The notes beneath the pieces are model-generated. The model had not been told where the DNA came from. It worked only from the letters and a program-made list of their open reading frames with translations, and did not search any database. A program made the translations under genes and the position numbers. A DNA stretch of 36,418 bases. Source: Candidatus Magasanikiibacteriota bacterium. GTDB lineage: Bacteria; Patescibacteriota; Patescibacteriia; Magasanikbacterales; GWA2-37-8. The stretch lies in the NCBI GenBank assembly GCA_026396515.1, contig JAPLWQ010000003.1, positions 357,569-393,986 of the forward strand. Direction: 5' to 3'. Positions 1-36,418 of this stretch are shown piece by piece (positions within the stretch are counted from its first letter, which is position 1; the number at the start of each line of letters is the position of its first letter).

Positions 1-7216: not shown

Positions 7217-7245
7217 AAGCTACATTTTATTAAAAAAATAGTCAA
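7217..7245 (-). promoter_or_regulatory. Candidate sigma70 promoter TTGACT-N17-TAGCTT for the structured RNA
   Basis: The minus strand reads TTGACTatttttttaataaaatgTAGCTT. The -35 box is at 7245-7240 and the -10 box at 7222-7217. The -10 box keeps the invariant T1, A2 and T6. Confidence 0.45.
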
Positions 7246-7313
7246 GAGGATAATTTGACATGAATATTGCTAGAACACACGGGGTTCAAAAATTTTTGTA
7301 TTTGAAACTGTTC

Positions 7314-7322
7314 TGATATAAT
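7314..7322 (+). promoter_or_regulatory. Extended -10 element TGaTATAAT for the AMMECR1 gene
   Basis: TG at 7314-7315 and TATAAT at 7317-7322, 27 nt upstream of ATG 7350. The -35 box is weak. Confidence 0.5.
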
Positions 7323-7349
7323 ACTAACGATAGTAATCAAACGAACTTT

Positions 7350-7895
7350 ATGGAACTTAATTCTACCAAGCAAAAAACCGCGCTTGAAATTGCCCGGAAA
7401 ACTTTGGAGGCGCATTTTGACGGCCGCGACTATGTGCCGGAAGTTGGCGATATAAAAATACTGTCCGAGCATCGCGGGGTTTTTGTGACGCTTCGCAAAA
7501 ATGGAAACCTTCGCGGATGTATCGGAATATTTGAATCGGACAGACCGCTTACCGAGGTTATCCGCGAGATGGCTTTAGCGGCCGCGTTTGAAGACAATCG
7601 CTTTGAGCCACTGACAAAAGATGAATTAAACGAAATAAAAATTGAAATTTCGGTGCTTTCGCCAATGAAAAAAATCGCCAGTGCTGATGAAATTGAACTG
7701 GGGAAGCACGGCGTTAATATAAGGCGCGGAGCGCGAAGCGGTGTTTTTCTGCCGCAGGTGGCGGAAGAAACCGGCTGGGATAAAAAGACTTTTTTGGATT
7801 CGTTATGCGTTGAAAAGGCCGGGCTTGAACCCGGTTGTTACAACGACCCGAATACCGAACTTTACATTTTTACGGCGCAGGTGTTTGAGGAATGA
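7350..7895 (+). CDS. AMMECR1-domain protein (AmmeMemoRadiSam system protein A family)
   Basis: The 181-aa protein contains the hallmark LRGCIG motif (NGNLRGCIGIFES) and a matching C-terminal half (GVFLPQVAEETGWDKKTFL). Confidence 0.85.
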   Translation: MELNSTKQKTALEIARKTLEAHFDGRDYVPEVGDIKILSEHRGVFVTLRKNGNLRGCIGIFESDRPLTEVIREMALAAAFEDNRFEPLTKDELNEIKIEISVLSPMKKIASADEIELGKHGVNIRRGARSGVFLPQVAEETGWDKKTFLDSLCVEKAGLEPGCYNDPNTELYIFTAQVFEE

Positions 7896-7965
7896 GACGA
7901 CTCCCTCTCAACCCTCCTCTTCTTTATAAGTGGGGGAAACACTATTTTACCCCACCCCGACCATC

Positions 7966-7997
7966 TCTCTCTTTGTAAAAGAGAGAAATTTTGTTTA
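7966..7997 (+). terminator. Rho-independent terminator after the AMMECR1 gene
   Basis: TCTCTCTTT-gta-AAAGAGAGA forms a 9-bp stem (7966-7974 with 7978-7986), followed by AATTTTGTTT. Confidence 0.65.
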
Positions 7998-8029
7998 TTA
8001 CCGGAAAAAAAATTCAACCTCTACAACTA

Positions 8030-8057
8030 TTGACAAATTGCCATTTTGTGCTATCAT
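8030..8057 (+). promoter_or_regulatory. sigma70-type promoter TTGACA-N16-TATCAT driving GC-rich cassette B
   Basis: TTGACA at 8030-8035, a 16-nt spacer, then TATCAT at 8052-8057. An A-rich 5' UTR of ~70 nt follows. Confidence 0.6.
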
Positions 8058-8065
8058 ATCGCGTT

Positions 8066-8080
8066 CCGCATAAATAGCGG
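8066..8080. promoter_or_regulatory. Palindrome CCGCATAAATAGCGG (CCGC-N7-GCGG) at about +2 to +16, sister of the 5852-5866 site
   Basis: Read directly from the sequence. It has the same position relative to the -10 box as the cassette A site. Confidence 0.4.
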
Positions 8081-8131
8081 ACCGTACCTTCAAAACACAC
8101 AGGAAAGAAAGAAAACAGGAGGAAAAAAGAC

Positions 8132-8629
8132 ATGTTCCCGAACTATCATCTGACAGACTACGCGTTTTGGGCGGGGTTCATCTTGCTCCTGATCCTGCTG
8201 GCGATCCTCGTCGGCAAGCAGTGGGCCTGGCTCGTCGTCGACTTCAAGAAGAAAGACGGGCGGGGCTTCGACGCCGCCTGGCGCCACTTCCGTATAATAT
8301 TCCTGCTGACCGTGGTCTTCATCATCAGCGCCACCTTGCTCGTCATCGGCCAGGGTCAGACGGCTTCGACGCAGAACGCGGAGCTCAATCCGCCCACCAC
8401 CATTCGCTCCGATTTCGTCGAGAGTCAGAAGGGCGAAGCCGCAGCGCTGGTCCCCAAGACCGCGACGGAGATGCTGGAGGAAAGAGCGCGAGCCGAAGAA
8501 GAGAAGCGCGAGGGAAAGGTGGACGACCACCTGCGAACCAACCGGGAGGTCGGCAACTCAATGTCCGACTTCCGGACGAAGATGCTCAACCGAGATAACC
8601 CGGGCGCGACAACGCCCACCGAAAGGTAA
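8132..8629 (+). CDS. Two-TM membrane protein with a charged C-terminal tail (165 aa), cassette B gene 1
   Basis: SD AGGAGG (8117-8122). TM segments are FWAGFILLLILLAILVG and FRIIFLLTVVFIISATLLVIG. The tail is rich in Glu, Arg and Lys. Codons are GC3-rich. The alternative-frame ORFs 8167..8598(+) and 8090..8530(-) are GC shadows. Confidence 0.7.
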   Translation: MFPNYHLTDYAFWAGFILLLILLAILVGKQWAWLVVDFKKKDGRGFDAAWRHFRIIFLLTVVFIISATLLVIGQGQTASTQNAELNPPTTIRSDFVESQKGEAAALVPKTATEMLEERARAEEEKREGKVDDHLRTNREVGNSMSDFRTKMLNRDNPGATTPTER

Positions 8630-8639
8630 GGAGAAGAAC

Positions 8640-9638
8640 ATGAAACGGAACTTCAGCGTCATCGGCATCATCGGTTTCGCGATCGCCATTCTGGCGTCAA
8701 CCGGCTGCACCGAGGAAGTGCCCGGCGGATACGTCGGGATGGTCAAGAGCCCGTCGGGCTTCGAGGAAGACATCCTCGCGCCCGGAAACCACACCTGCTT
8801 CGGCCGGGACACCATGTACCTGCTCGAGGCCAGCGACCAGCAGATGACCGTCAGCATCAACCAGCTTTGCGCCGACCAGGTCAACTTCAGGTTCGACATC
8901 GGCGTGCTTTTCTCCGTCGACAGGAACAACCAGCAGGCGGTCAAGGCCTCCTTCCAGAACATTACTCCGGCAGTACAGGGGGGAGGGGCGACTCCGCGGA
9001 TCACCGGCAAACAACTCTTCGACATGTACGTAAAGCCGGCCGTGGACCAGCAGGCCAGAAAGGTGATTTCGCGATATCAAACCTCGGAGATCGTGGTCAA
9101 CAGAGCTCGCATCATCGAGGAAATAAACTCCGCGGTGAACACGGCGTTCTCAACGTCGCTGGTCAAGATCAAGATGCTCACGGTGAACAACGACGATTAC
9201 CCGGACTTCGTCACCAAGGCCCAGGAAGAAAAGGCCAAGCGACGCGTGGAGATCGAGACGGAAAAGGCCGAACAGGAGAAACGGGTCATCCAAGCCGAGA
9301 ACCAACTCAAGATCGCCGAGCTCAAGTACAAGGTCGACCTCGTGGGAGCCGCGATGATCGCCGATTCGAACAAAATCATCGGCGCCAGCATCAGCGACGG
9401 CTATCTCGCCTGGTGGCAGCTGAAAGTGCTGGGCGAGGCCGCCTCGGGACCCAACAACTGGGGCTTCATACCCTACTCCGACTTCGTGAACCAGCGGCCG
9501 GGTATCGGCAACCGGCTCACCTCTTCAGGGCTCGTCGATGCAGAGCTCATCAAGCGCATCGAGGATGCCAGGAAGTCGGCCCAGGCGGTCAATGCCGCCG
9601 AAGCAAAGCCTCCGGTCGCATCCGCTCCGAAGAAGTAG
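8640..9638 (+). CDS. SPFH/Band-7 (prohibitin/HflC-like) domain protein, a probable lipoprotein (332 aa), cassette B gene 2
   Basis: SD AAGGAG overlaps the upstream stop codon. The signal peptide ends in a Cys (GFAIAILASTGC). The core has a band-7-like layout (GYVGMVKSP...ILAPGNH...QVNFRFDIGVLFSV). It is followed by a heptad-like KAQEEKAKRRVEIETEKAEQEKRVIQAENQLKIAELKYK stretch, typical of SPFH proteins. Confidence 0.75.
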   Translation: MKRNFSVIGIIGFAIAILASTGCTEEVPGGYVGMVKSPSGFEEDILAPGNHTCFGRDTMYLLEASDQQMTVSINQLCADQVNFRFDIGVLFSVDRNNQQAVKASFQNITPAVQGGGATPRITGKQLFDMYVKPAVDQQARKVISRYQTSEIVVNRARIIEEINSAVNTAFSTSLVKIKMLTVNNDDYPDFVTKAQEEKAKRRVEIETEKAEQEKRVIQAENQLKIAELKYKVDLVGAAMIADSNKIIGASISDGYLAWWQLKVLGEAASGPNNWGFIPYSDFVNQRPGIGNRLTSSGLVDAELIKRIEDARKSAQAVNAAEAKPPVASAPKK

Positions 9639-9822
9639 GTGGCGACTAACTCCCCAACTTCGAAATTCTTTCCTGCCCGGTGACTATCCCCGTGATTCCT
9701 ATCTCCAAAAGGAGATACGCGAAGCCGGAGCACCAAAAAATTCGGCGAGATCATATCGATCTCGCCGGCTACTATGATTTTCCCTATCTTCTATTGAGAG
9801 AAAATGATAATAGCTGACACTT

Positions 9823-9860
9823 TAAAAAAATATCCCGACTTTATCGTCGGGATATTTTGT
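9823..9860. terminator. Bidirectional rho-independent terminator between cassette B (+) and murF (-)
   Basis: ATATCCCGAC-tttatc-GTCGGGATAT forms a 10-bp stem (9830-9839 with 9846-9855). It is flanked by A7 upstream and TTTTGT downstream, so each strand sees a hairpin followed by a U-tract. Confidence 0.8.
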
Positions 9861-9869
9861 AATCTTGTA

Positions 9870-11162
9870 TTATTTTTTCTCCCACTCCCCTGTTTGTCTA
9901 ACCAAAAGTTCCGGAGCGCGCAAAGGCTCGGCCATTAATTCTTTTACAATTTTTTCCATTCTCACTCCTTGTGATCCTTTTATCAAAATCACATCCCCTT
10001 CTTTTATCGCATCCTGCAAAAATCTGCCGGCTGACGCACTATCGGCAAATGTTATCACCCGATGTTCATCCATGCCGGCTTCGCGGGCAGCCGAGGCAGT
10101 GTGCTTGCTCGCCTCCCCTACTGTTATAAGTACGTTTACTCCGAGCTCGGCGGCACGCAAACCGATTTCACGGTGCAAATTTTCCGTTTCCGGGCCAAGC
10201 TCAAGCATATCACCAAGCACTGCGTATCGTTCAGCGCCATATTTAAGAGCGATACTGGAAAGCGTTTTTAGAGCGGATTTAGTCGGCTCGGGCGAGGAAT
10301 TATAGGTATCATCAATAAGCATTGTTTTTTTAATACCGGGAATGAGACACATATGGCCCGGTATCGGCGGTAAATCGCGCAAAGCGCTCGCGGCATCAAC
10401 CAAATTAACACCAAATATATGGCCGACGGCCATTCCGGCCAAAGCGGACGGGATTAAATGTTCCGCCATAATACCCGGCAGAAAAACCGGTACAATATTT
10501 CCGGAGTGATTCACCTTAAAATTCAAACCGGTCGGCCAGCCATTTTCAGAATCGGTAATTATATTCACATCAGTAGCTTGAAAATCAGCGCCGTCTTTAA
10601 AGCCGTAAGTTAAAACTTCAGCCCGAGTTTTTGCGTTTTGCATCACCATATCATTGTCGAAATTCAAAACAGCAAAACCATCTTCGGTTAAATGCGACAC
10701 TATCACCCTCTTTTCCTGCGCAATTTTTTTGACTGTTTTAAAATACTCGGTGTGAGCGTGGGCGATATATGTGAGCACGCCGACTTTGCACGGCGCGATG
10801 TCCGTGAGATATACGATATCACCGGGCTTATCCGCGCCCATTTCAAGCACCAGTATTTCCGGATAATCAGTTCTGCGCTTGCCTAACATTTTACAGGCGC
10901 GCCCGATTACTTTAAACCAGCCAAAAATAGATTTACCCGGTGTTGTTTCAACGCCGATAATCGTGAGAGGCAGGCCGATTTCATTATTGTAATTTTTTAC
11001 GTTTGACCGCACGTTAAAGCGCGATTTGAGCACGGCTGTGGCCGCTTCTTTGGTTGAAGTTTTTCCAATTGACCCGGTGATGCCGACAATATCGGGCCGG
11101 TATTTTTTTAATATCTTCTTGGAAAGATTTCTTAAAATCCAGAGTAGAATTGTTTTTAGCAT
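9870..11162 (-). CDS. murF: UDP-MurNAc-tripeptide--D-alanyl-D-alanine ligase MurF, short form lacking the N-terminal domain
   Basis: Mur-ligase P-loop GITGSIGKTST already at residues 28-38. MurF hallmarks are present: NYNNEIGLPLT, DDTYNSSP, LGDMLELG. Confidence 0.85.
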   Translation of the reverse strand: MLKTILLWILRNLSKKILKKYRPDIVGITGSIGKTSTKEAATAVLKSRFNVRSNVKNYNNEIGLPLTIIGVETTPGKSIFGWFKVIGRACKMLGKRRTDYPEILVLEMGADKPGDIVYLTDIAPCKVGVLTYIAHAHTEYFKTVKKIAQEKRVIVSHLTEDGFAVLNFDNDMVMQNAKTRAEVLTYGFKDGADFQATDVNIITDSENGWPTGLNFKVNHSGNIVPVFLPGIMAEHLIPSALAGMAVGHIFGVNLVDAASALRDLPPIPGHMCLIPGIKKTMLIDDTYNSSPEPTKSALKTLSSIALKYGAERYAVLGDMLELGPETENLHREIGLRAAELGVNVLITVGEASKHTASAAREAGMDEHRVITFADSASAGRFLQDAIKEGDVILIKGSQGVRMEKIVKELMAEPLRAPELLVRQTGEWEKK

Positions 11163-11173
11163 AAAAAAAATAG

Positions 11174-12913
11174 TTATTGGTGTTTATCTTTTGCCACGCC
11201 ATAATAGTCAAGCGCAAAATCCGCCACATCTTTGAAAACGACTGCAGCTGTGGATTCCGCCCATTGGCGCTGAGGCGCTTCAAAACGAACAACGACAACA
11301 AATTTCGGATCGCTGGCCGGCGCAAAACCGCAAAAAGTATGATTTGTTTCCTCGGAATAACCGCCGGGCCCCGGAATCTGCGCCGTACCGGTTTTACCGG
11401 CGATATAGTAATCATCCATCCGGACCGAATTTACATAGGTCTTTTCTACCACTGATGTGAGCATGCCGTCAATCAATTTAGCGGAGCGCGGAGAAATTAC
11501 CTGAGCCGATACCTCGGGCTCAAATTTTTCCTTTTTTCCGTTGCCATAGCGAATTTCTTTTACCAAATACGGCTTGGGCAAGCGCCCTTCATTTGCCAGA
11601 GCGGAATAGGCAAGCGCGAGCTGCAACGGCGTGACAGTAATGCCCTGGCCAAATGAGGCCTGGGCGGAAAAAATAGCTGATTTTTTTTCAAGCGATGTTA
11701 TATTGCCGCCCGTCTCGGTGTCGAGTGGAATGCCGGACTTTTGTCCAAAACCAAATTTATCCATGTAAGTTTTCATTCTGTCTCTTTTCACTCTTTCCGA
11801 CACCCAAATCATACCGGTGTTAATGGAGTTCTCGAGTACTTGAGTCATTGTAACATTAGAACCGTAGCATTTGTTCAGGGCGTTATGAATTGTATATTGA
11901 TCAAATTTTCTCTCACAAGGATCATTAAAGGTCGTGTCCGGTCCGACCAGGCCCAGATCAATCGCCATAGACATAACCACCGGCTTAAACACCGAACCCG
12001 GCTCATAAGGAGTGAAGATTGTGTGGTTATTATAAACACTCACGCTTGAAGCATCGGAATAATTATTCGGGTCATAATCCGGCGCACTGCACATGGTAAG
12101 TATCGCTCCTGTTTTCGGGTCCATAATAATAAGCGAAGCGCTTTTCGCACTAAACGCTTTGGCCGCTTCCGCCAGCCTGGTGCAGGCCTTAAATTGAAGC
12201 GCCCGATCAATGGTAAGAATAATGTCCGCACCATTTTCAGCCTCAACCGAAGTTAGGCCGGCGAGCGATATCCAGCCGCCGGCAGCCGCTTTTTCACCCA
12301 TTAAAAAACCGGGTTTTCCCGAAAGTATTTTATTCCAATATCCTTCAATTCCGTAATTGCCAACCAAATTTTCATCCTTGTCCATCGAACAAAAACCAAT
12401 AACCGCGGCGCCGCTTTTTTCCTCCGGATAATAACGAAATGTTTCAGGAGAACCGTAAATGCCGGTGAGATTTACCGCTTTTAATTCATTTAATTTTTCT
12501 TCTGTGATTTTATTTGTAATCGGTTCGTACGGATCACCCGCCTTTGATAATTTTGCGCGAAGTTCGCCGGATTTTTCCAAAGGCAAAGCCAATATTTCCT
12601 CTAACTTTTTCGTCGTACTTTCCACCTGATCAGATGGGATCTCCGACGGCACAGAATATATTTTATAATAAGCGCGATTGATGGCAGCCGGAAATAATTC
12701 CCCCGAACGGGAATCCTGGAAATAGATATTGCCGCGGTCCGGATGAAGCTTCTGATAAATTTCGTGGGAAGAAAGGGCTAACGTTGAATAATACTCATGC
12801 TGTAAAACCTGAATACGAAAAAGCTGAACCACAACCATAATTACGACAGCCAAAAATAAATATGATAACAATTTTAGTTCAATAAATTGATCGGATCGCT
12901 TAGCGGTTGTCAT
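11174..12913 (-). CDS. ftsI: Class B penicillin-binding protein / peptidoglycan D,D-transpeptidase (FtsI/PBP2 type)
   Basis: N-terminal TM anchor. Active-site motifs SVFK (SxxK), SIN (SxN) and KTGTA (KTG) occur in the canonical order. Confidence 0.85.
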   Translation of the reverse strand: MTTAKRSDQFIELKLLSYLFLAVVIMVVVQLFRIQVLQHEYYSTLALSSHEIYQKLHPDRGNIYFQDSRSGELFPAAINRAYYKIYSVPSEIPSDQVESTTKKLEEILALPLEKSGELRAKLSKAGDPYEPITNKITEEKLNELKAVNLTGIYGSPETFRYYPEEKSGAAVIGFCSMDKDENLVGNYGIEGYWNKILSGKPGFLMGEKAAAGGWISLAGLTSVEAENGADIILTIDRALQFKACTRLAEAAKAFSAKSASLIIMDPKTGAILTMCSAPDYDPNNYSDASSVSVYNNHTIFTPYEPGSVFKPVVMSMAIDLGLVGPDTTFNDPCERKFDQYTIHNALNKCYGSNVTMTQVLENSINTGMIWVSERVKRDRMKTYMDKFGFGQKSGIPLDTETGGNITSLEKKSAIFSAQASFGQGITVTPLQLALAYSALANEGRLPKPYLVKEIRYGNGKKEKFEPEVSAQVISPRSAKLIDGMLTSVVEKTYVNSVRMDDYYIAGKTGTAQIPGPGGYSEETNHTFCGFAPASDPKFVVVVRFEAPQRQWAESTAAVVFKDVADFALDYYGVAKDKHQ

Positions 12914-13949
12914 AGGAATTTTTTAACTGGCCGCAGGCGGCGGCGATATCGGAACCTTGCGAAAGCCGCACCGTGGTCGTAAACCCGGATTTCATAAGTG
13001 TTTGCTGCCAACTTTTTATAATTTCAAAATCGGCGCTTTTTACGCTCTTATCGTTATCGATAGAATTATACGGAATGAGATTCAAGCGGACACGCCCCAA
13101 TTTTGACGCCAATTTTATCAACGCTTTCAGGTGCCGATCAGAATCGTTTATTCCGCCGATAAACATATATTCAAGCCCAACAAAATGCGTGCGACTGGCA
13201 AATTTTATATGATATTTTTTTGACCAGCCAATTAAAAACTCAAAAAAATCTTCCGGTTGAGACGGTATTAATTTCTTCCTGTCATCGGGAATTGCACTGT
13301 GAAGAGAAAGAGCAAATCGGATCGGGGGAAAATCAGGATCGTCGATCATTTTTTCCATACCGGCAACAACTCCGGCGGTTGAAAGTGTGATTTTCGTATG
13401 GCCCAGGTTGGCGAATTTAATCAGAATATTCATTGCATTTTTCACCGCCTCATAATTTAAAAGCGGCTCACCCTGCCCCATAAAAACAACATTGCCAATC
13501 TCCCCTTTCCGGTTTTCACGCAAATATTCCTGCCAAAATCTGAACTGCGCGACAATTTCTTCCATTGATAAATTCCTTTTGAAGCCGGCCCGGCCGGTGG
13601 CGCAAAAAACGCATTTCATCGGACAGCCGACCTGCGAGGAAACACAAATAGTATATCTTTTCTCCGCAGACGGTGAAATTTTTTTTGACTGTCTCCCCAT
13701 CAGAACGGTCTCCACCATTTCTCCGTCGGATAAGCGCAGCAAGGCCCTTTTCGTATCATCCAGTTTACTATCTAACAATTTTTCCAACTTAATAGGCATC
13801 CATAAAAGCGCATAAAATTTTTCCCTTAAATCTTTCGGCAGGGTTGATATATCACCAATTCCTTTTACGCCCGCATCAAACCAGGCGCGATATATTTGTT
13901 CGCGCCGGTATTTTGGCTCAAGTAAGGCAACATCATTCCAACCGATCAT
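12900..13949 (-). CDS. rlmN: Radical-SAM 23S rRNA/tRNA adenine-C2 methyltransferase RlmN
   Basis: CVSSQVGCPMKCVFCATG contains the CxxxCxxC cluster. GQGEPLLNY and the C-terminal AACGQL motif are present. It overlaps ftsI by 14 nt. Confidence 0.85.
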   Translation of the reverse strand: MIGWNDVALLEPKYRREQIYRAWFDAGVKGIGDISTLPKDLREKFYALLWMPIKLEKLLDSKLDDTKRALLRLSDGEMVETVLMGRQSKKISPSAEKRYTICVSSQVGCPMKCVFCATGRAGFKRNLSMEEIVAQFRFWQEYLRENRKGEIGNVVFMGQGEPLLNYEAVKNAMNILIKFANLGHTKITLSTAGVVAGMEKMIDDPDFPPIRFALSLHSAIPDDRKKLIPSQPEDFFEFLIGWSKKYHIKFASRTHFVGLEYMFIGGINDSDRHLKALIKLASKLGRVRLNLIPYNSIDNDKSVKSADFEIIKSWQQTLMKSGFTTTVRLSQGSDIAAACGQLKNSYDNR

Positions 13950-16471
13950 ACACTAATTCTTTTATTCAGGTATTTTATTAGAACTCCGGCTATAATACTC
14001 ACTGAAAAAGCTGCGGCAAAAACCGCGGAAAATAATTTAAACGAAATAGAAGTAAAATGAAACAATTTAATTAGCGGTGGAGCGATAACTATAACCAGCA
14101 ATACAGCTAACATAAACAATCCAATGCCGGTGAGGGTCAGATTATTTTTTATTTGGCGCCATTCTCGCGTAGAGAATACAAGCATTATCTGCGAGATCAC
14201 CAAGGAAATAAATGTCACCGTGCGAGCCAGCCATAAATCGCCTACCAGATACGCAAAATACCAATAAAACCCGAAAGTGACGATCAAAATCGCAATCGTC
14301 TGAATGATGATCTGCCGCCACAAATATGCTGGAATTAGCGGCTCATTCGCCGGGCGCGGGGGTACGCGCATTATATTTGCCGGGGCTTTTTCGTTTTCAA
14401 ATCCCAAAACAGAGGCGGGGTCACAAATAAGCTCTAAAAATATTATATGAATCGGTAAAAAAATTAGAGGCTGGCCGAACAAAAGCGGCACAACGGCGAG
14501 CGCAACAATCGGCAAATGAAAGGATATGAGAAAAACAAAAGCCTGCTGCAAATTTCTATAAATTTTTCTGCCTTCCTTTACCGCTCGGGCGATCGTAAAA
14601 AAATTATCATCAAGCAATATCATATCAGCCGCCTCACGCGCCACTTCCGTTCCTTTTCTGCCCATAGCCACGCCGATATCGGATCTTTTTAGTGCCGGAG
14701 CGTCATTAACGCCATCTCCGGTCATAGCCACGATCTCGCCGTTTTTTTGCAGCGCTTCAATAATAAGAAATTTATGTTCCGGTCTGACCCGGGAAAAAAT
14801 GTTATGGCGAATAACCGCTGTCTTAAGAGCGGCCGGCGACATCTGCTGCAGTTCGTCACCGTCTTTTATCTCGTCGCTATGATGCAAACCAATGCTTTCG
14901 GCTATAGTGTGAGCTGTAAGTTTATTATCTCCGGTAATCATTATTACTCTAACACCGGCTTCTTGACACATGGCTATTGCTTCTCTGACTTTCTCGCGCG
15001 GCGGATCCTCCATTGCGAGAAGGCCGACAAATAACAAGCCGCTTGCTTCAATTTTGTCATTATCAGAACATGCTTTTGTCGCGAGAGCAATAACGCGATA
15101 TCCTTTTTTCGCCATTTGTTCGTTGACGGATAAATATTTTTCTTTTAGAGCATCATTTGCCGAGCATGATTTGATTATTGTTTCCGGCGCACCAACCGAA
15201 TATTGGGCGCACTGATGACCGGATTTTTCACACCACAAATGATGAACCATCTTTGTATCCGCATCAAACGATGTCTCGCGTATTAACTCATAGCGATTAA
15301 AGTAATCATTTAAATCAATGCCGATTTTTAACGCATACCTCTGCATTTCAATCTCCAGCGGGTCAGTAGCAACGCGTTCAAGCGACAGTACCGCTATTTT
15401 TACAAGATCCACGATCTGTTGGTCTTTCAGCTGTTTGCCGTTAATCTTTATTTGCCGGTCATTATAAAAAACTTCTCTCAGTGACATTCTTCCTTCCGTA
15501 AGTGTTCCGGTTTTATCCGTACATATAACCGTGGCGGAACCAAGAGTCTCAACCGTGACCATCTGACGGACAAGCGCATTTTTCTTGGCCAATCGCCAAA
15601 CACCCATTACAAGAAAAACACTAAAAACCACTGGGAATTCTTCCGGAATAAGCGACATTGCCATGGATAGACCGCCGAGCAGACCCTCTTTGAGCCCTCT
15701 GGTAAACCAAAGTAATATGAACGTAAGCAGGGCGGCGGATATCGCCATCGTTGCCACTCCCCTGATTAATCGTATTATTTTTTTCTGTAGCGGAGTTTTC
15801 TGACTGACAATTTTTTCCAAAAGCGATCCAAGCTGTCCATATTCCGTTTTCTCTCCAGTCAGCATTACCAAAAACTCGGCATCACCTTGAGACACAAGTG
15901 TGCCCTGATATAATTTGTGCTCACCGGATATTTCGCTCAAATTCTCAGGCAATTGTTTTTTCGTGGCAGGCATCGACTCGCCGGTTAATACGGCCTCGTC
16001 AACCATCAATCCGTTGCCATATAAAATGTATCCGTCTGCCGGTATTTTGTCTCCGGCAACCAAATGAACCATATCGCCGGGAACCAAATTTTTTACACCG
16101 AGCGTGACAAGGCGTTTATCACGGTAAACCTTGCACATTTCTTCAAGCATTTTGTCCAGTTCAGCTACGGCGCGGTCAGTGCGTTGTTGTTGTAAATATT
16201 GGATAAAACCAATCGGTATTACGGAAAAAGCAAAAATTACCGCTTCAATCATTTCACCGATAAAAAAATAGACGATTGAGGTGGTTATAATCAAAATCAT
16301 CATCGGCTCGCCGAGAATATCGCGAAGTCGTTTTATCCAGGTGCGTTTTTTAGCACGCAGGCGAAAATTAGGGCCATAAATTTTCAGCCTTTCATCAGCA
16401 TCCGCCGAACTTAATCCGGCGTATTTGCGTTTTGCGCCAATTACGGCAAGTAAAATTTCACTATTATTCAT
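13946..16471 (-). CDS. Cation-transporting P-type ATPase (P2, Ca2+/Mg2+-type)
   Basis: Motifs TGES, ICTDKTGTLT (phosphorylation site), MITGDN and MTGDGVNDAPAL. There are about 10 TM segments. It overlaps rlmN by 4 nt. Confidence 0.85.
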   Translation of the reverse strand: MNNSEILLAVIGAKRKYAGLSSADADERLKIYGPNFRLRAKKRTWIKRLRDILGEPMMILIITTSIVYFFIGEMIEAVIFAFSVIPIGFIQYLQQQRTDRAVAELDKMLEEMCKVYRDKRLVTLGVKNLVPGDMVHLVAGDKIPADGYILYGNGLMVDEAVLTGESMPATKKQLPENLSEISGEHKLYQGTLVSQGDAEFLVMLTGEKTEYGQLGSLLEKIVSQKTPLQKKIIRLIRGVATMAISAALLTFILLWFTRGLKEGLLGGLSMAMSLIPEEFPVVFSVFLVMGVWRLAKKNALVRQMVTVETLGSATVICTDKTGTLTEGRMSLREVFYNDRQIKINGKQLKDQQIVDLVKIAVLSLERVATDPLEIEMQRYALKIGIDLNDYFNRYELIRETSFDADTKMVHHLWCEKSGHQCAQYSVGAPETIIKSCSANDALKEKYLSVNEQMAKKGYRVIALATKACSDNDKIEASGLLFVGLLAMEDPPREKVREAIAMCQEAGVRVIMITGDNKLTAHTIAESIGLHHSDEIKDGDELQQMSPAALKTAVIRHNIFSRVRPEHKFLIIEALQKNGEIVAMTGDGVNDAPALKRSDIGVAMGRKGTEVAREAADMILLDDNFFTIARAVKEGRKIYRNLQQAFVFLISFHLPIVALAVVPLLFGQPLIFLPIHIIFLELICDPASVLGFENEKAPANIMRVPPRPANEPLIPAYLWRQIIIQTIAILIVTFGFYWYFAYLVGDLWLARTVTFISLVISQIMLVFSTREWRQIKNNLTLTGIGLFMLAVLLVIVIAPPLIKLFHFTSISFKLFSAVFAAAFSVSIIAGVLIKYLNKRISV

Positions 16472-16479
16472 GGCAAAAA

Positions 16480-18702
16480 TTATACGGCTTCGATTATCTT
16501 TTTTGCGAGCGAATTCATATCTAACCCGGCTAAAGCAATTACCTCCGAAGCGCTACCGGATTTTAAATATTTATCCACGCCAATGCGCCTCTCTACAGAA
16601 TCGTGCGTTAAAAATATCGGGTCTAAAAATCCTTTCCAGCCATTGTGCACTGTTACTATATCTTTCTTGTCGCTTTCGGAAATAATTTTTTCCGCTTTTT
16701 TTGGGTTTACTTTAACCAGATCGGAAAATAACTGAGGAGATGTGACGGCAACAACTTTCACATCAATCCCCTGCTTTGTTATTTGCGGTAAAGCGTTCAA
16801 AACATTTTCGATCATTTTCGGTCCGCAAACGGCGATAGTTATTTTTTTACCGCCACTATTTTTGTAAGCGGATAAAATATAGGCTCCGTCGTTCGCGGCG
16901 GACGCGGGATTTGCGGTGGAACGCTTTAGAACCGGCGTTTTTTCGCGCGGCAATGCCAGTACCACCGGTTCGCCATTTTTCAGCGCGCCGAATAGCGTTT
17001 CAATTGTTTCGTTGGCGTCCGACGGCTTCAACACTTTTATCCCGGGATAGGCGCTGAACAAAGACATCCAGTACATACCCTGATGCGTTGGGCCGTCTTC
17101 CCCGGTCTCCGGCCCGTCATGCGTTGCGAGAGCGATAAAAAAACCGGCTGTGCGCGGATTTATTGCGTTGTTTATCAGGGCTAAATGCATGGCATGGCCA
17201 TACATAGCGGTAAATACGCCATAGGTGCCAAAAACTGAGACCGGCTTAAAATCGCCCGGCAAAATGTCCTGCGTTAAAGCCATGGACATCATGGCCATAT
17301 TTTGTTCGGCGATACCGTATCTGACTCCCCTGCCAAACGGATTTTTGGCATTTATTATTCCATAAACTTGTTCCGCCGATTTTGTGCCGGTTGAACCGCT
17401 CAAATCGCCCGCTCCGGCGTAAAAAAATGCCGTTTGCTTCATCAGCCAAGCAAACCATGCACCGGCCGCATGGCGCAAACTTATATTATCGCCGGCGTTA
17501 AAAACCAACTCCGGCGGCAAGGCCTTCGGCCGCTCAATTGAACACGGGTCGACAAATTTTCTGTTTTTTAAATTTTTTTTCATCCGTTCAATCAATTCCG
17601 GTTCTGCCTCAAGTTTTTCCGACATAACCGCAAATCTTTTTTCAATATATTCGCAATCTTCTTCCTTAAGCGATTCAAGAATAGTTTCCAGGTCATCAGC
17701 CGCCCTGTCGGAATCCCCGTTTATGGAAAATCCGAGTTTGCGCATAAGCTTTATATACTCATCATGAACGATCGGTGAACCATGCGAAGCCGGCGTATTC
17801 GACAATTTGCCGTACTCTTTACCTTTTATCGTATGCGCGATAACTACTGTCGGCCGATTATTTTTAAATCCTTTGCGGGCCATGTCATAGGCGTAGAGGA
17901 GCTCATTGATATTATGGCCGTCAACTTCAATCACATTCCAGCCAAAACCGTGCCAAAGATTCGTGTATGGCGCAGCCATCGCCTCTTCTATCGGTCCATC
18001 AATGCCAAAATGATTGTAATCTAAAGAGACGATAATATTATCAATTCCGCTCGCCACCGCCACATTGCGAGCTTCATAGGTCATACCCTCTTCGCTTTCA
18101 GCGTCGCCCATCATTACCCACACTTTTGTGGACAGCGCGCTTGAGTGGTGTGAAAGAGCAATACCAAGCGCGGCACTAAAGCCATGGCCGGACGGACCGG
18201 TGGAATAATCGCAAAACGGGTATGTGCTTTCAGCGTGTCCCGGCAAACCATCACTACGGCGGAAACGCAAAAGCTGCTCGGGTAAGACACAGCCAATTAC
18301 GGCTTCGGAAAACTGTCGCCCGGTGCGGCGCAAGGCTTCGTAATACAAAGCCTGCCCACCGAAAAGAAGCGGGGTGCAATGGCCGGCGCTCCAAATCATC
18401 CGGTCGCGGCCAGGGTGTTTTGGCTCTGCCGGATCAAAGACGAGCGATCCGCCCAGGGTAAGAGCCAAAAACTGCTCCACTTTGGAACTACTGCCGCCCG
18501 GATGGCCGGACTGAGCATTTTCCACGGTCACAAAAATTAAACCACGGATTATTTTAGCCATTCTTTCCAACCTTTCGATTTGTATATTTTTGAATGGTGC
18601 CAGTTTAGCACCCCGTAGATCAATATATTCTCCTTCCGATTTTTTTACATCTTTCATATTAATTTTTTGACCGCTAAAAAGTGGTTTTTTGGCATAGTAC
18701 AT
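16480..18702 (-). CDS. tkt: Transketolase, single-chain, with an N-terminal extension of ~45 aa
   Basis: Contains the SGHPGGSSS thiamine-diphosphate motif and a GDAESEEG region, with pyrimidine-binding and C-terminal domains in one ORF. An alternative start is M16 (MKDVKK). Confidence 0.8.
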   Translation of the reverse strand: MYYAKKPLFSGQKINMKDVKKSEGEYIDLRGAKLAPFKNIQIERLERMAKIIRGLIFVTVENAQSGHPGGSSSKVEQFLALTLGGSLVFDPAEPKHPGRDRMIWSAGHCTPLLFGGQALYYEALRRTGRQFSEAVIGCVLPEQLLRFRRSDGLPGHAESTYPFCDYSTGPSGHGFSAALGIALSHHSSALSTKVWVMMGDAESEEGMTYEARNVAVASGIDNIIVSLDYNHFGIDGPIEEAMAAPYTNLWHGFGWNVIEVDGHNINELLYAYDMARKGFKNNRPTVVIAHTIKGKEYGKLSNTPASHGSPIVHDEYIKLMRKLGFSINGDSDRAADDLETILESLKEEDCEYIEKRFAVMSEKLEAEPELIERMKKNLKNRKFVDPCSIERPKALPPELVFNAGDNISLRHAAGAWFAWLMKQTAFFYAGAGDLSGSTGTKSAEQVYGIINAKNPFGRGVRYGIAEQNMAMMSMALTQDILPGDFKPVSVFGTYGVFTAMYGHAMHLALINNAINPRTAGFFIALATHDGPETGEDGPTHQGMYWMSLFSAYPGIKVLKPSDANETIETLFGALKNGEPVVLALPREKTPVLKRSTANPASAANDGAYILSAYKNSGGKKITIAVCGPKMIENVLNALPQITKQGIDVKVVAVTSPQLFSDLVKVNPKKAEKIISESDKKDIVTVHNGWKGFLDPIFLTHDSVERRIGVDKYLKSGSASEVIALAGLDMNSLAKKIIEAV

Positions 18703-18727
18703 AAAAAAATTCAGCTTGCTAGCTGAA
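18703..18727 (-). terminator. Terminator-like hairpin plus T7 abutting the tkt ATG
   Basis: The minus strand reads TTCAGCT-agca-AGCTGAA (18727-18710), then TTTTTTT (18709-18703), then ATG (18702). It lies 36 nt downstream of the LtaS-like stop. Confidence 0.5.
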
Positions 18728-18763
18728 TATATTTTAGCATTTTAAGCTGAAATAAACAACCGC

Positions 18764-21043
18764 TTAACTGCCGGAAAACCACAGCCTCCCCTGCTCAAAC
18801 ATCAAGCGCTTCCATCTGAAATAGTTTAGATATTCACAGAGCGTGAGCGGAGCATCCACGTTCGTTCCAATAGCGATATTGCGGCAGTCAATATCAACCG
18901 GCGGCGAGTAGTCAATTTGGCGCGAAGATGACCCGGTCTCCTGATTTATCCACAAACCAAATTCATGCATACCAAGCATGTTCGGATATTTTTCGCGATC
19001 GTCAAAAATGGAATGGCCTTCAAATGAGTTCGGCCCGTTTATTCCAAGCACCTGCATTACGGTCGGCGCGAAATCCATAGCCGAGCTCATTGTGGAAACC
19101 TCTTTCGGCAGAATCGTTTCCGGGATATACATTTGAAACAATATTTCATCATAGAAAGTCATTTTGCCCGCCACGTCCGGAAAAAATCTTTTTTCATAGG
19201 CCGTGGGAAATACGGCATGATCGGCAATGGCTATTACTATGGTATCAGAGGCGAATTCACTAGCTTTAAACTTCTCCCAAAATATTCTAAAAGCATCATC
19301 AGTGGTATGGAACGTATTTAACAATAAATTTTTACCATCGCCATATGGCACGGCATCTTTAACAAGATCAAAGGGCGGATGGGTGTCCACAGTAGAAAGC
19401 ATAAGTAAAAACGGTTCTTCTTTTTTCGCTTCCTTGTTCTTCATTTCATCAAACAAAACCGGAAACATCTGATGATCGGAATATCCCCAAGACAAGGGCT
19501 CACCGGAAATCCTATGAGAGAGTTCATCCGTACCCCACGTTTCCTCTACACCCATACTGGCCAAAATTGAATCCTTGTTGGCAAAATCCTTATCAATAGC
19601 GGTGATGTATAAATTTGACAGATAACCGTTTTTTTTCAATGCTTCAGGCAAACAATATAAATAGACACTCTGCAAATGTTTATCTTGTTCAATTTCATTG
19701 TGTCCGGTCGGCGGCAATATGCTGCACAGTTCCGATATCAGGCCAGTGACGGTTGGAGTTGAGGGGTTGAAAACATTTCTGAACACTGTCGTATTCTTGT
19801 CTTCCGCCATAGCGTTTAACCCCGGTGTAACATTTTTCATATCCGGGTTGTACGGACCGGTAAGCCGGGCGGAAAATGATTCAAGAAAAACAACCACAAT
19901 ATTTGGCCGCTGGCCGGCAAACTTCCCGGGCAGCAGCTTCTTATCGCTTTGATACACAACGTCATGATTGTTTATATAGAAATCAGTTGTATCGTGAAAA
20001 ATACCAAACCGCTCCAATTTTTTCTGGACCACCGGGTTGAGCTCGGCTCGCGGGTCGGCGCCGCGCCAATTATCATAAAAAGATTTTATGATTAGCGCCT
20101 CCGGAGTGTTGCGGAGCGAGGCGATGGTAAAAAAAGCGATAAGCGATAACGCAATTAAAGCGATATCATAATAATACCATTGGCGTACGCCGGAAAAACG
20201 GTGCGTCTTTACGAACCTGATGACGATCAGCAGAAAAATCGAGCTGACGAGCATGTACAGGACGATCAAAAATATGGTGGTGGATAAAAAAACCATTTCA
20301 CCGCCGTTTCCCGCGTGCTCCATCACAACCGGGTTTAAATACAAACCGGTATGATATAAAACTCCCACATTGGCCGCACCGACAAGAATAGAAAACAAGA
20401 AAAAAGCAATCCAAAAATATAAAAATAGGAAACGCACTTTACTCTCAAAAAACATATAAAGCAAGCTGGCAAAGGCGAAACCGCAAAGCCAAAAAGCGGC
20501 AATGGCTACCGACCGAAACAATACAATATTGTAATATTTAATGTTTGAGTCAAGGATATAGTGAGAAAAAGCAAAATATTGCAGGACAGCGTTTATCAGA
20601 AAGATAAATGCGGAAAGAATAAAAAAAGCCCGGCCGGCTTTTCGCCAGCCCTCCGCCGGATGACGGGCCAAATACGCATCCAACCGTGAGTATAGAAGCA
20701 CTGATATGATAGAGAAATATATCAGGCTGATCAGTTCATTGCGACTGAAAAATACCAAAAAATACAAAGAGGCAAGCAAAAAAAGCTCGTCTAAAAAAAT
20801 AAAAAATTCATCGCGCCAAAACGGGTGGCGCTCAAAGCGATTCACTAAATATCTATAAACCCATCTGATGAGACGCAGGCCAACGAATACGGCGACCCAT
20901 ACGCCAATAGAAACGATTACAAATCGCGTGTGAGGACGGAGAGGAAAATGATACCACTGCCAACCGGCAGTAATAAAAAAAGCTGCAGCTAAGTTTTTAA
21001 CTGCGCTTGTCAGGCCGGGAAATTTATTGAGTAATGCTGCCAT
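18764..21043 (-). CDS. Polytopic membrane protein with an extracytoplasmic sulfatase-family domain (LtaS/phosphoglycerol-transferase-like)
   Basis: The N-terminal ~330 aa has many TM segments. It is followed by an alkaline-phosphatase/sulfatase core (NIVVVFLESFSA..., STVDTHPPF). The start overlaps the hpf stop by 1 nt (TAATG). Confidence 0.75.
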   Translation of the reverse strand: MAALLNKFPGLTSAVKNLAAAFFITAGWQWYHFPLRPHTRFVIVSIGVWVAVFVGLRLIRWVYRYLVNRFERHPFWRDEFFIFLDELFLLASLYFLVFFSRNELISLIYFSIISVLLYSRLDAYLARHPAEGWRKAGRAFFILSAFIFLINAVLQYFAFSHYILDSNIKYYNIVLFRSVAIAAFWLCGFAFASLLYMFFESKVRFLFLYFWIAFFLFSILVGAANVGVLYHTGLYLNPVVMEHAGNGGEMVFLSTTIFLIVLYMLVSSIFLLIVIRFVKTHRFSGVRQWYYYDIALIALSLIAFFTIASLRNTPEALIIKSFYDNWRGADPRAELNPVVQKKLERFGIFHDTTDFYINNHDVVYQSDKKLLPGKFAGQRPNIVVVFLESFSARLTGPYNPDMKNVTPGLNAMAEDKNTTVFRNVFNPSTPTVTGLISELCSILPPTGHNEIEQDKHLQSVYLYCLPEALKKNGYLSNLYITAIDKDFANKDSILASMGVEETWGTDELSHRISGEPLSWGYSDHQMFPVLFDEMKNKEAKKEEPFLLMLSTVDTHPPFDLVKDAVPYGDGKNLLLNTFHTTDDAFRIFWEKFKASEFASDTIVIAIADHAVFPTAYEKRFFPDVAGKMTFYDEILFQMYIPETILPKEVSTMSSAMDFAPTVMQVLGINGPNSFEGHSIFDDREKYPNMLGMHEFGLWINQETGSSSRQIDYSPPVDIDCRNIAIGTNVDAPLTLCEYLNYFRWKRLMFEQGRLWFSGS

Positions 21044-21396
21044 TATATTTTGTATTCCTTTTCAGAGCGGACCAGACGTTTATCTTTTTTTATTTTCTCC
21101 CGTTGTAATATTTTATGCTTTTTCAGCTCACCTTCCAGATAGTCGCGCACTTTGTCTATCGCCTTATACAAATTTTTTTCATTTTTTGAGGCAAAAAGAT
21201 CCACGCCCGGCACATCCAGCCGGCATTCACACATAAATATATCCCCTTTCAAATGATGATCGGTTTCTTTACCCACCTTTACATCGGCCTTCAAAATGCG
21301 ATCATAAAATTTTTCCAGCCCGCCGATCTTTTTTTCTATATAGCTTTTTATGGGCTCGGTAAGCTCTATTCCCCTGCCTGTAATCTGTATATTCAT
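21043..21396 (-). CDS. hpf: Ribosome hibernation-promoting factor / RaiA family (short form)
   Basis: The 117-aa protein starts MNIQITGRGIELTEPIKSYIEKKIGGLEKF...DVKV, the typical HPF/YfiA N-terminal domain. Confidence 0.85.
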   Translation of the reverse strand: MNIQITGRGIELTEPIKSYIEKKIGGLEKFYDRILKADVKVGKETDHHLKGDIFMCECRLDVPGVDLFASKNEKNLYKAIDKVRDYLEGELKKHKILQREKIKKDKRLVRSEKEYKI

Positions 21397-21423
21397 AAAC
21401 GATGAATTAATATTAAAGCGTTT

Positions 21424-22371
21424 TTACTTAACTATTTCCACTTCCGGAACCAACTCTACTCCATATCTATTATATACTTTTTCTTTAACGGCTTCAACCA
21501 CGGCGATGATGTCGGCTTGTGTCGCGCCTCCGTAATTGACGATGAAATTCCCGTGTTCTTGAGAAACACCGGCTCCGCCAATTTGAAAACCCTTCAAACC
21601 TAATTCTTCAATCAGATAACCGGCGGGAATTGTCCCCCGCTCGCGATATTGCGCCGGCAGAAGGCCTGGCTCGCCCGGCCAATTCGCAAGTTTAATATTC
21701 TTAAAAAAACTGCCTGCCGAAGGAAGCGCGGGGTGACGGCCATGGCGGCCGGCTATATTATCACTGGTTAGCCTAAGGATTTCTTTTGCGTCTCCGGGCG
21801 AGAACTTAAATATTATACGTAATATTACTCCTCCATCTTTCTTAAAAATGCTGTTGCGGTAGCCAAAATCACATTCGTTTCTTTGTAACGATATTATTTC
21901 ACCGTCTTTCCAGATATAAACATCCTCTATACTCTGCGACGTGTCGCTACCCATGGCTCCGGCATTTCCGCGAACCGCGCCGCCGACTGTTCCCGGAATC
22001 CCGGCCGCCCACTCCATACCAGTAAGTGAATTTGCCGCCGCAGCGCTGACGAGTGATGAAAAACTTGCTCCCGAATCGCAAACAATTTTTCCACCTTGGC
22101 AATCCAATTTATTGGTCTCAACGGAAATTACAACCCCTTCAAAACCATTGTCCGACATAAGCACGTTTGATCCGCCGCCGAGAATAAAAAAAGGCACGCC
22201 TTCGCCGGATAAATAACTTAAAAGACCGACTAACTTATCATTGTCGTTCACAGAAACCAAATATTCAGCCGGTCCGCCGACTTGAATAGTGGTATGCTTT
22301 CGCATCGGCTCGTTTAGCCTGACGCGGCCGTATTTTTTCAGCTCTTTGTAAAGCTCATTCATACTTGCCAT
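21424..22371 (-). CDS. murB: UDP-N-acetylenolpyruvoylglucosamine reductase MurB
   Basis: FAD-binding PCMH domain (ILGGGSNVL, GIPGTVGGAVRGNAGA) and a MurB C-terminal domain (SAGSFFKN, GNFIVN). Confidence 0.85.
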   Translation of the reverse strand: MASMNELYKELKKYGRVRLNEPMRKHTTIQVGGPAEYLVSVNDNDKLVGLLSYLSGEGVPFFILGGGSNVLMSDNGFEGVVISVETNKLDCQGGKIVCDSGASFSSLVSAAAANSLTGMEWAAGIPGTVGGAVRGNAGAMGSDTSQSIEDVYIWKDGEIISLQRNECDFGYRNSIFKKDGGVILRIIFKFSPGDAKEILRLTSDNIAGRHGRHPALPSAGSFFKNIKLANWPGEPGLLPAQYRERGTIPAGYLIEELGLKGFQIGGAGVSQEHGNFIVNYGGATQADIIAVVEAVKEKVYNRYGVELVPEVEIVK

Positions 22372-22373
22372 TT

Positions 22374-22402
22374 TTGATATTTTGGGCTATGATTTATACA
22401 TT
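22374..22402 (+). promoter_or_regulatory. Candidate promoter TTGATA-N17-TACATT for the ATP-grasp::Nudix operon
   Basis: TTGATA at 22374-22379 and TACATT at 22397-22402. ATG 22416 is 13 nt downstream of the -10 box, so the mRNA is nearly leaderless. Confidence 0.5.
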
Positions 22403-22428
22403 ATATTGGAAAATTATGACGCTGGCAA
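22400..22428 (-). promoter_or_regulatory. sigma70 promoter TTGCCA-N17-TATAAT for the murB operon
   Basis: The minus strand reads TTGCCAgcgtcataattttccaaTATAAT. The -35 box is at 22428-22423 and the -10 box at 22405-22400. It lies inside the first codons of the divergent ATP-grasp gene. Confidence 0.6.
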
Positions 22429-24080
22429 ATAGCGCAAAAAACGCCCTGAAAAAGAAGCTTGGAACAAAGCGGCTTTTTTATGTCTGTCGCGATATTGAAC
22501 GCGCTGAAGCGTCGCTTCTACTCGGGCTAAATAACTTCTATATTATTTCCAATGACAGCTATTACGGCCGCCAACTGTCAAAAAAGAATCACCACATAAT
22601 ATTGATCAAAGAAAAAAGGATTTTGGACACGCGCGAACTTTTGACAAGCGCCGCGGCTAAAAAGATTATCAGGCGATTCGATAATATCATGGTCTTTAAA
22701 CCGACCGCTCAGATTGAAGAAACCTGCCGGGAACGCGGATGGAAACTGCTCAATCCACCCGCCGCTCTGGCCGGACAAGTGGAAGAAAAAATTTCGCAAG
22801 TTAAATGGCTGGGAAAGTTAAAAAAATATTTGCCGCTGGAAAAAATTGATATCTTAAAGAGTATCAAATGGAAAAGCCGCAAGTTTATTTTGCAGTTCAA
22901 TCGCGCTCATACCGGCAGCGGCACTATACTCATTGATTCAAGGGTAAAACTGGACAAATTGAAACAACAATTTCCCAGTCGCGAAGCCCGTGTTTCCCGC
23001 TTCGTTGACGGGCCCTGCTTCACGGTTAATTGCCTTGTTTGGGGTAAGCGAGTATTAGCCGGAAATATCAGTTATCAGATAACCGGACTTAAACCGTTTA
23101 CCGACAACCCATTTGCCACAATAGGCAACGATTGGACTCTGCCAAAAACTTTGCTTTCAAAAAAGCAAATTACTGAAATCAAAAAAATTGCTGACGAGGT
23201 GGGAAAAAAATTACGGGCCGATGATTGGCAAGGCCTGTTTGGTATAGACATTTCATTGGATAGCCGAACCGGACGAGTATATTTAATTGAAATTAATGCC
23301 AGACAACCGGCTTCTACAAGTTTTGAATCCATTCTGCAAAATGATGTGCACACAAAAAACGGAGCAACCATTATGGAGGCGCACTTGATGGCTCTGCTTA
23401 ACTGCCCGCCAAAAAAATTTCAACTGATAAAAATTTCTAACGGAGCGCAGCTGGTGCAGCGCGTGACTGCCGCAACACCGCATCTGACAGAGCCATATTT
23501 ATATAAACCGACAAAGTTCAAACATATTCGCTATGAGAACATTAAACCGGACAGTGATTTAATGAGGGTTCAGACGCGCTTCGGCATAATGGAAAGCCAT
23601 AACAATCTGAATGAACACGGAAATGAGCTGTCAATTTTTATCCGTTCCGGAAAAACAAAAAGGATTTTCAACGGACCTCGCGCCGGAATGATAATTATTA
23701 AGAATGGACGATTGCTTTGCATCGAAAGAGACCGTTTCGGCTACCACTACTTCACCCTACCGGGCGGCACTTTGGAAAATAGGGAGAAAGAGCAAGAAAC
23801 CGCTCGCCGCGAAATTCTGGAGGAAACCGGTTTAAAAATTGGCATTGATGTCACAAAAACACCTATAGTAGTAGAGGGGTCCCGTCATGAAACATATTTT
23901 TGGGCCGAAAAAGCAAAAGGCCGTGTACGATTAGGCGGCCCTGAAAGAGAGCGCAACACTAACGGTAACCACTATTCGCTAAAGTGGATAAAAATTTCAG
24001 ATATTAAAAAAATTAATCTTTTACCTTCGGAATTAAAAAAAGGTCTGATAAAAATATTTAGGAAATATGCTTTCGCCTAA
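22416..24080 (+). CDS. ATP-grasp ligase fused to a C-terminal Nudix hydrolase
   Basis: ATP-grasp core GLFGIDISLDSRTGRVYLIEINARQPAS. A perfect Nudix box G-x5-E-x7-REUXEEXGU (GTLENREKEQETARREILEETGL) lies at 23766-23834. I chose ATG 22416 because the ORF-track start at 22365 would overlap the murB start and the promoter. Confidence 0.8.
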   Translation: MTLANSAKNALKKKLGTKRLFYVCRDIERAEASLLLGLNNFYIISNDSYYGRQLSKKNHHIILIKEKRILDTRELLTSAAAKKIIRRFDNIMVFKPTAQIEETCRERGWKLLNPPAALAGQVEEKISQVKWLGKLKKYLPLEKIDILKSIKWKSRKFILQFNRAHTGSGTILIDSRVKLDKLKQQFPSREARVSRFVDGPCFTVNCLVWGKRVLAGNISYQITGLKPFTDNPFATIGNDWTLPKTLLSKKQITEIKKIADEVGKKLRADDWQGLFGIDISLDSRTGRVYLIEINARQPASTSFESILQNDVHTKNGATIMEAHLMALLNCPPKKFQLIKISNGAQLVQRVTAATPHLTEPYLYKPTKFKHIRYENIKPDSDLMRVQTRFGIMESHNNLNEHGNELSIFIRSGKTKRIFNGPRAGMIIIKNGRLLCIERDRFGYHYFTLPGGTLENREKEQETARREILEETGLKIGIDVTKTPIVVEGSRHETYFWAEKAKGRVRLGGPERERNTNGNHYSLKWIKISDIKKINLLPSELKKGLIKIFRKYAFA

Positions 24081-24882
24081 AGCTGAAAAATTAATTAACG
24101 ACTATTTTAACCTTCCTTTTGAAGGCCTGTCCGGAATACGCTGCCCGTATTTTAATAACACCAGGCGGCGCGCCCGCGGACAATTGCGGGGGTTGATAGG
24201 CAAGGGTACGCCTGAAGAAATAGTCGAGGAAGCAAAAATAATTTCTACACAATACCGGCATAATATTTTTGATAAGGACGGTTTTTGCTGTATTCACGCC
24301 GCTCACAGCGATGAAGAAAAAAATGATGACGTGAGAAAATTTTTAATTGACAACGACCTCGGCATTGATTGCTCGGGATTTATCAGCCAGGCGCTCATTG
24401 CTCATTATAAGGAAACAAAAAATATTAATATTGCTAAAAATTTTTATTTTTGGCCTTTAAAAAATTTTTGGCGACGACTGGTTGCACGGCTCCGTCCGGT
24501 TGAAAACATGTCGGTGAGCGTGATAGCAAAAGATGAAAATTCGTTAAAAATTGCCGACGGACGGGAAACGTATGACTGGTCAAAATTGCAGCCAGCCGAC
24601 CTTATATTTATGATGGAAACAGGACCGAACAAAAAGCGAAATCATATTTTAATTATTGAAGATAACGAAGGCTCAATAATTAAATATGCCCACTCCCGGG
24701 CCTGGTCGTCTGACGGTAAGTACGGGCACGGCGTGGCTCGCGGAGTTATACGAATAACCAAATTGGCCGGCAATATGCTGGACCAAACTTGGGAAGAGCA
24801 AGGAAAAACAAATGATGAAAATGAAACTTATCGCGAAGCCAGTGAGGCGAAAATATTTGAAGTCCGACGTATAAAAATTTAA
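24067..24882 (+). CDS. NlpC/P60-family cysteine peptidase/amidase without a signal peptide
   Basis: Catalytic Cys motif GIDCSGFISQAL. Downstream PADLIFM...NHILII...YAHS matches the His and polar residues of the papain-like NlpC/P60 triad. It overlaps the upstream gene by 14 nt. Confidence 0.7.
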   Translation: MLSPKAEKLINDYFNLPFEGLSGIRCPYFNNTRRRARGQLRGLIGKGTPEEIVEEAKIISTQYRHNIFDKDGFCCIHAAHSDEEKNDDVRKFLIDNDLGIDCSGFISQALIAHYKETKNINIAKNFYFWPLKNFWRRLVARLRPVENMSVSVIAKDENSLKIADGRETYDWSKLQPADLIFMMETGPNKKRNHILIIEDNEGSIIKYAHSRAWSSDGKYGHGVARGVIRITKLAGNMLDQTWEEQGKTNDENETYREASEAKIFEVRRIKI

Positions 24883-24891
24883 CATTCATCT

Positions 24892-26031
24892 ATGCAGATA
24901 ATGTCGTGCGAACCATTTTCACCCCAGCTTCTGGAACAGGCGCTGTTATATTTAATTTGCGCGACAATCGGCGCCTTTGTTTTAGCCCCTCTTTTAACAA
25001 AATTTTTATACAAATTCAATATTACGCGCCGCGGAGAATATGATTTTACTTTGCGCGGATCCGAACGGTCGCAAAAAATTGGCACGCCAATAATGGGCGG
25101 CATTTTGGTAATAATTACTGTTACAATAATCACATTATTATTTAATTGGGAACGAAGTTATACTTATGTGCCAATCGGCGTGATGGCAATATCGGCGCTG
25201 CTTGGAGCAGCAGACGATCTTCTGAATATCTTTGGCGCAAAACGGCGCGAACGCAGCTTAAAGAATACCTGGCTTTTGGTTAAAGTTCACAGAATTTGGT
25301 ATATGCGCGTGCTTCACGCCTTGAGTCTGCCTTGGGTGGCATTCCGGCAATTTACTTCGGCTCTCGGCTCGCACCCGGGCCGTGGCATTCAAGTACACGA
25401 AAAACTATTAATGCAATTCATTGCAGGCGCCGTGACGGCCTGGTGGATATACTTTAAACTCGGTGAAAACTGGCGTTCGCTCTGGCTGCCGTTCGATGGG
25501 GAAGTTTCTTTAAGCTGGTGGATTATCCCACTGGTTATTTTACTTGTAATGTTTACGGCAAATGCTGTAAATATCGCTGACGGCCTGGACGGCCTGGCCG
25601 GCGGCGCGCTGATTATGACTTTTTCCGGGCTAACCGCAATAAGCTGGATAGAAGGGCGCGTAGCTTTTACTCTTCTCAATGCTACGGCGGTTGGCGCGCT
25701 CATTGCTTACACTTATTTCAATATTAAACCGGCCCGCTTTCAAATGGGCGACGTGGGCACGCTGGGGCTGGGGGCGCTTTTCGCAATCAACGCCATTGCC
25801 GTGAATAAAACAATTCTCATTCCCCTGCTGGGTTTTATTTTTTATGTGGAAGCGATTTCCGTGATAATCCAAGTATTTTACCGCCGTCTGCTCGGCCGCC
25901 GCTTTTTCAAAATGGCTCCTCTGCACCATCACTTTGAATTCCACGGCTGGAGCGAAGAAAAAATCGTTATGCGCTTTTGGCTGATTCATCTGTTTTTCGT
26001 GGTTGTGGCAGTGTGGCTATCCCTGCATTAA
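24892..26031 (+). CDS. mraY: Phospho-N-acetylmuramoyl-pentapeptide transferase MraY
   Basis: Motifs NAVNIADGLDGLA, MGDVGTLGLGA and APLHHHFE, with about 10 TM segments. Confidence 0.9.
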   Translation: MQIMSCEPFSPQLLEQALLYLICATIGAFVLAPLLTKFLYKFNITRRGEYDFTLRGSERSQKIGTPIMGGILVIITVTIITLLFNWERSYTYVPIGVMAISALLGAADDLLNIFGAKRRERSLKNTWLLVKVHRIWYMRVLHALSLPWVAFRQFTSALGSHPGRGIQVHEKLLMQFIAGAVTAWWIYFKLGENWRSLWLPFDGEVSLSWWIIPLVILLVMFTANAVNIADGLDGLAGGALIMTFSGLTAISWIEGRVAFTLLNATAVGALIAYTYFNIKPARFQMGDVGTLGLGALFAINAIAVNKTILIPLLGFIFYVEAISVIIQVFYRRLLGRRFFKMAPLHHHFEFHGWSEEKIVMRFWLIHLFFVVVAVWLSLH

Positions 26032-26071
26032 GTATATAGATGGTTCGTTATGCAAAATAATTTCTTTAAAC

Positions 26072-26746
26072 ATGGACGGATACTTATCCTGGGATGACAA
26101 TACAATTACTGATTTCTCCGAAGCGAATGTGAGCGCAATGTATGAACGCGGTTTTGTTTTTACCCGACTTGGCAAAGGACAGATGACGCAAACAAGAAGC
26201 GTGCGGGTGGATTTGAGCAAATTTGAACTCAACAGTGAAAACCGCCGTATTTTACGCAAGGTGGATAATATTGAACTTAATATTGAAACACTCCCCCATC
26301 CAAATTATGATTGGCGCATACACAAGCTCGGTTTTGATTTCTATACCGCAAAATTCGGCCCAAAAACTTTTTCCGCCAATAAAATCAAAGAGCTTTTAAC
26401 AAGCAACGAAAGCAATTACAACAAATTATTCGTTTATCAATTTAATAACGCGCCGGTCGGTTATTGCATTTGTTTTGAGAATAACAATTGGCTTCATTAT
26501 GGTTATCCTTTTTATGACTTGAACTCTAAAATCGATAATCTTGGCATCGGTATGATGACAAAAGCGATCGCTTGGGCTAAAGAAAACAGTAAAAAATATG
26601 TCTGTCTGGGCAGCGCCCAAAACCCATCCGCAGTTTATAAACTGCAATTTGCCGGCGTGGAATGGTTCGACGGGCAAACCTGGCGTTCTGATGCGGAAGA
26701 ATTAAAAAAGATTCTATTAACCGGATCCCCGCTTGCGCGAGGATGA
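26072..26746 (+). CDS. ATE/Bpt-family (arginyl- or leucyl-tRNA--protein transferase-like) GNAT-fold protein
   Basis: The C-terminal half VGYCICFENNNWLHYGYPFYDLNSKIDNLGIGMMTKAIAWAKENSKKYVCLGSAQNPSAVYKLQFAGVEWFDGQTW follows the ATE_C pattern (..Y.FYDP...SLG...L..I..A......Y.YLGY......K..YK..F.P.E.....W). The N-terminal GFVFTRLG...RVDLSKFELNSENRRILRK matches ATE_N but lacks the Cys residues. I chose ATG 26072 because the ORF-track start at 26003 overlaps mraY. Confidence 0.65.
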   Translation: MDGYLSWDDNTITDFSEANVSAMYERGFVFTRLGKGQMTQTRSVRVDLSKFELNSENRRILRKVDNIELNIETLPHPNYDWRIHKLGFDFYTAKFGPKTFSANKIKELLTSNESNYNKLFVYQFNNAPVGYCICFENNNWLHYGYPFYDLNSKIDNLGIGMMTKAIAWAKENSKKYVCLGSAQNPSAVYKLQFAGVEWFDGQTWRSDAEELKKILLTGSPLARG

Positions 26747-28131
26747 CACGGAATATTATGAGACATATTCACTTCATCGGAATCTGCGGCGTCGGTATGA
26801 GCGCCCTCGCGATTCTTTGGAAAAAGATGGGTTGGAAAGTAACCGGTTCTGACGCCGGATTTTATCCGCCTATATCCACCCATTTGGATCAAAACCAAAT
26901 CGATTTTTACGCCGGCTGGCATCCTGAAAAAATTGGCACGCCGGATTTGGTTGTGGTCGGCAATGTCGCCGGGTCGGAAAATCCGGAATGGCTATTCGTA
27001 CAGGAGCATAATATTAAGCACATTTCATACCCGGAATTAATCGGACAAAATTTGGTAAGGAAAAATTCAATTGTCTGCGCCGGCACCTGGGGCAAGACTT
27101 CTACCACCGCTTTACTTTCATACATTTTAACCCGGGCGGACTACAAACCCGCCTATATGTTTGGCGGTCTCTCCCTTAGCCTGCCATATGCGGCTGACGA
27201 TTTGGGCGGCGATTGGAGTGTGCTTGAAGGCGATGAATACAAAACCGGCAAAGACAACCCCATGGCAAAATTCTTTTCATATAAACCGACTTATTTGCTT
27301 CTTACCGGTCTTGAGTGGGATCACTTCGATATGTATCCGACGGAAGAATCATATTATGGCGCCTTTAAAAAGCTGATGAAATTATTGCCGGAAAACGGAC
27401 TGGTGCTCGCTTGCACCAACAGCGAAAACATTGAACGCGTACTTCCTGAAACGAACGCAAAGGTAATCAGATACGGAACCGATAACGCAGACTACATATT
27501 TAGCGAAGTGACATGCGGAAAAGACGGAATTTCTTTTAAAATTTCCAGCGGCGGAGCGACAAATGAAATTAAATCGCCAATGCTTGGCGATTATATGGCT
27601 GAAAATATCTGCGGAGCTTTCGCCATGGCGAGCGAAATCGGGGTTGCCAAAGGTACAATTATTGACGCCATCGGAAGCTTTGGCGGAATTAAGCGCCGGT
27701 TGGAAAATCGCGGCAAGACAGCGGAAGGCGCAACAATATTTGACGACATCGCCCACTCACCAATTAAAGCGCGCTCAGTTCTGCAAACGCTAAGAAATAT
27801 TTACAGCGGAAAAATTATCGCAGTTTTCGAACCAAATACCGGCAATCGCCAGGTTTCATCCGCGCCGGGTTATGACAGCAGTTTTTTAAATGCGGACATT
27901 GTCGTAATTCCCCGTCTGACAAAAATAAAAATCGACGAAAAAACCAATGATACGGTTATGGACGGCCAAATGCTAGCAGACATCATTGCGCGAACGCATA
28001 AAACTGTGAAACTTATTAGTGATGACGCACAACTTGTGAAATATTTAAAAACCGCAGCCGGTCCTGAAGACGCAATCGTCTTTTTGGGCAGCCACGGTTT
28101 CAGGGGTATGATTGAGAGCCTGATTGATTAG
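26743..28131 (+). CDS. Mur ligase of the MurC/Mpl branch, Mpl-like (UDP-MurNAc:peptide ligase)
   Basis: HFIGICGVGMSALA, VTGSDAGFYPPISTHL (E. coli Mpl has YPPMST), P-loop GTWGKTSTTA. The start overlaps the upstream stop as ATGA. Confidence 0.75.
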   Translation: MTRNIMRHIHFIGICGVGMSALAILWKKMGWKVTGSDAGFYPPISTHLDQNQIDFYAGWHPEKIGTPDLVVVGNVAGSENPEWLFVQEHNIKHISYPELIGQNLVRKNSIVCAGTWGKTSTTALLSYILTRADYKPAYMFGGLSLSLPYAADDLGGDWSVLEGDEYKTGKDNPMAKFFSYKPTYLLLTGLEWDHFDMYPTEESYYGAFKKLMKLLPENGLVLACTNSENIERVLPETNAKVIRYGTDNADYIFSEVTCGKDGISFKISSGGATNEIKSPMLGDYMAENICGAFAMASEIGVAKGTIIDAIGSFGGIKRRLENRGKTAEGATIFDDIAHSPIKARSVLQTLRNIYSGKIIAVFEPNTGNRQVSSAPGYDSSFLNADIVVIPRLTKIKIDEKTNDTVMDGQMLADIIARTHKTVKLISDDAQLVKYLKTAAGPEDAIVFLGSHGFRGMIESLID

Positions 28132-28293
28132 CTATTTTCCTTCATCAACCACTTCGGCAACGTAGTTTTCTCCGACTTCTTTAACGTTAAGAGTAATTCC
28201 GCAGTGGTTGCATTCAATGATATGGCCATCAGCCAGATCAGGATAGTTAGTCAAATCGATTTCATTCTTACACTCAGGGCAAATGAGTTTCAT
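28132..28293 (-). CDS. 53-aa zinc-ribbon protein of the LysW/ArgW carrier-protein type, without the terminal Glu
   Basis: Manual translation: MKLICPECKNEIDLTNYPDLADGHIIECNHCGITLNVKEVGENYVAEVVDEGK. The CPxC...CxxCG ribbon and acidic tail match the LysW architecture. It is below the ORF-track size cut-off. It has its own TTGACA-N17-TATTAT promoter. Its stop codon abuts the stop codon of the convergent Mur ligase gene. Confidence 0.6.
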   Translation of the reverse strand: MKLICPECKNEIDLTNYPDLADGHIIECNHCGITLNVKEVGENYVAEVVDEGK

Positions 28294-28324
28294 AATATTT
28301 ATTAATTGCTTTGAAAACGATTAC

Positions 28325-28353
28325 ATAATACTACATTTATAATAATTTGTCAA
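28325..28353 (-). promoter_or_regulatory. sigma70 promoter TTGACA-N17-TATTAT for the LysW-like gene
   Basis: The minus strand reads TTGACAaattattataaatgtagTATTAT. The -35 box is at 28353-28348 and the -10 box at 28330-28325. It lies 31 nt upstream of ATG 28293. Confidence 0.6.
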
Positions 28354-28358
28354 CCGTT

Positions 28359-29237
28359 ATGGTTACGCCGCAAATAAAAGCCGAAGAACTTGCACAAGCC
28401 ATCGGTTTGGAAGGAGATCTGTATTTAAAGCGCGAAGATCTTCACCCCTACGGCTCGCATAAAGGCCGTTCAATTCCAAAAATGCTTTCTAAATATGCAG
28501 CCGAAGGATGGAAGAGTTTTGTGATTTCATCTTCCGGCAACGCCGCTCTCGCGGCGGCGATTGTCGTAAAAAAATTGAATCTGGAATTGTCCAATAAAAT
28601 TTTACTGGCCATTTATGTGGGGAAGGATATTAATAATGAAAAATTTGACAGAATTAGTATAGCAATAAAAGACGAAAAAAATATTTCTATTAAACAGGTG
28701 ACGCACCCGAAACACGAGGCATTTTTAGAGGATAAACTCGGCAAAGCAAAAAATTTGCGCCAGTCCACAGATGATATGGCGTTAAAAGGATATGAAGAGT
28801 TGGCCGGTGAACTCGGGGAAATAAAAAAAATATGCGCAATATTTATTCCCACTTCAAGCGGTACAACCGCGCAGGGACTCTATTTGGGCTTTGAGAATCT
28901 TGGCTTGCACCCGCAGATTCATATTGCTCAAACCGATGAATGTCATCCGATAGCGGACGCTTCAGTGCCTTCATCGGGGTCTGCTTCACTGGCCGACGCG
29001 ATTGTCGATAAAATCGGGCATCGAAAAAATGCCATAAACGATCTCATGAAAAAAAGTAATGGCCGGGGATGGATTATATCTAACGAAGAGATACTGGACG
29101 CAATCACATTGGTGAAAAGAACGGAAAATTTGGATATTTCTCCGAACAGCGCTTTGTCTGTGGCCGGATTAAAAAAAGCCGTACAAAACGGCTATTCATT
29201 CGACGGCCCTGTTGTCTGTCTGATTACCGGACTTTAA
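28359..29237 (+). CDS. PLP-dependent fold-type II enzyme (threonine synthase/cysteine synthase superfamily)
   Basis: KREDLHPYGSHKGR contains the PLP-lysine motif (K.E..NP.GS.K.R). SSGNAA and PTSSGTT loops are present. I chose ATG 28359 because the TTG at 28347 overlaps the divergent -35 box. Confidence 0.65.
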   Translation: MVTPQIKAEELAQAIGLEGDLYLKREDLHPYGSHKGRSIPKMLSKYAAEGWKSFVISSSGNAALAAAIVVKKLNLELSNKILLAIYVGKDINNEKFDRISIAIKDEKNISIKQVTHPKHEAFLEDKLGKAKNLRQSTDDMALKGYEELAGELGEIKKICAIFIPTSSGTTAQGLYLGFENLGLHPQIHIAQTDECHPIADASVPSSGSASLADAIVDKIGHRKNAINDLMKKSNGRGWIISNEEILDAITLVKRTENLDISPNSALSVAGLKKAVQNGYSFDGPVVCLITGL

Positions 29238-29244
29238 TACCTCA

Positions 29245-31293
29245 TCATAAATTTATCACGGCAATATCCATTTTGCCGTCAAAATTGACATCAACAGTGC
29301 CAACCATCGCCCCGGCGGATCCTAAAAGCCCGCTGGGTATAAATTCAGACAACTTCTTTCCGGTACCGTCAAATACCCTTATCGGCATTTTCTTTACTGA
29401 CATGGCACTAACGATAATCTCATCTCTCCCGTCCCCGGTTATATCGCCGGTTGCCACGTAAATTCCACCTTTGAAGGTTTTATCATATGGGTAAAAACGC
29501 TTTTTTAATATTGAAATGCGATTGTCATAGATTAGTACTTCCGCCGGCTTGCCTTTGCCCACACCAACAACTACACTGCCTGGTTTGCCAGGACCATCCA
29601 GTTGAGCGGCAGCCACAGAAAAACCGCCGACATATTTTTTCGGGTCAAACGGCGTATAACCGCCCTGCATAACCGCTCCATGATAATTGTACATCATTAT
29701 ATTATTGCCAAAACTTGGAGAAATTACGATTTGGTTCTCTGCTTGTTTTTCAAATAATTTATTAACTGAAATTCTGATATCCCCCTTAAAATTTCCGCCG
29801 AACGGATAATCACTAAACCAATGCTCTCCCTGACTGTTAAATATTTCAAGCTTTGATCCGCTTGCCACTATTGTTTCCTCATCTCCGGCGTTGTCGATAT
29901 CGGAAAAAAGGATTCGCGCTCCACCCGGGTACCGGGCATCATAGGCAAAAAATCCGTTACGCACTCTTTGCCCAAGATAATCTACAAATCTGACAAACGC
30001 GCCATTCACAAAAACCAAATCTTTAACTGTCTGATAGGTTTTTAGCATGAGCAGGCCGTCTTTTGCCGCCACTTTAATTTTACTGACGATCCCGCCATTA
30101 TTTACTTTAGGATCTTGTGTGCCGATCAGTTTTTCAAACTCTCCGCCCAGGTCAACCTCTTTTTCTTCTGCCAATGAATTAACAACAGCCAAGCCATTGG
30201 TAAATTCTCGCCGCCAAACATCTTTGTAATATCCACTACCGCCGTTCATGGGTGTGGCTACGCCCATGGGGGCTCCAAGGTTCACATTATATTCATCATA
30301 CCACCATTTTTCAGAGTGGCTTTGTGAACCGGCGTCATAGCTAAAATATCCGTTTTCCATAAGTGAACTGGCCAAACCAAAACGCACTTTAGTATAATCG
30401 GTCTGCGCTTTTGTCGGGTCGGCTGAAGTGTTGCCAAGTATGGCGACTTTCGGCTCGCGGCTGGTATTGGCCGACAGGCCATAAAGCCTCATTTTTTCCT
30501 CCCAGGAAATATAGCCGTTGGTGGAAAAATTTTCAAAATATATTCCGTTGATATCGCCGTAATATCCTTTGTCGCCATTACCCACAATAATTAACGGCTG
30601 TTTGTATTTTTCACGCGTCAATTTAAAAAGTTTGCTCATACCGGATTGCCAAGCGCTGTCCAAGTCGGCCGCTCTATCATTTTGGCCGTCGCGATTAGAA
30701 TCAATCGCTCCGCCGTTCAGCCAAGAAATATTTGCCCAAGTATTATCATAAAATACGCCGTCCCATAAACCGGACGAAAGAAGCTCATTTACCACAAAAT
30801 CTGATAAATAGTCATTCCATCGTCGGCCATTTGTCTGATAATCGGTGACATTAAGCATCCAGGCGGTATCCCAAAAAACGACGTGGGCCCCCCCGCCGTC
30901 GCGCAACCACATGTCATCAGAAATGCCGCTGAGCAGGCGTTTAAACAAACCGTTTGGACTGCGATCCCATTCAGCGTGTTTATTTATCGGAAATTCCTGT
31001 GAAGTAATATATACGAGTATTTTTATTTCCGGATTTATTTGCCTAATTTGGCGAATTTGCTCCGCACTATTTTGCTGAGCGAGCATGTGTAGAATTAATA
31101 CGTCCCATCTTGCCAAGAGCGGCACGTCGCTTTGACGAATGGGAGAATAGAGATAAAGGCTTGCCAGCCTCGGATATTCATTAGCGCTTTGCGCTTTTAC
31201 CGGTCCGTTTTGCGGTAAAAGACTTAAAAAAACAACCACCATTAGTATTAGCGACAAAAATTTTTTAGATTGTCGCGAAAAAGCGGCTGCCAT
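29245..31293 (-). CDS. Secreted protein: an N-terminal glycoside-hydrolase-like TIM-barrel region plus C-terminal FG-GAP/VCBS-like repeats
   Basis: Signal peptide FLSLILMVVVFLSLLPQNGPVKAQS. C-terminal Ca-binding-type repeats are SDIDNAGDEETIV, GDITGDGRDEIIV and VDVNFDGKMDIAV. The GHL assignment of the N-terminal region is tentative. Confidence 0.6.
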   Translation of the reverse strand: MAAAFSRQSKKFLSLILMVVVFLSLLPQNGPVKAQSANEYPRLASLYLYSPIRQSDVPLLARWDVLILHMLAQQNSAEQIRQIRQINPEIKILVYITSQEFPINKHAEWDRSPNGLFKRLLSGISDDMWLRDGGGAHVVFWDTAWMLNVTDYQTNGRRWNDYLSDFVVNELLSSGLWDGVFYDNTWANISWLNGGAIDSNRDGQNDRAADLDSAWQSGMSKLFKLTREKYKQPLIIVGNGDKGYYGDINGIYFENFSTNGYISWEEKMRLYGLSANTSREPKVAILGNTSADPTKAQTDYTKVRFGLASSLMENGYFSYDAGSQSHSEKWWYDEYNVNLGAPMGVATPMNGGSGYYKDVWRREFTNGLAVVNSLAEEKEVDLGGEFEKLIGTQDPKVNNGGIVSKIKVAAKDGLLMLKTYQTVKDLVFVNGAFVRFVDYLGQRVRNGFFAYDARYPGGARILFSDIDNAGDEETIVASGSKLEIFNSQGEHWFSDYPFGGNFKGDIRISVNKLFEKQAENQIVISPSFGNNIMMYNYHGAVMQGGYTPFDPKKYVGGFSVAAAQLDGPGKPGSVVVGVGKGKPAEVLIYDNRISILKKRFYPYDKTFKGGIYVATGDITGDGRDEIIVSAMSVKKMPIRVFDGTGKKLSEFIPSGLLGSAGAMVGTVDVNFDGKMDIAVINL

Positions 31294-31302
31294 ATGCTTT
31301 AA

Positions 31303-32532
31303 CTATTTTACTGATGCTTGAGCTTTGCGAAAAACATTTATCAAGTCAGGATAATATAGTTCCGGTAAGTGATGACCCGACATATATTCCACCGCATTTT
31401 GACGGTAAGAAATATCGGTAATTTTTTTCAACGCATCCGTAAATTCACCGTTATTTATATCAACGGACAACCCGGCGCCGGAATTTTTAATCAGTTCCGG
31501 CAAAGCGCCAAATTTGGAAGTTATGATCGGCACGCTCTGCGACCACGCTTCAATCGCCACCAACCCGAAGATTTCATGCCACTGACTCGGGATAATTAAA
31601 GCGGTCATTTGGCGCAAATATTTGGAAATATCTTCGCGCTTCATGGCGCCGTGTAAAAAAATATTTTTTGCATTTGCGCTATTTATAATATTATTCAGAC
31701 GCGCCAAAAGCGGTCCATCGCCAAATACATGCAAAGAATAAGGAAACTTTTCACTTACCCATTTTTCGACTAGTATCACAATGCCTTTCTCTTCATTTAA
31801 ACGTCCGATATAAGCAAAGGCCGGATCTTTTGGCGCCGATACCGCCGCTTCTACCCGCTTTATGGATGAAGGTAAAAAATGAGGAATGACTGCAATTTTA
31901 CCGGCCGGAAAACCCCATTTGATAAACATCTGTTTAACAAATTCGCTCGGCGCAATATATGAATCCACATATTCTTCGTAATATTTCTTGGCGTGATGAA
32001 TATATGCTTCCATCGAAGCCAGCGCGCTTTGCATCGGAGACCGGTGAATGCACAAGTGGCGGGCGCATTGGTGGTAGTGGCCGCCGTGACATCGTTCGCA
32101 AACAGCGCCTTCCGTAAACATCAAATAGTTAGGACAAAGCGGTTTCCAGTCATGGATTGTCATAATCACCGGAATCTTTTCTTTCTTCAATACAGATAGA
32201 ACCGATGGCGACAAATGATGATAAATCAAATGCAGGTGAGCGACATCCGGCCGCTCGTCTTTAATCAGGCGCTTTAACTTTCTTGCCGCTTCGCAGGAAT
32301 ATATTACGCGCAGCGGTTGAAGAAGCGAACGGAAATTAAACGAACCAAACTCAATATTTGAAACAAAATATTTGGAATACGGCGTCGGCTCGTTCCGCTT
32401 ATCTTTCATTGAGAAAACCGAGACCGAATCCCCTTTTGTCCGTAAAATATCGCACAAATCCAAAAAATGATGGTCAGCGCCGCCGCGGCGATAATAAAAT
32501 TTATTAATCTCTAATATTTTCATACTTAACAA
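31303..32532 (-). CDS. Family 4 (GT-B) glycosyltransferase
   Basis: The C-terminal EIFGLVAIEAWSQSVPIITSKFGALPELI matches the E-x7-E motif region of glycosyl transferases group 1. An alternative start is MKILEINK at 32523. Confidence 0.8.
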   Translation of the reverse strand: MLSMKILEINKFYYRRGGADHHFLDLCDILRTKGDSVSVFSMKDKRNEPTPYSKYFVSNIEFGSFNFRSLLQPLRVIYSCEAARKLKRLIKDERPDVAHLHLIYHHLSPSVLSVLKKEKIPVIMTIHDWKPLCPNYLMFTEGAVCERCHGGHYHQCARHLCIHRSPMQSALASMEAYIHHAKKYYEEYVDSYIAPSEFVKQMFIKWGFPAGKIAVIPHFLPSSIKRVEAAVSAPKDPAFAYIGRLNEEKGIVILVEKWVSEKFPYSLHVFGDGPLLARLNNIINSANAKNIFLHGAMKREDISKYLRQMTALIIPSQWHEIFGLVAIEAWSQSVPIITSKFGALPELIKNSGAGLSVDINNGEFTDALKKITDISYRQNAVEYMSGHHLPELYYPDLINVFRKAQASVK

Positions 32533-34024
32533 ACCATAAATATCTTATCGCCGCCAGCGAAATCCACCACCAAATGTTGAAAAAATTAACATCCCAGTAT
32601 ATGGAAATGGTAAACCCGGCCATTAATACAAGCGCCACGCTCCACCAGGTAAAAAACAAGCGGGCTTCATCCGGGTCGTCAGACATAAGCAGCGCGGATC
32701 TGTTCATAAAAAACTGATACCAAAGATACGCCAGCCATTCAATTAGCACCAGAAAGCCAATCGCTCCCAACTGGTAAAGTATGGCCAGATAATCGTTATG
32801 TATCTCACGCATGGCGATGCGAAAAGGCCAATTATTATCGAGGCCGGAAATTTCATAACCAAGTCCGACGCCGAAAAACGGGTGCGTTATCCAGGCCGAA
32901 TAGCCCACCTTCCAGGTTGAAAGACGCCAGCGAAAACTGGCATCCTGCCCGCTGGTCGCATAACCAACATCTGTTCGCTCGGAAAGCACTTGGGATGTGT
33001 TGGAAAATGATTCACCGGTGGCTTTGAAAAATATTTTTCCGGCATTGATATACGCGAGCATTAGTACCGCTGACGCGGCGGCAACAGCGACAATCGTTAA
33101 AAAGTATTTAAAGCGCCGACGCAAGGTCGGTAAAAAAATTACCCAGAAAAACAGAACTGCGGCAACGGCCATCCATAAATGCCGCACCAACGATACAACC
33201 AAAGCCACGCCGACAAACGACATAGCGATAAAAATTAAAATATATACTAATTTCTTTTTTCCATACTCTTTGGCAAGCGGCCAGATGAACCATGATATCA
33301 GCCAAAAGAAAAAAATTACCAAATAAAAAATATGCGTGCCGGCGATAAGGCGCTCACCGGCGGTTGAGAGCGGCGTATATTCGCTCCACAATCCCTTACC
33401 GTTAATCAATCCATAAAAAAGAAAAAAGAAAAGCCCGATACCGCCGACAGTAAGCGCTCTCATAAATTTCAGCCAGTCATCTTTTGTACGCAATATCGCC
33501 GCGACCAGAAAATACAAAATGCCGTAAATAATATAATTTTTGTATGTTCCAAACGCTAGGGCCAAATTTAGCTGGCGGAATACCGCAGTAATAAAACCAT
33601 ATGTGCAGGCAACGCCGAACCCGATGAGAAAAAAATCAATTTTTTTAAATTGCCACTTTATTCTGCCTTCCAAAAGGCGCGAACAAACACTTAAAAAAAT
33701 AAAGAGTATAACCAAATCAAGCGGATAAAATTTAAAATCTACCCCGTTAAGCGTGATCGGCAAAAGCGTGAAATACCTTTCAAACCACATTGTGCCAATT
33801 ATGACAACATACAAGCCCGCTTCCGGGCGCATAATGGTTGAAAGAAATACCAGTAAAAATGCAAAAAAATAAAGCAGGGGCGAAAACCCGAAATTGATTA
33901 CCGAAACGCAAAAAATGGCCATTGACGAGACGGCGAGTATGCTCCAAAACAGATGCTGTTTCGCGTCTGTATCCAGGGGTAAAAGTGACTTCATACTGGT
34001 AAATTCTAACATAAAATCAGCCAA
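32504..34024 (-). CDS. O-antigen ligase/polymerase-like (Wzy_C) polytopic membrane protein
   Basis: More than 10 TM segments and the HNDYLAILYQLGAIGF motif, typical of WaaL/Wzy_C. The likely true start is ATG 33994 (MKSLLPL), because the TTG at 34024 and the ATG at 34012 lie inside the promoter. Confidence 0.75.
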   Translation of the reverse strand: MADFMLEFTSMKSLLPLDTDAKQHLFWSILAVSSMAIFCVSVINFGFSPLLYFFAFLLVFLSTIMRPEAGLYVVIIGTMWFERYFTLLPITLNGVDFKFYPLDLVILFIFLSVCSRLLEGRIKWQFKKIDFFLIGFGVACTYGFITAVFRQLNLALAFGTYKNYIIYGILYFLVAAILRTKDDWLKFMRALTVGGIGLFFFLFYGLINGKGLWSEYTPLSTAGERLIAGTHIFYLVIFFFWLISWFIWPLAKEYGKKKLVYILIFIAMSFVGVALVVSLVRHLWMAVAAVLFFWVIFLPTLRRRFKYFLTIVAVAAASAVLMLAYINAGKIFFKATGESFSNTSQVLSERTDVGYATSGQDASFRWRLSTWKVGYSAWITHPFFGVGLGYEISGLDNNWPFRIAMREIHNDYLAILYQLGAIGFLVLIEWLAYLWYQFFMNRSALLMSDDPDEARLFFTWWSVALVLMAGFTISIYWDVNFFNIWWWISLAAIRYLWFVKYENIRD

Positions 34025-34031
34025 AAGACAA
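34003..34031 (-). promoter_or_regulatory. Promoter TTGTCT-N17-TAGAAT with an extended TG, for the surface-glycan operon
   Basis: The minus strand reads TTGTCTtttggctgattttaTGtTAGAAT. The -35 box is at 34031-34026 and the -10 box at 34008-34003. ATG 33994 is 8 nt downstream of the -10 box, which implies a leaderless mRNA. Confidence 0.55.
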
Positions 34032-34067
34032 TAAAAAACACAAAACCCGCCGGTAAAGACGGGTTTT
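34032..34067 (-). terminator. Rho-independent terminator ending the GC-rich giant gene
   Basis: The minus strand reads AAAACCCG-(10-nt loop)-CGGGTTTT (34067-34042), then GTGTTTTTTAT. A second stable hairpin with a UUCG loop, GCCCCATC-ttcg-GATGGGGC, lies at 34140-34121. Confidence 0.7.
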
Positions 34068-34165
34068 GCGTATCAACTGAGATCATCACAGAGAGAGTTA
34101 TGATAATCTCATGGTGATTTGCCCCATCCGAAGATGGGGCAAGGAAAGAATGATTGAGGTGGGAA

Positions 34166-36418
34166 CTACGGAACGAACCCGATGAACAGGCCCTGGGTGA
34201 GGCAAATCCTCTCGACCGGGGTCAGCTCAAAGAAGTTCGACTGGTTGCTGAGACAGCACTCGGGAATGGGATCCTGTTCCGCACACGGCTCGCAGTGGTC
34301 AACGACCCAGTTGCATGAACCGCAATGCGGCATCGGGCTACCATCCACGTACTGCCAGGGCACGGGGCCCCAGTAGTTGCAGCCACCGGCGACATCGAAA
34401 TCGTCGCAGGTGCTGTTGATCGTGAGCGGGTTGCCGTCGACATCCAAATCCCAGCAGAAGAGGTACTGGCCCGTACCCGGAACCGGAATCGGTTCGCAGG
34501 TATGCGTATCCTTTCCACACGCTTCATCGGCCAAGCAGTCCTCGGCTTGGGAGCACTCCACGCAGATGCTGTCGAGGCAAACGGGCAGGGCCGGATTCGT
34601 GCAGTCGGTATCGATCACGCACTCGCCGGCGTCCGTGTCGGTATCGCCGTCCGAGTCAGAATCGCTGTCGGTATCGGTATCCGTATCACCGTCAGTGTCC
34701 GTGTCGGTATCGGTGTCGGTATCACCGTCAGTGTCCGCATCCGTGTCAGCGTCAGTGTCCGTGTCGGTATCGGTGTCCGTATCCGCGTCAGAGTCGGTAT
34801 CGGTATCCGTGTCCGTATCGGTGTCGCTGTCGGTGTCGGTATCACCATCGCTGTCCGTGTCCGTGTCCGTGTCGGTATCTGTATCGGTGTCGGTGTCGGT
34901 ATCCGTGTCCGTATCGCCGTCGGTGTCCGCGTCGGTGTCGGTGTCACCACCAGCATCCGGCACGCCACCATCGGGGACGGAACCGCAGTACCCTTCGGTA
35001 TCGCAGACGAGATCAGTGTCGCACTCCTCGAGCGGAGGCTCGGCACACGGCTGGCCGTCTTCGCCAACGCACGCACCCGCCGGAATATTCTGACACTCGT
35101 ACTCGCACACCACGCAAGTGGCGGACGAAGAGGTTGCCAGACAGACCGAGGAAGTATCGCACGACGCGATCGTGATCCAGCTGTTGTGGTAGATTGATCC
35201 GTCGCAGGCAGCGCCGGTACCGTCACAGTACTGCCGCGAGATGCGGCGCTGTCCATCGGCTCCGCAGAGCGCACCGTTGCAGCGGTAGTCGTACCACTGG
35301 CTGCAAAGGGTGAACTCGGCCTTGTAGGAGTCGGCCGGACAGACCGGCAGATCGCCGGTGCAGTATTCGTCGTTGTCGCACGGTCCGGCCGCGTCGCGGC
35401 AAACCGCCGTGTCCGGCAGATAGGAATCGGCCGGGCAGTCGGGGGCGGTGCCGGTGCAGAGCTCTGCCGGATCGCAATCGCCGGCGGAGATGCGGCACTC
35501 GAGCGTGGCCGGTTCGAACGTATCCGCGGGGCAGAACGAATTCACGCCGTCGCAGTACTCCGGCAAATCGCAGTCGCCCATATCGGTGCGGCAAACCTCG
35601 AACGGCAGCTTGACTGCGTCCTCGCACAAACCGAGCCCGTCGCAGTAGCTGTCCTCAGCACAGTCGTCCGCGGCCAAGCCGCAGGGCGTTGTGTCGGGTT
35701 CGAAATTGATCTCGCAGGTCCCAGCGCCGTCGCAGGTATCCGCGTGATCGCAGGTGGATTCGGAGGAATCACCGCACGGGGCACCGAGCAACTCGAAGTT
35801 GCCACCCAGATCACAGCACTCGCTGCCGGGGAAGCAATCCCCAGTATCGGTGTCTGTATCGGTGTCTGTATCGGTATCCGTGTCGGTATCCGTGTCGGTA
35901 TCCGTGTCGGTATCCGTGTCGGTATCCGTGTCCGAATCAGTATCCGTATCCGTATCGGTATCGGTGTCCGTGTCGGAATCCGTATCCGTGTCTGACCCAG
36001 TGTCAGTGTCGGTGTCCGTGTCGGTATCGGTATCACCATCGGTGTCCGTATCGGTATCGGTATCACCATCGGTGTCCGTATCGGTATCGGTGTCACCACC
36101 GGCATCAGGGCCACCGTCGCCAGCGTCCGGACCAGCATCCATGCCAGTATCCGTATCGCCGTCAGTGTCACTGTCGGTGTCCGTGTCCGTATCGGTGTCG
36201 GTATCACCATCGGTGTCCGTATCTGTGTCAGCGTCCGTGTCGGTATCGGTATCCGTGTCTGACCCAGTGTCAGTGTCGGTATCCGTGTCCGTATCGGTGT
36301 CGCTGTCGGTGTCGGTATCACCATCGGTGTCCGTATCCGTGTCAGCGTCCGTGTCGGTATCGGTATCCGTGTCTGACCCAGTGTCAGTGTCGGTATCCGT
36401 GTCCGTATCGGTGTCGCT
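34166..36418 (-). CDS. Large acidic (Thr-Asp)n repeat protein with five disintegrin-like Cys modules and further Cys-rich domains. The 5' end lies beyond the window.
   Basis: The frame stays open upstream of M at 36142 through to the window edge (only D, T, S and G codons). It includes CRTDMGDCDLPEYCDGVNSFCPADTF, CRISAGDCDPAELCTGTAPDCPADSY and CRDAAGPCDNDEYCTGDLPVCPADSY, which follow the ADAM/disintegrin pattern CR...G.CD..E.C.G....CP.D. There are two long DTDTD tracts. GC content is high and all other frames are repeat shadows. Confidence 0.8.
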   Translation of the reverse strand, partial: SDTDTDTDTDTDTGSDTDTDTDTDADTDTDTDGDTDTDSDTDTDTDTDTDTGSDTDTDTDTDADTDTDTDGDTDTDTDTDTDSDTDGDTDTGMDAGPDAGDGGPDAGGDTDTDTDTDGDTDTDTDTDGDTDTDTDTDTDTGSDTDTDSDTDTDTDTDTDTDSDTDTDTDTDTDTDTDTDTDTDTDTDTDTDTGDCFPGSECCDLGGNFELLGAPCGDSSESTCDHADTCDGAGTCEINFEPDTTPCGLAADDCAEDSYCDGLGLCEDAVKLPFEVCRTDMGDCDLPEYCDGVNSFCPADTFEPATLECRISAGDCDPAELCTGTAPDCPADSYLPDTAVCRDAAGPCDNDEYCTGDLPVCPADSYKAEFTLCSQWYDYRCNGALCGADGQRRISRQYCDGTGAACDGSIYHNSWITIASCDTSSVCLATSSSATCVVCEYECQNIPAGACVGEDGQPCAEPPLEECDTDLVCDTEGYCGSVPDGGVPDAGGDTDTDADTDGDTDTDTDTDTDTDTDTDTDTDSDGDTDTDSDTDTDTDTDTDSDADTDTDTDTDTDADTDADTDGDTDTDTDTDTDGDTDTDTDSDSDSDGDTDTDAGECVIDTDCTNPALPVCLDSICVECSQAEDCLADEACGKDTHTCEPIPVPGTGQYLFCWDLDVDGNPLTINSTCDDFDVAGGCNYWGPVPWQYVDGSPMPHCGSCNWVVDHCEPCAEQDPIPECCLSNQSNFFELTPVERICLTQGLFIGFVP
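34628..34946 (-). repeat. Hexanucleotide (GAYACN)n coding microsatellite-like tract encoding (Asp-Thr)n, internal tract
   Basis: The plus strand reads ...gtgtcggtatcggtgtcggtatcaccgtcagtgtcc... with strict 6-nt periodicity. Confidence 0.85.
35843..36418 (-). repeat. Hexanucleotide (GAYACN)n tract with a near-perfect 114-bp tandem duplication at 36200-36418
   Basis: 6-nt periodicity is present throughout. Positions 36200-36304 and 36314-36418 are identical apart from one mismatch (T at 36224 versus C at 36338) over 105 nt. Confidence 0.85.

Follow-up and report, generated by a model that had tools for sequence, protein, structure and literature searches.

Mpl ligates peptides en bloc to UDP-MurNAc, its native reaction type; in E. 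coli the recycling shunt consists of Mpl and MurF. The Bacillus NlpC/P60 enzyme YkfC acts in the cytoplasm in peptide recycling, ATE/Bpt enzymes aminoacylate N-terminal Asp or Glu, and carriers of the LysW type serve amino-acid and natural-product biosynthesis. To our knowledge, FemX is the sole biochemical precedent for aminoacyl-tRNA-dependent transferases in cell-wall synthesis, and it branches position 3, not position 1. PaMpl accepts the dipeptide L-Ala-D-Glu weakly (PMC3060825), and another report describes a cytoplasmic NlpC/P60 enzyme of Chlamydia acting in peptide recycling (PMC9928106).

The locus described here lies in a window of 36,418 nucleotides from a Candidatus Magasanikiibacteriota bacterium (contig JAPLWQ010000003.1). 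Five plus-strand genes are found around and including mraY: g1 (22416..24080, 554 aa), an ATP-grasp ligase (A) with a C-terminal Nudix hydrolase domain (X, about 23649-24080); g2 (24067..24882, 271 aa), a putative NlpC/P60-superfamily Cys/His enzyme (N); mraY (24892..26031, 379 aa), for phospho-MurNAc-pentapeptide transferase; g4 (26072..26746, 224 aa), a predicted ATE/FemX-fold aminoacyl-tRNA-dependent transferase (T); and g5 (26743..28131, 462 aa), a Mpl-family UDP-MurNAc ligase (L). The coordinates agree with gene calls on identical public contigs, and the tight coupling described in the first-pass annotation is borne out by a 14-nt overlap of g1 and g2 (AGGAAA precedes the g2 ATG), gaps of 9 nt (g2 to mraY) and 40 nt (mraY to g4), and a 4-nt overlap, ATGA, of g4 and g5. 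The UDP-N-acetylmuramate dehydrogenase gene murB (21424..22371, minus strand) diverges from g1; a consensus scan places a promoter-like site, TTGCCA-17-TATGAT (22365..22393, plus strand), upstream of the g1 ATG and a mirror site (22428-22400, minus strand) upstream of murB, only a pointer, the total count of such sites not being above shuffle expectation. Beyond g5 lie W (28132..28293, minus strand, 53 aa), a LysW-like zinc-ribbon protein, and P (28347..29237, plus strand; 28359 is the gene callers' start), a threonine-synthase-like fold-type-II PLP enzyme. The genome's second dcw remnant comprises ftsI (11174-12913, minus strand; PBP2/SpoVD-type transpeptidase) directly followed by murF (9870-11162, minus strand). 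Tentatively, and with somewhat less than even confidence, we read the window as encoding the principal line of cytoplasmic peptidoglycan-precursor synthesis in a CPR bacterium of the Magasanikbacteria type, a line in which non-homologous enzymes replace several textbook steps; the evidence suggests that Magasanikbacteria and their relatives make the wall peptide by a route other than the textbook MurC-MurD-MurE series.

All three Mur ligase domains are detected in g5 (Pfam), and the alignment shows no change at the catalytic residues (P-loop, Glu, DH, Asn and Arg). The protein shares 30% of its residues with E. coli Mpl and 27% with E. coli MurC, and its best PDB match is PaMpl (3hn7). Of the 150 cluster representatives nearest to it, 148 match E. 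coli Mpl with a higher score than E. coli MurC, and nearly all carry the Mpl-type EGDEY...KF loop. In a neighbor-joining tree E. coli MurC falls outside a 130-member clade that contains g5 and E. coli Mpl. By nearest neighbors, motifs and tree, g5 is closer to Mpl than to MurC, as first proposed, and the murC position is occupied by a Mpl-family ligase. Against NCBIfam the murC model (TIGR01082, 246 bits) scores slightly above the mpl model (TIGR01081, 235 bits), both below cutoff. Two of the L-Ala contacts of HiMurC, His376 and Arg377, are replaced by Asn and Thr, and only Arg380 is kept; since the substrate-contact motifs fit neither Mpl (EPRSNT, SNG, SGP, Phe12) nor MurC fully, substrate size is unreadable from the sequence.

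Alternatively, g5 could be a MurC of Mpl-branch descent adding one amino acid within a canonical, decorated stepwise Mur pathway, an account that we regard as possible but rather unlikely. MurD, MurE and Ddl would then be encoded elsewhere, g4 would be a FemX analog placing a bridge amino acid on residue 3 of the UDP-MurNAc-peptide, g1 an Asl-type or Ddl-type ATP-grasp ligase adding or making D-amino-acid units, and g2 a housekeeping or proofreading hydrolase, with the PLP enzyme providing a D- or unusual amino acid. The place of g5 at the murC position beside murB, and ligase-MurB fusions in related clades (P0268, P0295/L146), agree with this account; the loss of His376 and Arg377 and the possession of a Mpl-only loop do not, and the LysW-like carrier is left without a role.

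The transferase g4 stays below threshold with two family models, Pfam ATE_C at 21.4 bits and the arginyltransferase model of NCBIfam at 41 bits, and a sequence profile gives no PDB match. Its AlphaFold model (pLDDT 93.3) matches aminoacyl-tRNA transferases only (Foldseek), the best being human ATE1 (TMq 0.73), with FemX (E = 1.7e-7), Sba18/Sbb17, aminoacyl-PG synthases and L/F-transferase also matched; the model thus agrees with the ATE/Bpt fold named in the first-pass annotation and points to an ATE/FemX-fold aminoacyl-tRNA-dependent transferase. Homologs number 1342 (identity 57-80%), and the protein is found in 331 species-level genomes. The presence of FemX among the top structural matches favors decoration of a stepwise pathway, as does the monoderm nature of CPR cells, branched stem peptides being common in such walls. 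ATP-grasp D-Asp ligases for cross-bridges are also known (Aslfm, cited in PMC2922099). On the other hand, T and L are strictly adjacent and in places fused, and a T-L-murB-murA block occurs (L104, L145, L106-L108), which connects the transferase with the opening steps and not with a finished pentapeptide: it is linked to the ligase and murB/murA, not to late steps.

The remaining precursor genes are recognizable, with mraY at 190.7 bits against TIGR00445 (cutoff 192.05), a Glycos_transf_4 match (Pfam) and at least seven membrane segments, murB at 279.9 bits against NF010480 (cutoff 259) and murF at 276 bits (NCBIfam murF). No murE lies between ftsI and murF in the window; in a second arrangement (layout B) ftsI-murF stands directly upstream of mraY-g4-g5, and murE is lacking in the eight fully covered loci of this layout. 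No MurE, MurC, Ddl, MurG or FtsW-like ORF was seen in any Magasanikbacteria-type locus, where the intact Mur ligases seen are of the g5 type and MurF only. The only MurD-like protein nearby in these loci adjoins P and is degenerate, with no detectable Mur_ligase_M domain in all 120 homologs listed; the carbamylated Lys has been lost from it, as have two motifs, GGNIG and DH. It retains the P-loop and C-terminal domain and so could still be active somehow. No Ddl equivalent was identified in the inspected loci, unless A is one. The degenerate MurD-like protein, the missing murE between ftsI and murF and the missing murD between mraY and ftsW argue against a decorated stepwise pathway. In its support, MurE is present in locus L104, and in L095 a related ligase is grouped with FemAB, MurA and MurE; intact murC, murD, murE and ddl could lie outside the inspected loci.

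The fusion proposed for g1 is confirmed by Pfam (ATP-grasp_3, 23.9 bits, just above cutoff; NUDIX, 40.6 bits) and by an intact Nudix box, G-x5-E-x7-REUxEExGU. Its AlphaFold model (pLDDT 92) has PurK, biotin carboxylase and the L-amino-acid ligase 3vot as best Foldseek matches, which places the predicted ATP-grasp fold in that class; the 1303 homologs include fused and unfused forms. For g2, Pfam gives sub-threshold Amidase_6/NLPC_P60 matches only; across 23 orthologs, however, Cys102 and His193 never vary and His209 hardly does, and weak PDB matches to 3h41 and Spr fall at the two motifs. The protein also has a conserved N-terminal domain of ~95 aa. No signal peptide or membrane segment was detected and a hydrophobic N-terminus is absent (maximum KD19 0.87), consistent with the signal-less, probably cytoplasmic NlpC/P60-superfamily enzyme described at first pass.

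These genes were originally taken for a salvage and editing module. On such a reading, host or own wall peptides would be imported, trimmed by g2, repaired or extended by g1 and g4, religated by g5, completed by MurF and passed to MraY. Such a route would suit auxotrophic epibionts, as CPR bacteria are, the Mpl affinity of g5, the identity of the sole intact Mur ligases seen in Magasanikbacteria-type loci with the E. coli shunt pair, and the cytoplasmic recycling enzymes of Bacillus and Chlamydia. Nothing points to import or salvage, however: no permease or peptide transporter, AmpD/NagZ/LdcA-type or anhydro-MurNAc-processing gene was noted in an untargeted inspection of the gene calls and family scans of loci whose flanking ORFs are mostly unannotated. 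The tripeptide-contact residues of Mpl are not conserved in g5, and the ATP-grasp ligase and tRNA-dependent transferase, both forming peptide bonds, amount together with the carrier and the PLP enzyme to synthetic equipment superfluous to salvage. In L104 the set occupies the murC and murD places of a dcw cluster whose other genes are biosynthetic, those for MurA, MurB and MurE among them. Salvage is accordingly judged improbable, and the module looks like a main biosynthetic line, not an accessory one.

The module is larger than the five genes first described, which stand; it had been overlooked that a LysW-like carrier and a PLP enzyme belong to it and that the Nudix domain varies in position. 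W scores 34.6 bits with Pfam Zn_ribbon_LysW (cutoff 27) and ends in ...AEVVDEGK in the window; the acidic-Gly-Lys character of the tail is conserved, a C-terminal Lys occurs in 74/74 loci and CxxC...CxxC in all. P matches PALP (121.8 bits, Pfam), with the PLP lysine within GSHKGR, has threonine synthase 2zsj as best PDB match (67.6 bits) and is always divergent from W. The set usually includes an NTP pyrophosphatase of the Nudix or MazG kind. The gene-order conservation sought among relatives proved strong: the same genes recur around g4 in all 80 loci fetched, each from a different species, so that the arrangement is not due to chance. Among the 51 fully covered loci MraY-T-L occurs in every one; W and P are found in 48, against 40 for A and 39 for N, and murB diverges from g1 in 36. 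Gene order shuffles while the pairs transferase-ligase, ATP-grasp-peptidase and carrier-PLP enzyme persist, and these three pairs are also found as fusions; T::L (L073, L057), A::N (L081, L085), A::Nudix (many genomes) and L::zinc-finger (P0367) proteins occur. The order is L-MazG-<W-P-A-N-MraY in L096 (ligase identity 39%), and L104 has a near-complete dcw cluster, mraZ-mraW-ftsI-murE-T-L-murB-murA-murF-mraY-N-<W-P-A-ftsW-murG, with no murD or murC and N-W-P-A in the usual place of murD.

It could be argued that g1, g2, W, P and the Nudix domain are not cell-wall enzymes at all and belong to a separate carrier-protein pathway for a protein modification or a metabolite derived from an amino acid, kept near mraY only by lineage-specific inheritance. 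LysW-type carriers work in biosynthesis elsewhere, part of the synteny is inherited, most sampled genomes being related, and in layout B genomes g1-g2 is detached from mraY. We consider this very unlikely: the association holds in the Magasanikbacteria type, L096 and L104, three divergent lineages, despite their reshuffled order, the set is always beside mraY or the ligase (between mraY and ftsW in L104), W adjoins the ligase in the distant lineages L094, L096 and L104 and even on short contigs at 40% identity, and zinc-finger domains are fused to related ligases.

Under the favored reading, a main precursor line with replaced steps, MurC and MurD would not extend the stem peptide on UDP-MurNAc one residue at a time. 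A short peptide beginning with a (D-)Glu-type residue would be made off-line, T would add the N-terminal residue (position 1, e.g., L-Ala) from aminoacyl-tRNA, a step likened to ATE/Bpt chemistry on N-terminal Asp/Glu, and the product, a di- or tripeptide, would be joined as one unit to UDP-MurNAc by L; MurF would then add the terminal dipeptide and MraY load the product on the lipid carrier. By analogy only with LysX/LysW/LysK, A, W, P and N may form an attach-modify-release sub-pathway on a carrier protein, which would supply a non-proteinogenic building block, most simply D-Glu or the diamino-acid part; the pyrophosphatase probably removes a nucleotide-linked by-product. Conservation, fusions, the Mpl-type ligase, weak dipeptide use by PaMpl, the g4 model, the fold class of A and the missing canonical steps were counted for this mechanism. 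Counted against it were the position-3 branching of the FemX precedent, the placement of A outside the LysX/RimK class and the C-terminus of W, the slightly higher murC score of g5, and the possible presence of intact murC/murD/murE/ddl elsewhere, with MurE in L104 and L095.

As regards LysW/LysX/LysK, the amino-group-carrier system by which Thermus and Sulfolobus make lysine and arginine, W resembles the carrier in its small size, zinc ribbon and acidic C-terminal tail, scores above the Pfam LysW cutoff, and likewise occurs with an ATP-grasp ligase, an amidohydrolase and a modifying enzyme. It ends, however, in Lys (EGK; EEKG, thus Lys-Gly, in L104) and not in the glutamate of EDWGE; A belongs to the biotin-carboxylase/L-amino-acid-ligase and not the RimK/LysX class, LysZ/Y/J are absent from the module, the hydrolase is of the NlpC/P60 type instead of an M20 peptidase, and a threonine-synthase-like PLP enzyme stands in the place of the modifying enzyme. 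The pair g1-g2 resembles glutathionylspermidine synthetase/amidase (ATP-grasp plus CHAP) in combining, by gene fusion or coupling, an amide ligase of the ATP-grasp type with a papain-like hydrolase of the NlpC/P60 superfamily, though the domain order of A::N is reversed, and g2 shares with YkfC and the Chlamydia enzyme a cytoplasmic location and a cell-wall peptide context. Compared with all three, g2 has the additional N-terminal domain and a similarity to characterized members that stays under family thresholds.

The predicted fold of g4 matches the GNAT-fold enzymes FemX/FemABX, ATE1, Bpt and L,F-transferase and nothing else, and its gene, like that of FemX, lies among those for peptidoglycan precursors; the protein is, however, one compact unit of only ~215 aa, has no FemAB or ATE_N match in Pfam, and is coupled to the first ligase and murB/murA, being ligase-fused in two species. 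With MurC, g5 shares genomic position, the UDP-MurNAc reaction type and, by a small margin, its top NCBIfam match, and differs in the identity, tree placement and L-Ala contacts given above. From Mpl it differs in having Gly in GICGVGM where Mpl has Phe, SYP for SGP, EPNTGNR for EPRSNT and GSHGF for SNGGF, in not retaining (S/T)AFFDKRSK, and in its setting in a dcw cluster at the murC position, adjoining murB, paired with a tRNA-dependent transferase and with no companion MurC seen in the loci inspected. With Mpl it has in common the three-domain architecture, the Mpl-only 7-residue loop after EGDEY, including its Tyr, and the motifs YPPxST, RRLExRG, DDxAHxP and EP, and its nearest relatives carry EGDEYDxAFFDK.

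Five open reading frames on the forward strand of the window form a tightly coupled run: g1 (A in gene strings; 22416-24080, 554 aa), encoding an ATP-grasp::Nudix fusion; g2 (N; 24067-24882, 271 aa), an NlpC/P60-type protein; mraY (24892-26031, 379 aa), which is ordinary by its family matches; g4 (T; 26072-26746, 224 aa), a transferase-like protein of the ATE/FemX fold; and g5 (L; 26743-28131, 462 aa), an Mpl-like ligase. All five coordinates match public gene calls in identical Logan contigs. The tight coupling described in the first-pass annotation was borne out at the junctions as read from the sequence, with a 14-nt overlap between g1 and g2 (AGGAAA precedes the g2 ATG), gaps of 9 nt between g2 and mraY and of 40 nt between mraY and g4, and a 4-nt overlap (ATGA) between g4 and g5. 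The run is followed by W (28132-28293, minus strand), a small LysW-like zinc-ribbon protein, and by P (28347-29237), a PLP enzyme nearest to threonine synthase; murB (21424-22371) diverges from g1. The strongest promoter-like hexamer pairs in this region lie in the murB-g1 gap, facing both ways, and serve as pointers only; the promoter and terminator scans returned site numbers not above shuffle expectation.

The remaining division and cell wall genes of the window lie apart from this run. On the minus strand ftsI (11174-12913) is directly followed by murF (9870-11162) with murE absent between them, and together with rlmN they make up a run (9870-13949, minus) devoid of mraZ, mraW, ftsL and murE; the genome's dcw cluster is split into at least two pieces. 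Among the surrounding genes, an LtaS-like sulfatase and hpf adjoin murB (18764-21396, minus) and a GHL15/FG-GAP protein comes after the PLP gene (29245-31293, minus), all of them neighbours conserved in most relatives. Farther out are a Cys-rich protein of 658 aa in which disintegrin-like repeats accompany very long runs of (Asp-Thr)n (34166-36142, minus), around which GC content is 0.58-0.63 vs ~0.44 in the remaining window, a protein of 332 aa that has no family match, an N-terminus of the lipoprotein type (…ILASTGC) and a location in a GC-rich stretch (8640-9638, plus; 0.52-0.58), and tRNA-Glu(CTC) (6723-6795, minus), the sole RNA gene found in the window.

Close homologues of the g4 protein, at 57-80% identity, number more than 1300, and their named sources are all Patescibacteria or Magasanikbacteria. 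When each species was represented by a single genome, g4 was detected in 331 genomes. The gene order reported for the window is conserved in these relatives, mraY-g4-g5 being invariant across the best 80 of the 331 g4 loci, where the next gene is a 53-54-aa frame on the opposite strand followed by a PLP enzyme. Two layouts occur: one, as in the window, with murB divergent from g1-g2-mraY, and another with ftsI-murF-mraY-g4-g5 and g1-g2 located elsewhere (adjoining murB in L020); murE is absent between ftsI and murF in every one of the best 80 of 331 loci. The Nudix domain is mobile: about 11 loci have it as a fusion with g1, three encode it separately after g1 and more than 20 have it as a ~185-aa frame directly after g5. 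Fusions also join g4 to g5 (680 aa in L073, 685 aa in L057) and g1 to g2 (L081 and L085), and related ligases are fused to MurB (P0268; P0295, from L146), treble-clef zinc fingers (P0367) or a GNAT domain (P0353). These genes clearly constitute a conserved unit that functions in the synthesis of cell-wall precursors, a module of three pairs (T-L, A-N and W-P) and a pyrophosphatase arranged around mraY, murB and murF. The literature searched contained no description of this gene set.

Several loci carry insertions or rearrangements. In L090 a DGR-like pair (bAvd and a reverse transcriptase; 17705-18795) separates the g1-g2 part of the cluster from the ligase part and mraY is absent from its usual place, and large pentapeptide-repeat proteins occur between module genes in L049 (9683-11704) and L081 (5295-8354). 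Many species-representative metagenome-assembled genomes with the Patescibacteria cluster (L013, L019, L025 and others) are titled 'uncultured Gammaproteobacteria', Udaeobacter or Saccharibacteria, and these records are almost certainly mislabelled.

The identity of the ligase is central to the interpretation of the module. The g5 protein matches Pfam Mur_ligase, Mur_ligase_M and Mur_ligase_C, and the catalytic residues shared by E. coli Mpl and MurC are invariant in the alignment (P-loop GKTS, Glu162, Asp193-His194, Asn288, Arg318 and Asp335/His338). NCBIfam leaves the choice between the two families undecided, with 246.1 bits for TIGR01082 (murC; cutoff 335.1) and 234.7 bits for the Mpl equivalog TIGR01081 (cutoff 388.7). 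Among solved structures the top match is Psychrobacter Mpl (3hn7; 151.8 bits vs 138 bits for the best MurC), and identity is 30% to E. coli Mpl vs 27% to MurC. E. coli Mpl outscores E. coli MurC for 148 of the 150 nearest cluster representatives, drawn from 1.8 billion clustered proteins, and nearly all of these have the Mpl-type EGDEY...KF loop. In a distance-based neighbour-joining tree that included a single MurC, g5 fell in a divergent 45-member subclade beside canonical Mpl, with the E. coli MurC outside all 130 sequences. The features specific to Mpl comprise GI(C/G)GTFM, SGP, Tyr182, (S/T)AFFDKRSK, RR, FAHH, EPRSNT and SNG (Das et al., 2011; PMC3060825); g5 keeps the length of the 7-residue Mpl-only loop after EGDEY, the Mpl-specific Tyr, RR, the Ala of xAHx and EP, and it lacks Phe12, SGP, the AFFDKRSK loop sequence, RSNT and SNG. 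The alignment with both E. coli enzymes also reveals YPPxST, RRLExRG and DDxAHxP in g5, and the MurC contacts to L-Ala, His376/Arg377, are replaced by Asn and Thr. Because structure match, identity, nearest relatives and tree agree, g5 can be assigned by sequence to the Mpl family by descent, with a substrate site that appears to be remodelled; the earlier reading of the ligase as Mpl-like and not MurC stands.

The other proteins of the run are more distant from known families. In g1 the ATP-grasp_3 match is weak and the NUDIX match clear (PF00293, 40.6 bits against a threshold of 21.1), with an intact Nudix box in the translation (GTLENRE-KEQETAR-REILEETGL); in its AlphaFold model (pLDDT 92) the ATP-grasp part is nearest to PurK, biotin carboxylase and L-amino-acid ligase (3vot). 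Assignment of g1 as a LysX/RimK-type enzyme or a Ddl was considered and found unsupported, the same three proteins being the top structural matches and the NCBIfam matches weak and mixed. The g2 protein falls just below the Pfam thresholds (NLPC_P60, 21.9 bits against 23; Amidase_6, 20.9-22.8 bits against 23.2), its profile search of solved structures gave nothing significant and it has no hydrophobic N-terminus. Across 23 aligned orthologues, Cys102 (in GIDCSG) and His193 are invariant and His209 is present in at least 90%; these residues make up a putative NlpC/P60 triad in conserved order, and the motifs align to 3h41 and Spr.

The g4 protein is likewise below family thresholds (ATE_C, 21.4 bits against 25; NCBIfam arginyltransferase, 41 bits against 170), with neither an ATE_N nor a Pfam FemAB match and nothing significant in a profile search against PDB sequences. 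Its model (pLDDT 93.3) retrieves in Foldseek human and yeast ATE1 (TMq 0.73 for ATE1), FemX, aminoacyl-phosphatidylglycerol synthases, L/F-transferase and the streptothricin aminoacyl-tRNA peptide synthases Sba18/Sbb17, and nearly all of the top 50 matches are aminoacyl-tRNA-dependent transferases, the exceptions being 3frm and the acetyltransferase VipF (7wx7) at rank 34 or lower. The predicted fold is that of the GNAT-fold aminoacyl-tRNA transferase superfamily (ATE, FemABX, L/F-transferase and aminoacyl-phosphatidylglycerol synthases), with structure comparison as the informative line. One g4 orthologue (L054, 10007-11275) has an additional ~200-aa C-terminal extension resembling a membrane domain.

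W passes the Pfam LysW zinc-ribbon threshold of 27 both in the window and in the divergent locus L104 (PF21344, 34.6 and 48.2 bits, respectively). Its CxxC...CxxC pattern and its tail, E[IV][VI][DE]EGK with a C-terminal Lys, are each found in 74/74 loci, and in more distant lineages the tails are ...VIVEEEK (L094), ...EIAEIEK (L096) and ...VVIEEKG (L104). Among the annotated neighbours in the inspected loci, none matched a Pfam family characteristic of LysZ, LysY or LysJ (kinase, reductase and aminotransferase).

Components identified in this way were explained in the first-pass annotation as a module for muropeptide salvage and editing around mraY. The gene identities and the Mpl-plus-MurF logic of that proposal were right, but no supporting import or trimming genes were noted in the inspected loci and the synthetic equipment of the module is left unexplained; we regard salvage as improbable.

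The set also occurs in divergent lineages. At 40% ligase identity, L094 has a g4-like gene, the ligase and a LysW-like gene adjacent to one another; at 39%, L096 (an NCBI metagenome-assembled genome) reads FtsX-ligase-MazG-<LysW-like-PLP-ATP-grasp-g2-like-MraY-...-SerRS-...-FtsQ (where < denotes the opposite strand), that is, the set in a new order, with MazG, a non-homologous pyrophosphatase, replacing Nudix. The most telling locus is L104, mraZ-mraW-...-ftsI-murE-T-L-murB-murA-murF-mraY-N-<W-P-A-ftsW-murG, in which the accessory genes lie within a near-complete dcw cluster, T-L beside murB/murA and N-W-P-A exactly at the murD position of the canonical cluster; murC, murD and ddl are absent from the 21 kb seen. 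L145 also has the T-L-murB-murA block, and L106-L108 have it in the form L-T-...-murB. Ordinary ftsI-(murE)-murF-mraY-murD-ftsW-murG-murC-murB-ddl clusters appeared in control loci of that scan, and therefore the method detects the canonical genes when present; the absence of murC, murD, murE and ddl applies to the ±10 kb around the cluster. A related Mpl-like ligase occurs in a FemAB-MurA-x-MurE-DUF1611-ligase context (L095, 2908-10085), which suggests that the divergent Mpl-like subclade provides the first-step ligase in several small-genome lineages.

Aminoacyl-tRNA synthetase genes are found near the module in two of these loci: SerRS two genes after mraY in L096 (8015-9337) and, in L104 (2498-3778), a class II enzyme encoded upstream of mraZ. 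Their proximity might be a clue to which tRNA is the donor, or a coincidence. The 253-aa gene after SerRS in L096 was considered as a g4-like candidate and comparison indicated that it is not g4-like; the position of SerRS therefore does not clearly point to a donor tRNA.

In several Magasanikbacteria-type loci (L046, L062, L076, L090, L092, L101 and L103) a MurD-like gene of 438-459 aa converges on the PLP gene (L046, 15756-17120; L062, 13236-14552; L090, 10001-11317; L092, 10001-11380; L101, 12102-13430). The protein has at least 533 homologues and scores 122-146 bits with TIGR01087, below the MurD cutoff of 212. It retains both the N- and C-terminal domains as well as the P-loop; aligned with E. 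coli and canonical MurD it has lost GGNIG, the universal DH motif and the carbamylated Lys198, with two deletions, and Mur_ligase_M (PF08245) was undetected in all 120 homologues listed. On these residues it is probably not a conventional enzyme of D-Glu addition, and it could be a pseudo-enzyme or a ligase put to another use. Its presence was at one stage taken as proof of a stepwise MurC-to-MurD route, an argument dropped with the loss of DH, GGNIG and the carbamylated Lys. A stepwise pathway, with g5 acting as MurC, g4 as a FemX analogue and g1 as an Asl/Ddl-type ligase, is in our judgement doubtful.

We consider it likely that the gene set is a main-line biosynthetic module, not an accessory one, in which L is the first ligase. 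In the ATE/Bpt-type reaction, the group acylated is the alpha-amine of N-terminal Asp or Glu. Within the main-line reading, assembly of the peptide off-line followed by its en-bloc ligation to UDP-MurNAc is a tentative but favoured version, because the ancestor of L was a peptide-ligating enzyme, T is tied to L and UDP-MurNAc synthesis and not to late steps, the ATE/Bpt-type acylation chemistry is that of the bond between stem-peptide residues 1 and 2, MurD is absent or degenerate where expected and PaMpl shows weak turnover of L-Ala-D-Glu (PMC3060825). The A-N-W-P set, by analogy, has the logic of a carrier-protein pathway of attachment, modification and release, and its position makes it the probable source of the D-Glu or diamino-acid part. 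A more speculative proposal, which we regard as improbable, is a protein-templated precursor route, a hybrid of tRNA-dependent and carrier-protein-dependent stem-peptide assembly in which MurC, MurD and (in Magasanikbacteria) MurE would be dispensable: the ATP-grasp enzyme would tether a glutamyl unit to the conserved Lys of the LysW-like protein, where the PLP enzyme would tailor it, the tethered unit would gain residue 1 from aminoacyl-tRNA, the Mpl-like ligase would join it to UDP-MurNAc and the NlpC/P60 enzyme would release the product or pass it on.

The accepted view is that nearly all wall-bearing bacteria use the cytoplasmic Mur pathway (MurC-MurD-MurE-MurF), which is a drug-target paradigm. 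Here, in a large CPR lineage, the murC slot is held by an Mpl-type ligase welded to a putative tRNA-dependent transferase and the murD slot by a set made up of a carrier protein, a PLP enzyme, an ATP-grasp enzyme and a peptidase. Should this be confirmed, it would represent a new way of making the stem peptide and a new role for LysW-like carriers and ATE-fold transferases, would show how D-Glu or diamino-acid building blocks are supplied in ultra-small auxotrophic bacteria, and would make missing murC, murD and murE an unsafe basis for scoring the peptidoglycan pathway of CPR genomes as incomplete. Even a conservative reading, with g5 as a MurC of Mpl ancestry, g4 as a new non-Fem family of bridge-adding transferases and g1 as a new ATP-grasp ligase, brings into cell-wall biochemistry three families of enzymes that are widespread and uncharacterised.

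The module differs from the known systems that it resembles. FemABX proteins have a Pfam FemAB domain pair and a coiled-coil and act on residue 3 of the precursor, whereas g4 lacks a FemAB match. Unlike in LysW systems, whose partners are LysX, LysZ, LysY, LysJ and LysK, the ATP-grasp partner (g1) is not of the LysX class, and while known LysW amino-group carriers have the tail EDWGE with a terminal Glu, W instead ends in Lys.

Follow-up and report, generated by a model that had tools for sequence, protein, structure and literature searches.

An ATE/Bpt-fold transferase-like protein and an Mpl-type ligase in Patescibacteria without MurC and MurD

Here, we describe a conserved gene module of Patescibacteria in which a protein with the fold of ATE/Bpt aminoacyl-tRNA transferases, P0001, is paired with an Mpl-type Mur ligase. 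The MurC-MurD-MurE-MurF series is treated as near-universal in peptidoglycan-making bacteria and is an antibiotic target. Complete genomes without MurC, MurD and glutamate racemase carry the conserved module of ATE-family transferase and Mpl-type ligase instead, and this pattern points to an undescribed way of starting the peptidoglycan peptide in some ultra-small CPR bacteria. We give about an even chance to the reading that P0001 is an ATE/Bpt-lineage, aminoacyl-tRNA-dependent transferase that starts the stem peptide, and that it replaces MurC and MurD as a pair with the ligase. A literature search found no paper describing the module. The window, the whole stretch of 36,418 nucleotides that was analysed (G000:C5:357569-393986), belongs to a 966-kb genome in five contigs that was scored 100% complete.

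Fold and sequence of P0001

The preliminary description placed an open reading frame directly after mraY with an ATGA overlap to a Mur ligase gene, and this gene is real. As shown in Table 1, it lies within a series of cell-wall genes; 40 nt separate the end of mraY (26031) from its start, its stop codon overlaps the ATG of the ligase gene at 26743, and its start Met is common to homologues of about 215 aa. The close homologues of P0001 bear the names Patescibacteria or Candidatus Magasanikbacteria, and one relative is named "GNAT family N-acetyltransferase" at NCBI.

Table 1. Features of the module and its surroundings in the window
Feature	Coordinates	Strand	Remarks
MurB	21424..22371	-	divergent from the module; syntenic
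ATP-grasp ligase fused to a Nudix domain	22365..24080	+	syntenic in 12/15 loci
Divergent cytoplasmic NlpC/P60/CHAP-like Cys peptidase	24067..24882	+	invariant C102, H193, H209
MraY (phospho-MurNAc-pentapeptide translocase)	24892..26031	+	TIGR00445, 190.7 bits; syntenic
P0001, ATE/Bpt-fold Cys-less aminoacyl-tRNA-transferase-like protein	26072..26746	+	224 aa; ATG 26072 to TGA 26746
Mpl-type (murein-peptide-ligase-like) Mur ligase	26743..28131	+	all three Mur-ligase domains; only MurC-like gene of the genome
LysW-like zinc-ribbon carrier	28132..28293	-	53 aa, tail ...VVDEGK; Zn_ribbon_LysW PF21344, 34.6 bits vs cut-off 27
Fold-type-II PLP enzyme, ThrC-like	28347..29237	+	17/18 carriers, 0/18 relatives

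An AlphaFold2 model of P0001 was obtained with a pLDDT of 95.9, and the best Foldseek match to this model was human ATE1 (E 2.5e-9, TM 0.70), followed by FemX, Sba18/Sbb17, MprF C-domains, yeast ATE1 and L/F-transferase. The preliminary description had stated that ATE, L/F-transferase and Fem enzymes share one fold, and all three are indeed among the structural matches. With VIA-align, human ATE1 (8tzv_A) aligned to 221 of the 224 residues with a Z of 17.1 and K. lactis Ate1 (7wg1, chain residues 21-338) to about 215-216 residues with a Z of 14.7, while the MprF C-domain covered about 180 residues (Z 14-15) and FemX 170-183 residues (Z 12.3-12.8). The top structural matches of the predicted model are all aminoacyl-tRNA transferases. 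A profile search of PDB sequences did not reach ATE1 and gave only weak matches to GNAT acetyltransferases over the LGxG helix; the link between P0001 and ATE1 is therefore based on fold similarity and on signals from Pfam and NCBIfam.

Among these signals, Pfam ATE_C (PF04377) aligned to residues 120-198 of P0001 with 21.8 bits, under the cut-off of 25; relatives of P0001 reach 30-31 bits, above the cut-off, and many carry a precomputed PF04377 assignment. The NCBIfam bpt/arginyltransferase models aligned to residues 40-206 with an E of 1e-10, and the best score of 41.5 bits did not reach the bpt equivalog cut-off of 170. Neither ATE_N (PF04376) nor FemAB (PF02388) gave a Pfam match in P0001. 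The fold of the N-lobe is kept in the VIA-align comparison despite the missing ATE_N match. The claim that P0001 follows the ATE_N/ATE_C pattern is supported by the whole-fold match to ATE1; the ATE_C signal stays under the cut-off, and ATE_N was not detected. The N-terminal Cys residues are missing, as had been noted before; no Cys is found before residue 132.

In 41 relatives of P0001, Y189-K190 is invariant and lies inside the stretch aligned to ATE_C. R45, R59 and W204 are likewise invariant in these relatives and the SSENRR block is nearly so. The acidic-pocket Arg of ATE_N is R80 in K. lactis Ate1, and the GWRRSG-like stretch appears changed in P0001. The Tyr303-Lys304 pair of K. lactis Ate1 is essential, its Lys304 being the catalytic residue that matches Lys305 of FemX (PMC9351520). 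Equated by motif and by means of this published work, Y189-K190 is the predicted counterpart of Y303-K304 of K. lactis Ate1. The acceptor of ATE1 and Bpt is an N-terminal acidic residue (PMC9351520). For a residue-level alignment with a true Bpt, 61 Bacteroidota genomes were searched, and ATE_N was not found in them.

The gene module and its ligase

About 1,340 proteins in a set of 5.8 billion sequences match P0001, as do 300 representative clusters. Among 401 evenly sampled Patescibacteria genomes, 18 have the ATE-like family, a count that overstates independence, as the carriers are related genomes of about five family-level lineages. The carriers include all genomes of two families of the window's order, f1 (5/5) and f2 (3/3), and members of f46, f55, f70 and f144. 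The ATE-like family was not found in the one other family of the window's order, nor in another 15 genomes of the class. A Cytophagia MAG has a distantly related ATE-like gene without the Cys residues (L019:7929-8795, from the single-protein query P0246), where its neighbours are a HaeIII-type restriction-modification pair and ABC exporters and no cell-wall genes are nearby.

In 14 of the 15 loci inspected, which cover five families, the ATE-like gene adjoins the ligase gene; the exception is G385, in which the parts of the module are scattered. The gene order differs between lineages. In f1 and f2, a divergent murB is followed by the genes for ATP-grasp, NlpC/P60-like protein, MraY, ATE-like protein, ligase and PLP enzyme, and in f46 and f70 the order is murE, ATE-like, ligase, NlpC/P60-like, mraY, PLP enzyme and ATP-grasp. 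Six natural fusions of the ATE-like protein with the ligase were found, one as a single 688-aa protein of G308 and five as public-database proteins of 658-747 aa, of which one comes from a Candidatus Taylorbacteria MAG. The genome G056 holds the ATE-like/ligase pair alone of the module, between murG and murB in the usual place of murC within the dcw cluster; its murD slot, between mraY and ftsW, is empty, and MurC, MurD, the module ATP-grasp and the carrier are all absent. Other C-terminal extensions of ATE-like proteins were also observed: P0281 and P0282 have a region of several predicted transmembrane helices, and P0283 and P0286 have other domains of unassigned kind.

We class the module ligase as Mpl-type from its sequence. 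In phmmer comparisons, the window ligase scored 190 bits against E. coli Mpl, 117 against E. coli MurC and 80-184 against MurC of CPR bacteria, and its best PDB match was P. arcticus Mpl (3hn7), followed by MurC (6cau) and Mpl (3eag). An insertion of 7-10 residues after DEY is present in all 16 module ligases and in E. coli Mpl and absent in 10 MurC sequences, for example DEYKTARWDNRPKF..Y.P in module ligases and DEYDCAFFDKRSKFVHYCP in E. coli Mpl. The segment after DEY and its Tyr have been described as Mpl-specific by Das et al. (PMC3060825). Most module ligases also have a GICG loop like that of E. coli Mpl. Maximum-likelihood analysis placed the module ligases in one clade (99/97) with E. 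coli Mpl as its sister (100/100); E. coli Mpl is the single Mpl reference in the tree and sits on a long branch. The ligase did not reach the Mpl equivalog TIGR01081 (234.7 bits vs a cut-off of 388.7), nor did it reach the murC model (246.1 bits vs 335.1).

Four further genes are characteristic of the carriers and not of their relatives, namely those for the NlpC/P60-like peptidase, the LysW-like carrier, the ThrC-like PLP enzyme and, in most cases, the ATP-grasp ligase. The NlpC/P60-like protein was found in 16 of 18 carriers and in none of 18 relatives; its predicted structure (pLDDT 87) gave weak fold matches, with an E of about 2e-3, to MepS, CwlO, Gsp amidase and YkfC, and in f70 the NlpC/P60-like domain is fused to the C-terminus of the ligase. 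Seventeen of the 18 carrier genomes have the LysW-like carrier, and the 18 relatives gave one weak match. All 17 carrier-protein tails end in Lys (...VVDEGK, ...DYLxV(E/Q)K or ...IEEEK), and the classical EDWGE tail of LysW with its attachment Glu was found in none of the 17 copies. Besides that of the window, these LysW-like copies include L004:7353-7517, L016:5701-5865 and L032:13151-13318, and a copy in G219 (L035) has lost the Cys ligands and kept the tail. The fusion of ATP-grasp and Nudix domains was observed in the window and in G192 (547-571 aa); most relatives of this protein are Nudix-less (about 390-450 aa).

Mur enzymes of the carrier genomes

The murD cut-off was passed by 300 of the 401 Patescibacteria genomes, that is, by 300 of 383 non-carriers and by none of the 18 carriers; this tally includes one unpublished genome, G154, a non-carrier with MurD that enters into none of the other results. 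In the carriers, the murD model gave only cross-hits (E 1e-15 to 1e-26). The Mur-ligase genes of the window's genome are limited to three, those for MurE, MurF and the module ligase, and the last of these is also the best murD match of the genome, with 75 bits.

The following features were compared between the 18 carriers and 18 relatives. Canonical MurC above the cut-off of 335 was found in none of the carriers and in 15 relatives, 13 of which score 359-487 bits in one piece and two more with split matches summed. Each carrier has one MurC-like gene below the threshold, the module ligase, which scored 196-304 bits against the MurC model in 15 carriers, lower in G249 and under the reporting threshold in G039. 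The racemase family Asp_Glu_race (MurI) was found in 1/18 carriers and 14/18 relatives, and Alr in 5/18 and 13/18, respectively. MurB, MurE, MurF, MraY, FtsW, MurG and PBPs are kept in a set of complete carrier genomes. Two genomes of the same class without the module also have gaps, G386 being without MurD and MurE and G267 without MurD and MurC; the class thus also shows other deviations from the usual set of Mur enzymes.

MurE has the same N-terminal truncation in both groups. Throughout the class (L002:5974-7269) it begins at about model position 60-80 and is without the usual N-terminal UDP-binding domain. We rejected the idea that the truncated MurE acts on free peptides, since the truncation is common to genomes with and without the module. 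Ddl is patchy in carriers and relatives alike. In the window's genome, MurF and Alr are present and Ddl (PF07478) was not found, and in f46 and f70 Alr, Ddl and MurI are all absent. The proposal that the ATP-grasp ligase is the missing Ddl was unsupported, given this patchiness in both groups and the several carriers that have both genes.

ClpS (PF02617) was found in 0/18 carriers and 0/18 relatives, and hence in none of 36 genomes, the complete genome of the window included. Together with the ligase as a neighbour in nearly all loci, this result bears out the earlier view that P0001 is tied to cell-wall genes and not to an N-degron pathway. ClpP is present in the window's genome, and the match (G000:C1:8211-8744) holds one in-frame TAA within the matched frame. 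A FemAB gene separate from P0001 is found in the same genome at C1:154186-155118. No dedicated extra tRNA was found there among 46 tRNAs, of which only the Met anticodon is duplicated. A tRNA-Ile(UAU) is present along with only two tRNA(CAU) genes, which suggests that this genome does not use a lysidine tRNA to read AUA.

Proposed start of the stem peptide and its alternatives

Two peptide bonds, MurNAc-Ala and Ala-Glu, have no assigned enzyme in the carriers, and two enzymes are always present, the Mpl-type ligase and the aminoacyl-tRNA-type transferase. A transferase of this type requires an acceptor amine, which UDP-MurNAc and UDP-MurNAc-L-Ala do not have; P0001 could therefore not work in the direction of MurC and MurD, but it could extend D-Glu or a gamma-D-Glu peptide N-terminally. 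ATE1 and Bpt take N-terminal acidic residues as acceptors, and recognition of an amine next to a carboxylate is already found in their lineage; the Glu amine would be a small step from there. The strict co-occurrence with the ligase, the loss of MurC, MurD and MurI, and the fusions place P0001 at stem positions 1-2, before attachment to UDP-MurNAc. In the mechanism that we propose, P0001 would move the position-1 residue, most likely L-Ala, from tRNA to the free alpha-amine of D-Glu, which may be unbound, may be the first residue of a gamma-D-Glu peptide or may sit on the LysW-like carrier. The Mpl-type ligase would join the resulting L-Ala-D-Glu(-X) peptide to UDP-MurNAc, and MurE, MurF and MraY would then proceed as usual; that MurE is retained argues for a dipeptide as the ligase substrate. 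What we infer here is that tRNA serves as the donor, which donor and acceptor are used and in what order the steps run. The ATP-grasp ligase could instead form the L-Ala-D-Glu bond or add D-Glu. The D-Glu itself could arise on the LysW-like carrier through the ATP-grasp ligase and the PLP enzyme, with release by the peptidase, or it could come from wall peptides of the host. As many carriers are also without Alr and Ddl, they may salvage host peptides wholesale, a possibility that weighs against the proposed role of P0001.

A more elaborate scheme of five steps, which as a whole we consider rather unlikely, would assemble the first two stem residues on a carrier protein and so replace MurI, MurC and MurD. 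The ATP-grasp ligase would attach Glu to the LysW-like carrier by a bond between the Glu gamma-carboxyl and the C-terminal Lys, the PLP enzyme would epimerise the tethered Glu to D-Glu, and the ATE-like enzyme would add L-Ala from Ala-tRNA to the exposed amine; the NlpC/P60-like peptidase would then free L-Ala-D-Glu, and the Mpl-type ligase would couple it to UDP-MurNAc.

The preliminary description suggested a Fem-like enzyme that adds an amino acid to a peptidoglycan precursor. On this reading, the epsilon-amine of Lys or DAP in UDP-MurNAc-pentapeptide or lipid II would receive the residue from aminoacyl-tRNA, and other module members, for example the ATP-grasp ligase, would cover the missing MurD step. 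FemX shares the fold, the P0001 gene adjoins mraY, and a multi-TM anchor like that of P0281 and P0282 is expected for an enzyme working at the membrane. However, a FemAB-family gene is already in the genome, the repeated fusion partner is the ligase and not MurF or MraY, the co-occurrence with the Mpl-type ligase and with the loss of MurC, MurD and MurI is strict, and G056 has only the pair, without MurC, MurD and the module ATP-grasp. Side-chain addition of this kind is therefore not the best fit, and we regard it as unlikely. The G056 locus also bears on whether P0001 loads the carrier, that is, whether it moves an amino acid such as Glu from tRNA to the epsilon-amine of the C-terminal Lys of the LysW-like protein, with the PLP enzyme, the ATP-grasp ligase and the peptidase acting on the tethered residue. 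Lys is always the last residue of the carrier, its epsilon-amine is the target of FemX-type chemistry, proteins are the substrates of ATE/Bpt enzymes, and carrier and ATE-like family occur together in 17 of 18 genomes; yet the carrier is absent from G056, where the ATE-like gene and the ligase are both present, and the fusions join the ligase and not the carrier. In addition, the grouping of ATE-like, ligase and P60 genes apart from carrier, PLP and ATP-grasp genes in f46 and f70 fits a late step better than loading, and we find a loading role quite improbable.

An ordinary GNAT acyltransferase, modifying a precursor amine with acyl-CoA or another non-tRNA donor, would agree with the NCBI name of one relative and with the weak PDB-sequence matches to GNAT acetyltransferases over the LGxG helix. 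This is very unlikely in our judgement, as the top structural matches are all tRNA-dependent transferases, the match to ATE1 is full-length, and the Tyr-Lys motif typical of ATE and Fem enzymes is invariant. An N-degron transferase of the Bpt type, tagging proteins with N-terminal Asp or Glu for ClpS/ClpAP, was already disfavoured. Although the bpt models match with an E of 1e-10 and ClpP is present, ClpS is in none of the 36 genomes, the score of P0001 is 41.5 bits against the bpt cut-off of 170, the Cys motif of ATE_N is absent, and the cell-wall synteny and ligase fusions are constant; we attach hardly any probability to this role.

Compared with known systems, P0001 resembles ATE1 and Bpt in its two-lobed fold over the whole length, a sub-threshold ATE_C signal, the Tyr-Lys motif and an F..SSENRR block that follows the ATE_N pattern, and its proposed acceptor, an amine beside a carboxylate, would be similar to N-terminal Asp or Glu. 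It differs from them in having no Cys cluster, no ATE_N match and no ClpS in its genomes, in falling under all curated cut-offs, and in the constant cell-wall setting of its family with fusions to an Mpl-type ligase; D-Glu, a small peptide or a carrier would be the acceptor, and not the N-terminus of a protein bound for degradation. With FemX, FemABX and MurM it shares the GNAT-type fold of aminoacyl-tRNA transferases, the catalytic Lys and the setting in peptidoglycan precursor synthesis, but it is structurally nearer to ATE1, has no FemAB Pfam match, and its context is that of stem positions 1-2 before UDP-MurNAc instead of the position-3 branch. As in recycling by Mpl, the murein tripeptide ligase of Gram-negative bacteria, the module ligase would attach a preformed peptide to UDP-MurNAc. 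Unlike Mpl, it is the only MurC-like enzyme and so presumably essential rather than accessory, it is paired with a tRNA-dependent transferase, and the kept MurE suggests a dipeptide substrate.

The zinc-ribbon carrier, the ATP-grasp ligase and the PLP enzyme of the module have counterparts in the LysW/ArgW systems, whereas the carrier tail has Lys in place of the EDWGE Glu, homologues of LysZ, LysY and LysK were not seen, and by HMM the ATP-grasp ligase falls outside the RimK/LysX type. The tRNA-dependent peptide synthases Sba18/Sbb17, which are among the fold matches of P0001, also extend the amine of a small-molecule peptide. PacB of pacidamycin biosynthesis is likewise aminoacyl-tRNA-dependent and extends a small-molecule peptide amine. 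In contrast to P0001, PacB and Sba18/Sbb17 act in secondary metabolism and belong to a Fem-like and not an ATE-like lineage.

If the proposed chemistry is right, the ATE/Bpt lineage would be seen for the first time in a role other than protein degradation signalling, the main chain of the stem peptide would have its first tRNA-dependent step, and a LysW-type carrier would have a new use. The parts of the module are all small soluble proteins and can be tested in E. coli. The finding also bears on how host-dependent CPR bacteria get their D-amino acids.

Follow-up and report, generated by a model that had tools for sequence, protein, structure and literature searches.

Disintegrin-like modules and Asp-Thr tracts in a candidate surface protein of an uncultured Patescibacteria bacterium

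Introduction

Patescibacteria are generally regarded as episymbiotic. Much of their biology hinges on attaching to host cells, a process that is poorly understood in molecular terms. At the edge of a 36,418-nt stretch of Patescibacteria DNA (the window, meaning the whole of the sequence analysed) lies a GC-rich gene whose product combines long Asp-Thr tracts with Cys-rich repeats resembling the disintegrin domains of ADAMs and snake venoms. We asked whether this resemblance is genuine, whether the gene belongs to the genome in which it is found, and what its product might do. The protein is a concrete candidate for Patescibacteria surface machinery; were it merely one more uncharacterised Cys-rich surface protein, its value would be that of ordinary annotation.

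The reading frame and its layout

The gene is a partial CDS on the minus strand (34166..36418). Its frame runs without a break through 750 codons and reaches the window edge at 36418, beyond which the N-terminus lies, so that the C-terminal 750 aa are visible; it ends with a TAG stop codon (34166-34168) and is backed by homologs and one ortholog. The visible sequence contains 194 Asp, 139 Thr and 56 Cys residues. A first-pass annotation had described a long ORF cut by the window edge, DTDTD tracts alternating with Cys-rich regions, and five ~32-aa modules at 35290-35830. We recovered all of these: the open codons were counted, two (Asp-Thr)n tracts and two Cys-rich regions were mapped, and the modules were placed at aa 215-371 (35306-35776). 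The start given there, 34032, takes in ~134 nt of 3' intergenic DNA with two hairpins, and the epithet "giant" finds no support, the complete ortholog having 904 aa. The features of the locus are as follows.

35837..36418, minus strand: (Asp-Thr)n tract 1, aa 1-194 (translation, tandem repeats, composition)
36095-36145, minus strand: Gly/Pro/Ala-rich stretch GMDAGPDAGDGGPDAGG interrupting tract 1, aa 92-108
35777..35836, minus strand: short Cys-rich lead-in CFPGSECCDLGGNFELLGAP, aa 195-214, without family match
35594..35776, minus strand: two sister-type four-Cys modules, M0 (aa 215-245) and M1 (aa 246-275)
35306..35593, minus strand: three canonical disintegrin(Da)-like modules, M2 (aa 276-307), M3 (308-339) and M4 (340-371)
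34949..35305, minus strand: Cys-rich middle domain, lineage-specific, aa 372-490, ending in the linker VPDGGVPDAGG
34631..34948, minus strand: (Asp-Thr)n tract 2, aa 491-596 (translation, tandem repeats, composition)
34169..34630, minus strand: Cys-rich C-terminal domain, lineage-specific, aa 597-750, 18 Cys
34028..34141, minus strand: 3' untranslated region with two hairpins
34120-34141, minus strand: UUCG-loop hairpin in the 3' untranslated region
34038-34071, minus strand: stem of an intrinsic-terminator-like hairpin followed by a T-run
32504..34024, minus strand: Wzy_C (O-antigen-ligase-like) membrane protein, a conserved downstream neighbour (Pfam)
31303-32532: GT4 glycosyltransferase, after the Wzy_C gene (Pfam)
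29245-31293: GHL15/FG-GAP protein, after the GT4 gene (Pfam)

The Cys-rich region at aa 195-490 holds 38 Cys, and both 3' hairpins can also be read in the intergenic sequence of the relative L003. An internal start at M93 (ATG 36140-36142) was rejected: its product would open partway through a DT tract and have no signal peptide; moreover, the linker motif at that point is internal in the ortholog.

Relationship of the modules to the disintegrin domain

The last three modules (CRTDMGDCDLPEYCDGVNSFCPADTF, CRISAGDCDPAELCTGTAPDCPADSY and CRDAAGPCDNDEYCTGDLPVCPADSY) share the pattern CRx5CDxxExCxGx4CPxD. Over the whole protein, the Pfam Disintegrin profile (PF00200) reached 40.0 bits (E=6.9e-10) in four stretches, above its gathering cutoff of 35.1. 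This score is a sum; taken singly, the modules score 22-27 bits, each under the cutoff. Judged by this E-value, the sequence resemblance is far beyond chance. Single canonical modules matched profile positions 52-75, and all matched stretches were limited to positions 46/48/52-75 of 75; by sequence, this segment is the Da "arm" with Ca2+ site III. When a profile of 35 bacterial modules was compared with the PDB, only P-III SVMPs and ADAM22 were found (E=3.6e-11 to 4e-5). Queried with the one sequence of aa 195-490, phmmer found nothing in the PDB at E<=1; the relationship emerges with a profile only. We conclude that M2-M4 are significantly related to, and homologous with, the Da segment of the ADAM/P-III SVMP disintegrin-like domain. 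The annotated disintegrin-like modules therefore stand for M2-M4, on the evidence of Pfam, the PDB profile and the fold search described below, but the likeness does not extend beyond the last ~28 of the 75 profile positions.

M0 (CGDSSESTCDHADTCDGAGTC) and the degenerate M1 are of a different type, CGDx5CDNPDTCDGxGxC, which accompanies canonical modules in other bacteria. Neither had a Pfam match on its own; tblastn and phmmer matched repeats in L036, L011, L022, P0159, P0009 and P0025.

With the D domain found in ADAMs and in P-III SVMPs (PF00200; PDB 2dw0, 3dsl, 3k7l, 3k7n, 3g5c) the protein shares the four-Cys spacing with its conserved residues, CR-x5-CD-x2-E-x-C-x-G-x4-CP-x-D, and an extracellular, disulfide-rich setting. 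It differs in that only about the last third of the 75 positions is present, as a self-contained unit in tandem, and in that the organism is prokaryotic. The Ds "shoulder" half with Ca2+ site II is missing, its motif CGN...E.GE.CD being absent from the 750 aa, and the matched stretches do not amount to a complete domain with its central CC...C segment. A Pfam scan of these residues at E<=10 gave only Disintegrin, with no M12B metalloprotease or ADAM_CR domain and no match in the region downstream of the modules; in the complete ortholog from L084 Disintegrin was likewise the sole match (scan at E<=0.01). TSP_3 (PF02412) and DUF4215 (PF13948), which had been put forward as candidates, gave no match at E<=10, with HMMER filters that may lose the weakest matches. 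Among other bacterial Cys-rich repeats whose names come from eukaryotes, Dicty_CTDC and DUF4215, the latter a relative of the Myxococcus Cys-rich repeat, are found in the same kinds of secreted proteins, but neither model matched the protein here at E<=10.

Predicted fold, Ca2+ site and disulfides

The consensus of Ca2+ site III in ADAMs is CD(X)2(E/D)XCXG(X)4C(X)2(D/N) (PMC4885070). It was fitted by CDLPEYCDGVNSFCPAD, CDPAELCTGTAPDCPAD and CDNDEYCTGDLPVCPAD from M2-M4; M0 fitted with one residue fewer and M1 failed. M2-M4 keep every residue of this structural site, which would presumably be occupied by Ca2+. The site III Ca2+ is described as buried, with EDTA unable to remove it and the loop sterically inaccessible (review, PMC4885070).

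AF2 modelled the canonical modules (aa 275-364) with pLDDT 91-97 and M0/M1 with 63-80. A fold search, as the first-pass annotation had proposed, returned mostly the expected class of structures: 40 of the 42 top Foldseek matches in the PDB were SVMP, ADAM or disintegrin chains, with probabilities up to 1.00. The predicted local fold of the modules superposed at 1.6-1.8 A (3k7n: rmsd 1.6 A, 61 columns, 38% identity; ADAM22: rmsd 1.8 A, 78 columns). E-values were marginal (best 1.1e-3, none <=1e-3), and global TM-scores were low because the query was a multi-module model. The modules are thus predicted to take on the fold of the Da segment.

The loop tips of M2-M4 read TDMGDC, ISAGDC and DAAGPC, and no integrin-binding tripeptide (RGD/KGD/MVD etc.) was found at the tip in any of the three. 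The loops are of the ECD-like type with Cys, as in ADAMs, where this Cys is buried and has no ligand role (PMC4885070). The modules are most likely structural and not integrin-type ligands.

In ADAMs the Da cysteines are partly bonded to neighbouring subdomains, e.g. Cys468-Cys499 to Cw (PMC4885070), whereas the four Cys of each module here have to be satisfied within the array. These Cys are near-invariant in the family: 3227/3325 motif-defined modules hold all four, and 92 xCCC cases look like spacing variants. In the module at aa 40 of P0006, Cys1 and Cys4 are lost together, and two like cases are visible in P0006 and P0012. Such joint loss hints at a C1-C4/C2-C3 pairing within the module, which would differ from that of ADAMs.

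The gene is resident in a low-GC genome

The best named transketolase homologs came from Patescibacteria, Magasanikbacteria and Parcubacteria (57-67% identity), and the host of the gene is an uncultured Patescibacteria (CPR) bacterium. The order target/Wzy_C/GT4/GHL15 is common to the loci L003, L083, L084 and L085, the last having a Cys-rich lipoprotein without a DT tract at the equivalent position and Dicty_CTDC lipoproteins at the equivalent locus. L088 (628 kb) is a syntenic relative.

As had been noted at first pass, the GC content of the gene is unlike that of the backbone (0.55-0.69 against ~0.44). GC3 is raised as well: the Cys domains outside the repeats stand at 0.77-0.79, nine neighbouring genes at 0.42-0.49. 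Both jumps sit exactly on the gene boundary. Across the junction between backbone and gene the window is 100% identical to independent Logan assemblies from two runs. In L003, L083 and L084, which are diverged relatives, a GC-rich ortholog lies directly upstream of the low-GC Wzy gene; four-fold sites have reached saturation between L084 and the window, yet GC3 is high in both. The chimeric join to a high-GC organism that the first-pass annotation had raised is contradicted by the two assemblies and the three relatives, and chimeric assembly was rejected. The GC-rich gene is real and resident in the genome. Cys-rich surface-lipoprotein genes are GC-rich in low-GC CPR genomes, even across lineages with saturated synonymous sites, a pattern that could mislead binning and chimera filters and may report an unusual evolutionary force.

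Anchoring, tracts and lineage-specific domains

The complete ortholog (L084:7071-9785, 904 aa) begins MEKRFLFCFVAIVAAIAC, a sequence that fits PROSITE-type lipobox rules, and continues into a DT/DS tract. A second DT lipoprotein (MKKFYGMMIVAMMAVGC) is encoded nearby in L084, and lipoprotein signals are also present in neighbouring paralog-like genes. Judging by this ortholog, which is 47% identical, the window's copy is probably lipid-anchored too; since the complete ortholog is a lipoprotein, a cell-surface role for the window's protein is plausible.

Asp makes up 46-50% of the DT tracts (tract 1: D 0.46, T 0.38), which may bind Ca2+, as the first-pass annotation had proposed. Tandem Repeats Finder resolved the coding DNA into arrays whose periods range from 6 to 114 nt, and the 114-nt unit at 36192-36418 is duplicated with 99% identity. 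Tract 2 is a spacer of variable length, which the L083 ortholog lacks at that place; its absence there suggests that the DT tracts are variable spacers. The Logan contig L001 breaks off within tract 2, and the only exact matches to the protein were two Logan contigs ending at or inside DT tracts.

In staphylococcal MSCRAMMs (ClfA/B, SdrC/D) the SD stalk is a long acidic dipeptide repeat beside the cell anchor that serves as a wall-spanning spacer. The likeness of the DT tracts to it is compositional only. NCBIfam SD-repeat models aligned to the tracts with E about 1e-40, but their scores of 129-145 bits fell far short of the cutoffs (999-2500); the alignments covered repeat regions only and there is no C-terminal LPXTG, and membership was rejected. 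The protein here has DT in place of SD and no A-domain, and its anchor is probably an N-terminal lipid and not a C-terminal sortase signal.

Among the sequences searched, the middle and C-terminal domains occur only in Patescibacteria loci. For the middle domain, the sole match among the loci and proteins compared was the L084 ortholog (60% identity); Pfam gave no match, and AF2 pLDDT was <50. For the C-terminal domain, a search of 5.8 billion proteins gave a single homolog (P0013, 78% identity), the loci compared had orthologs only in L003, L083 and L084, and a GTDB scan gave no relative; its AF2 model (pLDDT 35, from a 2-sequence alignment) was unusable. Against L083 this domain is 51% identical and Wzy 80%, a faster divergence that would be consistent with surface-type evolution.

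A proposed function and its alternatives

We consider it probable that the gene encodes a secreted, membrane-anchored Patescibacteria surface protein, in which a lipid-anchored, Ca2+-stiffened stalk-and-rod carries a C-terminal head specific to the lineage. The N-terminus beyond the window edge would, by orthology, be a lipoprotein signal peptide, with the lipidated Cys directly followed by an acidic (Asp-Thr/Ser)n tract. The parts would then follow like beads on a string: a disordered acidic DT stalk, the five-module rod, the Cys-rich domain, the DT spacer and the C-terminal domain. The lipid anchor would hold the protein in the cytoplasmic membrane, and the DT tracts would act as extended, charge-repelled spacers taking the folded parts through and past the cell wall. 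Loaded with Ca2+ and locked by disulfides, the modules would form a stiff, protease-resistant rod, and the distal C-terminal domain would be the likely binding head for a host cell or matrix. From the lifestyle of the group, a host-attachment adhesin is plausible.

The protein might instead be an envelope glycoprotein scaffold in a glycocalyx or S-layer-like coat, its Thr-rich DT tracts O-glycosylated by the Wzy_C neighbour with a glycan built by GT4 and MraY-like transferases. The gene order kept in four Patescibacteria lineages speaks for this. The Wzy_C family includes the protein O-oligosaccharyltransferases PglL, PilO and WsaB, in staphylococci GT4-family enzymes attach sugars to the SD repeats, and monoderm CPR cells are not known to have lipid A for an O-antigen ligase to act on. 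However, the target gene has its own terminator and forms a separate transcription unit, the L085 lipoprotein at the equivalent position is without a DT tract, and no glycosylation sequon is known for the lineage; we regard a scaffold role as unlikely. A secreted or displayed effector acting on the host (toxin, protease inhibitor or receptor mimic), modelled on the receptor-blocking venom disintegrins, is very unlikely. Although its modules are homologous to venom and ADAM disintegrin-like domains and its C-terminal domain is quick to evolve, the loop lacks an RGD/KGD-type motif and has in its place the ECD-type Cys that is buried and non-ligand in ADAMs, scans at E<=10 turned up neither a catalytic nor a toxin domain, and the ortholog is lipid-anchored, not released.

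If the protein were a high-capacity Ca2+/metal-binding or mineral-nucleating surface polymer, function would reside in its >300 (Asp-Thr)n residues, with the Cys-rich domains as accessories. The Asp content of the tracts and the Ca2+ site motif that each module also carries would suit such a polymer, but between orthologs it is the DT tracts that are length-variable and dispensable and the Cys-rich domains that are conserved. No comparable system was found in the literature, and we hold this highly improbable. Scarcely credible is an assembly artefact, joining a low-GC genome to a high-GC fragment, or a very recent and functionless horizontal acquisition. Both would explain the step at the gene boundary (GC from 0.44 to 0.60-0.68, GC3 from about 0.46 to about 0.78), and the modules are most abundant in the high-GC Myxococcota and Binatia; against them stand the junction seen in two other assemblies, the three diverged lineages with the same synteny and GC contrast, the saturated four-fold sites against L084 with GC3 still high in both, and the confinement of the middle and C-terminal domains to Patescibacteria loci among the sequences searched.

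A prokaryotic family of disintegrin-like modules

A scan with a pattern from a 7-sequence module alignment found 7,654 representative prokaryotic proteins with disintegrin-like modules, in up to 44 copies each, mostly from Myxococcota, Binatia and Planctomycetota. The description of the modules as "eukaryote-style" was misleading, since they form a large prokaryotic repeat family. An N-terminus resembling a signal peptide was present in 108/139 full-start representatives and a lipobox-like motif in 48; family members are mostly extracellular or lipoproteins, and the modules co-occur with PKD and dockerin domains. Literature searches found no account of a bacterial or prokaryotic disintegrin or disintegrin(-like) repeat, and nothing on Asp-Thr repeats or CPR cysteine-rich lipoprotein adhesins. 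Common as they are in prokaryotes, the modules are apparently undescribed.

The uncharacterised multi-module proteins, automatically labelled "Cys-rich repeat protein" or hypothetical (for instance P0014-P0163, L036, L040, P0007) and derived for the most part from Myxococcota, Binatia, Planctomycetota and "Deltaproteobacteria" MAGs, have the same 30-32-aa tandem module and the same sister module (CGD...CDNPDTCDGxGxC) as the protein here, and mostly a signal peptide or lipobox. They differ from it in carrying 10-44 modules against 3+2, in lacking its middle and C-terminal domains, and in a GC content that matches their own genomes. DT tracts are likewise missing (0/150 in the best 150 multi-module proteins), except in L040, where one directly precedes a C-terminal hydrophobic tail resembling an anchor. 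Outside L040 and the CPR orthologs, the joining of stalk and modules thus has little comparative backing. Of the 20 best loci, from Altarchaeum, Polyangiales, Binatia, Bdellovibrionales and other groups, nearly all are ~45-48% identical to the module array, which is about equally distant from these lineages and singles out no donor.

These comparisons connect a hallmark "animal" extracellular module, the disintegrin arm of ADAMs and venoms and the structural Ca2+ site in it, with a repeat family of great size in prokaryotes, and the origin of the metazoan D domain becomes a directly testable question. More tentatively, the family could be the prokaryotic counterpart of the animal disintegrin domain, a very large, apparently undescribed extracellular family of tandem Ca2+-binding, four-Cys, Da-like modules. 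Patescibacteria would have placed a short array on lipid-anchored DT stalks for host attachment, and GC3 would be held high by a gene-specific force, for which selection, GC-biased conversion or repeated exchange with partners of high GC are candidates. In P0148, P0003 and P0011 a DUF4215-like CGNGxxExGExCDDGN precedes the first module, and these proteins match Disintegrin profile positions 31-75. Where such a unit precedes the module, the bacterial protein shows both halves in the order that they have in the metazoan D domain.

Layout of the target gene

The target is a partial gene on the minus strand at the right edge of the window. Its features and those of the adjoining cluster are as follows (aa, visible residues; DT, Asp-Thr).

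34166-34168, minus: TAG stop of the partial CDS, preceded by 750 codons with no other stop, up to the window edge at 36418 (translation)
aa 1-194: DT tract 1, broken by GMDAGPDAGDGGPDAGG
aa 195-490: Cys-rich region
35306-35776, minus (aa 215-371): five ~32-aa four-Cys modules (M0-M4), followed by the middle domain (aa 372-490)
aa 491-596: DT tract 2
aa 597-750: Cys-rich C-terminal domain
3' untranslated region, minus: UUCG-loop hairpin and intrinsic-terminator-like hairpin with a T-run
29245-34024, minus: Wzy_C (O-antigen-ligase-like), GT4 and GHL15/FG-GAP cluster

Translation, composition and repeat analysis confirmed the architecture proposed in the first-pass annotation, i.e. an ORF of more than 750 aa cut by the window edge, alternation of DT and Cys-rich regions, five modules and the motif of the last three (M2-M4), CRx5CDxxExCxGx4CPxD. 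The N-terminus is missing, as the frame is still open at 36418. The minus-strand ORF is real, but the start of 34032 given for it (34032-36418) takes in the 3' untranslated region. The 750 residues include 194 Asp, 139 Thr and 56 Cys. Tandem Repeats Finder detected arrays coding for DT repeats, their periods ranging from 6 to 114 nt. The 114-nt unit lies right at the window edge (36192-36418) in two copies, 99% identical, suggesting recent unequal recombination, and this duplicate is a likely cause of short-read assembly breaks there.

A complete ortholog was found in a patescibacterial relative (L084:7071-9785). It is 904 aa long, so the description of the protein as 'giant' is unsupported. 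Read from an internal ATG, it opens with MEKRFLFCFVAIVAAIAC, a lipoprotein-type signal that runs directly into a DT/DS tract. Next come a Cys-rich domain, another DT/DS tract, the modules with the same middle domain, one more DT tract and, last, the C-terminal domain. Another DT lipoprotein (MKKFYGMMIVAMMAVGC...DTDTD), a DT-tract paralog, is encoded 1.4 kb upstream of the ortholog. In another relative (L083:1-540) no DT tract separates the middle Cys-rich domain from the C-terminal one, indicating that DT tract 2 was inserted or expanded only in certain lineages. A protein of a deltaproteobacterial MAG (L040) has 17 module stretches and then a DT tract of ~140 aa, which leads directly into a C-terminal hydrophobic, anchor-like tail. 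Judging by these positions and this absence, DT tracts behave as length-variable spacers, both beside anchors and between domains.

Relationship of the modules to disintegrin-like domains

PF00200 (Disintegrin) was the sole Pfam family to match the target at E<=10 (40 bits against a cutoff of 35.1; E=6.9e-10), and the match was confined to profile positions 48-75 of 75. Scanned singly, the canonical modules M2-M4 scored 22-27 bits each over positions 52-75. The upstream modules M0 and M1, the middle domain and the C-terminal domain gave no Pfam match when scanned separately. TSP_3 and DUF4215, proposed earlier as models to check, did not match the target in Pfam at E<=10. NCBIfam alignments to the SD repeats of the staphylococcal ClfA/Sdr adhesins were compositional and fell far under the cutoffs.

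A single-sequence search of the PDB returned no match. A profile built from an alignment of 35 bacterial modules (A1) matched only P-III snake-venom metalloproteinases (SVMPs; catrocollastatin/VAP2B, bothropasin, AaHIV, atragin, ecarin, RVV-X and K-like) and ADAM22, with E-values of 3.6e-11 to 4e-5, aligning to the 'disintegrin-like loop' region of these chains. An AlphaFold2 model of aa 195-490 had a pLDDT of 91-97 over the three canonical modules. In the fold search with this model, SVMP, ADAM and disintegrin chains made up 40 of the 42 best PDB matches, though the Foldseek E-values were marginal (best 1.1e-3). Local superposition gave an rmsd of 1.6 A over 61 columns with 3k7n and 1.8 A over 78 columns with ADAM22.

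The site III Ca2+ of the disintegrin-like domain is buried and structural, and the ADAM/P-III loop packs onto the next subdomain, where ligands have no access (PMC4885070). All three canonical modules fit the published site III consensus (PMC4885070). In the target's 750 aa we found neither a Ds half (the N-terminal half of the domain) nor an RGD-type loop, and no metalloprotease or ADAM_CR domain. A few modules lack both Cys1 and Cys4, which gives only a hint on disulfide connectivity. Given the partial PF00200 match, the PDB profile matches, the fold and the consensus fit, the three canonical modules are homologs of the Da ('arm')/site III segment and not of the whole disintegrin domain; the earlier assignment as disintegrin-like holds for that segment.

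A prokaryotic module family

A word-indexed search with the target's central region recovered only 12 homologs, 11 of which carried precomputed PF00200 matches. When the module profile was run exhaustively with HMMER, it matched 7,654 representative proteins at E<=1e-3 (2,003 at E<=1e-30), some with up to 44 matched stretches and lengths up to 5,486 aa. The label 'eukaryote-style' is therefore misleading, as the modules belong to a large prokaryotic repeat family. In the species genomes of GTDB, the degenerate pattern CR[AI]SAG[VDI]CD matched no fewer than 599 stretches. The best 80 came mostly from Myxococcota (Polyangia, Sandaracinaceae, Myxococcaceae), Candidatus Binatia, 'Deltaproteobacteria' MAGs and Phycisphaerae/Planctomycetota, with sporadic carriers in Bdellovibrionales, Spirochaetes, Chitinophagaceae, Candidatus Saccharibacteria and Candidatus Altarchaeum. 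The module genes in those genomes had the same GC as their flanks.

Most family members have a signal-peptide-like or lipobox-like N-terminus, and PKD and dockerin domains were found alongside the modules. M0 represents a sister type (CGDx5CDNPDTCDGxGxC) that accompanies canonical modules in many family proteins. In three homologs (P0148, P0003, P0011) a DUF4215-like CGNGxxExGExCDDGN unit lies immediately N-terminal of the first module, and the two together span PF00200 positions 31-75. A full-text search for bacterial or prokaryotic disintegrin and disintegrin(-like) repeats found no paper, and the family appears to be undescribed though detected by Pfam. The importance of the target would be greater if this family were the source of the animal domain.

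Canonical modules occur at native low GC in a Candidatus Altarchaeum MAG (L034:2086-4182), where five identical-looking tandem copies are combined with MopE-like and dockerin domains. A Candidatus Saccharibacteria MAG (L052:1578-3221) has a single one, also at native low GC. If the binning is correct, the family therefore extends to Archaea and to CPR lineages other than this one.

GC contrast and residence of the gene

The GC content of the target, noted earlier as unlike the backbone, was indeed different, rising from ~0.44 to 0.55-0.69 at the gene boundary. GC3 was 0.77-0.79 in its non-repeat Cys domains versus 0.42-0.49 in nine neighbours. A chimeric join to a high-GC organism had been named as a possible refutation, but the join is real. 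Two Logan assemblies from different runs were 100% identical to window 19245-34829 and 19245-34150; the former thus spans the junction before breaking in a DT tract. In three diverged relatives (L003, L083, L084), a GC-rich ortholog lies directly upstream of the same low-GC Wzy gene (32504-34024 in the window). Both results contradict an assembly artefact.

For L003, nucleotide identity is 71%, and amino-acid identity in the C-terminal domain is 78%. The Wzy proteins of L083 and L084 are 79% and 52% identical to the window's, and the target's central region matches L084 at 47% over 302 aa (E=4e-72). Homologs of the middle and C-terminal domains were found only at these three loci among the sequences searched. 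GC3 was 0.67-0.79 in the orthologs versus 0.45-0.50 in the adjoining Wzy genes. Four-fold sites were saturated between window 34169-35836 and L084:7071-9785 (identity 0.31 versus 0.29 expected), and both genes have GC3 0.2-0.3 above their neighbours. A GC3 excess persisting at saturated sites is no mark of fresh transfer, and plain un-ameliorated horizontal transfer fails to account for it. No donor lineage stands out, since the 20 best loci outside CPR nearly all match the target modules at ~45-48% identity. In the more distant relative L085, Dicty_CTDC-repeat lipoproteins of GC3 0.91 lie beside a Wzy gene of GC3 0.29.

Multi-gene GC-rich stretches (0.55-0.69, backbones 0.33-0.45) were also seen at L084:1-9800 and L085:2400-8400 and 18000-20300, adjoining the same Wzy/GT4/GHL15 cluster. 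They encode more Cys-rich lipoproteins and family-less proteins with hydrophobic, signal-like N-termini. The window has a second GC-rich patch at 6066-9638 (backbone GC3 ~0.46), with ORF 6066-6626 (GC3 0.68) and, at GC3 0.83, ORF 8132-8629 (possible membrane protein, weak MASE4 match) and a Band_7/SPFH gene (8640-9638). This patch may be another island, as it adjoins the window's only tRNA gene, tRNA-Glu(CUC) (6723-6795, minus).

Proposed function of the target protein

The target is a real, resident gene for an extracellular-type, disulfide-rich modular protein with three Da/site III homologs. The earlier interpretation survives in part, in the likeness to disintegrin, which holds for the Da/site III segment, and in the foreign GC; 'giant' and 'eukaryote-style' do not. 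The protein would be a new architecture on a known module, a tandem, self-contained prokaryotic Da segment built into a DT-stalked surface lipoprotein of a CPR bacterium. By orthology, it probably carries an N-terminal lipid anchor. The acidic DT tracts, from anatomy and established knowledge, would be disordered stalks extended by their charge, comparable to the SD-repeat stalks that staphylococcal MSCRAMMs carry. The modules, Ca2+-loaded and disulfide-locked, would act as a stiff rod, as the ADAM arm does, and not as a ligand, with the distal, lineage-specific C-terminal domain as the likely binding head. In one comparison this domain diverges faster than Wzy (51% versus 80% identity).

CPR bacteria of this kind are generally regarded as episymbiotic, and the genome here is presumably that of a monoderm. 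Host or matrix attachment is, on balance, probably the most economical function, and the target would matter more if it mediated CPR-host attachment. The main rival suggested is that of an O-glycosylated envelope scaffold. The Wzy_C family includes protein O-oligosaccharyltransferases; a member adjoins the target, and the adjacency is conserved, the whole Wzy_C/GT4/GHL15 cluster keeping its place in four lineages. The cluster may serve to O-glycosylate proteins or to make wall glycan, and it might modify the Thr-rich tracts. Compared with attachment, a role as effector or as Ca2+ sponge is less likely, as is an artefact, which direct tests contradict.

Other genes of the window

The neighbours are peptidoglycan and envelope genes, including Mur ligases, MurB, PBP2, an MraY-like transferase and a sulfatase-family gene (PF00884) besides Wzy_C, GT4 and GHL15/FG-GAP. 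Two ORFs of 691 and 1057 aa (396-2471 and 2511-5684, both minus) had no significant Pfam family, only a sub-threshold DUF4992 match. The transketolase-like protein (16480-18702, minus) is unusually long at 740 aa, has a DXP-synthase-N-like region and is conserved widely in Patescibacteria. Its best named homologs are from Patescibacteria, Candidatus Magasanikbacteria and Parcubacteria (57-67% identity), which identifies the host as a CPR bacterium; one close match labelled Candidatus Udaeobacter is probably a binning error.
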